Source: Centroscyllium fabricii (taxonomy: Eukaryota). Taken from it: a DNA stretch of 64,000 nucleotides. Under the pieces are notes generated by a model. It did no database searches and was not told where the DNA came from. It saw only the letters and a program-made list of their open reading frames with translations. This document shows, piece after piece, positions 1-64,000 of this stretch (its first letter is position 1; each line of letters opens with the position of its first letter). The DNA lies in assembly GCA_051313645.2 (NCBI GenBank), contig JBNRSN020000014.1, forward strand, positions 8,184,001 through 8,248,000, written 5' to 3'. The position numbers and the translations under genes are program-made.

Positions 1-49
1 GAAAGTTAACATGCAGGAACAGCAAGAAATGAGGAAAGCAGGTATCTCT

Positions 50-245
50 CATCTCCCCCGCCTTCTAGCCTGTCGCTGTTCTTTCAGCCCCCCCCTTCCC
101 CAGCCCCCACAAGCTTTAGAATCTATCTCCCCTCCCGGCTTCTCTAGTTTTGAAGAAAGATCATCGACCTGAAACGTTAGCCCTGTTCCTGTCCCCACCG
201 ATGCTGCCTGGCCTGCTGAGTTTCTCCAGTGTTTTCGATTGTTTT
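50..245 (+). mobile_element. Penelope-type terminal fragment with degenerate hammerhead
   Basis: ttgaagaaagatcatcgacctgaaacgttag...gatgctgcctggcctgctgag, inserted in a CR1 RT fragment. Confidence 0.5.
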
Positions 246-249
246 TTTA

Positions 250-899
250 GGAAAGCAAATGGTGTGTTGGCCTTTATTACAAGAGGATTTGAGGATAAGA
301 GTAAAGACATCTTACTGCAATTATATCAGGCCCTGGTGAGACCACACCTGGAGTATTGTGGACAGTTTTGGTCGTCTTGCCTAAGGAAGGATATACTTGC
401 CATAGAGGGAGTGCAACGAAGGTTCACTAGGTTGATTCCTGGGATGAGAGGGTTGTCCTATGAGGAGAGATTGAGTAGACTAGGCCTGTATTTTCTAGAA
501 GAGTGAGAGGTGATCTCATTGAAACATATAAAATTCTTACAGGGCTTGACCGGGTAGATGCAGGGAGGATGTTTCCCCTGGCTGGGGAGTCTAGAACCAG
601 GGGTCACAGTCTCAGAATAAGGGGTCGGCCATTCAGGACTGAGATGAGGAGAAATTTCTTCACTCAGACGGTGGTGAATCTTTGGAATTCTCTGCCCCAG
701 AGGGCTGTGGAGGCTCAGTAGTTGAGTATATTCAAGATAGAGATCGATAGATTTATTTGGATATTAAGGGAATCGAGGGATATGGGGATAGTGTAGGAAA
801 GTGGAGATGAGGTGGATGATCAGCCATGATCTCATTGAATGGCGGAGCAGACTCGAGGGGCCGAATGGCCGACTCCTGCTCCTATTTCTTATATTCTTA
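250..899 (+). mobile_element. CR1 LINE 3' fragment
   Basis: [18 protein letters not shown]...RGDLIETYKIL...RTRGHSL; 3' stem-loop and (ttcttata) tail. Confidence 0.9.
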
Positions 900-2069
900 A
901 AAGACACTAACAAGTTATTTATAAGTAGGTTTTCATGTAACAAGGCTGCTATATCTTTACTTGCTTAGAGAGAGTTAATCTGTGTGCAATGCAGAGTTTG
1001 TTTTACAGTCTGATTCCGGGGGATTTGAAGAGATCCCAATGTAGAAATTGTGTGTCGGACATTATTTCCAAATTGCAATGAACCAAAAACAGCTGGGCTT
1101 CGGGATTGAAATTTTGTTTAGAAATGTGAGCCTATCTTTCAGCACGTGGGTCAGGCAGTGCCTCCGGGGTTGCTGTAACTGTTCATAAAAATAGGAGAAT
1201 GGCTTTACATAGAAACATAGAAGATAGGAGCAGGAGTCGGCCATTCGGCCCCTCGAGCCTGCTCCGCCATTCGATGAGATCATGGCTGATCATCCAAATT
1301 CAGTACCCTGTCCCTGCCTTCTCCCCATATCCCTTGATCCCTTTAGCCTTAAGAAATATATCCAACTCCTTCTTGAATATATTTAATGAATTGTCCTCCA
1401 CTGCTCTCTGTGGTAGAGAATTCCACAGCTTCACCACTCTCTGGGTGAAGAAATTCCTCCTCATCTCTGTCCTAAATGGTTTACCCCTTATCCTTAGGCT
1501 TTGTGTGGTACAGAGGGGTGGACATGGCTGTCCACCTCCTGAGAATCCCTGTTCAAATCCAGCCCAGTTCAACCGGATCAAAGTCCCTACTGCAGTCCTG
1601 TAATGGGTCTGGAAAGTCTCCATTCAGTTATTTGTGGCCAGGGGCACACTGTAGAAGCCTGCTACTAAACTGGCAGCGTGGTTTGAAGAGGCTGCAAGCT
1701 TGATACGGTGGTAATTGCAAAGAATTCCCACATTGGTTCAGTAGGAGATGACTTCTGAGGTTGGAGCTGAACCATGCTGTTGGGCCAGAATACAGCGACC
1801 TTTACTTCGCAGCGAGCTGACCTGTACCAAGCTGGGAATGTTGACATAAGAACATAAGAATTAGGGGGAGTTGGCTATTCGGCCCCTCGAGCCTGCTCCA
1901 CCATTCAATAAGATCATGGCTGATAGGAAGATAGAAGAAACATAGAAGATAGGAGCAGGAGTCGGCCATTCGGCCCTTCGAGCCTGCTCCGCCATTCAAT
2001 GAGATCATGGCTGATCTACCTCATCTCTACTTTCCTGCCCGATCCCCATATCCCTGGATTCCCTTAATA

Positions 2070-2308
2070 CAGGTTGAACACCGTTAATCTGGCACGGGCG
2101 GGACCAGGCCTGTGCCGGTATACCGAAGAATGAAGCCATCCAGTGCACATGCACGCACCATTCAAAATGGCCACCGCGAAATTATGAATGATCTGCGCTT
2201 GCCGTTCGGCGCATGCGCAGATCATTCGCCGAAGCATCAATCACGGCGGCCATTTTGCGCACTGAAGCTGCCGGCTTTTCGGTTACCGGATTAACGGTCT
2301 TCAACCTG
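2070..2308. mobile_element. Tc1/mariner (Tigger-like) MITE
   Basis: TA-CAGGTTGAACACCGTTAATC...GATTAACGGTCTTCAACCTG-TA; excision restores the host CR1 sequence. Confidence 0.85.
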
Positions 2309-2896
2309 TATTCAAAAATCTATCGCTCTCTGTCTTGAATGCACTCAACGACTGAGCCTCCACAGCCCTCTGGGCTAGAGAATTCCAAAGATTCACCACC
2401 CTCTGAGTGAAGAAATTCCTTCTCATCTCAGTCCTAAATGGCCGACCCCTTATTCTGAGACTGGGCACCTGTTTGGTTCCCCAGCACTAAAACCTCTCGC
2501 CTTATTGAACGCCAAATTAATAAAAAGAGAAAAACTTCAGAATACAGCTTGTGAGTGACATGATAGTTATTTTACTTTGTGAGCATTGCATTTCGTAATT
2601 ATATGACTCTTTGCAATGCTACTTTCAATTGCCTTTTGCATTCGATTTCAGAACCTGGTCTCTATTGCAAAGCAGTCACAATGGTATAATGCATCAGTGT
2701 TCAATTTTCTTGTCATCTGAAATTTATTTTAAAGTGTAGAAAAATTGTTTAAAGAAAAAAATGTTAAGCTTGTGTTTCCTCCTGTTTGTTCCTTCCGATC
2801 CCCCCCCCCCCCCAGCAGCCCCCACCTCCGAGGTTGTGACTCATGCTGGGGTACAGCTCCACCGACTCCGGCCTCCCTATTTCTTATGTTCTTAAT

Positions 2897-3652
2897 GGGC
2901 CAGAAATTCGGGTCGGAGGCTTGCCGCGTGTGCAACCCTCCAAAGTGCACTTACGGAGCGGAGCGCGCCTGCCGTTCTCGATTTCACCCACTTGAAATCC
3001 CGATCCAGAGGCCTGCTGAAAGGCCGGCGCGTCGCGCTGATGCAACTGAACGTCGGAGTTAGTGCGAGGGATCGCGCGGGATCACGTGGTCCACGGGGAG
3101 CCAATTGGAGCAAAGAATGCTCCATTCATAAGGTTGACAGGAAGAGCTGTCAAACGTATGAATACTACAGCCCCAAAACTACACTAAATCTTAAAATAAA
3201 TTTTTAAAAAACAGCACATTAATGACTATGTATCAATGACATAAATTAGCTATTTTAAACAAATTAAACATTTTGAAAAAAATATTTAAAGTATTTAACG
3301 GGCCTACAAATCAACTTACCTTTCCTTAAAGTTTTTAAAACTGGAAAAACCTGTGGAAAAAAAATGTTTAAATTGAATAAAATAAAGACTTACCTGATGA
3401 AATCCACTCCTTGCGCTTGAAAATATCAGCCGTAAATATTTCAAATACTTACCCTGATACAAACCTGTGACAAAATCGGAAGTTCATTGCGCACCTCCTG
3501 CTGCGCAGGCCAACGCGCTCCGGCTCCTGACCCCTCCAGTCAGGGGATCGGAATTGCCGGTTTCGCGCACATGCCAGAAACTGGAAGTTCCGAGGGGCCC
3601 ACGCGTGAGTACACCGTCTGTACTCGTGCGTTGGGCCCCTAATTTCTGGGCC
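2897..3652. mobile_element. Non-autonomous TIR element (possibly PIF/Harbinger-type)
   Basis: gggccagaaattcggg ... ccctaatttctgggcc; GC-rich ends and AT-rich core. Confidence 0.7.
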
Positions 3653-4294
3653 ATTAAGATACTGAGGGGACTCGACAGGGTAGATGCAGGAAGGATGTTT
3701 CCACTCGTGGGGGAATCTAGAACTCGGGGGCATAGTTTCAGAATAAGGGGTCGCCCTTTTAGAACTGAGATGAGGAGGAATTTCTTCTCTTGAGGGTAGT
3801 AAATCTGTGGAACGGAGGCTGGGTCATTAAATACATTTAAGGTGGAGATCGACAGGTTTTTGCAAGATAAGGGAGTGAAGGGTTATGGGGAGCGGGCAGG
3901 GAAGTGGCTTTGAGCCCAAGATCAGCCCTGATCTCATTGAATACACCCACAGCGCTTGGGATGACGTTGTTGGGCTTTTGCTACAAAACGCAGCCCCTCC
4001 CTCCCTCGGAAAACTCACCCAGTTTCAGGGAGTTGTAAACCCATGTCCAAAGATGTGCGGGTTAGGTTGATTGGCCATGATAAATTGACCCTTAGTGTTA
4101 GGGGGATTACATATGTGGGGGTTACGGGGAAAGGGTGGGATATGTGTCTTTGCAAGCTCGATAGGGAGCGAGGGATATGGGGAGAGGGCAGGGATAGGGT
4201 ACTGGGTTTGGATGATCAGCCATGATCTCATTGAATGGCGGAGCAGGCTCGAAGGGCCGAATGGCCTACTCCTGCCCCTATCTTCTATGTTTCT

Positions 4295-4735
4295 ATGACC
4301 AGAAAGTTGATTGGACGATACTCTCTGGAGTTTAGAAGAATGAGAGGTGATCTTATTGAAACATAAAAAATTCTGAGGGGGATTGACAGGGTCGATGCTG
4401 AGAGGTTCTTTCCCCTGGCTGGAGAGTCTAGAACCAGGGGGCATAGTCTCAGGATAAGGGGTCGGCCATTTAGGGCTGAGATGAGGAGGAATTTCTTCAC
4501 CCGGAGGGTGGTGAATCTTTGGAATTCTCCGCCCCAGAGGGCTGTGGAGGCGGAGTCGTTGAGTATATTCGAGGCGGAGATAGATAGATATTTAGACTCC
4601 AGGGGAGTCAAGGGATATGAAGATTGGGCGGGAAAGTGGAGATGAGGTAGAAGATCAGCCATGATCTTATTGAATGGCGGAGCAGGCTCGAGGGGCCGAA
4701 TGGCCGACTCCTGCTCCTAGTTATGTTCTAATGTT
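4295..4735 (+). mobile_element. CR1 LINE 3' fragment
   Basis: Same RT C-terminus and 3' UTR as the other copies. Confidence 0.85.
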
Positions 4736-5559
4736 CTCCCCCCTCCCCTTGTGCTTTCTTCGTGTGTGCGAGGACATTGAATGTCAGCAGCTTATTCAAC
4801 TGTAGCAGAAGGTATCCTAGCTGAGCCTGATCATGTTGTACCCAAGTTCCGCACGTTTGGCCAGGAACCTCCTGAATAGTGAGCAAGAGCCAAGAATTCA
4901 AACCAATCGGAGCTCCTCAGTTGCCAGCCCAGCTCAGTCAGCACTGACTGGGAGTGGAACCTGGAGCCTCCCTGCTTTGTATGGCTCAGTTGCAAGTTGG
5001 CCTGTGCTGAAGCATTGGGGAGCCTCGTCTTGCCTGGTGCTGATGTTCAGAAGCCGGCTATAGCGCCAGTGTTGCCAGCACTTCCAAAATGAATTAAACC
5101 GGTGGAAGCCCACCCATGGTACCTGCTGCCCAGTGCAGTGTGTACAAAAGGCAAGGATGTCTGTAGTTCATCACTGAACAATCCCAGTGCTCTGTAATTC
5201 AGTATTCAGAGGCTAATGCTCGGAACTAGATTCTGAAACACACCCGTGATTGCTGTTTTGTAATTACAGACATTTTTGGTGCATCTTTGGTCAGGCGTCT
5301 AGTTTAACATTCGAATTTGACACAGGTGCTGTCTAAATGCAAGCCTTTCATTTGTTTGAAAAGAGTGGACGAAGAGACGCAATGAATCAGGAAGTAGTTA
5401 GTTTACACCAGCCTGGGTTCTAAAAGAAGTGAAGGTCGAGGGCAGCGCGGGGTTGCTCGGTTTTCGAGTCCTGAGCTAGAGTCGGAAGCTGAGTGACGGG
5501 CCATGATTCCAACACTGAGGATCAGGGAGACCGTGATTTCTATTTTGAAGTGCAGCCGT

Positions 5560-5739
5560 CAATGTTCCCCCTAATTTTTTTTGAGGGGGGGGCGGGGAAG
5601 AGATGTGCGGTTCCTTTAATGGGCTGCGTGGCCCGTTCAAAACTTCACGTATTCGCGAAATACCCATGGAAAAGCCGGTGCGCGGCCTGCATGGGACCTC
5701 CAGACGGCTGCGCAGCCGCTCGGCTTAGCGGGAACGTTG
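5560..5739. mobile_element. hAT-type MITE inserted in a Deu-SINE
   Basis: caatgttccc...gggaacgttg TIRs. Confidence 0.65.
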
Positions 5740-6329
5740 GTAGTCCCTGCTGTAATGTGGGAAACGCGGCAGCCAATTTGCGCACAGCAAGCTCCCACAA
5801 ACAGCCGCGTGATAATGACCAGATGATCTGTTTTGGTGATGTTGAATGAGGGAGCAATATTGGTCCTGGGTTAACTCCTCTGCTCCTCTTCGAATCGAGC
5901 CATAGGAGCTTTTCCGTCCACCCGAGAGAGCAGATGGGGCCTTAGTTTAACGTCTTATCTGAAGGAACAAGGCCTTTTGCAGTATCAATAAAATAAAGAC
6001 CAGAAAGGCTACGATGGCAAGAGATTGATCAGAGCCTAAAGGGAAATAAGCGCTCCATAGCCAATGAAGTACGTTTTGAAGTATAGTCCCTGTTGTAATG
6101 GGGGAAACGTGGCAGCCAATTTGTGCACAGCAAGCTCCCACAAACAGCAATGTGATAATGACCAGATAATCTGTTTTAATGATGTTGGATGAGAGATAAA
6201 TATTGTCCCAGGACACCAGGGAGAACTCTCCTGTGCATCTGCGAAATAGTGCCTGTGGGATCTTTTATGTCCAGCTGAGAGAGCAGACAGGGCCTCAGTT
6301 TAACGTCTCATCCGAAAGACAGCACCTCT

Positions 6330-6688
6330 GACAGTGCAGCACTCCCTCAGTACTGCCCCTCCGACAGTGCGGCGCTCCCTCAGTACTGCCCCTCCGACAA
6401 TGCGGCGCTCCCTCAGTACTGCTCCTCCGACAGTGCGGCGCTCCCTCAGTACTGCCCCTCCGACAGTGCGGCGCTCCCTCAGTACTGCCCCTCCAACAGT
6501 GCAGCGCTCCCTCAGTACTGCCCCTCCAACAGTGCAGCGCTCCCTCAGTACTGCCCCTCCGACAGTGCAGCGCTCCCTCAGTACTGCCCCTCCGACAGTG
6601 CGCCGCTCCCTCAGTACTGCCCCTCCGACAGTGCGCCGCTCCCTCAGTACTGCCCCTCCGACAGTGCGGTGCTCCCTCAGCACTGCAC
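6330..6688. repeat. 33-bp minisatellite (about 11 units) inside a Deu-SINE (6045-6735)
   Basis: Unit ctccctcagtactgcccctccgacagtgcggcg. Confidence 0.95.
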
Positions 6689-7419
6689 TGGGAGTGTCAG
6701 CCTGGATTATGTGCTCTAATCTCTGGTGTGGGGCTTGTTACAGGCCTTTTGCCCTTCACCAGCTTTCTCAAAGAAAACCAGTTCTGAAGCCAGAGATTTG
6801 CCTGCTCTTTCAGTGAGTTGCTCTCGTGTAGTGAGCTGTAATTAAACCTCTGATGGTGCGGTGTTTAGGAGCACCTGCCATTCCTCTCCATACTGAGCAT
6901 TCAGTCTCTCTCACTGTTTGGGGAGGGAGGTGCTGAGTAAGGCCCTGCATTTCCCCACAGGGGGAAGGATGGGGAAACCAAAGGGAGATAGCCCAGAGTT
7001 TGATTTTTTTGTGCGGTCTCCCAAGAGGTGAAAGAGCGGGTCGTTGACACCCTCTCCCTCCCACCACCATCCCCTGAGGATAGAATTGGATTGTTGATCA
7101 CTGAAGGAAGAAAGGCAGACTTGCATTTCTATAGCGCCTTTCACGACCACCGGACGTCCCAAAGCGCTTCATGGCCAGTGAAGTACTTTTGGAGTGCGGT
7201 CGCTGTTGTAATGTAGGAAACGCGGCAGCCAATTTGCGCACAGCAAGCTCCCACAAACCAGATAATCTGTTTCAGTGATGTTGATTGAGGGATAAATGTT
7301 GGCCAGGTCACTGGGGTAACTCCCCTGCTCCTCCTCTTGATAGTGCCATGGAATTTTTTACATTCACCTGAGAGATCAGACGGGGCCTCGGCTTAACGTC
7401 TCATCAGAAAGACAGCAGT

Positions 7420-8150
7420 TTCTTCTTTCGTATGGTAGTGGCAAAGCAAATCAGCCGTCAATATCTAAGTCAGATATCCAGGCCAGCATGGATATCCTGT
7501 AGGCTGCCTGCGCATCTCCTCTGAGGGCAGGGCTCACTGATGTGCTCCAGGGTCTGATCAGGTGCTCCACAGTCACATGATGGGGATACTTTAATCTTCA
7601 TCTATGGAGAAGGTGGCAGCCTCTACCACGGCCGGTTCTGAGGCGGTTAATGGTTGTCTGCTGTTTGTGAGGAAGGTTTGATCCTTCAGGTTGTACTGTG
7701 GGGTCCTCTATAAGGAATTCATTCTGTATGTGGCAGTTCTTCCAAGGATTTCGCCATCGGTCATCAAGGCTGAGGCGAGATCGCTGAAGGGCTTCAGCGA
7801 TGGTCCAAAAAGACTTTCTAGATTTGAGACGGCTTGATGGTAGGTTGTTCAAGTCAGCCTGGATTGGCATGTCTTTGCTGGTGTAGCGGTTGTGTTCATT
7901 GGAGACTGCATATTTGCGGCGTAGGTGTGGTGGTGCGATGTTTGCAAGCACGGGCAGCCAAGGTGTTGGTGTCGATAAAAGCGTATCAGTGATAATTCTC
8001 ATAGTAGAATTCAGCTGGACATCAACAGATTTGACATGTGGACTTGATAGACATGCCGGAGAGCAATAATCCGCTGTAGAGTACACCAGGGCGAGTGCTG
8101 CCATACGGAGGGTTTGAGCGTCTGCTGGGTGGGCGTGTGTGCTGTGAGGA
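7420..8150 (-). mobile_element. Vingi/Ingi-like LINE 3' fragment
   Basis: TLRMAALALVYSTADYCSP...QLNSTMRIITDTLLSTPTPWLPVLANIAPPHLRR; 3' end ccatacgaaagaagaa. Confidence 0.7.
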
Positions 8151-9116
8151 GGATGTCGAGAAACCCCAGTATAATTTGGACAGGTTGGGTGATTGGGCAG
8201 ATGCAGTATAACGTGGATAAATGCGAGGTTATCCACTTTGGTGTCAAAAACAGGAAGGCAGATTATTATCTGAATGGCAATAGATTGGGAAAAGGGGAAG
8301 TGCAGCGAGACCTGGGTGTCCTTGTGCACCAGTCGCTGAAAGTAAGCATGCAGATGCAGCAGGCGGTGAAGAAGGCGAATGCTATGTTGGCCTTCATAGC
8401 GAAAGGGTTTGAGTACAGGAACAAGGATGTCTTGCTGCAGTTGTTCAGGGCCTTGGTGAGACCACACCTTGAGTATTGTGTGCAGTTTTGGTCTCCTTAT
8501 CGAAGGAAGGATGTTCTTGCCATGGAGGGAGTGCAGCGAAGATTCACCAGACTGATACCTGGGATGGCAGGAATGACGTATGAGGAGAGATTGGGCTGAT
8601 TAGGCTTATATTCACTGGAGTTTAGAAGAATGAGAGGGGATCTCATTGAAACTTATAAAATTCTAACAGGACTGGACAGACTGGATGCAGGAAGGATGTT
8701 CCCGATGGCCGGGGAGTCCAGGACCAGGGGTCACAGTCTAAGGATAAGGGGTAAACCATTTAGGACAGAAATTAGGAGGAATTTCTCCACCCAGAGAGTG
8801 GTGAACCTGTGGAATTCTCTACCACACAAGGCAGTTGAGGCCAATTCATTAAATATATTCAAGAAGGAGTTGGATATATATAGAATCATAGAATCCCTAC
8901 AGTGCAGATAGAGGCCATTTCGGCCCATTGAGCCTGCACCGACACACATCCCACCCTATCCCCGTAACCCCACATATTTAATCCCCCTAACACTAAGGGT
9001 CAATTTATCATGGCCAATCAACCTAACCCACACATCTTTGGACTGTGGGAGGAAACCGGAGTACCTGGAGGAAATCCACGCAGACACGGGGAGAATGTGC
9101 AAACTCCACACAGATA

Positions 9117-9343
9117 AATGCAAGAAGTCACACAACACCAGGTTATAGTCCAACAGTTTTATTTGAAATCACAAGCTTTCGGAGCGCTGCTCTTTCCTCA
9201 GGCAAAAGAGAAGTTCATCTAAATAAAGCACATAAATGTGCTTTCTTTAGATGAACGTCAAATAAAGCTGTTGGACTATAACCTGGTGTTGTGTGACTTC
9301 TTGCATTTGTCCACCCCAGTCCAACACCGGCACCTCCACATGA
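9117..9343. mobile_element. Same inverted-repeat element inserted in an HE1-type SINE
   Basis: Same arms as 14688; TSD tccacacagata / tccacacaaata. Confidence 0.7.
9168..9204 (-). ncRNA. Minimal hammerhead motif, second copy
   Basis: Minus strand CTGAGGA-AA-GAGC-agc-GCTCC-GAAA-GC-TT-GTGA; stems more degenerate. Confidence 0.5.
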
Positions 9344-10119
9344 TGTCCACACAAATAGTCCCCCAAGGCCGATTTGAACCCAGGTCCCTAGCGCTGTGAG
9401 GCAACAGTGCTAACCACTATGCCACCGTGCCGCCCTCTTAAGGCTAAAGGGATCAAGGGATATGGGGAGAAGGCAGGGACAGGGTACTGAATTTGGATGA
9501 TCAGCCATGATCTCATTGAATGGCAGAGCAGACTCGAGGGGCCGAATGGCCTCCTCCTGCTCCTATCTTCTGTGTTTCTATGCGGATCTGGTGAGTTTGT
9601 GGATCATGTTGACCCTACTCTTAGTTTCTTCCCAAGGTTCTGGAGATGCTGTCTAGATGACAGGGTGTGATCCAAGACAGTACTGCGCTGGAGTGTCAGC
9701 CTGGAATTTTGTGCTCCAGTCTCTGGAGTGGGACTTGAACCCACAACCTTCTGACTCAGAGGCGCGAGTGCTGGCCACCGAACCACGGCTGACACCTAGG
9801 GGTGAGAGGAGGGCTGTAGAGTCACCAAAAAAAACTTCAGCAAGCCTTTGGTCCCATCTCCCGACCTCTCCTTCTTTGGCTCTGCATCCATTCTCATTAC
9901 CCACCTGTGGAGCCTCTGGGAATGTTTTTTGACATTGAAGATGCCACATCAATGCAAGTTGTTAAGAATCTTGTCTCTAGTCGATGTGGCGCCACTGATC
10001 TTCCCGGATCAGCAGGACAGGGGGCTATCTGCGAGTTTTGGTGTTGCAAGGCGTACAATAACGGCCTGATCAATTATCCTACTACTTCCACTTGAACTGT
10101 GAAAACATACTGCAGTATA

Positions 10120-10617
10120 CAGGAAATGCTTTTATTATCCGGCACCGATGGGACCGGCGTGTTGCCGGTTGATCAAAAATTCCAGATGACGGGGAGGGTT
10201 TTCTACCGAGGCTAGAAATGTGCAGTAATTGGGTACTCACCTACAGAATGTTGTGTTAAATGGATGGTGGAAGATGCTTGATTAAGTACAGCACTGCCAG
10301 TTGAGGAATGCAGTGACTACCAGCAGTGTGGGAGACACACAGTACCCCTGTAAAATGGTGGATCAGAAGAGACTCCCGGCAGCGCGGGAGAGCCAGACTC
10401 CTGTTACAGGGGGATTGAGGTGTTCCGACTCCCAACAGCGCCAAGAAGCCGAGTAGTGGCAGTTTGGAGAACTACCCCCACTGACTAACTCGGCCACTGC
10501 GGGAGACTCGGACTCGGCAACATTGCTGGTTGTTGAGGTGTTGTTTTCGGAGCGAGGATTTTGCCGGTTAATAGAGAATTCTGGATATTTAGGTGCCATT
10601 TAAATGAGAATATCCTG
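10120..10617. mobile_element. Degenerate Tigger-like MITE
   Basis: TA-caggaaatgcttttattatccggcacc ... ggtgccatttaaatgagaatatcctg-TA. Confidence 0.55.
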
Positions 10618-11569
10618 TAGTTATAGACTTCGTACATCCAAACTTGGGAGAGAGCAGTTTACGCTGTATAACACCAGGGTGAAGTCCTGATGGGTGCAGG
10701 TCTGTCACCAGTGGCAGGAGCAACTTGAGGTTATAGTGTATTGGTTTCATTGCAGTTTCTCCTACTGTGTATTGGTAAGTGGGCGGCAAAACACTGCATT
10801 GGGTGTGAATAATTGAAGAGCCTTGTTATGATTAAGGGTGGTTTCTTTTTCTTAAATGCCAGCTTAATTTCCTCGTGAGCTTTGTTAAAGATAAACTTCC
10901 AACTTTGAATGCACATAGAAACATAGAAGATAGGAGCAGGAGTCGGCCATTCGGCCCCTTGAACCTGCTCCGCCATTCAATGAGATCATGGCTGATCATC
11001 CAAATTCAGTACCCTGCCCCTGCCTTTAAAAAAAAAAAAAAAAAAAGAATTGTTCCATTTCCCCAACTCCCTCCATTTCCCCCCTCCTCACCTTTGATGT
11101 CTGATTTCAAACCCCATTTAAAATCTTTTCATCTGCACTGTGAGGACACGTCTCAAAGTAAGGGTTTTGCACCTATTGCCATTCACTACCTTGGAGGGAC
11201 TGATGCTCAGTTTTATGTCGCAGTTATGCCTTCACACTCCAGGCTGAGACAAAGAGAGCGCGATCCCTGTCGACATGTCAAAAGGCCATCTTAAAACTTT
11301 ACTTTTCCACAAGGTGTTTTTTGCTGGAACCTTTATTAACTGCCCGCCTGATCTGACCTGCCCCTCGACGGTCAGTAGGGTGGCTGCAAAGGCAGGGATT
11401 TTTATAAACGTTACTGGACGAGTAATCCCGAAGATTGGACTAATAATCCAGACAATGCGAGTGCAAATCCCACCAAGGCAGGCTGAGAATTTGAATTCAG
11501 TTTATTAAATAACCGAATTTGGAAATCTAAAAGTGAGCATGAAGCTGTCAGATTGTTGTAAATACCCAA

Positions 11570-12110
11570 TTCTCTTACGCAGTCCCTCGGAACCGAGGAT
11601 GACTTGCTTCCACATTAAAAATGAGTTCTCAGGTGACTGATGAGTCCAATGCGGGACCTACAGTCTCTGTCACAGGTGGGGCAGACGGTGGTTGAAGGGG
11701 TGGGTGGGTGGGGTGCTCGGGTTGACGTGCGCTCCTTCCGCTGCCTGCGCTTGGCTTCCACTTGCTCCCGGCGAAGAGACTCGAGGTGTTCAGCATCGTC
11801 CCGGATGCTTCTCCTCCACTTTGTGCGGTCTTGGGCCAGGGATTCCCAGCTGTCGGTGGGGATGCTGCAGTTTTTCAAGGAGGCTTTGAGGGTGTCCTTG
11901 AAGCGTTTCCTCTGCCCACCTGGGGCTCTCTCGCCGTGTCGGAGCTCCGAGTAGAGCGCTTGTTTTGGGAGTCTCGAATCGGGCATGCGGATGATGTGAC
12001 CCATCCATCGGAGCTGATTGTGCGTGGTCAAAGCTTCGATGCTGGAGATGTTGGCCTGAGCGAGAACACTGACGTCGGTGCGCCTATCCCGCCAATGGAT
12101 TTGCAGGATT
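11570..12110 (-). mobile_element. RTE-clade LINE 3' end nested in an older SINE-like repeat (about 11410-12290)
   Basis: ILQIHWRDRRT...LRWMGHIIRMPDSRLPKQALYSEL...GGQRKRFKDTLKASL; C-terminal CPTC...SRIGLISHLRTH. Confidence 0.85.
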
Positions 12111-13139
12111 GGTTCGCTAATGTCCTTCAGGGAAGGAAGCCGGCCGTCCTTACCCGGTCTGGCCTGTATGTGACTCCAGTCCCACACCAACGTCCCTCAC
12201 AAACTGCCATCTGAAGTGGCTTAGCAAATCAGGATGGGCGATAAATGCTGGCCTTGCCAGCGACGCCCACGTCCCCAAGAATGAATTTAAAAAGTTATTT
12301 TTTCCAGAAACAGAATCTGATTTCACAGGATGATTGAACAGCAGGTTTTATCTGCGTTAATGTCTATCCTGAGCTCCTGGTGCATGATAAGCATAGAACC
12401 TCAGCTGCCCACTCTTGGATTCCCCTGTAATGTTGCCAGCCTCGAGCAGTGTGACGTGACTCTGGTATCTGCTTGCTGACTCGAACTGCCAGCCTGACAC
12501 TGGTGGTGAAGTGTGCAGGGCTCCGCTCTCAGCCTGTAAGCTTCATACTGTGGCCGCCACCACCGCAAAGTCTCTGCCGGCTATCTGTAAGTGCAAAAGC
12601 TGTCAAGTTGAGACTATTTCAGTGGAGCAGAGCTAGGTAATAAAGGGGCCTGTGAATAAAGCCTGAAGCTGGCTGTGGGAGAGGAATGTCTTTTCCTGCA
12701 CCAGGCTAGGTTTGAACTCTGGAAAAACAAACCGGCCAGGGAGGAGGAAAATTAGCTGTGGTTCCTGCCCCTGGCCGCTGCCCACTTACCCAGCGCAGAA
12801 AATGCTCATGTGTGGCCTGTTAAAGAATGAAAGACGTGCATTTCTGTAGCACTTTTCATGACCTAAAGCACTTTACAGCCAATGAAGTACTTTTTGAAGT
12901 GTAGTCACTGTTGTAATGTAGGAAACATGGCTGCCAATTGCGCACAGCAAGCTCCCACAATAAACAATGTGATAATGACCAGATAATCTGTTTTAGTGAT
13001 GTTGATTGAGGGATAAATATTGGCCAGGACACCGGGGAGAATGCCTGTGATCTTCTTCGAAATAGTGCTAAGCGATCATTGACACCCATCTGAGAGGGCA
13101 GACGGGCCTCAGTTTAACGTCTCATCCGAAAGACAGCAC

Positions 13140-13528
13140 CTCCGACTGCAGCACTCCCTCAGTACTGCACCCCCACCCCCACCCCCACCCCCATGACCGT
13201 GTAGTACTCCCTCAGTACTGCCCCTCCGAGAGTGCGGCGCTCCCTCAGCACTGCACCCTCACCCCCACGACAGTGCGGCGCTTCCTCAGTACGGCCCGTC
13301 CGACAGTGCAGCGTTCTCTCAGTACTGACCCTCCGACAGTGCAGCGCTCCCTCAGTACTGCCCCTCCGACAGTGTGGCGCTTCCTCAGTACTGTCGCTCT
13401 GACAGTGCGATGCTCCCTCAGTACTGCCCCTCCGACAGTGTGGCGCTTCCTCAGTACTGCCCCTCCGACAGTGCGGCGCTCCCTCAGCACTGCCCCTCCG
13501 ACAGTGCGGCACTCCCTCAGCACTGCAC
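13140..13528. repeat. 33-bp minisatellite (about 11 units) inside a Deu-SINE (12832-13633)
   Basis: Same unit, more diverged. Confidence 0.9.
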
Positions 13529-14687
13529 TGGGAGTGTCAGCCTAGATTTTTGTGCTCAAGTCTCTGGACTGGGACTTGAACCCAGAACCTTCTGGCTCGG
13601 ATGCGAATGTGCTACCCACTGAGCCACGGCTGAGGACGAGATCAGGTTTGCTTGTGAAGCCATGCACGGTTAACGAGACTACCAGTGATCCCCCCCCCCC
13701 CCCCTAGAGAAAGTGATCTGCCTTTATATAGAGCCTTATTCTCCGGCCATCCGAGCGTGGTTTCGCAACCAATGAGTTGACTTTTTTTTTGAAGTGTTAA
13801 GTAGGCACGTGCGACAGCTAACTTGTGCACAGCAAGATCCCACACAGATATGAGCAAAATGGCCAGTTAATCTGCTGCATCCAGAATAAAGAACAAGTTT
13901 TTGTTTAATTCATTCTCAGGATGTCGCTGGTAAGGCCAACATTTAACGCTCATCCCTCGTTACCCTGATTGAGGGCAGCTGGCACCTACGGCACTGCGCC
14001 CCAGCAAGAGCCCAGGAGCAGCGCAAACACAAAAGAGTGCGCAGCAGGGCAGTGAACATCTGAAAGGGTAATGTTGGTTCTGGGTGTGGCCCCTTCATCA
14101 GAACTCCTGAACAATGAATCATACCTGGAAAGTTAGCCTGTCCTTCAGATGTTAGTTCACCTGTTGTGCCATTTCTATTTCAAGCTTTTAGCCGCTTTTG
14201 CTTTTCACCTCTGGTTTGAACTCCGACCTGGCAGAGAATGAAAATACCATTGTCACAAGAGTCCTGTGCCACTGTTGCCCTTTGACTCGAATGCGCTTGC
14301 AGCTGCTGCTAAGTGCCAGGGCGAAAAGAGTGAAATAGAACAAAAGTATTTGGAGCAGGAGTCGGCCACACCGCCCCTCGAGCCTGCTCCGCCATTCAAT
14401 CAGATCACGACTGATCTTCAAACCCAACACTTTCCTGCCCGATCCCCATATCCCTCGATTCCCCGAGAGTCGTAAAATCTATCGAGCTCAGCCTTGAATA
14501 GACTCAACATCCACAGCCCTCTGGGGTAGAGAATTCCAAAGATTCACCACCCTCTGAGTGAAGAAATTCCTCCTCATCTCAGTCCTGAATGGCCGATCAC
14601 CTATCCTGAGACTGTGACCCCTGGTTCTAGACTCTCCAGCCAGGGGGAATCAACCTCTCAGCATCGACCCTGTCAATCCCCCTCAGA

Positions 14688-14866
14688 TGTAAGAAGTCAC
14701 ACAACACCAGGTTATAGTCCAACAGCTTTATTTGAAATCACTTCACCTGATGAAGGAGCAGCGCTCCGAAAGCTTGTGATTTCAAATAAAACTGTTGGAC
14801 TATAACCTGGTGTTGTGTGACTTCTTACAATTGTCCACCCCAGTCTAACACCAGCATCTCCACATT
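14688..14866. mobile_element. Short Penelope-derived inverted-repeat element inserted in a CR1 copy
   Basis: About 53-bp inverted arms (gtaagaagtcacacaacaccaggttatagtccaacag...) around the hammerhead; approximate TSD aatccccctcaga / aaccccctcaga. Confidence 0.7.
14743..14779 (+). ncRNA. Minimal type I hammerhead ribozyme motif (Penelope-type)
   Basis: TCAC-CTGATGA-A-GGAGC-agc-GCTCC-GAAA-GC-TT-GTGA: both core boxes, 5-bp stem II, TCAC/GTGA stem I, palindromic AGCT at helix III. Confidence 0.7.
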
Positions 14867-15053
14867 AACCCCCCTCAGAATCTTGTGTATTTCAATGAGA
14901 ACACGTCTCAGCCTTCTAAACACCAGAGTGTATAGGCTCATTCTACACAATCTCTCCTCATAAGATGAGATAAATCAGGAAAATAAAGAGGAAAAAACTG
15001 CAAATGCAGAGCAGGTGTAAAAGGGAAAGGCAGGAGCGAGGCTGTCAGTATCT

Positions 15054-15430
15054 AGAAACATAGAAACTAGGAGCAGGAGTCGGCCATTCAGCCCCTCGAG
15101 CCTGCTCCGCCATTCGATGAGATCATGGCTGATCATCCAAACCCAGCACCCTGTCCCTGCCCTCTCCCCATATCCCTCGATCCCTATCGAGCCTGCACTG
15201 ACACATATCCCACCCTATCCCCGTAACCCCCACATATTCCATCCCCCTAACACTAAGGGTTAATTTATCCTGGCCAATTAACCTAACCCGCACATCTTTG
15301 GACTGTGGGAGGAAACCCACGCAGACACGGGGAGAATGTGCAAACTCCACACAGATAGTACCGGAGGCCGGATTTGAACCCGGGTCTCCAGTGCTGTGAG
15401 ACAACAGTGCTAACCACTATGCCACCGTGC
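15054..15430 (-). mobile_element. HE1-type V-SINE with alternative CR1 tail (also 4041-4295, 31615-31996, 38207-38762, 45523-45922, 47982-48355, 61898-62288)
   Basis: Same head and V domain; the tail matches the 3' UTR of the young CR1 copies, ending (tttctatg)n. Confidence 0.85.
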
Positions 15431-16231
15431 CTCTAAAGGGGGAAAGGCAGGAGCGAGGCTGTCAGTATCTAAAGGGGAAAGGTAAGTTGTGATTTTTGGG
15501 GTGTGTTGCCTTCATCACAACTGGGATAAATCAGGAAGTGGGGTGGGTGAAGTGATGCCAAACCTGGGAGATGAGGAACCCCACAGTTTGAAAGTCCTGG
15601 GAAAGAAAGATGGATGTGGTGCCATGAACCTTGATTTAAATGCAGAAACAATGCAAGAAATAGCGAGAGATTTCCATATCTATCGCATCTTTCACAACCT
15701 CAGGATGTCCCAAGGCGCTTTGCAGCCAATGAAGTACTTATTTTTTGGAAATGCCAGTCACTGCTGTAATGTAGGAAACGCGGCAGCCAATTTGCGCACA
15801 GTAAGCTCCCGCAAACAGCAATGTGATGATGACCAGATAATCTGTTTTTAAGTGATGTTGGAAAAGGGATAAATATTGGCCCAGGACACCAGGGGGGACT
15901 CTGCTGCTTATCTTCAAATAGTGCTGCAGGATCTTTCCTGAGAGAGCAGACGGGGCCTCGGTTTAACGTTTCATCTGAAAGGCGGCACCTCAGACAGTGC
16001 AGCACTCCCTCAGCACTGGCACCGGGGTTTTTTTTGTGCTCAAGTCTCTGGAGTGGGATTTGAACCCACAACCTTCTGACTCAGAGGCACGGGTGTCACC
16101 CACTGAGCCACGGCTGAAAACGAAAGGTGTTTTTTTCCAGGGGAAATGCTACATATAATATTTGTGTAAACACTAACACTCCTGTCTCCATTTTTATCCT
16201 GGCAGATACTGCAGCGTGCTGAGTGGACACC

Positions 16232-17063
16232 ATGGCTCAGACCCTGCAAATGGAGATTCCGAACTTCGGGAATAACATCTTGGAATGTCTGAATGAGCAG
16301 CGGCTCCAGGGCCTGTACTGTGATGTTTCCATTGTTGTCAAGGGGCAGGCGTTCAAGGCGCACCGCGCGGTCCTGGCGGCGAGCAGCTCCTACTTCCGGG
16401 ACCTCTTCAGCTCCAACAACTGCACGAGCTTCGAGCTGCCCACCGCGGTGCAGCCGCAGTCCTTCCAGCAGATCCTGCTGTTCTGTTACACGGGCCGGCT
16501 CAGCATGAACATGGGCGACCAGTTCCTCCTGATGTACACGGCTGGCTTCCTCCAGATCCAGCAGATAATGGACAAGGAGACAGAGTTTTGCCTGAAGGTC
16601 AGCTCGCCGCGCTGCGACTCCCAGGGGCTCCACGGGGAGGAGACGCCCTCTGAGCCGCCGAGCCCCGCCCAACCCTCCCGCTCGCTGGCGGCCACCCCCC
16701 TCTCGCTGGTGTCGCGCGTCAAGACGGAGCAGGCTGAGTTGGACTCCGCGCAGTTCACCCCCATCGGCAAGCGCCTGTGGGACAACGGCCAGCGGGAGGG
16801 CAACGGCAGCATGGGTTCCAAGCTGGCTCGGGTTTCCCATGGAGCCCCCGCGGGCCGGCAGCAGGGGTGCGGAGCAGCGGGGCCAGGTAGTTCAGACCGC
16901 ACCAGTCCCGGCACCTCCAGTGCCTACACCAGCGACAGTCCCAACTCCTACCAAAACGAAGAGGACGAGGAGGAGGAGGGTGGCGAGGATATGACAGAGG
17001 AGCACTACAGACAGATCTGTAACATGTACACGATGTACAGCATGATGAATGTGGGCCAGCCAG
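16232..17063 (+). CDS. NACC1: NACC1 first coding exon (BTB/POZ domain + acidic linker)
   Basis: ATG at 16232 gives [59 protein letters not shown], near-identical to the vertebrate NACC1 N-terminus. Acceptor tttttatcctggcag ends at 16205; donor CAG|gtaagc after 17063 (phase 1). Confidence 0.95.
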
Positions 17064-17863
17064 GTAAGCCTGTGATCTGTTCGCCTGCTACTTACCAGTG
17101 GCACCATCGAGGTCGCTAATTTAAAGGGCAGTGGCTGCACTGGCTCCGTGTGATGACCCAACATTTTGTGTCTCTTGCCTCAGCTGTAACTGAGAATAAA
17201 CGCTGTGCACCTGGGCAGATCCATCTGGCGTCTCAATGGCGATGGGGAGTCATAGAGTTATAGAGTCATAGAGTTATACAGCACAGGAAGAGGCCCTTCG
17301 GCCCATCGTGTCCGTGCCGCCCATCGAGCCCTGTCTATTCTAAGCCCATTTTCCAGCACTTGGTCCGTAGCCTTGTATGCTATGGCATTTCAAGTGCTCA
17401 TCTAAATGCTTCTTGAATATTGTGAGGGTTCTTGCCTCTACCACCCTTTCAGGCAGCGAGTTCCAAATTCCAACCACCCTCTGGGTGAAAACGTTCTTCC
17501 TCAAATTCCCTCTAAACCTCAGGATTAAATTCCATTTGCCACTGTTCCGCCCATCTGACCAACTCGTCTATGTCGTCCTGCATGTTGCGGATTGCCTCCT
17601 CGCTATTTACCAACCCCCCAACGTTTGTGTCCTCTGCAAATTTACTGATCATGCCTTTTACATTAATATCTAAATCATTAATATAGACTACAGAGCTGAT
17701 CCTCCTCCAGTTTAACCAACCTCCTTTATCTAACAGCAGATTCCCAGGGTTTCCCCGGGTCCAGCTAGCCTGGGTGTGGGGATATTTATACCGTGGAGCG
17801 CAGTCTGGAGGGACTCAGTGTCACTTGTCAGCTGCACTCCTTTAAAAACACCTTCAAAAAGAA

Positions 17864-18366
17864 AGACTTGCATTTCTATAGCGCCTTTCACAACCACCGG
17901 ATGTCCCAAAGCGTTTTACAGCCAATTAAGTACTTTTTGAAGTGTAGTCACTGTTGTAATGTAGGAAACATGGCTGCCAATTTGTGCACAGCAAGCTCCC
18001 ACAAACAACAATGTGTTAATGACCAGCTATATGTTTTAATGATGTTGATTGAGCGATAAATATTGGCCAAGATAGTGGGGATAGCTCCCCTGCTCCTCTT
18101 CGAAGGCAAGTATCCCATATGCCTTTTTAACCACCTTATCCACCTGTCTTGCCATAGGATCCTTTACGTCCAGCTGAGAGGGCAGATGTGGGTCTCGGTT
18201 TTAATAACTCATCTGAAAAACGGCACCTTCGACAGTGCAGCGACCCTCGGTACTGTACTGGGACCGTCAGCCCGGATTTTGTGCTCGAGTCTCATGGAGA
18301 GGGACTTGAACCCACAACCTTCTGACTTAGAGGCGGGAGTGGCACCCACTGAGCCGCGGCTGACAC
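17864..18366 (-). mobile_element. Deu-domain (SacSINE1/AmnSINE-like) tRNA SINE without expansion (also 7117-7418, 9680-9795, 15670-16117)
   Basis: tRNA head ggctcagtggg...ggttcaagtcc, body gtgccgt..ttcagatgag, L2-like tail gaaaggcgctatagaaatgcaagtc. Confidence 0.75.
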
Positions 18367-18660
18367 CAATTATCTAGATACCTGGCAGTCTAACTGACAA
18401 ACCTCTCGAGCTTGTCAAACACAGTTACTGATGCCCCTGACCTCCCGTGGAGCAGTCTGTTGCTCCCGTACCAGCAGGCGCTAGCCTGCGAGAGAGCAAA
18501 AGAGAAACTTCTGAATGTGTCCAGGGGCCTGATGAACTTTCCTGTGAGCTCCGCGTGTGTTACTTGAATGGCCAGGCCCGTTGTACAGAACAGAATTTTG
18601 TCCTGCATTTACCTCAGCCGTCTCCTGGTTCAATCTATATCATCGACGTAACCAGTTCAT

Positions 18661-21600
18661 TGGCCCAGAAATTGGGGTCTCCACACGTGAGTACGGACGA
18701 GGCACTCACGTGTAGGCCATTCGAAAGTGCCGGTTTCCTGCATGCACTGCGCATGCGCGGGAAACCGGCACTTCCGTTCCCCGAACTAAGGGGTTACGCG
18801 GTGAAGCGCGTGCGCGGGAGCGTATTGCACTTACGCTTTTTTCACAGGTTTTTCTGTCCGGGTAAGTGAGAAAAAGTTAGACTCGAAAAAAGCAGGCGTA
18901 AGGCCGGCTTTTAACAAGGTAAGTGCTGAATTAATTCAAATTAAAACATTTTTTCCACAGGTTTATTATTTTTTAATACTTTAAAGAAAGGTAAGTTCAT
19001 TTTCAGCCCTGTTAGGAAAAATAATTAATTTTTTCAAAAATTTAAATTATTGTTTAAAATAGTTATTTCATGTAATTTATAGTTACAATTTATCGAACAA
19101 CGCCTGGGGCACGAACGCGGAACTGATCGAAAGTTCCTGCTCCGCCGATCTGGAATTCCTCACTGTAAAGTGCAGACCCTTCTACCTGCCTCGGGAATTT
19201 ACGGCCGTCATCTTCACTGCGGTCTACATCCCTCCACACGCAAATGCCAAACTGGCACTCAAAGATCTCCACAGGGCCATCAGCGAGCAGCAGACCACGC
19301 ATCAGGAGGGAGCCTTTATCGTGGCGGGGGACTTCAACCACGCTAACCTCAAATCGGTGCTACCAAAATTTCACAAGAATGTCTCCTGCCCCACGAGGGG
19401 CGAGAACACGCTGGACCAGGTCTACACCAACATTGCAGAGGCTTACAAAGCCATCCCGTGACCCCACCTCGGGAATTCCGACCACCTTTCACTGTTCCTC
19501 GCCCCAGCATACAAACCACTCATCAAAAGGGTGAAAGCTTCAGCCAAAACAGTCGGTATGGCCAGAAGGGGCAGTCTCAGAGCTACAAGACTGCTTCGAA
19601 CGCACTGAATGGAGCATGTTCGCTCACACGGACATCGAGGAATACGCATCCACAGTGCTTTTTTACATCAACAGCTGTGTCGAGGTGGTCACTACCCAAA
19701 AAACCATCAAGACATTCCCCAACCAGAAACCCTGGATGAGCGGGGAGGTCCGCTCGCTGCTGAAGGCGCGTGACACAGCTTTCAAATCTGGGGATGTGGC
19801 GGCTTACAGCACAGCCAGGGCCAACCTAAAGAGGGGTATCAGGTCTGCCAAACAAAATCAGACACTGAAGATAGAGGAACACTTTCACAACAACTCGGAC
19901 CCTCGACGTATGTGGCAAGGCATACAGTCCATCACGGACTACAAGTGCAGAAACACCAGCCCCCCGACCGGCGATGCCTCCCTACCGGAGGAACTCAACA
20001 ACTTCTACGCTCGCTTCGACAGGGACAACAGGGAGCCAGCCACCAAAGTCCTGCAATCCCCGGAAGACCAGCCATTAACACTGTCCTGCTCCGACGTTAG
20101 AGGTGCTCTACGTAGAGTGAACACATGGAAGGCCGCGGGTCCTGATGGCATCCCCGGCCGGGCACTCAAAGAATGTGCAGACCAACTGGCTGAAGTCTTC
20201 ACTGACATCTTCAACCTGTCACTGGCGAAGGCAGCTGTCCCTACGTGCTTCAAGACCACCACCATCATCCCTGTGCCCAAGAAAACGGCTGTGACGTGCC
20301 TGAACGACTACCGCCCTGTTGCACTTACACCCATTATCATGAAGTGTTTCGAGCGGCTGGTCCTGGCCCACATCAAAGCCAGCATCCCCGCCGCCCTGGA
20401 CCAATACCAGTTCGCCTACCGTGGGAACAGATCTACAGAAGATGCTATCACTACGGCTCTTCACTCTGCACTAAACCACCTGGATAGCAAAGATACGTAT
20501 ATCAGAATGCTGTTTATTGACTACAGCTCAGCATTCAACACCATCGTCCCCAGCAAATTGTCTACCAAACTCCTCACCCTCGGCCTGAACACCTCCCTCT
20601 GCAACTGGACCCTGGACTTCCTAACCAACAGACCACAGTCTGTGAAGTTAGGCAACCTCACCTCCCCCCCCCCCCCCCCCCCCTTACCCTGAACACGGGG
20701 GCCCCACAAGGTTGTGTGCTGAGCCCCCTCCTCTACTCCCTCTTCACTCACGACTGTGCGGCTGTCCATGGCTCCAACACGATCATCAAGTTTGCGGATG
20801 ACACCACGGTGGTTGGCCAGATCACCAACAACGACGAGTCAGCCTACAGGGATGAGATCCAGCGCCTTGTGGGTTGGTGTGCCGACAACAACCTGGCACT
20901 GAACACCAAGAAAACTAAGGAGATCATAGTGGACTTCCGGAGGACTGGAAGCAGAAGACACACCCCCATCTTCATCCAAGGGGCTGAGGTGGAAAGGGTG
21001 TCCAGCTTCAAGTTCTTCGGGGTCCACATTTTGGAAGATCTCTCCTGGTCACTAAACACCTCCTCTCTGGTTAAGAAGGCCCAACAGCGCCTGTACTTCC
21101 TAAGGAAGCTGAAGAAAGCCAGGCTGTCCAACTTCTACTGCTGCACAATAGAAAGCATACTGACAAGCTGCATCACTGTCTGGTATGGAAATTGCAGTAT
21201 CTCGGACTGGAAAACCCTGCAGCGGGTAGTCAAAACTGCCCAACGAATCACCGGTACACAGCTACCGTCAATGGAAAGCATCTACCTCAAACGCTGCTTA
21301 CGGAGGTCTCTGAACATTATTAAAGACCCCACACACCCCAGCCACAGTCTGTTCACCCCCCTGCTCTCCGGGAGACGCTACAGAGCAATTCGCACCCGCA
21401 CGACTAGATTTCAGAACAGCTTCTTCCCCAGGGCTGTCAGCCTCCTGAACTCTTTAAAAAAATAAAAAATAAAAAAAAATAAACTCCGGTACCTGCACAC
21501 CTGAAAATGTACTTTACTGTATGCAATTTGCATGTCATTTATTTGCACTACTCTCGGGAGAGTCGAGTCTTCGTCTCGTTGTATTGTACTAGTACTCTGC

Positions 21601-21941
21601 AATGACAATAAAACTTGAATTGAATTATTTTAAAAATGTGTTTTTTTTTAATTTATTTGAAGTTTCGGTGATATTTTGGGGCTTGTAGTTTTCATAGTTT
21701 TGACAGCTCTTCCTGTCAAACTTATGAATGGAGCATTCTCTGCTCCAATTGGCTCTTCGTGGCCCACGTGATCCATCGCACTAACTGCGCCGCTGGAATA
21801 CGGGAGCGCGGCGCGCCGGCAGTTGGAGGAGGCCCCGGATCGGAATTCCACGCGGGCCCACAGCTCAACGACCAGCGTGATAGGTAAGTGCAGGTCGGAG
21901 GCTCGCACACGCGAGAAGCCCCCGACCCGAATTTCTGGGCC
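18661..21941. mobile_element. About 750-bp TIR element (GGCCCAGAAATT ends) split by the Rex1 insertion
   Basis: Ends ggcccagaaattgggg / cccgaatttctgggcc; homologous, in reverse orientation, to 2897-3652. Confidence 0.7.
19092..21625 (+). mobile_element. Rex1/Babar LINE, 5'-truncated (APE C-half + RT), two frameshifts
   Basis: KCRPFYLPREF...AGDFNHANL; [11 protein letters not shown]; [21 protein letters not shown]; QGCVLSPLLYSL; IIKFADDTTVVG; 3' aataaa plus (ttgaa)n tail. Confidence 0.9.
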
Positions 21942-22119
21942 GTACGTAAAGGAAGAATTGCCTTGTTTTTGCTGAGCTGCACACTTGTTCATGCACAGGT
22001 GAAATAAAACCTGGAATAATACACAGCACCACTGTCGGCATTTCTGTAGGGAAAGGATCAATTAATGTCAGGGATGTAGTTAGACTCTTCGTCAGAACCA
22101 GAAACTGGGAGAATTTAGG

Positions 22120-23160
22120 TTAAACTAGTGCAGAACCTTGGTTAGACCACACTTGGAGCACCGCGCACAGTTCTGATCTCCATATTATGTAAAGGATATC
22201 GAGGCAGTGGAGAAGGCCCAAAAACGATTGACGAGCATGATCCCAGAACTGAGAGGTTTTAACGATCAGGAAAGACTGAACACGCGGGGACTCTTTCCTC
22301 TAGAACAGCAGTGGGCGAGGGGTGGCCTGATGGAGGTCTTTAAGATTATGAAAGGGCTTGATGGGGTAGACGTAGACATTTCCACTTTTGGGGGAGGCCA
22401 AAACTAGAGGCTATAAATATAAGACAGTCACGCAGTTCAGAGAAGATTCACTCGGTTGATTCCCGAGATGAGGGAGTTGACTTATGAGGTAAGGTTGAGT
22501 AGGTTGGGCCTCTACTCATTGGAGTTCAGAAGAATGAGAGGCGATCTTATCGAAACATATAAGATTGTGAGGGGGCTTGATCGGGTGGATGCGGTGAGGA
22601 TGTTTCCACTGATGGGTGAGACTAGAACTAGGGGGCATAATCTGAGAATAAGGGGCTGCCCTTTCAAAACTGAGATGAGGAGAAACTTCTTCACTCAGAG
22701 GGCAGTAAATCTATGGAATTTGCTGCCTCAGAGAGCTGTGGAAGCTGCGACATTAAATAAATTTAAAACGGAGATAGACAGTTTCCTAGCTGATAAGGGG
22801 TTACGGGGAGCGGGCAGGGAAGTGGACGTGAGTCTAAGTTCGGATCAGCCGTGATCCTATTGCATGGCGGAGCGGGCCCGAGGGGCCGTATGGCCGACTC
22901 CTGCTCCTACTCCTTATGTTCTTATGAATAAATCCAATGGGGAATTCAGGAGAAACTTCTTCACCCAGAGAGTGGTGAGAATGTGGAACTCGCTCCCACA
23001 GGGAGTGGTTGAGGCGAATAGTATCGCTGGATAAACACATGAGGGAGAAAGGAATAGAAGGAGATGTTGATGGGGTGAGATGAAGAGGGTTGGAGGAGGC
23101 TGGTGTGGAGTAGAAACACCGGCACGGACCAGTTAGACTTGTTTCTGTGCTGTATATTCT
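22120..23160 (+). mobile_element. CR1 nested in an older CR1
   Basis: ORF 22456-22854 copy interrupts a more diverged copy. Confidence 0.8.
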
Positions 23161-23208
23161 GTGCACCGTACTTCATCACCAGATCGATTTTTGTTTTCTT
23201 GACAGCAG

Positions 23209-23382
23209 CCGAGCGAGTGGAAGCCCTGCCCGATCACTTGACCACAGATGCCCGCTCAAGGGTGCGGATGAGGAGAGATCTGGCGGCACTGCCAGCGGAA
23301 CTGATCACCCAGATTGGAAACCGATGTCATCCCAAGCTTTACGCAGAGGGGGATCCCACCGAGAAACTGGAACTTGTAACAG
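23209..23382 (+). CDS. NACC1: NACC1 coding exon 2
   Basis: [11 protein letters not shown]...[35 protein letters not shown]. Acceptor ttttcttgacagcag (NAGNAG, alternative start 23206); donor AG|gtacag; phase 1/1. Confidence 0.92.
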
Positions 23383-23403
23383 GTACAGCCCGCGTTTCAT
23401 AGA

Positions 23404-24320
<917 letters not shown>

Positions 24321-24359
24321 TAAGATGGGCAAGAAACCAAGTCAAATTAAAAAAAAACA

Positions 24360-24500
24360 GAACATGTCCAAAGCACTCAGCAGGTCAGGCAGCCTCTGGA
24401 GAGAGAAAGATAGTTAACGTTTCGGGTCGATGACCTTTCGCCAGAACTGGAAGAAAGGTGAACGGCTTTTAAGCCTGGAAAAAGAGTCAGGGTAAGAGTA
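24360..24500 (-). mobile_element. Penelope-type terminal fragment with degenerate hammerhead
   Basis: Minus strand agttCTGGCGAaaggtcatcgacccGAAACGTTaact, followed by the tgcctgacctgctgag motif also seen near 200, 27490 and 38900. Confidence 0.55.
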
Positions 24501-24597
24501 AAAGGGAGAGGTCTGTGATTGGGTGGAGGGCAGGAATGATTAACTGACAAAATACAGACAGAAATGTTGCAGCAGAGAGAGGGAAAGAGGTTAGGGG

Positions 24598-24880
24598 TGT
24601 GGTAAACCGTTATTATTGTTTACCACTGTACTGTATATAGTTATCCTCTGTATTGTACATAGTTCACTGCATAGTACATGGTCACCTCTTGTCTATCTGG
24701 GATGACTGAGCCGGCCCCTCCTCCTGGCTCCACCCACATACTCGGGTATAAAGGTGGCAGCCATGTCGACCGCATGGCATTCCCAGGACCAGCTATCGCC
24801 TAGTTCTGTACTCCAGTTCATTACCAATAAAAGCCTCAGTTACTTTTCTCCTAAGACTCGCAGTAATTGATTGGTCATCA
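24598..24880 (+). mobile_element. Solo LTR (283 bp)
   Basis: TG...CA termini, perfect 5-bp TSD AGGGG, TATAAA at 24747, AATAAA at 24826. Confidence 0.8.
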
Positions 24881-25230
24881 AGGGGATAAGCGAATGGGCG
24901 CCTGTCTGACTGAACGTACCAGTTTGGATGGTGTTGTTGCCGTTATTTTTTCCCTTAAACTCTGATGCTGTGCATTAAGCAGTCGGAGACTGGGAGTGAT
25001 GCCCCTCATGTTTGAGTTGCCTGCCGACGTTCAGTGTTTGTGCCTGTGAAACTGGATCCCAACACAAGCCAGCGTTCTTGTGGAAGGAGAGGAGGAGAGG
25101 GAGAAATAATTTCAACCCAATTCCTAGAAAATTTCATAAACCCAGGCATGGGCGAGCAGCCTCGTCCACAGTCCTCAGAAGGACTGGAGCAGGAGATGTG
25201 CTGTTCACTCTACGACATTCTGTGGTTTAG

Positions 25231-25515
<285 letters not shown>

Positions 25516-25725
25516 TGACCCCCCGAGATGAGCTTCACCAAGACAGCCGACTTCCACCTCCGTAACATCGCCCATCTCCACCCCGCCTCAGTCCACCTCC
25601 TGCTGCAACCTTCATCCAAGCCTTTGTTTCCTCCAGACGCCACTATTCCAACACGCTCCTGGCTGGCCGACCTCCCACCTCCCACCTTCCCGACCTCCCA
25701 CCTCCCACCTTCCGAAAACTCTGCT

Positions 25726-26505
25726 GCCCCGTGTCCTAACTCACACCCAGTCCCGTTCACCCATCACCCCCTGTGCTCACTGCCCCGTGTCCTAACTCAC
25801 ACCGTGTCCCGTTCACCCATCACCCCCTGTGCTCACTGCCCCGTGTCCTAACTCACACCCAGTCCCGTTCACCCATCACCCCCTGTGCTCACTGCCCCAT
25901 GTCCTAACTCACACCCAGTCCCGTTCACCCATCACCCCCTGTGCTCACTGCCCCGTGTCCTAACTCACACCCAGTCCCGTTCACCCACCATCCCCTATGC
26001 TCACTGCCCCGTGTCCTAACTCACACCGAGTCCCGTTCACCCATCACCCCATGCTCACTGCCCCGTGTCCTAACTCACACCCAGTCCTGTTCACCCATCA
26101 GCCCCTGTGCTCACTGCCCCGTGTCCTAACTCACACCGAGTCCCGTTCACCCATCACCCCCTGTGCTCACTGCCCCGTTTCCTAACTCACACCAAGTCCC
26201 GTTCACCCATTACCCCTGTACTCACTGCCCCGTGTCCTAACTCACACCCAGTCCCATTCACACATCACCCCATGTGCTCACTGCACCGTGTCCTAACTCA
26301 CACCCAGTCCCGTTCACCCATCACCCCCTGTGCTCACTGTCCCGTGTCCTAACTCACCCTGAGTCCCGTTCACCCATCACCCCCTGTGCTCACTGCCCCG
26401 TGTCCTAACTCACACCCAGTCCCGTTCACCCATCACCCCTGTGCTCACTGCCCCGTGTCCTAACTCACACCCAGTCCCGTTCACCCATTACCCCTGTGCT
26501 CACTG
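25726..26505. repeat. 55-56-bp minisatellite (about 14 units) derived from L2 coding sequence
   Basis: Unit ccccgtgtcctaactcacacccagtcccgttcacccatcaccccctgtgctcactg. Confidence 0.95.
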
Positions 26506-26689
26506 ACCTACACTGGCTCCCGATCCAGCAACGATTCAGTATTAAAATCCTCATCCCTGTTTTCAGTTCCCTCCATGGCCTCGCCCCTTCCTATCTCTGT
26601 AACCTCCTCCAGCCCCACAACACTCTGTTATCTGCGCTCCTCCAATTCTGGCCTCGTGCACATCCTCGATTTTAATCACTCCACCATTG

Positions 26690-27050
26690 GCCGACACGGT
26701 GGTGCAGTGTTTAGCACTGCTGCCTCGCAGTAAGGAGCTCCTGGGTTCGAATCCTGCTTGGCCCGGGACCTCTCTGCGTGGAGTTTACATGTTCTCCCCG
26801 TGTTTGCGTGGGTTTCCTCCGAGTACTCCGGTTTCCTCCCACCACCCAAAGACATGCAGGTTAGGTGAATTGGAGATACTAAAAAATTGCCCATGAGTAT
26901 GTGTGTGAGATATAGTTCTTAGAGTTGGGGGTGTCAGGGGATATGGAGAGAGGGGAGAAGGGGGTACTGGGTTTGGATGATCAGCCATGATCTTATTGAA
27001 TGGCGGAGCAGGCTCGAATGGCCAACTCCTGCTCCTATCCTTTGTGTCTC
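26690..27050 (+). mobile_element. V-SINE variant subfamily (also 47292-47630)
   Basis: Distinct tRNA head (ctcgcagtaaggagctcctgggttcgaatcc), V domain, CR1 tail. Confidence 0.75.
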
Positions 27051-28164
27051 TGTGTGCTTTCAGCTGCCGAGGCACTAAGCTCTGGAATTCCCTCCCTAAA
27101 CCTCTCCGCCTCCTCCTTTTGAGACACTTTTGGTCATCTGTTCTGATATGTCCTTGTGTGGCTCTGTGTCAAAATTTGTTTTGATAATGGCTCCTGTGAA
27201 GCACCTTGGGACATTTTGCTACGTTAAAGGCGCTATATAAATGCAGGCTGTTGTTGTTGGGGTCACAGAAGGTGAAGCAATGCCGAGAACATTGACACCT
27301 TCTCGGGGACACCCGCAAACCTCTTCCCCCCCCCTCCCCCCCCCCGGTCCTAACTTCAAAAGCAAAATACTGCGAACGCTGGAAATCTGAAATAAAACTC
27401 AGAAAATGCTGGTAAAATGGTGCAGCTGTGGAGAGAGCGAAACTTTTGGTTGATGCTTCCTGAAACTCTCTGTCTCCTCACACATGCTGCCTGACCTGAG
27501 TGTTTCCAGCAGTTTTCTGGTCTCATTCCAAAGCTCAGTGTCTGCTGCCCATAGAAACTGGGCCAACATTGCAGCATTGTTAAAAAATTCGAAGCACGAA
27601 TAATGCCAACAAGCACAGAGAGACACGCACAAATCTGCCGAGCCCACCGAACCCATCATGGTCTCCCCAGCTCGTGGGTTCACTGACCCCGGCTTCACAG
27701 CGTCGCCTGTTTATTTCAACGCGCGGTGCTTCAATCGGGGAAGCTTGTGAGCGGCCTGCGCGGGACCTTAGCGATTACTGCATGGCCCGGCACGCACGCA
27801 GCTTGGTGGGAACATTGGTCCCGATCTGGGCTGGGTCTGACTGGAGATCAGCATTTTCTACCCCCCCCCCCCCCCCCACTCTAACCACCGAATGAGATAT
27901 AATTTATAGTTTTAACTTTTTTTTAATCTGCCTAAGCAATGGTGGTTGGCCTCAGTACCCTGGTCTAAGGTGGGGGCAAATTGGGCAGGGAAGCTGTTCC
28001 TGATTGATATCCGGGGATTCCCCAGCTGGACGTATCGAGGGCGGGCAAGATCTGGCCTGGCTACGATGCCCTCATATACCGATAGCCTCACTGATGCACC
28101 GTGCCCGCTCAGCTCTGGTATCAGTGAGGTCCCAGGGAACAGGGTCCGTCACCAGTCACCAATA

Positions 28165-29350
28165 TGTTATTTGGGCTGGAGCGCTTCAGCTATGAAGAAA
28201 GACTGGACAGGCTGGGGTTGTTTTCCTTGGAGCAGAGAAGGCTGAGGGGGGACCTGATTGAGGTGTACAAAATTATGAGGGGAATAGATAGGGTGGATAG
28301 AAAGGAACTTTTCCCTTAGTAGAGGGGTCAATAACCAGGGGGAATAGTTTCAAGGTAAGGGGCAGGAGGTTTAGAGGGGATTTGAGGAAGAACTTTTTCA
28401 GCCAGAGGGTGGTTGGAGGCAGGAACCCTCAACATTCAAGAAGCATTTAGATGAGCACTTGAAACATAGAAACATAGCAGATAGGAGCAGGAGTCGGCCA
28501 TTCAGTACCCCGTACCTGCCTTCTCCCCATATCCCTTGATCCCTTTAGCCTTAAGAAATATATCCAACTCATTCTTGAATATATTTAATGAATTGGCCTC
28601 AACTGCCTTCTGTGGTAGAGTATTCCACAGGTTCACCACTCTCTGGGTGAAGAAATTCCTCCTCATCTCTGTCCTAAATGAATTACCCCTTATCATTAGA
28701 CTATGACCCCTGGTTCTGGACTCTCCGATCATCGGGAACATTCTTCCTGCATCTAGTTTGTCCAGACCTGTCAGAATTTTATACGTTTCAATGAGATCCC
28801 CTCTCATTCTTCTAAACTCCAGCGAGTATAAGCCCAATCGACCCAGTCTCTCCTCATACGTCATTCCTGCCATCCCAGGTATCAGCCTGGTGAATCTTCG
28901 CTGCACTCCCTCCATGGCAAGAACGTACTTCCTCAGATAAGGCGACCAAAACTGCACACAATACTCGAGGTGTGGTCTCACCAAGGCCCTGTACAACTGC
29001 AGCAGGACATCCTTGTTCCTGTACTCAAACCGTCTCGCTACAAAGGCCAACATACCATTTGCCTTCTTCACTGACTGCTGCACCTGCATGCTTACCTTCA
29101 GCGACTGGTGCACAAGGACACCCAGGTCTCGTTGCACTTCCCCTTCTCCCAATCTATTGCCATTCAGATAATAGTCTGCCTTTCTGTTTTTGACAGGAAC
29201 GCCATAGCATACGAGGCTACGGACCAAGTGCTGGAAAATGGGATTAGAATAGAAAGGGCTTGATGGCCGGCGCGGACACGATGGGCCGAAGGGCCTCTTT
29301 CTGTGCTGTATAACTCTAATGACTCTATGATTCTGACTCTATGATTCTAT
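28165..29350. mobile_element. CR1 (+) with an antisense CR1 (28465-29195) nested
   Basis: ORF 28502-29227; the outer copy resumes with a (ctctatga) tail. Confidence 0.85.
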
Positions 29351-30352
29351 CACGGGAGGGGAATTCAAACCAGACTGTATGCTCTCGCATGCCTCCTGGT
29401 GGCAGTTTAACGTACAACACCACTAAAACCCAAGAAATGGTGCCCCCCCCCCCACACAGCCTCTCAGTCAGGGCAATGACACGTGTCGTGTTAAGGGTAC
29501 AGGAAAAGGGAGGGGGTTAAAATTATAAGCTGCAATTCCCCGCTGAGGGAGGCAATCCCAGCTGGCTCAGGGAGGGCTGGTAGAATCGGGCGTTGCAGTG
29601 ATGTTCCTGCCGTCAAATCGGCTGCCAACAGTCTGTGTCTAGGCTCAGCAGAAGGAATGGCCACTGGAGTGAGGTGCCAGAGGGCTACAGGTGCCCACGC
29701 GGAACCGTTTCTCCGGCAGCCCCTTGCAGAGGGAATGGAGAAGAGAAAATATGCTTCATATTCATTTAAAAAAATTAAAACGCTAATTAATTCTAAATTG
29801 CCACTCAAGCCTGCGTCAATGAGGTGTAGTAATTACTGTGTGTTTTTCCACCTTCGGAACTGCCAGTCAACTGCATCAGCCTGGCCAGGGCTCGAGCTGA
29901 TCCTGACAATCGCTAATTAGTTTTGAGAGTGGGTGTGTTTTTTTTAAATATAAATTGCTCCTTTATGCCCCATTGGTCATGTAGTTCCCACTCTCATCTG
30001 TTACTGCAGCTGGATAAGTACAGCTGCCTATCCTGGTGTCAAAGCAGATGTGATGTTTGGTTTCCCTTGCTGGTTGGGGGTATTCTGGAAAAACTGCTGC
30101 AGCAACCATGAAATTAAATGAGCACCAAGACATTTATTCAAATGGATTCCTCCTCCTCAAATGTCGCCGAGTCTCGTCCCATTAGCCCGTTCTATTCTAT
30201 TCCCATTAGCTGTGCTACCTGGCTGTTCCAGAATAATGAAATATACACATGCCAAGTTCTAATTAAATACATTTTCTTTTAATTATATGAACTGAAATAG
30301 ATTCATGGAGCATTTCCCATTCATAGTTTTCAAACCTTTCCGTGTTGGGGAG

Positions 30353-31496
30353 CAGTGTTCCCCGTAAGCTGCGCTTTGTTTCTGCGCGGCCCTGTTCCTT
30401 TAAATGCGCGGTCCCTTTAAATTTCTGCGCAGGCGAGGTACTGACAATGTCGAAGCCGGTGAGCGGCCCGCACAGGACCTTTCAGATCACCGTCAGAGTT
30501 AGAGCACAGAACGAGGCCCTTCGGCCCATCGTGTCCACGCCGGACATCAAGCCCTGTCTATTCTAATCCCATTTTCCAGCATTTGGTCCATAGCCTTGTA
30601 TGCTCTGGCATTTCAAGGGCTCATCTAAATGCTTCTTGAATGTTGTGAGGGTTCCTGCCTCTACCACCCTTTCAGGCAGTGAGTTCCAGATTCCAACCAC
30701 CCTCTGGGTGAAAAAGTTCCTCCTCAAATCCCCTCTAAACCTCCTGCCCCTTACCTTGAAACTATGTCCCCTGGTTATTGACCCCTCTACTAAGGGGAAA
30801 AGTTCCTTTCCATCTACCCTATCTATGCCCCTCATAATTTTGTACACCTCAATCAGGTCCCCCTCAGCCTTCTCTGCTCCAAGGAAAACAACCCCAGCCT
30901 GTCCAGTCTTTCTTCATAGCTGAAGCGCTCCAGCCCAGGTAACATCCTGGTGAATCTCCTCTGCACCCTCTCCAAAGCAATCACTTCCTTCCCATAGTGC
31001 GCCGACCAGAACTGCACACAGTACTCCAGCTGTGGCTTTACCAGCGTTTTGTACAGCTCCATCATAACCTCCCTGCTCTTATATTCTATGCCTCGGCTAA
31101 TGAAGGCAAGTATCCCATATGCCTGTTTAACCACCTTATCTACCTGTCCTGCTGCCTTCAGGGATCTGTGTACATGCATACCAAGGTCCCACTGATCCTC
31201 GGTCTTTCCTAGGGGCTTACCATTCATTGTGTATTCCCTTGCCTTGTTAGTCCTTCCAAAATGCATCACCTCACACTATTCAGGGTTAAATTCCATCTGT
31301 CACTGATCTACCCATCTGACCAACCTGTTTATTTCGTCCTGTAGACATGATCTGCCATTGACCCAGCCATGCTGACTATCCTTGATTAATCCTTGCCTCT
31401 CCAAGTGGAGACTGATTCTGTCCTTCAGAATTTTTTCCAATAATTTCCCTACCACTGATGTTAGGCTCACTGGGGCGCGCCTTAGCGGGAACATTG
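30353..31496. mobile_element. hAT-type MITE split by a minus-strand CR1 (about 30495-31470)
   Basis: cagtgttcccc ... gcgggaacattg; the interior CR1 encodes [17 protein letters not shown]. Confidence 0.65.
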
Positions 31497-32638
31497 CTGG
31501 ACAACATCCGCGCAAACCCACAACTTGTGCCTTTAACGTAGTAAAACGTCCCAAGGCGCTTCACAGGAGTGCAATCAGACAAAATCTGACACCGACTCAA
31601 AGAAGGAGACATTAACATAGAAGATAGGAGCAGGAGTAGGCCATTCGGCCCTTCGAGCCTGCTCTGCCATTCAATGAGATCATGGCTGATCATCCAAACC
31701 CAGTACCCTGTCCCTGCCTTGTCCCCATATCTCTCTCGAACCTGCACCGACCCATATCCCACCCTATCCCCGTAACCTCACCTATTTAATCCCCCTAACA
31801 CTAAGGGTCAATTTATCCTGGCCAATCAACCTAACCCGCACATCTTTGGACTGTGGGAGGAAACCGGAGCACCTGGAGGAAACCCACACAGACACGGGGA
31901 GAATGTGCAAACTCCACACAGATAGTGCCCGAGGCTGGATTTGAACCTGGGTCTCCAGTGCTGTAAGGCAACAATGCTAACCACTATGCCACCGTGGGTT
32001 GCTAAAAGTTTGGTCAAAGAGGTAGGTTTTAAGGGGGATTTTCAAGAAGGAGAGAGAGTTGGAATTGAAGATCCCATCAGGATAATGAGAATAAAAGTTG
32101 GTCCAGTACGGGTACTGTGATCAGCCTGTGTAAGCATGGTTTAGTAAATATTAGCAGTCCTGTTTACAAAGCATACACTGGTTATCGTGGGTAGGGCAAG
32201 TGATTTAATATGGCATAACATCCAGCAAATATCAATACTTGCCACATCAATATGAGACACAAGTACTGCAATTTAGCGTTAAAACATTCTTGAAAAGAGT
32301 GGAAATGCTGGTTTCTGAGCGATAATCAGTCCCTCATGCTCACCAGGGTTCCTGTTTCTGATTGTTATGGAGACCGCTGGGAAGGTGACTGCGCACCAGA
32401 CTGGGTCTGTTTGTAATATTCCCTTCACATACCTGCAGACACTCAACTACTCTCTCGCACTTAGAATGGCCACTAAATGCTGGAGGATGCCCCAGGCCCC
32501 CCGAAACCATACCCCAGCAAGACTCCGGAGGAGAAAACCTGGAGGAGATTTAAAAAAAAGAAACTGCAATGTTGAATATTTGAGATCAGTAAGCCCAAAG
32601 TGTTCTAACGCTGGTGTTGTTTATTCCCCCCGCTCCAG

Positions 32639-32904
32639 TCTACTGCCAGAATTTCGCCCCCAACTTCAAGGAGAGCGAGATGAATGCCATTGCAGCGGAC
32701 ATGTGCACCAACGCTCGGCGGGTGGTTCGCAAAAGCTGGATTCCCAAACTGAAGCTGCTGATGGTGGAGGGAGACGCCTACCACTCCTTTATCTCGGACA
32801 CTACAGGGGTCAGCCTCGAATCGGACGTACTGAACGCGGAGCAGGCCTTCGACGCTGCCAATCACGACGGCGAGGCGGGATCTTCCCTGGAGTCCACCCA
32901 GTGA
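32639..32904 (+). CDS. NACC1: NACC1 last coding exon (BEN C-terminus, stop TGA 32902-32904)
   Basis: [37 protein letters not shown]...ESTQ*. Acceptor cccccgctccag. The five exons sum to 1476 nt, in frame. Confidence 0.94.
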
Positions 32905-34142
32905 CGGGAGCCACCTTGGAAGGAAGTGTCAAAATCCAGGGTTCAATCTAGAATGACCCATGAGTCGCAGAGCAGGCCAAAAAAAAATCTGGCATCTTGT
33001 GTACGCAAGTACTATTCAGTGGTACAGAAACAAAACAAAAACTATTTATTCTGCATCAGCGAGTCTTTAGGATGTATACAGCGGGGAGGGGGATGGAATG
33101 TAATGGGTTAGGTATTGCACACTTCCATAGTTTGTGGGTGGCCAGGGCACGCAATAAATGGATGTGCCAATCGCCCAAAGACTCTGCCTAGATTGAACCC
33201 TGAACACTTGCGGCCTAGATTAATCGGGTAGGTTGAGGCGGCCTGTCCGCAGTGGGAGACGGTTACACTTCTAACTCTCAAATTGGTTACCTGCCTTCCT
33301 GGCCCTGCCTCTCCGTCTGAAGTCCAGAAGGTGACACCATTCTGTGTTGGGGCGGGGCAACCTGGAGTTGACACGAGCTTCGTGTCCTTCACGCGCACCT
33401 GGGTTTTTTTTGTTTCATTAAATCAACACTACGATAATATTTAATAACAGTCTCATAAGCTACGGTCTTGAAGGATTTTTTTTTTTTAACTGCTGTTTTT
33501 ACTGCAATTGCAATAATTTTTAAACCTTTGAGGACTGCAGTAGCCGCTCTGCTTCTTCTATACAGTGTGTGCTGATGAACAAGGGCAGGCTTCACTTGTT
33601 GAGATTGTTGCTCCACTTTTCTGAGATTGCTATGGATGGGAGTTTGGCTTGCACTGACTATATTTCAAGATTTTTCTCTGCTAAAGTGTGTGATCTGATT
33701 CACGACCGCAGCTTAATATCTCTTCAACAAACGGTTCCAAATGACTCAACTTTCCCAGAATCCAGTTTTTGAAAAATACTTAACCCCGCTTAGCTCACCC
33801 TGTCGCAACACATCCGACTGAATTCTTTCCAAATCCTTTCATTGGCCATGTTTGTTCCTCACCCACCCTCACCCACACAGACACAGATTGGAACTTTCAC
33901 AACCACCATAATGGAGCAATCCCCACCCCCAATGGAAAAATGGCAGGTCCCAATGGGAAAATGGAAGGTCCCAATGGGAAAATGGAAGGTCTCAGTGGAA
34001 AATGGCAGGTGACTTCAGGCCAACAATATTCTGGCTCCAGAATAAACACTAACATGATACCAATGACGACAGAAACATTAGCGAGCTGCGCATTTTTTGT
34101 GCAACGCTTTGTCTAGCAAATACATCCGGTGGATAATGGGTA

Positions 34143-34590
34143 TAAGAACATAAGAAGTAGGAGCAGGAGTCGGCCATACGGCCCCTCGGGCCTGCTCCAC
34201 CATTCAATAGGATTGTGGCTGATCCGAACTTAGACTCACGTCCACTTCCCTGCCTGCTCCCCGTAACCCCTTATTCCCTTATCAGCTAGGAAACTGTCTA
34301 TCTCCGTTTTAAATTTATTTAATGTCGCAGCTTCCACAGCTCTCTGAGGTAGTAAATTCCATAGACTCACCACCCTCTGAGTGAAGAAGTTTCTCCTCAT
34401 CTCAGTTTTGAAAGGGCAGCCCCTTATTCTCAGATTATGCCCCCTAGTTCTAGTCTCACCCATCAGTGAAAACATCCTCACCGCATCCTCCCGACCAAGC
34501 CCCCTCGCAATCTTAGATGTTTCGGTAAGATCGCCTCTCACTCTTCTGAACTCCAATGAGTAGAGGCCCAACCTACTCAACCTTTCCTTG
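34143..34590 (-). mobile_element. CR1 LINE 3' fragment
   Basis: ORF 34236-34616; same subfamily as 22435-22925. Confidence 0.85.
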
Positions 34591-34962
34591 TAGTGAGATA
34601 TAGAACCATGCTGCACAGAAGGAGGCCATTCGGCCCATCGTGCCTGTGCCGGCTCTTTGAACGAGCTCTCCCATTAGTCCCACTCCCCCCGGCTCTTTCC
34701 CCAGAGCCTTGTGAATTTTTTTCTTTTCAAGTATTTCTCCAATTCCCATTTGAAAGTTACTCTTGAATCTGCTTCCACCGCCCGTTCAGGCAGCGCGTTC
34801 CAGATCACAACAACTCACTGAGTGCAAAAAGAAAGTTCTCCGCTCCCCTCTGGCTCTTTTGCCGATTATCTTCAATCTGTGTCCTCTGGTTACCGACCCT
34901 CCTGCCACCGGAAACAGTTTCTCCCGATCTACTCTATCAACACCCCTCATCATTGTGAGCAC

Positions 34963-35093
34963 CAGTGTTCCCATTAATATTTTTGGGGGTGCTCAGCCCC
35001 TTTAAGGCTGTGCGGCCCGTTCAGAAAGCCGGCGACCCAGCTGCGCGTGTGGTCCAGAGAGCCGGGTGGCCGCACAGCTCACAGGGGACGTTG
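34963..35093. mobile_element. hAT-type MITE
   Basis: cagtgttccc...ggggacgttg with 8-bp TSD gtgagcac/gtgatcac; relatives at 5560-5739 and 30353-31496. Confidence 0.7.
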
Positions 35094-36944
35094 GTGATCA
35101 CCTCTGTTAAATCTCCCCTTCTCTTCTGTAATTATCCAGTGGGCATGTAGCTAATGGAGGATTGTTTTTTTTCAATTAATGTGTTGTGAAGCGGGGCGGG
35201 CGGGGGATGGTGGGTGGAGAGCAGCTCGATGGGCGGTGAATTAGACACTGGCCTTTAACCTCTGGGACCTGTGTTGAAATCCGGCACAGACACGTGGGGT
35301 GGGTTTAGGCAATCTCGACCTAGTCTCCCGTGACCCACTGCGCAAAGCTGTCCCTAATTTAACACTATAAGGTGGCTGGCCTGGGATATGGAGAGGCATC
35401 ACACTGGTGTGGCCGGGGGGCTCTTGTCATTGCTGAGGCAGTGTCGGAGGGTTCTACGCTGCATCCAATGGTACTGTACCTGACCTGGGAGCTCTTGATG
35501 CTGACGTTGCATATTCCATCACCTTGATCAGCACAAAAATTGGCAGAATAAATTGAGTGACATCTACTTTCATGGGTTACCAAAGCAAGCAATGTGAAAA
35601 AACAGGACTGGCTGCTCGAGACTGTGCAGAGTTTAAGTCAGTGCGGGGCAACACACCGCCACTGTTTTAGACGCCAGTACATTTTAAATATATATATATT
35701 TTAAAAGGTATAGAAATAGTGATCACTTTTTTAAAATTAATTATACGTATTGTAGCATCTGCTATAGCCACATCCAGTTTAGGGAGAGGGAGCGACACTG
35801 TGTGGAAAAAGCACACTTTAGCAGAGAAGGATTCTCCTATAGTTCAATAAAATGTCACTACAGGGTATTATGCATTTTTTTTTAACAATAGGGGTTGGGA
35901 GTCAGTTTGTTACTGAATCTAGAATAGACCCTTCAGTCCTCAAAGGGAATCATACCGCTCTGTCTTTTCCCACTGATAGGCTCGTCTAAACAGCGGCATA
36001 ATTACCGTGGTTACCAGTGCCCTGGGCTAGCGTCGCGGGTCTGACATCTTTCTCTTAATTAAGGGATAGCACTGCTAGCGAGAGCTGCGTAAGAAGCACA
36101 GTGGAGACCCCCTCTCTCCCCCCCCCCCCCCCCCCCGGTTCCATTGTGTGTCAGCTGGTCTAGCATTTCTGATATTATGGACTATGTGCAATCGGAGTGT
36201 GGATTTTAAAGACAGCCGTGTCCTTTGTCCTGCCTTCTGTCTGCCAATTACAGGTCAGTATTGCCAACCCATGTATCAACTGGTTTCCGTAGAAGAGTGT
36301 GATTAAAGGGTAGTGGGTGTTTAACGTGATCACAGAAGATGTCTTAGCTACTGGGAGGGCTGCAGCAGGGGTCTGTGCTTGTGCGGGGAGGGGAGGGAAA
36401 AGGGGTAGAGTTGGAAGAGTTACTCAGTGAGTCCTCCCCAGCCCAATATACAATATTGAAGATGTCCATCGCTTGTAGGGTAGCCCCAAGTCTTCCTTTT
36501 GAGGCCAGGGGAGGAGTCTGGTGAATGTACCAGGTAGTGTGTTCAAATAATGGCACTATTTTGGAGATGACCTCTTGTCATGTTGGATACCATCATTGGG
36601 TAGAACAATAACCTGGGTTTTTCTTTGTCAATCGCACAATCTCCCAATTCCACATTCCGATAGCAGTTCCCGTTTTAAGGCTGGTTTCCATTACCCCAAC
36701 CGCCTGTGTTTCCATAGGAATAAGTGGTGCCCTTTAAGAAAGTTTTCATCACAATATCCTACCTCATTCCCCCCCACCCCACCGTTCCTAATGCTGTTCC
36801 TGGAGTGTTTTCTGCCATTTTGAGAACCCTACTAAAAGCAGGGGAACTAGAAGAGCGAAATTAGTGTCTCGCTGCTCCATTCAGCAATGGGGTCTTTTCA
36901 GTATTGTAGATTCTGGTGCCCAAGAAATTTAGGACATTTTTTAG

Positions 36945-37475
36945 TAGAAACATAGAAGATAGGAGCAGGAGTAGGCCATTCGGCCCCTCGAGCCTGCTCC
37001 GCCATTCAATGAGATCATGGCTGATCATCCAAATTCAGTCCCCTATCCTTGCCTTCTCCCCATATCCCTTTAGCCTTAAGAAATATATCCAACTCCTTCT
37101 TAAATATATTTAATGAATTGACCTTTACTGCCTTCTGTGGTAGAGAATTCCACAGGTTCACCACTCTCTGGGTGAAGAAATTCCTCCTCATCTCTGTCCT
37201 AAATGGCTTATCCCTTATCCTTAGACAATGACCCCTGTTTCTGGACTCTCCGATCATCGGGAACATCCTTCCTGCATCTAGTCTGTCCAGTCCTATTAAA
37301 ATGTTATAAGTTTCAATGAGATCCCCTCTCATTCTTCTAAACTCCAGCGAGTATAAGCCCAATTGACCCAATCTCTCCTCATCCATCATTCCTGCCATCC
37401 CAGGTATCAGTCTGGTGAATCTTCGCTGAACTCCCTCCATGGCAAGAACATCCTTCCTCAGATAAGGCGACCAAA
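36945..37475 (-). mobile_element. CR1 LINE 3' fragment
   Basis: ORF 37015-37521. Confidence 0.88.
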
Positions 37476-37844
37476 TCTTAGAAAAGGAGTTAATTGGCTC
37501 AGCAACACCTTTTTGGTGCAATTTTTAAAACCTTTGTCAATCCATTCAAGTTTTCTAAAGGCCTTACTCAGACTTTCCTCTCACGGCCTTGACCGGTTGT
37601 CACGGGGCGGTGACTCCCCCTTGGTGCAATTCCACCGACTGGGTCAGCCGTCTGGTACTTTGGCCAAGTAGCCGTTCTTCCTGTGTGTGAGCCCCAGACT
37701 GTGCGTGCCTTCTGGCTATTCGAGTGTGAGGGCCATCACTGCCAAGCCTGATGCTCACCTCGACTTGGCACCAGCAGACAGGAGACACCGGCTAGCAGTC
37801 AGGAGGAGGAGCCTGGCCTCCCCTTTCTGTTCGGCAAAGCGGCA

Positions 37845-38935
37845 ACCCAAACACCGATTGGGCGATCGCTTTGCAGAACACGTCCGTTCAGTCCGTATGG
37901 GTGACCCCGAGCTCCCGGTCGCCTGTCACTGTAATTCTCTGCTTCACTCCCACTCTGATCTCTCTGTCCTCGGCCTATTACATTGTTCCTCTGAAGCTCA
38001 GCGTAAACTCGGGGAACAAAACCTCATCTTCCAATTAGGCACTTTACAGCCCTCCGGACTCAATATCGAGTTCAACAATTTCAGATCATAACCCTTTACA
38101 TTTTTACCTTTTGTATTATCCACACCTTTGCCTCGGCCCTCCCCGCCCCCCCTTTTTTTTCTCCTACACGGCAGCTGTCTCCCATTCTGCCAGCGCATTT
38201 CACACCGGCACGGTGGCACAGTGGTTAGCACTGTTGCCTCACAGTGCCAGGGACCCGGGTTCAAATCCGGCCTCGGGTACTACCTGTGTGGAGTTTGCAC
38301 ATTCTCCCCGTGTCTGCGTGGGTTTCCTCCGGGTGCTCCGGTTTCCTCCCACAGTCCAAAGATGTGCGGGTTAGGTTGATTGGCCATGATGAATTGACCC
38401 TTAGTGCTAGGGGGATTGAATATGTGGGGTTACGGGGATAGGGTGGGATATAGAAAACATAGAAACTAGGAGCAGGAGTAGGCCATTCGGCCCTTCGAGC
38501 CTGCTCCACCATTCAATGAGATCATGGCTGATCATCCAAACCCAGTACCCCGCCCCTGCCCTCTCCCCATATCCCTCAATCCCTATCGAGCCTGCATCGA
38601 CACATATCCCACATATGTGTCGGTGCAGGCTCGATAGGAATCGAGGGATATGGGGAGAAGGCAGGGGCGGGGTGCTGGGTTTGGATGATCAGCCATGATC
38701 TCATTGAATAGCGGAGCAGGCTCGAATGGCCGACTCCTGCTCCTAGTTTCTATGTTTCTATGACTGTTAATGTCTCTTCTCGTCCCTTTGTTCTCTCCCA
38801 GCCCTCTTCTATCCTTCTTGTCTGTTTCATTTCAGTTTTGATAAAGGGTCCCGACCCGAAACGTTGACTCCTATTTCTCTCTTCACGGATGTTGCCTGAA
38901 CTGCTGAGTTTTTCCAGCATTTTCCGTTGTTACTC
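37845..38935 (+). mobile_element. Penelope-like element 3' part (GIY-YIG C-terminus), interrupted by SINEs
   Basis: KHRLGDRFAEHVRSVR...LPVACHCNS...EQNLIFQLGTLQPSGLNIEFNNFRS*; degenerate hammerhead ttgataaagggtcccgacccgaaacgtt near 38838-38865. Confidence 0.75.
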
Positions 38936-39349
38936 CCCTTTCTGTTGCCTGGAGGTGCAGTGCCCAATTCTGGCATGGAATGTGATGCCAAAACCCCCGA
39001 GACTAGGAATGCAATTTGAGTTATTCAGCCACCATTAACCGGCGGCCTTGATTTTAGGGAAGGACAGTTCCTTTGCAAAAGCGAGACAAGGCCCACTGGT
39101 TTAGTGTTTTTTTACAGAAAAACAGATGGAATTGTGGAACTCAACCAGCAAAAATTCCAGAGTCACATAATAAAAGTAGAGTTTGACATTGCCAGTCACT
39201 GTAGACTGCTGGCCCCTGCCTGTGATTCGGGATTTATTAATTAAACGGCTGTTCATGCGCACAATATTGTGAGTCAATCCCCTCTCCCTAGCTTCCAAGC
39301 AGAAACCCAGCCCGGCAGAATTTAACTTATTTTTTTTATCCATTGATGG

Positions 39350-39815
39350 GATGGGGGGATCGCTGGCTGGCTAGGCCTGCATTTAGTGCCCATCCCTAAT
39401 TGCCTTTGAGAAGATGGTGGTGAGCCGCCTTTTTGAACCGCTGCAGTCCATATGGTGTAGGTACACCCACAATGTTGTTAGGAAGGGAGTTCCAGGATTT
39501 TGGCCCAGCGACAGTGAAGGAGCGGCGATACAGGTCCAAGTCAGGATGGTGTGTGGCTTGGAGGGGAACTTGTAGGTGGTGCTATTCCCATGCGTCTGCT
39601 GCCCTTGTCCTTCTAAGTGGTAGAGGTCGCGGGTTTGGAAGGTGCTGTTGAAGGAGCTTTGGCGAGTTGCTGCAGTGCATCTTGTAGATGGTACACACTG
39701 CAGCTACAGTGGTGGAGGGAGTGAATGTTGAAGGTGGTGGATGGAGTGCCAATCAAGTGGCCTGCTTTATCCTGAATGGTGTCGAGCTTCTTGAGTGTTG
39801 TTGGAGCTGCACTCA
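39350..39815 (-). mobile_element. Non-LTR element of another CR1/L2-supergroup lineage (relatives at 49990-50640 + and 55900-56215 -)
   Basis: SAAPTTLKKLDTIQDKAGHLIG; YKAEVESVLEYSPLAW; shared 3' tail gggatgggcaataaatgctggcc. Confidence 0.6.
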
Positions 39816-39978
39816 TTGCAGTAGCAATGGCTGGAGAACATACACTGTTCGGTACGATAATTTTCTTTTTCTTTTAGACGGTCCTGTGCTGTTACCTGGA
39901 GGCTAACTGTAGTCGCCTGGAGGAGCCTTGTTATTGTTAACAGGTTAGAGTTACTCTTTTGGAAGCACGGGTGAGATC

Positions 39979-40357
39979 TTGGGTTGCCAACCCTCCAGGA
40001 TTGCCCTGGAGTCTCCAGGAATTGAAGATTAATCTCCGGGTCACTGCTGGGAGCAAGACACGGGCGAAAAATCAGCGGGGCGTTAAAACAAAAATCAAAA
40101 CACAAGTTCTTTTTTTAATACTTAAATTTTTTAGTTATACAATTATTGGAGATTGGTGGGGGGGCGGGGAAGGCTGTTTGACAGAGAGTCAAGAATCATC
40201 CAATGGGGGAACAGAGTCTGTTCGCTTCCCAATTGGCCGAGATAGGGCGGGTCGCCACGCGGATGGACGTGTCGGGCGACCAATGGCGGGAGAGTGGGGG
40301 CAGGAGGTCATGTGATAAAGCCTCCAGGAATATGGCCAAGCAGAGTTAGCAACCCTA
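39979..40357. mobile_element. hAT-type MITE (TAGGGTTGCCAAC TIR)
   Basis: ttgggttgccaac...gttagcaacccta; 8-bp TSD gtgagatc/gtgtgatc. Confidence 0.75.
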
Positions 40358-41417
40358 GTGTGATCTGGTGAACCAAGAGGCTGGGGAAATAGGAGGGGAG
40401 ACTTGTACCGCAACAAGAAATTGTTTGCTGGCGATTGCTTTTATTGCGTGTTTCACACGTTGGGACTCTTCAGCGTTATTTTTCTCCGCCTCTTCCTCTT
40501 CCTCCTACTCCAGTCCCTCTCCCAGGATGTGAGAGCAGAGGTTTACTGAAAGGGGCTGGGAGGTCACAGATGGAGAAGCCTGTGGTGAAGAGCAGAACTG
40601 CCTGGATGCAGCTCACCAGGAAGAGACTGGGATTCCCCCAATGACCCGGTTAAATAATCCAGTGAGTAGGTGAAGTGTACAGACCTAGGAGGTCCGAGGA
40701 TTGATGCCCAGTCTGGCCCAAGTGTGCTGATCACAGCCAGAAAGTGTTGCAATAAGATGGGGAGGAGGTTAAACATCAGCCAGGGTTCCCACTTCTGACT
40801 GCTGTTCAGGGACCGCTGCTGGAAGCTCGTGTGGGTGAATGTTGGCGGAGGATAGGATGGAGCCCGTTCTCCGAGGTCAAGCGGCCCGCTGGCACTCGTT
40901 GCCCCGACTTGCTCGTGAACAATATCTACTTGGTTGAGGTGTTCAGTACCCGTGGAGCCAACCAGAGGGAGGGGCGAAGGGAAAAGAGGTGTATTGATGT
41001 GAAGTGGGCGCTATCAGGCCTTCCTCGCACATATCTGTTCTTTGGGAGTCCAGTTAGATTCCAAAAGTCCTTTTACAGGGAGAGTTGGTGTAAGAATGAG
41101 TCTCTGCCTCTTTGATATACTTACTAACATGGTAGTGACACTTAATGCCAGAACAGCAATACTGCGTCTGCATTATGTTGACGGTCTCTGAGGTGTCTTA
41201 TTCAGCAGCTGTTTGCTGACCTTTCTAAGACTTCACCGTCGCAAACATCCAACGGGTAAGGAGAGCACGTGGAAGGCAAGAGAGCGAGTAGATGAATCTG
41301 GCTTCAATAAGGGAGTAATACGCAGTCTGCCGTTTACTTCCTGCTTATCTGCTGCAGATGCGGCACATGTGATGCAGTACCGAATCAAACAACAGCATCA
41401 TTCTAGCTCTCGCCTCT

Positions 41418-41948
41418 CTGGCACTGCCGCGGTGATGCACTGCCTCAATGGTGCACTGCCTCGGTGGTGGACTGCCTCAATGGTGCACTGCCGTGGTGGT
41501 GGACTGCCTCTCTGGCACTGCCTCGGTGATGCACTGCCTCAATGGTGCACTGCCTCGGTGATGCACTGCCTCAATGGTGCACTGCCTCGGTGGTGGACTG
41601 CCTCAATGGTGCACTGCCGCGGTGGTGGACTGCCTCGGTGATGCACTGCCTCAATGGTGCACTGCCTCAATGGTGGACTGCCGCGGTGGTGGATGTCGCG
41701 GTGGTGGACTGTCGCGGTGGACTGCCGCGGTGGAGCACTGCCTCGGTGATGCACTGCCGCGGTGGTGCACTGCCTCGGTGGTGGACTGTCGCGGTGGTGC
41801 ACTGCCTCGGTGATGGACTGCCGTGGTGGTGCACTGCCTTGGTGATGGACTGCTGTGGTGGTGCAGTGCCTCGGTGATGGACTGCCGTGGTGGTGCAGTG
41901 CCTCGGTGATGGACTGCCGTGGTGGTGCACTGCCTCGGTGGTGCACTG
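41418..41948. repeat. 16-bp minisatellite (about 33 units)
   Basis: Units ggtggtgcactgcctc / aatggtgcactgcctc / ggtggtggactgccgc. Confidence 0.9.
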
Positions 41949-43637
41949 TCAGGAGACCCCAGGTTAGTGGAATGAAAGCTTCTTCTGTCTGCCTGTTTGT
42001 GCATGCAGGCCAAAGGTGCCGTTAGTTTGACACTCAGCCTACCCTCTGATTTGGGGGATGTAATTGGTGCTGAGGCAGGGTGGAGGCTAACGGCTAACCA
42101 TCGTGCCCTGACCTGGGACTGCTTGAGGCTGGCACGGAAACAGGAAAGAATATTAGAAGTGTGACAAACACCCCTCGCGTGGAAACAAAATAGTTTTTTT
42201 TTTATAAAGAGTAACAGTTGGCAATTGGGGTGATTATGGAGTGATCAGAATTGTTTAGTTGAATTACTGCTTTTCAACTTGCTCTGGTTCCCCGGAACCC
42301 ATTGCAGAGCGACGAGATGAAAGTTAGGTGCAACCAAGATTACAGATGTCTTAATATTAAACACTAGAACAATTGAATTATGTTGGGCACTTGAGAAGAT
42401 CAACTAAATATTAATGCTTCGGTGTATTTCGAATGACTTGTACTGTCACTGGATCCAAATTCAGACGCTTTTATACAAAAATAATCTGAAAAGTATTAGT
42501 GTGCAAATGATTACTGACTGCTGCACTGACTATAAAATGTGAGAACTCGAAATTAGGGAAAATTTTGTACTTGGGTAAGGGATTGTATACAGTGGGAGTG
42601 AATGGGAAGTGACTTGATCGATGAACGTGCATATAACAGGAGTGAATGGGAAGTGGATTGAACAATGGAATTCTGTACAGTGGGAGTAAATAATTGTGAT
42701 TTCACTGTAATAGCGAGGGCTGGGTAAAATGTGTATTTATTTGGAGAAACAGTAGCCCTCCATTACACCATAGCCTCATTGAACACCTGTTCTTTAGGGC
42801 TCTACATTAATGAGATAACCAAGCACACTATAGCTTGCTCCGTTGCCTCAAAAGGCCATGTTGTCGAAGGTCTATTGTATGACACTCAGGGTGATGGAAA
42901 ATTACTTGTGAGGGATGTGGGTGGGGGGGTGGAGAATGTAAAGGAAAAAAGATATCTGGGCTCCAGAAAGTGGGATAGTAGACTACTTCTAAAAGTAGAG
43001 ATAATTCAGCTTTAATACAAGACTTCCAAATGTCTAATCTCAGCAGTTTTTTTCCATTTACAAATAACAATTTGAATCCCAAAAGTTATGGGTTAAGCGT
43101 AAGACGACTAGCTGTGTGTACTGCCTTGCTGAGGATGGGCTTCTCGAACTGAAGGGGAAGGTGTTGAACGGGTTTGCCAGTGTTCGGTTTGGCCAGCCTG
43201 TGAATTCCACCTCCCCTTTTTATCATCTTAAGCTTCTCTTCTCACCTGCCAAGGGCGTCCTGAAGTGATGACTGCACTTTTACCTGTAATCTGTGAGGAA
43301 AGGATTTTTTTTAGCTTCTAAAAAAAAAATTTAAAAAGCATTTTTAGGGTAATGTGTATATATAGTTCTTATTTTGGCTTAAATATTGTCGATTTAAATT
43401 TAGATTAAAGAGTGGGAAGGGGGGGGAAACATCATACAAGTCCAGACACATTGCTGATGGCTTGTTGTCGCTGTTGCCTTACATGTATATCAGTGTCATC
43501 TGTATGTAGTTTGTGCCGATCAGCATTTTTAATATCATAACAGTTTTGTACAAAAATACTTGTGCATAAATTTTTTTCCAGCTCCTGCTTATATTGACCA
43601 ATACTTGTAAAGTTTATGTATCACATAGCCTGTGACT

Positions 43638-43643
43638 ATTAAA
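43638..43643 (+). terminator. Candidate distal polyA signal (ATTAAA) of NACC1
   Basis: Ends an AT-rich, TE-free, 3'UTR-like block (43300-43660) and is followed by a T-rich tract. Confidence 0.4.
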
Positions 43644-44014
43644 AACGACGACTTTTTTCCTTCCTGTTTAGTTACTTGCTGTCTAGCCTAGAAGCAACTG
43701 TTGGTGACATTAAACGACAGACTTGCCTTTCTATAGCGCCTTTCACAACCACCGGACATCCCAAAGCGCTTTACAGCCAATGAAGCACTTTTTTCAAGTG
43801 TAGTCACTGTTGTAATGTAGGAAACGCGGCAGCCAATTTGCGCACAGCAAGCTCCCACAAACCGTAATATGGTAATGACCTAGATCATCTGTTTTTGTTC
43901 TATTAATTGAGGGATAAATATGGGCCACGACACCTTGCTCGCTCTTGAAATCGTGCCGGGGGATCTTTTATGTCCGCATGAGTATTTTAACGTCTCATCC
44001 GAAAGACGGCACCT

Positions 44015-44408
44015 CTGACAGTGCGGCACTCCCTCAGTACTGCCCCTCCGACAGTGTGGCGCTCCCTCAGTACTGCCCCTCCGACAGTGCGGTGCTCCCT
44101 CAGTACTGCCCCTCCAACAGTGTGGCGCTCCCTCAGTCCTGCCCCTCCGACAGTGCGGCTCTCCCTCAGTACTGCCCCTCCGACAGTGCGGCACTCCCTC
44201 AGTACTGCCCCTCCGACAGTGCGGCGCTCCCTCAGTACTGCCCCTCCGACAGTGCGGCGCTCCCTCAGAACTGCCCCTCCAACAGTGCGGCACTCCCTCA
44301 GTACTGCCCCTCTGACAGTGCGGCGCTCCCTCAGTAATGCCCTTCCGACAATGCGGCGCTCTGTCAGTACTGCCCCTCCGACAGTGCGGCACTCCCTCAG
44401 TATTGCAC
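44015..44408. repeat. 33-bp minisatellite (about 12 units) inside a Deu-SINE (43718-44452)
   Basis: Same unit. Confidence 0.95.
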
Positions 44409-45059
44409 TGGGAGTGTCAGCCTGGAATTTTGTGCTCGAGCCCCTAGAGTGAACGAACACTTAAACTAACTTTCTTTTCCATTGAAGTCCAGGCCGATTT
44501 ACTATCGCCCGTTTAGCGCTACTGCCCGAGATCAATCTGATGTTTTCCGATGAGATTGCCCATTTCTGCTATTTCAATGCAGGTGTTAAATTGGTTAATC
44601 CCTTCTACTGAAACAGCAGACAGGGAGATGTCTTCGGATCCCGTTGAGCATTTGACCATTTTTATCACCAACATCTGTCTGCTCACCAGCCATAGTGCAG
44701 GTCCGTGTATGTTTCTTTGGTATAATGTGGGGGTAATTATGGTGCCCTGCTGAATCACAGAGACCTGGCAGGCCCTCATCTTGTGTCTCAGCCAGACTGA
44801 CAGGTGGGAGACTGCAGATGGTCTCGGGCACCACCCACTACTCGACTTAAGGTGAGGGCTCCTGCTCCCAGTCACCCCTCCTGGAAACAATGCCAGCTGT
44901 CACCATCAGCTGAGGACGGGACCTGGTGGCTTGCCCACCCAGACAAGTAACCTGCTTTCCACGCTTGGAGAATTTCTATCTTCAGCACATTATTCTAAAC
45001 ATCTTCTGGCTCCTGACAGTGTTTATGGAGTTAAAGGGACTGGATAAATGGAATCGTAG

Positions 45060-46500
45060 AACGGTTACACCACAGAAGGCGGCCCGTCGAGCCCGTGCCG
45101 GCTCTCTGCAAGAGCATTTCAAGTCTCACTCCCACACCCTTACCCCGGACCCCTGCAAATGTTTTTCCTTCAGGTACCTATCCAATTCCCTTTTGAAAGC
45201 CGCGATTGAATCTGCCTCCACCACCATTCCCGATCCTAGCGTGAAAAATGTTTTTCCTCATGTCGCCTTTGGTTCTTTTGCCAATCACCCTGAATCTGTG
45301 TCCTCTGGTTCCAACCCCGTCCGTCAATGGGAACAGTTTCTCTCTCTCTACTCTGTCTAGACCCCTCATGATTTTGAACACCTCGATCAAATCTCCCCCC
45401 AATTTTCTCTGCTCCAAGGGGAACAACCCCAGCTTCTCCAGTTTATCCACGTAACTGAAGTCCCTCATCCCTGGAACCATTCTCATAAATATTTTCCGCA
45501 CCCTCTCCAAGGCCTTCACGTCATAAAAACATAGAAACTAGGAGCAGGAGTCGGCCATTGGGCCCTTCGAGCCTGCTCCGCCATTCAATGAGATCATGGC
45601 TGATCATCCAAACCCAGTACCCCGTCCCTGCCCTCTCCCCATATCCCTTGATCCCTATCGAGCCTGCATCAACACATATCCCACCCTATCCCCATAACCC
45701 CACATATTCAATCCCCCTACCACTAAGGGTCAATTTATCATGGCCAATCAACCTAACCCGCACATCTTTGGACTGTGGGAGGAAACCGGAGCACCCGGAG
45801 GAAACCCACGCAGACACGGGGAGAATGTGCAAACTCCACACAGATAGTACCCGAGGCTGGATTTGAACCCGGGTCACCAGTGCTGTGAGGCAACAGTGCT
45901 AACCACTATGCCACCGTGCCGCCTTTCCTAAAGTGCAGTGCCCAGCATTGGACACAGTACAAAGTTGAGGCCAAACCAGTGTTTTATACAGGTTCATCAT
46001 AACTTCCTTGTTTTTTGTACACTATACTGAATCCCAGGATCCCATGAGCTTTTTTAACCGCTTTCTCAACCTGCCCTGCCACCTTCAACGATTTCTGCAC
46101 ATATCCCCCCCAGGTCTCTCTGTTCCTGCACCCTCTTTAGGATTGTACCCTTTAGTTTATATTGCCTCTCCTCATTCTTCCAACCAAAATGTATCACTTT
46201 GCACTTTTCTGCGTTAAATTTCATCTGCCACGTGTCCGCCCATTTCACCAGCCTGTCCATTTCCTCTTGAAGCCTATCACTATCCTCCTCACTGTTCACT
46301 ATACTTCCAAGTTTAGAGGATAGTGTCATCTGCAAATTTTGAAATTGTGCCCTGTACACCGAAGGCCAAGTTATTAATATACAGCAAGGAAAGCGGTGGT
46401 CCTGGTACTGACCCCTGGGGAACCCCCACTGTATAATAACCTTCCTCCAGTCTGAAAAAACTGTTCACCACTACGCTCTGTTTCCTGTCACTTAGCCAAT
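45060..46500 (-). mobile_element. CR1 LINE with nested HE1 SINE (45523-45922)
   Basis: ORFs 45178-45519 and 46066-46359 (WADTWQMKFNAEKCKVIHFG). Confidence 0.85.
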
Positions 46501-46535
46501 GAAGCTAGATGAAGCCAAATAAAACATGTATGAAA

Positions 46536-46556
46536 TTTATTTCAATTGTTTTTATT
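46536..46556 (-). terminator. Candidate polyA signals (two AATAAA) of STX10
   Basis: TTTATT at 46536 and 46551 on +, in an AT-rich unique block downstream of the STX10 stop. Confidence 0.45.
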
Positions 46557-47133
46557 CCCACAAGTCTCAACCACAGTTTTGACGTTTTATTATAATTTAA
46601 TGTTCGAACTATGAACTATTAAAATGAAGAAAATGTTAGTGAAGGCAAAAAACAAATTAAACACATACTAGACTGTGAGTGCATTCGAAGCACAAAAATA
46701 ATGGTATAAAAAATAAAAGTATCAATTATTTGGCATTTCTACATAGTAAAATAGTGTTTCTAATTTAGGCGGTGCACCCCTGATTTTACGGTTTACAGGA
46801 TGGGCTCACTCACCAACCTGATGCATGTAGATGGGGCACTTGGGAAAGGTACCCTTTAGGAGAGAGCAGAGAAAAAACTGGGGGGGTGGGGCAAGAGGGA
46901 AACGAACATTAAAAACCTGAAGCAGAAAGGATCACTACTCTCGTGTTGGAAATGGTACGGGCCGGCTGAGGGAGAGGTAGGTTAATGGTTGAGCGATGCA
47001 GTGATTGGAAGATGTAGTGGGCCAGCTCACAGAAGGATAGGACATGGTCTTGGCATCCACACTCCGTATTCCCAAGGCCAAGATCCTGATCTCGGTCGCA
47101 CCAAGGTGTGGATAAACAAAAGTGCAGCTGCAG

Positions 47134-48460
47134 GCCTTTCTATCTAGAGGACTAGAATACAAGGGGGTAGAAGTTATGCTGCAGCTGTACAAAGCCCTGG
47201 TTAGACCAGACCGGGAGCACTGTGAGCAGTTCTGGGCACCGCACTTTAGGAAGGATATATTGGCCTTGGAGGGAGTGCAGCGTAGGTTTAGGACGACACG
47301 GTGGCAGTGGTTAGCACTGCTGCCTCGCAATAAGGAGCTCCTGGGTTCGAATCCTGCTTGGCCCGGGACCTCTCTGCGTGGAGTTTGCATGTTCTCCCCA
47401 TGTTCGTGTGGGTTTCCTCCCACCACCCAAAGACATGCAGGTTAGGTGAATTGGAGATACTAAAAATTGCCCATGATTATGTGTGTGAGATATAGTTCTT
47501 AGAGTTGGTGGTGTCGGGGGATATGGGGAGAGGGTAGGAGGGGGGTGCTGGGTTTGGATGATCAGCCATGATCTCATCAAAATGGCGGAGCAGGCTTGAA
47601 GGGCCGAATGGCTGACTCCTGCTCCTATCTTTGTTTACCAGAATGATACCCGCACTTCAAGGGTTAGGTTATGAGGAGAGATTACATTAGGGTTGTATTA
47701 GACCGTTAAGGGGTGATTTGATCGAAGTTTTCAGGATATTAAGTGGAACAGATAGGGTCGATCGAGAGAAACCATTTCCGCTGGTTGGGGATTCTAGGAC
47801 TAGGGGGCAGAGTCTGAAAATTAGAGCCAGACCTTTCAGGAGTGAAATTAGGAAACATTTCTACACACACAGGGCGGTAGAAGTTTAGAACTCTCTTCCG
47901 CAAACACCAACTGATGCTGGATCAATTGTTAATTTTAAATCGGAGATTGATAGCTTTTTGTTAACCAAAGGCATTAAGGGATAGAAACTAGGAGCAGGAG
48001 TAGGTCATTCGGCCCTTTGTGCCTGCTCCGCCATTCAGTGAGATCATGGCTGATCATCCAAACCCAGCACCCTGTCCCTGCCCTCTCCCCATATCCCTCG
48101 ATCCCTCTCGAGCCTGCACCAACACCTATCCCAATAACCCCACACATTCAATCGCCCTAACACTAAGGGTCAATTTATCCTGGCCAATCAACCTAATCCG
48201 CACATCTTTGGACTGTGGGAGGAAACCGGAGCAGCCGGAGGAAACCCACGCAGACACGGGGAGAATGTGCAAACTCCATACAGATAGTACCCGAGGCCGG
48301 ATTTGAACCCGGGTCTCCAGTGCTGTGAGACAACAGTGCTAACCACTGTGCCACCAAAGGCGGGTGGATGGAGTTTGGTCACAGATCAGCCATGATCTCA
48401 TTGAATGGCGGCACAGGCTCGAGGGGCTGAATGGCCTCCTCCTGTTCCTATGTTCTTAGG
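47134..48460 (+). mobile_element. CR1 LINE with two nested SINEs (47292-47630 +, 47982-48355 -)
   Basis: LYKALVRPDREHCEQFWAPH; the sequence resumes after each insertion. Confidence 0.8.
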
Positions 48461-48865
48461 CCCTGCCCCCACCGTGAGGGACAAAAACCAATTGGAAGAG
48501 TTGGGGGTATCACCCCGAAAGAGGCTGTACTGTACCATCAGAAAAGAAAACTGTCAGGAAAGTGAGCAAAGAGTCGGGAGGCAAATGAGGCGAACAGCAT
48601 AGATACATTTATGGGAAGTTAGATAAGTACGTGCGGGAGAAAGGATTAGGATCTGCTGATAAGGTGAGATGCTGGGTAGGAGGCTCATGTGGAGCACAAA
48701 CATCTTTTCCTGGGCTGTAAATTATATATGTAATTTGTAATAACAAGTGGGAGGCTAGCGGCTGCTAATTTTACATGCCTGTTTTACCACAAACACCTTT
48801 GTACATATTAGAAAAGTAACTGGGCAGAGAGTTTAAACTAAGAAAATATTGTTACAACCGAATTA

Positions 48866-49216
48866 CATGGTGAGCACCGTTAATCCGGCACCCTCGGGAC
48901 CAGGCCGGACTGAAAATTCCGAACCACTGAAGGTTCGGGGGGAGCGCGCGCTAGAACACTCCCCGGGGCCCGGAGAGCGCGGTAGAGCACTCCCCAGGGC
49001 CCGGAGCGCGCGGTAGAACACTCCCCGGGAGGGAGCCCGGGGATAGAAAACTTACAAAACCGTAAAAAACAGAAACCCAAATGCCCGACACCTTTGGCGC
49101 TCGTTCACCCTTCGCGGAAAACGGTGGCACTGCTGAGCGGCTGCTCCGCAAAATGAAGAGCGCTGGTTTCCAATCGTGCCAGACCATTGGGTGCCGGATT
49201 ACCGGTGCTCAACCTG
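48866..49216. mobile_element. Tigger-like MITE, related TIRs, different interior
   Basis: catggtgagcaccgttaatccggcacc ... ggtgccggattaccggtgctcaacctg; internal tandem of about 31 bp at 48943-49040. Confidence 0.7.
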
Positions 49217-51009
49217 CATCAACTAATGGCTCGAAATGGACCAGCCGCGATGCCAATGTACTGCGTGGTGTGCCCATCAATTCCCCCCCGCCCAAGGTCC
49301 CTTGACCCTTTCGATCCTTCAACACCCTCGCTTCCCCCCCCATGGAAAACTCAGTACTGTACCTTAAACTTAGCTTAGAAATCCAAGTTTGCATTTAAAT
49401 TTTTCAAGTGTATCAATTTCAGGCATTTCATTGCAACAATCCACAGCCGGGAAATATCTGAAACACTGGTTTCTGCCCCTGCACCTGAAACAAGATACAA
49501 TCGCTTCAAAAGGTAATTCATTGTGTGAAGCATGTTTGAGATCTTTCGATGGTGTCTAAATAAAAGTTGTTCTAGCCTAAGCTTAAAATTAATTTCTGGA
49601 ATTTGGCAGTTCTTAAGTCGTGATATTCCAACACCTGGGTGCCTGAATTGGAACGTCATCGCCCAGGGATCACGCCCGATCTTTGTTTAATGTTCATGTA
49701 CTGGCACCGAAGGCTGGTGGTCTCGTGCTCAATACCAATCTGTCATCACCACGCTCTGGCACTTCCAATCTGGAACACACACACCTAGTAACACACTGGC
49801 CCGTACTAAGGAAGACATGAAAAACCTGGTTTAGCAGTGTCCAGCAGCCAGGGTCGATGGATAATGTTCTCCATCACCATGGTACGGACCAGATTTCTCC
49901 TAGCGAGAGAGAAAGATCAGTCACTAGCACAAGTCTCGTGGCATCTCCAGGTTCCCCACCACCAACATCCTCCAGGGGAGAAGTCACTACTGACCAGAAG
50001 GTTAACCGGATGTCACCTCCCAAACCCACCACCTAGAAGGACAAGGGCAGCAGGTGCATGGGAACACCACCACCTACAAGTCACACACCATCCTGACTCG
50101 GGGATATGTCAGCCATTCCCTCATAGTCGCCGGGTCACTATCCTAGAACTCCCCAACAGCACTGTGGGAGGACCATCACCACACGGTCTGCAGCGGTTTG
50201 AGAAGGCGGTGGCTCCTCACCACCTTGTCAAGGGCAAATGGCGATGGGCAATGAATGCCAGTAACACCCATATTCCAAGAATGAATCACCATGGCTACAA
50301 GTGCAGGGCAGAGACTAGGTACCCTGCGACACATGAGACTCAGCTGAGCCCCAAAAGCCTCTTCACTATCTACAAGGCTGAAGTCGAGAGCGTGCTGGAA
50401 TACTCACCACTTGCCTGGTTGGGTGCAGCCAGAAAAACACCATCCAGTTCGGAACAGCTCACCTAGTCACGACACTCAGAGTATACACGAGCCACAGGAT
50501 GGACTGGCGCAACTCGCCAAGGTCACTTGGACAGCACCTCACGCTCTCCCCGTGACCTCTACCACTGCTGTGGAGACGCTGTCACCTCCAAGGTCCTCCT
50601 CAACTCACACACCATCCTGACCTGGATAGCTATCACCGTTCCCCTTCAACGCTGGAAGTGGCCAAAATTAAAACCACAAATGTCAGAATCCTGAAATAAA
50701 ATTATTTTTGTTTTTGATCCTTTCACAAGCACCGGATGTCCCATAGCGCTTTACTTTTTTGAAGTGTAGTCAATGTTGTAATGTTGGAAATGTGGCAGCC
50801 AATTTGCGCACAGCAAGCTCCCACAAACAGCAATGTGATAATGACCAGATCATCTGTTTTTTATTGATGTTTGTTGAGGGATAAATATTGGCCCCAGGGT
50901 ACCGGGAATAACTCCCCTGCTCTTCTTCAAAATAGTGGCCATGGGATCTTTTATGTCCACCGGAGAGGGCAGATGGGACCTTGGTTTAACATCTCAACCG
51001 AAAGACGGC

Positions 51010-51111
51010 ACCTCCGACATTGCAGCGCTCCCTCAGTACTGCCCCTCCGACAGTGCGACGCTCCCTCAGTACTGCCCCTCCGACAGTGCGGCGCTCCCTC
51101 AGTACTGCACT
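51010..51111. repeat. 33-bp unit x3 inside a Deu-SINE (50718-51182)
   Basis: Same unit. Confidence 0.9.
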
Positions 51112-51929
51112 GGAGTGTCAGTCTGGGTTTTTCTGCTCAAGTCTCTGGAGAGGGACTTGAACCCACAACCTTCTGTCTGCGAGGGGAAATGCAAAGTATC
51201 GGAGGCCCAATGTTTCAGGTGAAACCCCTTCAAGTGGAGTCAGACTGCAGGAGCAGGGTTTGCTCAAGAAAAGAGGGAGCAGGGGACAATTGCTGAGATC
51301 TCTAGTCTATCTGTACCACCAATCCCAGGCCCAGACTCGTCATCCCCTGTGCTCAGACTCTAGCACCCACCCCCCACCACGCTTCCATCACAAACTGAGT
51401 GTATCTTTCTGTTCTCTCAATCCCACATCACCTCTGCAGAGAGAAATCCAGGGAAATCTGGGATTAGAATTATGACCCCCTTTAACAACACACTGCTTTA
51501 GCAGCCTAACATTGTGCAGGTGCAGAACTGATCACAGATTCTGTCCAGGGAGGCTGGGTGTGCTTCTTAGATATTTAACTGCTGCATATTCTGTTGCATT
51601 ATTTATTAAAAAGCCATGAGGCTGAAGATTAAGTTTTGTCCAATCCCAAAGCAACTACCTGGTGTCCACAATTGACATCCTGAAATGTACGAGCTAACCT
51701 ATTCAAAAATATATATAGTATTTTACATTCCTCTCCCCTCCGCATCTGTGCAGCAAGTCTGGTCACATTGGATACAGCACCGAAGGTTCAAAAGTACAAA
51801 CAAAAAACCACAGTCGGCATTTGCAGAATCCTGCCCTGGGTCTAAATGGAGCGCCAACCAACTTGCTCCCGCTCTCTCCCGTGACAGATGTTCCAGCGTC
51901 GCGCACAATTAACAGTCCCAACTCAACCA

Positions 51930-52006
51930 TCAGAGAGCGAAGAGCAATATGAGCACCACGACCAGGATAACGAGCAGACCGACAATCACGCACCACTGTC
52001 GCCGAG
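51930..52006 (-). CDS. STX10: Syntaxin-10 last exon (transmembrane anchor)
   Basis: RRQWCVIVGLLVILVVVLILLFAL*, the STX6/STX10 tail anchor. Acceptor tgtgtttatgcag. NACC1-STX10 adjacency is known from human 19p13. Confidence 0.9.
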
Positions 52007-52309
52007 CTGCATAAACACAAAGGAAGTTGCCGTTAGTGGCGCGCGCCACAGACACCAGTCCAACAGTTCAAACATCACCTGGGTGCTTGAAAGCAGAGAG
52101 AGGCGGAGCGGTTTAGGGAGGAATTCCAGAGCTTAGGCGGCTGAAGGCACGGCCACCAATGGTGGAGCGATTAAAACTTAGCATGGAATTAAATATTTGA
52201 AGAAAAATGGGTCTGAAGAAACAGCCGGGAAATGGGGCGAGAGCAGGTAGCTCAGATATCGAACTTGTACCAGCACAGGAATGATGGGTCAAACGGCTTC
52301 CTCCTGTGC

Positions 52310-52632
52310 GGAGAGGAGAGCGGGGGTGAGGGTGTAGAGGAGAGCAGGAGCGGAGCATGGGGGTGAGGGCAGAGGAGCAGAGAGAGGGGGTGAGAGCGGG
52401 GGCGGGGCAGAGCGGTGCGAGGGTGAGGGCGGAGGGGTGAGGGTGGGGTGGAGCGAGGGAGGCGAGTGGGCGGAGCGAGGGGTGGGCAGAGCGAGGGGGT
52501 GAGGGTGGGGCGGAGCGAGGGGAGAGCGTAGCGAGGGGGTGAGGGTGGAGAGGGGTGAGGGGGGTGGGAGCGAGGGAGTGGGGCGGAGCGAGCGGGGAGA
52601 GTGGGGGCGGGGTGGGGCTGGAGAGGAGAGAG
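52310..52632. repeat. G/A-rich low-complexity tract in the last STX10 intron
   Basis: Repeated ggggtgagggt / gggcggagcgag motifs. Confidence 0.8.
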
Positions 52633-52650
52633 GTCAGCTGGGAATCTTAC

Positions 52651-52744
52651 CATGGTCATGCGAGAAACTTTGGCCAACTTCCTCAGTGTGCTGTCCAGCC
52701 GCGAATGGCTGTTGTCCATTTCATGGGAGAATTCATCCAGCATC
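52651..52744 (-). CDS. STX10: Syntaxin-10 exon (SNARE motif C-half), 94 nt as assembled
   Basis: MLDEFSHEMDNSHSRLDSTLRKLAKVSRMTM. Acceptor ttttctttgtcag; donor gtaaga. One nt short for phase match with the next exon (see findings). Confidence 0.88.
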
Positions 52745-53979
52745 CTGACAAAGAAAATCAAATGCGATTAGACGTCAGGGTTTTTTTTTCCCCCAGACAA
52801 CAGGGGCCCTCTGGAATAGGCTGCCGACTCAGTCAACTCCTGCGAGCGAGAGCGGGTCCTGTTTTAGGCTGGGATGGAGGTCACCTCGTACACGAGGGCG
52901 GTAACTGCAGGACAGAGTGATCTGGACTAGTTTCCATCACCTGAGGTGGGGGGGGGGGGGGGGGGGGGAGGCGAGCAATAGCCCAGATGTTTTTCCCCAA
53001 TTTGGCCTGGGTTTTGAATCTGTATTTTGAAGGAGATGCCATAGTTCCAGGTGGGGTACGGAGTCTGTACCCGTGATGCACAAGGCATCGCAATAGACTG
53101 GATGGTACAGACGGTCTTTTCCTGTCCGTCATTACGTTGAAAGAATTTGCGTTAATGTTCACACATTTATCACGATTATACTCAGGGCAGCAGGAGGCAG
53201 TTGCCAGATAATAAACTGAACCAAACCCTCTGATTATGAGGAGCGGGCCAGCGTTCATTAATCGGACGACGACGATGTGCATTTTTTTCAGGTCACGGCA
53301 CACCTCAAGCCCGCTCACACACCGGTGGCGCAGTGTTTTATGTGCCACACAGCAAGATCCCACACGCGGGAGGGGGGGGTTTGACCAGTTCTTTGACCGT
53401 GGGTGATCATGTGACTGCCGATGCGTTTCCTTTAGAAACTCCTGGACCACAGCAACTAGCCTGGGCTGCCTCTCCTTCCATCCAGCGCAAGGTTCCCTGC
53501 TCCTGCCCGGACATCCCAAAGACCAACAAACTTCATTACACAAGCGATCAACTCTGTACCTGCAACCACAGGAGGACATCTTTGAACTTATCTGTGTGTG
53601 TTAGCAAAGTGGGGAAATACATTTTCCCTGTCTTCGCTCAGTCGTGGTCACCAAGAAATTAAGATCTAACATTTCTATAGCGCCTTTCACAACCTCAGGA
53701 TGTCTCAAAGCGCATTACAGCCAATGAAGTGCTTTTTGAAGTGGAGTCACTGTTGTAATGTAGGAAACGCAGCAGCCAATTGTGCACAGCAAGCTCCCAC
53801 ACACAGCATCTGATAATGAACAGATCATCTGTTTTAATGACGTTGGTTGAGGGACTAATATTGGCCAGGACACCACCAGGGAAAATCCCCTGCTGTTCAA
53901 AATAGTACCCGTGGGATCTGTTACGTACACCTGAGAGAGCAGACGGGCCTCGGTTTAACATCTCACCCAAAAGACAGCA

Positions 53980-55457
53980 CCTCTGACAGTGCGGCGCTCC
54001 CTCAGTACTGCCCCTCCGACAGTGCGGCGCTCCCTCAGTACTGCCCTCCGACAGTGCGGCGCTCCCTCAGTACTGCTCCTCCGACAGTGCGGCGGTCCCT
54101 CAGTACTGCCCCTCCGGCAGTGCGGCGCTCCCTCAGTACTGCCCCTTCGACAGTGCGGCACTCCCTCAGTACTGCCCCTCCCACAGTGCGGCGCTCCCTC
54201 AGTACTGCTCCTCCGGACAGTGCGGCGCTCCATCAGTACTGACCCTCCGACAGTGCAGCACTCCCTCAGTACTGCCCCCCCAGACAGTGCAGCACTCCCT
54301 CAGTACTGCCCCTCCAACAGTGCAGTGCTCCCTCAGTACAGACCCACCGACAGTGCGGCTCTCCCTCAGTACTGACCCTCCGACAGTGCAGCACTCCCTC
54401 AGTACTGCCCCCCCAGACAGTGCAGCGCTCCCTCAGTACTGCCCCTCCGACAGTGCGGCTCTCCCTCAGTACTGACCCTCCGACAGTGCGGCACTCCCTC
54501 AGTACAGCCCCTCCGACAGTGTGGCTCTCCCTCAGTACTGCCCCTCCGACAGTGCATGCTCCCTCAGTACTGACCCTCTGACAGTGCGGCGCTCCCTCAG
54601 TACTGACTCTCCAACAGTGCGGCGCTCCCTCATTACTGACCCTCCGACAGTGCGGTGCTCCCTCAGTACTGACCCTCCGACAGTGCGGCACTCCCTCAGT
54701 ACTGCCCCTCCGACAGTGCGGCACTCCCTCAGTACTGCCCCTCCGACAGTGCGGCGCTCCCTCAGTACTGCCCCTCCGACAGTGCGGCAATCCCTCAGTA
54801 CTGACCCTCCGACCGGCGCCCCTCAGTACAGCCCCTCCGACAGTGCGGCGCTCCCTCAGTACTGACTCTCCAACAGTGCGGCGCTCCCTCAGTACTGACC
54901 CTCCGACAGTGCGGCGATCCCTCAGTACTGACTCTCCAACAGTGCGGCGCTCCTTCAGTACTGACCCTCCGACAGTGCGGCGCTCCCTCAGTACTGACCC
55001 TCCGACAGTGCGGCACTCCCTCAGTACTGCCCCTCCGACAGTGCGGCGCTCCCTCAGTACTGACTCTCCAACAGTGCGGCGCTCCCTCAGTACTGACCCT
55101 CCGACAGTGCGGCGATCCCTCAGTACTGACTCTCCAACAGTGCGGCGCTCCCTCAGTACTGACCCTCCGACAGTGCGGCGCTCCCTCAGTACTGACTCTC
55201 CAACAGTGCGGCGCTCCCTCAGTACTGACCCTCCGACAGTGCGGCGCTCCCTCAGTACTGACCCTCCGACAGTGCGGCACTCCCTCAGTACTGCCCCTCC
55301 GACAGTGCGGCGCTCCCTCAGTACTGACCCTCCGACAGTGCGGCACTCCCTCAGTACTGACCCTCCGACAGTGCGGCGATCCCTCAGTACTGACCCTCCG
55401 ACCGGCGCCCCTCAGTACTGACCCTCCGACAGTGCGGCACTCCTTCAGTACTGACAC
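53980..55457. repeat. 33-bp minisatellite (about 45 units) inside a Deu-SINE (53668-55563)
   Basis: Same unit, with variant types gcccctcc/gaccctcc/gactctccaa. Confidence 0.95.
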
Positions 55458-55655
55458 TGGGAGTGTTAGCCTGGATTTTTGTGCTCAAGTTTCTGGACTG
55501 GGACTTGAACCCACAACCTTCTGACTCAGAGGCGAGAGTGCCGCCCACTGATCCACGGCCGACTCTACGAATCCGTGGACGGAAAAAGAAAAGAAAAAAT
55601 AATATTTGGGAGTTAGTGAGAAATGCCGGTGGTCTGACACTGTTGATCTACTTAC

Positions 55656-55762
55656 ACTGCCTGCTCACCCAGCTCATCTCCTATTCGCCCCGACATGTTC
55701 TTGAGGACCCCAATGCTGCCCGACACCAGCTCCAGTTGATCGTCCTGTTGCTCCACTATCAG
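55656..55762 (-). CDS. STX10: Syntaxin-10 exon, 107 nt (Qc-SNARE motif)
   Basis: [36 protein letters not shown]. Acceptor tgtacag; donor gtaagt. Confidence 0.92.
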
Positions 55763-57139
55763 CTGTACAGACACCAAGGGTCACAGTTACATCACCACTC
55801 AGCTCAAACCCGTCACACTGGGTTCCAGAAAAATAACAATCCTTTCTGTGCATGTTTAACACCGGTCTCTCTTTTTTGGGCACCATTTTAAAAACATTTT
55901 TTTAATTCATTCTGGGGATGTGGGCGTCACTGACAAGGCCAGCATTTATTGCCCATCCCTAATTGCCCTCGAGAAGGTGGTGGTGAGCCACCTTCTTGAA
56001 CCGCTGCAGTCCGTGTGGTGAAGGTGCGCCCACAGTGCTGTTAGGGAGGGAGTTCCAGGATTTTGACCCAGCGACGATGAAGGATCGGCCGATATACTTC
56101 CAAGTGAGGATGGTGTGTGACTCGGAGGGGAACTTGCAGGTGGTGGTGTTCCCCAGGCGCCTGCTGCCCTTGTCCTCCTAGGTGGAAGAGGTCGAGGTTT
56201 GGGAGGTGCTGTCGAAGAGTTGAGGCGAATAGTATGGATGCATTTAAGGGAAAATAGATAAACACACGAGGGAGGAAGGAGTAGAGGGTTGTGCGGATAG
56301 AGTGAGCTGAAGAGTGGTGGGGGGGCTCATGTGGAGCAGAAACACTAGCATAGAACTGTTGGGCCGAACGGCCTGGGTCTGTGCTGTGATGTCATTCCAT
56401 GTGAAGTATTGTCACATCACATGAGCCAAGCCGTCACATGCCAGAGCAGATTCCAAAATGCACCAATTAAATTGTCAACAAAGTTGCAAGTGGGCATGAA
56501 GTTATACCCAGGCCCCTCCCAGAAAATCAACCTTGTGCCGTCAGCAATCACATTCCCTAAAAACCGAAGACACAGGAGCCGGAGGAGGCCCATTACTGCT
56601 GCACACCATCAGCGCTGGAACGCTGCTTCACCATTGGTCAGAAGGAGGTCCACAATAGGACCGCCCCTCCCCCACGTAAATTCAGACCATAAATCAGAGA
56701 GTCCTGATCTGGACGGTCGCACCCCTGATCCTGGATCTAGTGCGTGCACTGACTCTATTCTAGACCTGTGCGGGGTCGGCTAATCTGTGCAGAACTGGTG
56801 GGAGGAGGGGGAGGGTATAATTCGGTGTTCACACTGCGACTCCCAGGAGAGTTGGCAGCACTGCCTTAACCTTTTAAAATTCTCATCCTTGTGTTCAAAT
56901 CGCTCCATGGCCTCGCCCCCGCCCCCCCGCCCCCGCACTCCCCATTTCTGTAATCTCCTCCAGCCCCACAATCCCATCCCCCGCCACCCCGAGATCTCTG
57001 CACTCCTCTAATTCTGGCCTCTTGCGCATCCCCCGATTATAATCGCTCCACCATTGGCGGCCGTGCCTTCAGCTGCCTGGGCCCCAAGCTCTGGAATTCC
57101 CTCCCTAAACCTCTCCGCCTCTCTCTCCTCCTTTAAGAC

Positions 57140-58445
57140 ACAGAAACATAGAAGATAGGAGCAGGAGTCGGCCATTCGGCCCCTCGAGCGATTCAATGAG
57201 ATCATGGCTGATCATCCAAACTCAGTACCCTCTCCCTGCCTTCTCCCCATATCCCTTGATCCCTTTAGCCTGAAGAAATATATCCAACTCCTTCTTGAAT
57301 ATATTTAATGAATTGGCCTCAACTGCCTTCTGTGGTAGAGAATTCCACAAGTTCACCACTCTCTGGGTGAAGAAATTCCCTCTCATCTCTGTCCTAAATG
57401 GCTTACCCCTTATCCTTAGACTGTGACCCCTGGTTCTGGACTCCCTGACCATTGGGAACATCCTTCCTGCATCTAGTCTGTCCAGACGCTCCTTAAAACC
57501 GGCCTCTTTGACCCAGCTTTTAGTCACCTGTCTTATTATCTCCATATGTGGCTCGGTGTCAAACTTTGTTTTATAATCGCTCCTGTGAAGCGCCCTGGGA
57601 CGTTTTACTATGTTAAAGGCGCTATATGAATACAGGTTGCCTCTTAACTCATCCTTCCCCATGATTACAAACTGCAGTGCTCCTCACGTCCTTTGCCCCT
57701 ATAATGCACAGGATCTTAAACCCCAACCCCTCTCCCACTCTGTTGCAACGAGACCTGGGTGTCCTTGTGCACCAGTTGCTGAAGGTAAGCATGCAGGTGC
57801 AGAAGGCGGTTAAGAAGGCAAATGATATGTCGGGCTTCATAGCGAGATGGTTTGAGTACAGGAACAAGGATGTCCTGCTGCAGTTGTACAGGGCATTGGT
57901 GAGACCGCATCTTGAGTATTGTGTGCAGTTTTGGTCGCCTTATCTGAGGAAGGACGTCCTTGCCATGGAAGGAGTGCAGCGAAGATTCACCAGACTGATA
58001 CCTGGGTTGGCAGGAATGACGTATGAGGAGAGATGGGGTCGATTGGGCTTATACTCGCTGGAGTTTAGAAGAATGAGGGGTGATATCATTGAAACTTATA
58101 AAATTCTAACAGGACTTGACAGACTAGATGCAGGAAGGATGTTCCCGATGGCGGGGGAGTCCAGAACCAGGGGTCACAGTCTAAGGATAAGGGGTAAGCC
58201 TATTAGGACAGAGATGAAGAGGAATTTCTTCACCCAGAGAGTGGTGAACCTGTGGAATTCTTTCTATGTTTCTATATTTAAGGAGTTGGATATAGTTCTT
58301 GAGGCTAAAGGGATCAAGGGATATGGGGAGAAGGCAGGGACAGGGTACTGGGTTTGGATGATCAGCCATGATCTCATTGAATGGCGGAGCAGGCTCGAGG
58401 GGCCGAATGGCTGACTCCTGCTCCTATCTTCTATGTTTCTATGTT
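57140..58445. mobile_element. Two CR1 fragments (57140-57486 -, 57744-58445 +) around an L2 tail
   Basis: ORFs 57222-57662 and 57677-58414. Confidence 0.85.
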
Positions 58446-58514
58446 TTCCCACATTTTGGGCCTGGGTTTCTGAGCTTCTCGAGTGAGAGATAAACCCCGT
58501 GATGGAGTACGTAC

Positions 58515-58631
58515 ACGCTGCTGTGTTTGCTGCTCCTCGATGTACTGGGAGTTTACAGTCTCCAGCTCCTGGTCCAGGCGCCTGTATCGATCCATGGGCT
58601 TCTGTTGGTTTTCAATGCCTGCAAGCAAGCT
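58515..58631 (-). CDS. STX10: Syntaxin-10 exon, 117 nt (linker before SNARE motif)
   Basis: SLLAGIENQQKPMDRYRRLDQELETVNSQYIEEQQTQQR. Acceptor ttgttgtag; donor gtacgt. Confidence 0.85.
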
Positions 58632-58837
58632 CTACAACAACAGCAAGAGTAGGTCAGGCATAGCTTTCTCTGCTACCGTCCGTCACACGCACATTGATGG
58701 TAGGCAAGGGTTACAATGATCAACAATTCATCGTAAAAATAACAGAGTGCCTGAGGTCAGGCAATTCTTCAACCTACATGAAAACTGGCATAGGTTTCAA
58801 GAAATACCTACTGAAACTCAAAGTCACTTCATTCATT

Positions 58838-59152
58838 CATAGAATCATAGAATCCCTACAGTGCAGATAGAGGCCATTTCAGCCCATCGAGCCTGCACCG
58901 ACACATATCCCACCCTATCCCCGTAACCCCACATATTCAATCACCCTAACACTAAGGGTCAATTTATCATGGCCAATCAACCTAACCCGCACATCTTTGG
59001 ACTGTGGGAGGAAACCGGAGCACCCGGAGGAAACCCATGCAGACACGGGGAGAATGTGCAAACTCCACACAGATAGTACCCGAGGCTGGATTTGAACCCG
59101 AGTCTCCAGTGCTGTGAGACAACAGTGCTAACCACTATGCCACCGTGCCGCC
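58838..59152 (-). mobile_element. HE1-type V-SINE
   Basis: Reverse copy of the 59599 element. Confidence 0.85.
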
Positions 59153-59598
59153 CTCATCTTAAAGCTCATTGGGCCCATCGTGCCTGTGCCGGCACTTGAA
59201 TGAGCTCTCCAATCAGTCCCATTCCCCCCCGGCTCTTTCCCCGCAGCCCTGAACATTTCTCCTTTTCAGGTATTTCTCCAATTTCCCTTTTGAAAGTTAC
59301 TCTTGAATCTGCTTCCACCGCCTGTTCAGGCAGCGCGTTCCAGATCACAACAACTCGCTGCGATAAAAATAATTCTCATCTCCCCCCCCTGGCTATTTTT
59401 CCAATTACTTTAAATCCGTGTCCTCTGGTTACCGACCCCTCTGCCACTGGAAACCGTTTCTCCCTATTTATCAAAACCCTTTCTTGATTTTGAACGCCTC
59501 TATTAAACCTCCCTTTAACCTTCTCTGCTGGAAGATGAACAATCCCAGCTTCTCCAGTCTCTCCACATAACAGAAGTGAGGGAGTGCCAACTCAATTG

Positions 59599-59957
59599 GG
59601 CGGCACGGTGACATAGTGGTTAGCACTGTTGTCTCACAGCACTGGAGACCCGGGTTCAAATCCGGCCTCGGGTGACTATCTGTGTGGAGTTTGCACATTC
59701 TCCCCGTGTCTGCGTGGGTTTCCTCCGGGTGCTCCGGTTTCCTCCCACAGTCCAAAGATGTGCGGGTTAGGTTGATTGGCCAGGATAAATTGACCCTTAG
59801 TGTTAGGGGGATTGAATATGTGGGGTTACGGGGATAGGGTGGGAATATGTGGGGTTACGGGGATAGGGTGGGATATGCGTCGGTGCAGGGTCGATGGGCC
59901 GAAATCGCCTCTATATGCACTGTAGGGATTCTATGATTCTATGATTCTTCTATGATT
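59599..59957 (+). mobile_element. HE1-type V-SINE, full length
   Basis: tRNA head (gtggttagc A box, ggttcaaatcc B box), V domain gtggagtttgcacattctccccgtgtctgcgtgggtttcc, (attctatg)n tail. Confidence 0.85.
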
Positions 59958-60448
59958 CAATTTATTCCCTCGTCGCTGCGTCACTTACAGAGCTTCAAAT
60001 TATTCAATAATTCAATACCTCTAGTTCTCGGATGCACATGGAGCTCACCGCCTGCGATTAGTGGGTGAACTTGGCAGACTCCTGCTCTCTCTGGTTTAGC
60101 ACCGAGCTGGTACTGAAGCTGAGCGCTGGAGTCCTCCACGTGAAAATCCCAGTCTGTGCCTCAGACACCTGGGCGAGAAAATCAGCCCGCACCCCCGTTC
60201 CTAATCACTATCCAATCACCCCTGCTGATGTTGGATGAAGATAAGACCAGGCTCGCTGTGATGCTCACTGCAGTTCAATAGTTGTACGACGCTCCTTGTC
60301 TCAGCTCCCACTTGGGCAAGAGAGCAGAGGTCTGCTGGTGGGGGGGGGGCGCGGGGGGGTGTAGAACTGAACCCGCACGAGACTCCACTACCGACAGGAG
60401 GCGGAGAGTGGAATTCAAACAACACAGGACAGACGTGAAGACGCTCAC

Positions 60449-60511
60449 CTGTCGGTTTCTCCTCTCGCCAAAGGCAACGGCAGAAGGGCTTGAAATGTGG
60501 TCTTTCATTTC
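60449..60511 (-). CDS. STX10: Syntaxin-10 exon, 63 nt
   Basis: EMKDHISSPSAVAFGERRNRQ, closer to STX10 (EMKDHMVSPTAVAF...) than to STX6; ag/gt boundaries. Confidence 0.88.
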
Positions 60512-61417
60512 CTGGTGACACAAAGTAAAGGTTAGTTAGAAGCACTGAGCATCCGCAGCAATCCACCGGAGATTCTCTCTCGTCAACCTTGCAGTTCGCT
60601 GCCTCCAGGGTGTGGTGGATTAAGACGCAAGAAGGTCCCCAGGCTCAATCCCTGATGGTTCGGTCGCTACAAATACCCGCACTGCAGGTTGAGAAGAGGG
60701 GAAACCAGCCAAGGTTCCTGTTCTTGTGTGTTATCTCTGCTGGAAAGCGCACAGCTGTAGGAGAGGACTGGGGCTTGGCTGTGATGTTCAGCCCCCCGTA
60801 GTCGAATAGCCCAGCAACGCTCACTATCTGGGGCTCACACATGGACAGCTGGACCACACGACAGGGGCTACCAGCCACTAGATGCAGGCCCCAAACCAAA
60901 ACAGCTCCCTCACAGGTAGAACTGGCAAAGCACTGCCTGAAAGGGCGGTGAAATCAGATTCAATAATAATTTTCAAAAGGGAATTGGATAAATTGAAAAG
61001 AAAACATTCGCAGGGCTCTGGGGAAAGATCAGGTGAGTGGGACTATTTGGAGAGCTCGTTCAAAGAGCCGGCACTGGCACGATGGGCCGAATGGCCTCCT
61101 CCTGTGCAGAATGATTCTATACCACTGTTCTATAATCAGCCTGAGAACTGACGTCAGGACCGGACTCTGATCCTGGGGCTCAGAAAGCAGGATAAACACA
61201 GGGGGGAAATCATCACAGAATCCCACAACCAGATACCACCCCCATTATTCAAAACCACCCAAACTAAGAATTACTCAGAGGTTAAATGTCACACACTGTG
61301 GCAAATATTTGCTCTCAATCATCCTCGACTCGCGGCCGAGACCAGCTAACAGCACCGTGACGGGGTCAAACATCCTCGCGGCAAGGCTCAAAGCCAGACA
61401 CCCAGGTACAGAAGGGA

Positions 61418-61765
61418 CATAGGAACAGGAGGAGGCCACTCAGCCCCTCGAGCCTGTTACCATAGGAACAGAAGGAGGCCCATTCAGCCCCTCGAGCCTG
61501 TTACCATAGGAACAGGAGGAGGCCCATTCAGCCTCTCGAGCCTGTTACCATAGGAACAGGAGGAGGCCATTCAGCCCCTCGAGCCTGTTACCATAGGAAC
61601 CGGAGGAGGCCCATTCAGCCTCTCGAGCCTGTTACCATAGGAACAGGAGGAGGCCCATTCAGCCCCTCGAGCCTGTTACCATAGGAACAGGAGGAGGCCC
61701 ATTCAGCCCCTCGAGCCTGTTACCATAGGAACAGGAGGAGGCCATTCAGCCCCTCGAGCCTGTTC
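61418..61765. repeat. 43-44-bp tandem (8 units) of a CR1 3' terminus
   Basis: Unit cataggaacaggaggaggcccattcagcccctcgagcctgttac. Confidence 0.95.
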
Positions 61766-62535
61766 TGCCATTCAGTTCGATCATGGCCGATCTGTATCTT
61801 AGTTCCATCTACCCGCCTTGGTGCCGTAACACTTAATCCCCTTACCCAACAAAAATCTATCAATCTCATTTTGAAATTTTCAATTGGTCCCCAACCTAGA
61901 AACATAGAAGATAGGAGCAGGAGTAGGCCATTCGGCCCTTCGAGCCTGCTCCGCCATTCAATGAGATCATGGCTGATCATCCAAACCCAGCACCCTGTCC
62001 CTGCCTTCTCCCCATATCCCCATCGAGCCTGCACCGACACATATCCCACCCTATCCCTGTAACCCCACCTATTCAATCCCCCTAACACTAAGGGTCAATT
62101 TATCCTGGCCAATCAACCTAACCCGCACATCTTTGGACTGTGGGAGGAAACCGGAGCACCCGGAGGAAACCCACGTAGACACGGGGAGAATGTGCAAACT
62201 CCACACAGATAGTACCCGAGGCTGGATTTGAACCCGGGCCTCTAGTGCTGTAAGGCAACAGTGCTAACCACTATGCCACCGTGCCGCCCTCAACAGCTTT
62301 TTGCGTGGAGAGAGTTCCCGATTTCCACCTACCCTTTGTGTGAAGAAGTGCTTCCTGACATCACCCCTGAATGGCCTGGCTTTCATTTTAAGGTGATGCC
62401 CCCTTGTTCTGGACTCCCCCCCGCCCCACCAGAGGAAATAGTTTCTCTCGATCCACCCGATCGAATCCTTGATCCACTGCGCGGTGACCCTGGGTGCGTT
62501 CAGCAGTGCCCCCCCCCCGCCGTGTTGTACGCTAC

Positions 62536-62630
62536 CTTCACGGTTTCTCTGGTTTTGACGACAAACGCTTTCCTCTCGTACAGTTCTGCAGTCTCGATCT
62601 TGAACTTCCGAGGGTTCGATTCCACAATGC
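62536..62630 (-). CDS. STX10: Syntaxin-10 exon (Habc region), 95 nt, preceded by an AC-ending intron
   Basis: IVESNPRKFKIETAELYERKAFVVKTRETVK; donor AAG|gtagcg. Upstream minus-strand sequence is ctcccttaactgttgcaaac. Confidence 0.85.
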
Positions 62631-62650
62631 GTTTGCAACAGTTAAGGGAG
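62631..62650 (-). promoter_or_regulatory. U12-type branch point and AC 3' splice site
   Basis: Minus strand CTCCCTTAAC-tgttgcaa-AC|exon; matches the U12 branch consensus TCCTTAAC about 10 nt from the junction; no AG at the expected position. Confidence 0.8.
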
Positions 62651-63037
62651 AAAAAACAACACAGAAAGAAGACAGCGACAATAGCTCGGAGTCCCAGAGA
62701 ACATAACAGAAACAGTCAGGAGACTGTGACAGGGACAATTCCATCACAGGCACAGCGCCAGGACATCATTGATACACAGAGGACGATCAGATTCCAGTGA
62801 ATTACAACAGAATCAAACTTGGAATCACCGCAGTTTTGAATCACTTTGCAATACAGAAACTCCACTGAAGTCCCAAGGTGTGGCCTCCCAGAGCCCAGAA
62901 ACAGGATCAGTCCCTGTTAACCCCCAAATTCCCAATCCCGGGAATGTCGCCCACAAGGATGTGCTGAGGGTTCCAGAGGAGCTTCACACCTCTACATTTT
63001 AACACTGTATATTTTACAGGGCCTTTCACACACATCA

Positions 63038-63908
63038 ACATAGAAAATAGGAGCAGGAGTCGGCCATTCGGCCCCTCGAGCCTGCTCCGCCATTCAATGA
63101 GATCATGGCTGATCATCCAAACTCAGTACCCTGTCCCTGCCTTCTCCCCATATCCCTTTAGCCTTAAGAAATATATCTAACTCGTTCTTGAATATATTTA
63201 ATGAATTGGCCTCTACTGCCTTCTGTGGTAGAGAATTCCACAGGTTCACCACTCTCTGGGTGAAGAAATTCCTCCTCATCTCTGTCCTAAATGGTTTACC
63301 CCTTATCCTTAGACTGTGACCCCTGGTTCGGAACTCTCTGACCATCGGGAACATCCTTCCTGCATCTAGTCTGTCTAGTCCTGTTAGATTTTTATAAGTT
63401 TCAATGAGATCCCCTCTCATTCTTCTAAATTCCAGTGAGTATAAGCCCAATCGACCCAATCTCTCCTCATACATCATTCCTGCCATCCCAGGTATCAGTC
63501 TGGTGAATCTTCACTGCACTCCCTCCATGGCAAGAACACCCTTCCTCCGATAAGGTGACCAAAACTGCACACAGTACTCAAGGTGTGGTCTCACCAAGGC
63601 CCCGTACAGCTGCAGCAAGACATCCTTGCTCCTGTACTCGAACCCTCTCGCTGTGAAGGCCAACATACCATTTGCCTTCTTAACCGCCTGCTGTACCTGC
63701 ATGCTTACCTTCAGCGACTGGTGCACAAGGACACCCAGGTCTTGTTGCACTTCCCCTTCTCCCAATCTATTGCTATTCAGGTAATAATCTGCCTTCCTGT
63801 TTTTGACACCAAAGTAGATCACCTCGCATTTATCCACATTATACTGCATCTGCCCAATCACCCAATCTGCCCAATCACCCAATCTGTCCAATCACCCAAT
63901 CTGTCCAG
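63038..63908 (-). mobile_element. CR1 LINE 3' fragment
   Basis: ORFs 63103-63486 and 63511-63891. Confidence 0.9.
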
Positions 63909-64000
63909 GCACTTTATGCGGGCAGCAGGAAACAGGAGAGAAGTTAGGGGCGGTGATCAAAAGCCCGGTGAAGAGATTTTGAGGAGACTTTGAAAGGAGG

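Follow-up and report, generated by a model that had tools for sequence, protein, structure and literature searches.

A hairpin-shaped insert with a hammerhead ribozyme motif in Centroscyllium fabricii as the probable truncated end of a Penelope-like retrotransposon

A window of 64,000 nucleotides from the Centroscyllium fabricii genome contains a hairpin-shaped insert of 179 bases (14688–14866) with a minimal hammerhead-ribozyme motif inside. The insert is probably a single dead-on-arrival 3'-end insertion of an abundant Penelope-like retrotransposon (PLE), with the hairpin likely made during insertion and the hammerhead predicted to be inactive. Within a target-site duplication (TSD), an inverted stub and a sense pLTR piece that bears the motif share 4 nt where they meet, and a tail follows on one side (Table 1). 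The locus itself is of little weight, being one of very many decayed Penelope ends. Fold-back stumps may be mistaken for new elements, MITEs or microRNA precursors, and the many short fold-back copies of a young family would make both the formation of inverted pLTRs and the in vivo cutting by Penelope hammerheads testable computationally.

Table 1. Coordinates of the insert, its host and neighboring gene, and a related insertion in the 64-kb window
Feature	Position	Strand	Basis
Further copy of the family, inserted in a SINE-like repeat	9117..9346	+	Sequence comparison
LINE ORF2 copy, 3' part, serving as host repeat and interrupted by the insert	14330..14962	-	Reading frame matched on both sides
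Left TSD, original host sequence	14675..14687	+	Match to empty host copy
Inverted 5'-truncated pLTR stub, antisense of 14776–14829	14688..14741	-	Arm complementarity
4-nt overlap (microhomology) common to inverted arm and sense pLTR	14738..14741	.	Upstream continuation of sense strand
Sense 5'-truncated pLTR	14738..14832	+	Sequence comparison, public-run contigs
Minimal type I hammerhead motif, predicted to need a dimer for helix III	14743..14779	+	Strict descriptor
Tail of about 34 nt beside a single arm; marks the family's second 3' terminus	14833..14866	+	Contig loose ends
Right TSD, 12/13, last 10 exact	14867..14879	+	Sequence
NACC1-like BTB coding exon, open frame	16232..17116	+	E 2e-64 to 3ga1

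The two inverted arms (14688–14741 and 14776–14829) are 54 nt each and complementary at 53 of 54 positions. The insert has no reading frame, and its predicted fold reaches -95 kcal/mol (z -16.5), a stability equaled by none of 200 shuffles. The flanking duplication is identical at 12 of 13 positions with the final 10 bp exact, which makes it a TSD of 10–13 bp, and it is single at empty host-repeat sites. There are 15 other matches to the host repeat in the window; four end early, and all 11 that cover the site have the target once, with sequence similar to the right flank continuing past it in nine. The left TSD has the exact letters of the single site in the closest empty host copy (92% identical). 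The TSD-flanked insert with inverted arms reported in an earlier note on this DNA, made from the sequence alone, is confirmed by the arm complementarity and by the empty sites. Two points of that description are corrected. Positions 14830–14866 are tail and so belong inside the element, and 14738–14741 are common to the arm and the sense strand. The latter are an overlap because, in contigs from 4 of 4 public sequencing runs, the sense strand continues upstream of 14738 with shared sequence that is not that of the arm.

The hammerhead motif consists of a 4-bp helix I (14743–14746 paired with 14776–14779), a core at 14747–14753 followed by an extra A at 14754, a 5-bp helix II with a 3-nt loop (14755–14759/14763–14767), GAAA at 14768–14771 and a palindromic AGCU at 14771–14774. 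Cleavage is predicted between 14775 and 14776, and the cut after 14775 given previously agrees with the layout of the descriptor. A strict descriptor (match 14747–14775) finds one match in the window and none in 150 random 64-kb sequences, both strands included. The descriptor match and the published feature set uphold the earlier assignment to the Penelope-type minimal type I hammerheads with palindromic helix III. No hammerhead family was returned by an Rfam search of the insert at E up to 10; matches to MIR821 and MIR396 were rejected, being far below gathering score and caused by the long hairpin.

The inverted arms and the TSD would also suit a MITE or fold-back DNA transposon, its arms serving as terminal inverted repeats and the hammerhead-like centre being there by chance. 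The arms are not terminal here, however, since about 34–37 nt of tail follow one of them. Junctions also differ between copies, sense sequence extends upstream, and the absence of the motif from the random windows argues against chance. Such an origin is hardly credible.

Variants reaching at least 3% inside the motif include N7 (35% in run X1) and loop II (19% in X1), both of them sites free to vary. A variant in helix I (38% in run X8) retains pairing as G-U, and one CpG (C11.1 and G12) varies at about 10%. The core was expected to be better conserved than its flanks, but this is unsupported by the listed variable positions, which number 1 of 11 in the core and 14 of 51 downstream (Fisher p 0.27; the count excludes position 14740, which falls in the overlap). 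The variant pattern suits selection in master copies, without proving it.

In the insert, an equilibrium folding model gives the arm pairing a probability of 0.987 and helix I one of 0.0013, the latter rising to 0.75 once the arm is left off. The same model predicts a cleavage-ready fraction of about 2e-4 in the insert vs. 0.13 without the arm. Intermolecular helix III is predicted at only -2.5 kcal/mol, and a descriptor search of the 64-kb window finds no second sense hammerhead motif as a tandem partner. Minimal hammerheads of metazoan PLEs are described, in the available part of PMC4209133, as inactive in monomers and of low activity in dimers. Because the 54-bp stem takes the 3' strand of helix I and a tandem partner is lacking, neither cleavage nor function is expected in pre-mRNA, and the hammerhead of the 179-base copy is predicted to be folded shut and inactive. 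The ribozyme, formerly called intact-looking, is thus intact in sequence and not in predicted fold, where the arm takes the 3' strand of helix I.

The host of the insert is a LINE-like repeat whose minus-strand reading frame is broken by the insert and matched on both sides of it. We take this LINE to be a CR1 element; searches for a name gave no Pfam, PDB or named Atlas match. About 1.3 kb downstream of the insert lies a BTB coding exon provisionally assigned to a NACC1-like gene by its match to 3ga1, with an acceptor-like AG at 16204–16205. Further exons of this gene lie near 25270 and 32700, and no upstream NACC1 exon or CpG-island promoter was found in 1–16,200. The insert is likely intronic. 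Its sense orientation to the NACC1-like exon stands as first described, and the position within an intron is to be read as likely only, with no upstream exon in that stretch.

An insert in this orientation, about 1.3 kb before an acceptor, could be a co-opted intronic RNA element, either a ribozyme or a dsRNA substrate for editing or dicing, that acts on NACC1 pre-mRNA, and conserved intronic hammerheads do occur in amniotes, according to excerpts of PMC6155905. The insertion is, however, young (arms 53/54) and sits inside another repeat, and the sole certain RNA run gave one 253-nt contig of sense pLTR, not of the hairpin. Introns in any case harbour many of the Penelope-like elements of sharks (30% in whale shark; 10.1101/443036, as excerpted). 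Co-option is therefore given almost no credence.

Several other repeats occur in the window. A long non-LTR retrotransposon remnant in several frames (19063–21465, plus strand; RVT_1 E 1.3e-12) lies in an intron of the NACC1-like gene. A SINE-like element at about 15055–15439 is enclosed by a perfect 32-bp direct repeat (15023–15054/15440–15471), an unusually long target duplication. Arrays of a G+C-rich 33-bp minisatellite lie inside a dispersed repeat at 6325–6686 and 13207–13526, and similar arrays are found near 43900–44450 and 53900–55500. Two SINE-like repeat heads stand head to head at 38450–38761 and are 88% self-complementary over about 320 nt. A minus-strand frame at 11615–12196 ends in a C2H2-like motif and is presumably the C-terminus of an RTE-type LINE.

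The second insertion of the family lies 5.5 kb from the first, with a different junction and the hammerhead on the opposite strand. Its TSD is about 12 bp, and all 10 other host copies that span the site have it once (the count skipped one match). The tail is the same, and the inverted arm starts at the same boundary as in the 14688–14866 insert, about where pLTR and tail meet. In this copy the inverted arm exceeds the sense arm in length, and the hammerhead, changed at N7 and broken at G10.1, lies in it in antisense. The sense arm is without hammerhead and resumes about 6 nt past the predicted cut site, and a nested 44-nt palindrome (9213–9256) is found at the junction.

The family extends well beyond the window. 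Among the public runs listed, the insert stretch is present at 0.63–0.81 of its words in at least 14 runs of 7 organisms; runs X16–X24, with small word shares, were left out of the evidence. Contigs, and contigs only, were examined for 4 of the 24 listed runs, which may come from other species; they number 41,050, 4,586, 7,466 and 1, and the family is very abundant among them. The exact insert pattern has 0 loci in each of the metagenome, viral and prokaryote collections. Among 19 listed of 458 loose-end rows (439 further), 3' ends fall at 14833–14836 in 2 of 4 runs and at 14864–14865 in 3 of 4. Agreement at these ends is low (0.32–0.47), which points to two termini about 31 nt apart, with many different flanks beyond.

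Joints from arm to sense strand are all different among the 15 listed of 81, with 1–3 contigs each; they carry the mark 'between: not known', and contigs break in repeats. Pieces bridging the junction of the 14688–14866 copy number 0 among 25 listed of about 53,800, and in three runs the depth at 14740 is below 0.2% of that at 14768, a rough figure since depth is not copy number. As seen from the second copy in the window and from the contigs of public runs, a new junction arises with each insertion of the family. A few low-depth joints go back within the pLTR, e.g., 14826 to 14778 and 14811 to 14782, and may point to partial tandem copies that occur rarely in other members of the family.

These results bear on the proposal of the earlier note that the hairpin is the unit of a non-autonomous, retrozyme-like family, the 179-nt RNA being transcribed, cleaved and re-inserted by Penelope enzymes. 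The TSD, the non-coding insert and the intact motif are compatible with such a family. Sequence acting in cis within the pLTR can be enough for mobilisation in trans (PMC3846280, in part), and vertebrate retrozymes are reported as pLTR-derived in excerpts of a preprint (bioRxiv 10.64898/2026.07.22.740005). The insert site, however, has no tandem array, and there is a single sense hammerhead in 64 kb. Flanks after the tail are mixed in contigs, the junction is not seen to recur in the second copy or in the listed contig pieces (0/25), and the hairpin is predicted to block helix I. The proposal, at odds with the differing junctions of the second copy and the contigs and with the missing array, is very improbable.

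No RT/GIY-YIG frame tied to the pLTR is present in the insert, and searching for proteins by means of the pLTR's single open leader frame, which is a weak test, gave one candidate and no scored match. Elsewhere in the window, a short frame end at 37830–38090 (plus strand) is GIY-YIG-like (Atlas 0.94; PF01541 on 46% of the cluster; no Pfam match); it probably represents the 3' remnant of another Penelope-like family and lacks the insert's pLTR.

Insertion by Penelope machinery, as suggested before, is likely, from a layout that matches published PLE insertions. In the steps proposed here, the GIY-YIG endonuclease would nick both target strands 10–13 bp apart, and element RNA would be reverse transcribed from each free 3' end, starting from about 14829–14832 (the end of the pLTR) for the top strand and from about 14865 (the end of the tail) for the bottom strand. 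Both cDNAs would end early, after about 54 nt and about 129 nt, and would anneal via 4 nt made complementary by the hammerhead's own helix I. Repair fill-in would then complete the joined cDNAs and create the TSD. These steps of a two-primed insertion are deduced from end products, the geometry alone being observed. In the anole PLE, the available part of PMC11167929 describes both target strands as nicked and extended, and two reverse transcription start sites that bound the tail.

The inverted arm of a truncated Penelope insertion may alternatively come from fold-back self-priming of one cDNA or from later rearrangement. Self-priming has been proposed for palindromes at inverted Penelope junctions (excerpts of PMC3846280), the second copy has its nested palindrome at the junction, and at variable position 14827 the arms agree within each window copy (n = 2). 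Against fold-back copying, each arm has sequence absent from the other, the longer arm of the second copy is the inverted one, and both of the two inverted arms begin at the edge of the tail. The arms also differ in 2 of 2 copies at a family-variable position (14726/14791), the sole arm-to-arm mismatch in both and in opposite directions, which hints at two RNA templates. A deaminase-hotspot reading of this mismatch was rejected, as the other AGCT (14771–14774) is not listed as variable. Fold-back or rearrangement is considered unlikely. Two target-primed cDNAs account better for arms that each hold sequence missing from the other, and for inverted arms that begin beside the tail in both copies.

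The predicted cut comes right before 14776, and the end of the inverted arm coincides exactly with the complement of that base. The arms might be separate target-primed cDNAs, possibly from two RNAs, with the end of this inverted arm at 14776 produced by run-off from hammerhead-cut RNA, a reading that we hold to be rather doubtful. Of the 19 possible junctions whose overlap reaches 4 nt or more, 2 end at 14776, and microhomology alone, which also explains the arm end, yields it about one time in ten. The sense arm starts at 14776 in 2 of 15 listed joints, with p about 0.015 (uniform over 80 places, post hoc, and with rows chosen by the tool, 15 of 81). In the accessible sections of PMC11167929, the anole PLE hammerhead is protein-dependent and dispensable for insertion in vitro, with no RNA ends at the cut. 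Open-literature searches found no papers that test PLE arm ends or truncation against the hammerhead cut site, and in the portion of PMC6155905 available sharks are mentioned for the hammerhead name only. If run-off does occur, arm ends clustered at the base after the cut across the whole genome would give the first in vivo trace found of cleavage by Penelope hammerheads.

Among known systems, PLE insertions typically have an inverted 5'-truncated copy at the 5' end and a 30–40 bp tail at one end, according to parts of two accounts (PMC8557442; PMC8969392). Adineta PLEs show overlap between inverted and direct pLTR, with a tail of 31 bp and TSDs of 8–10 bp (PMC3846280, in part). With canonical EN+ PLEs (Penelope/Poseidon, Neptune), as these excerpts portray them, the insert shares the head-to-head inverted pLTR stub overlapping the sense pLTR, an inverted 5'-truncated copy being directly at the 5' end in 2 of 2 window copies and in at least 15 joints of the type in contigs. 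Also shared are the one-sided tail of about 34 nt (14833–14866, with two family 3' termini), short TSDs (10–13 bp and about 12 bp) with variable 5' truncation, and the minimal type I hammerhead in the pLTR. The truncation is extreme in comparison with canonical PLE insertions: all coding sequence is gone, and the ribozyme sits between arms that pair into a hairpin of 54 bp. The published inverted-pLTR-plus-tail layout makes the insert, most probably, an already known kind of Penelope terminal product, the outcome that the earlier note had itself set against its retrozyme proposal.

The minimal hammerheads of metazoan PLEs (Cervera and de la Pena 2014, PMC4209133, as excerpted) have, like that of the insert, an intact core, an extra base between 9 and 10.1, G10.1-C11.1, a 4-bp helix I, a palindromic 15.2–16.2 and no monomeric helix III. 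Helix II is 5 bp in the insert vs. 7–8 bp in Schistosoma families and 6 bp in D. virilis (same excerpts), and, unlike in those hammerheads, helix I of the insert is predicted to be out-competed by the arm. Searches of the open literature found no description of the hammerhead motif of this family. Animal non-LTR retrozymes are, like the insert, short, non-coding and pLTR-related, with a type I hammerhead, in the available text of PMC7229834 and of the preprint on vertebrate retrozymes (bioRxiv 10.64898/2026.07.22.740005). They form head-to-tail tandem repeats of a fixed unit, have mostly canonical hammerheads and yield circular RNAs (PMC7229834, in part). The insert, in contrast, is a single head-to-head product, and no fixed unit is seen in the second copy or the listed contig pieces.

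The insertion course proposed here also resembles L1 twin priming with 5' inversion in its two target-primed cDNAs, microhomology join and one TSD. Second priming in L1 takes place deep within the RNA, and the parts are without overlap. Here, in contrast, both arms start near the 3' end, and so overlap and form a hairpin.
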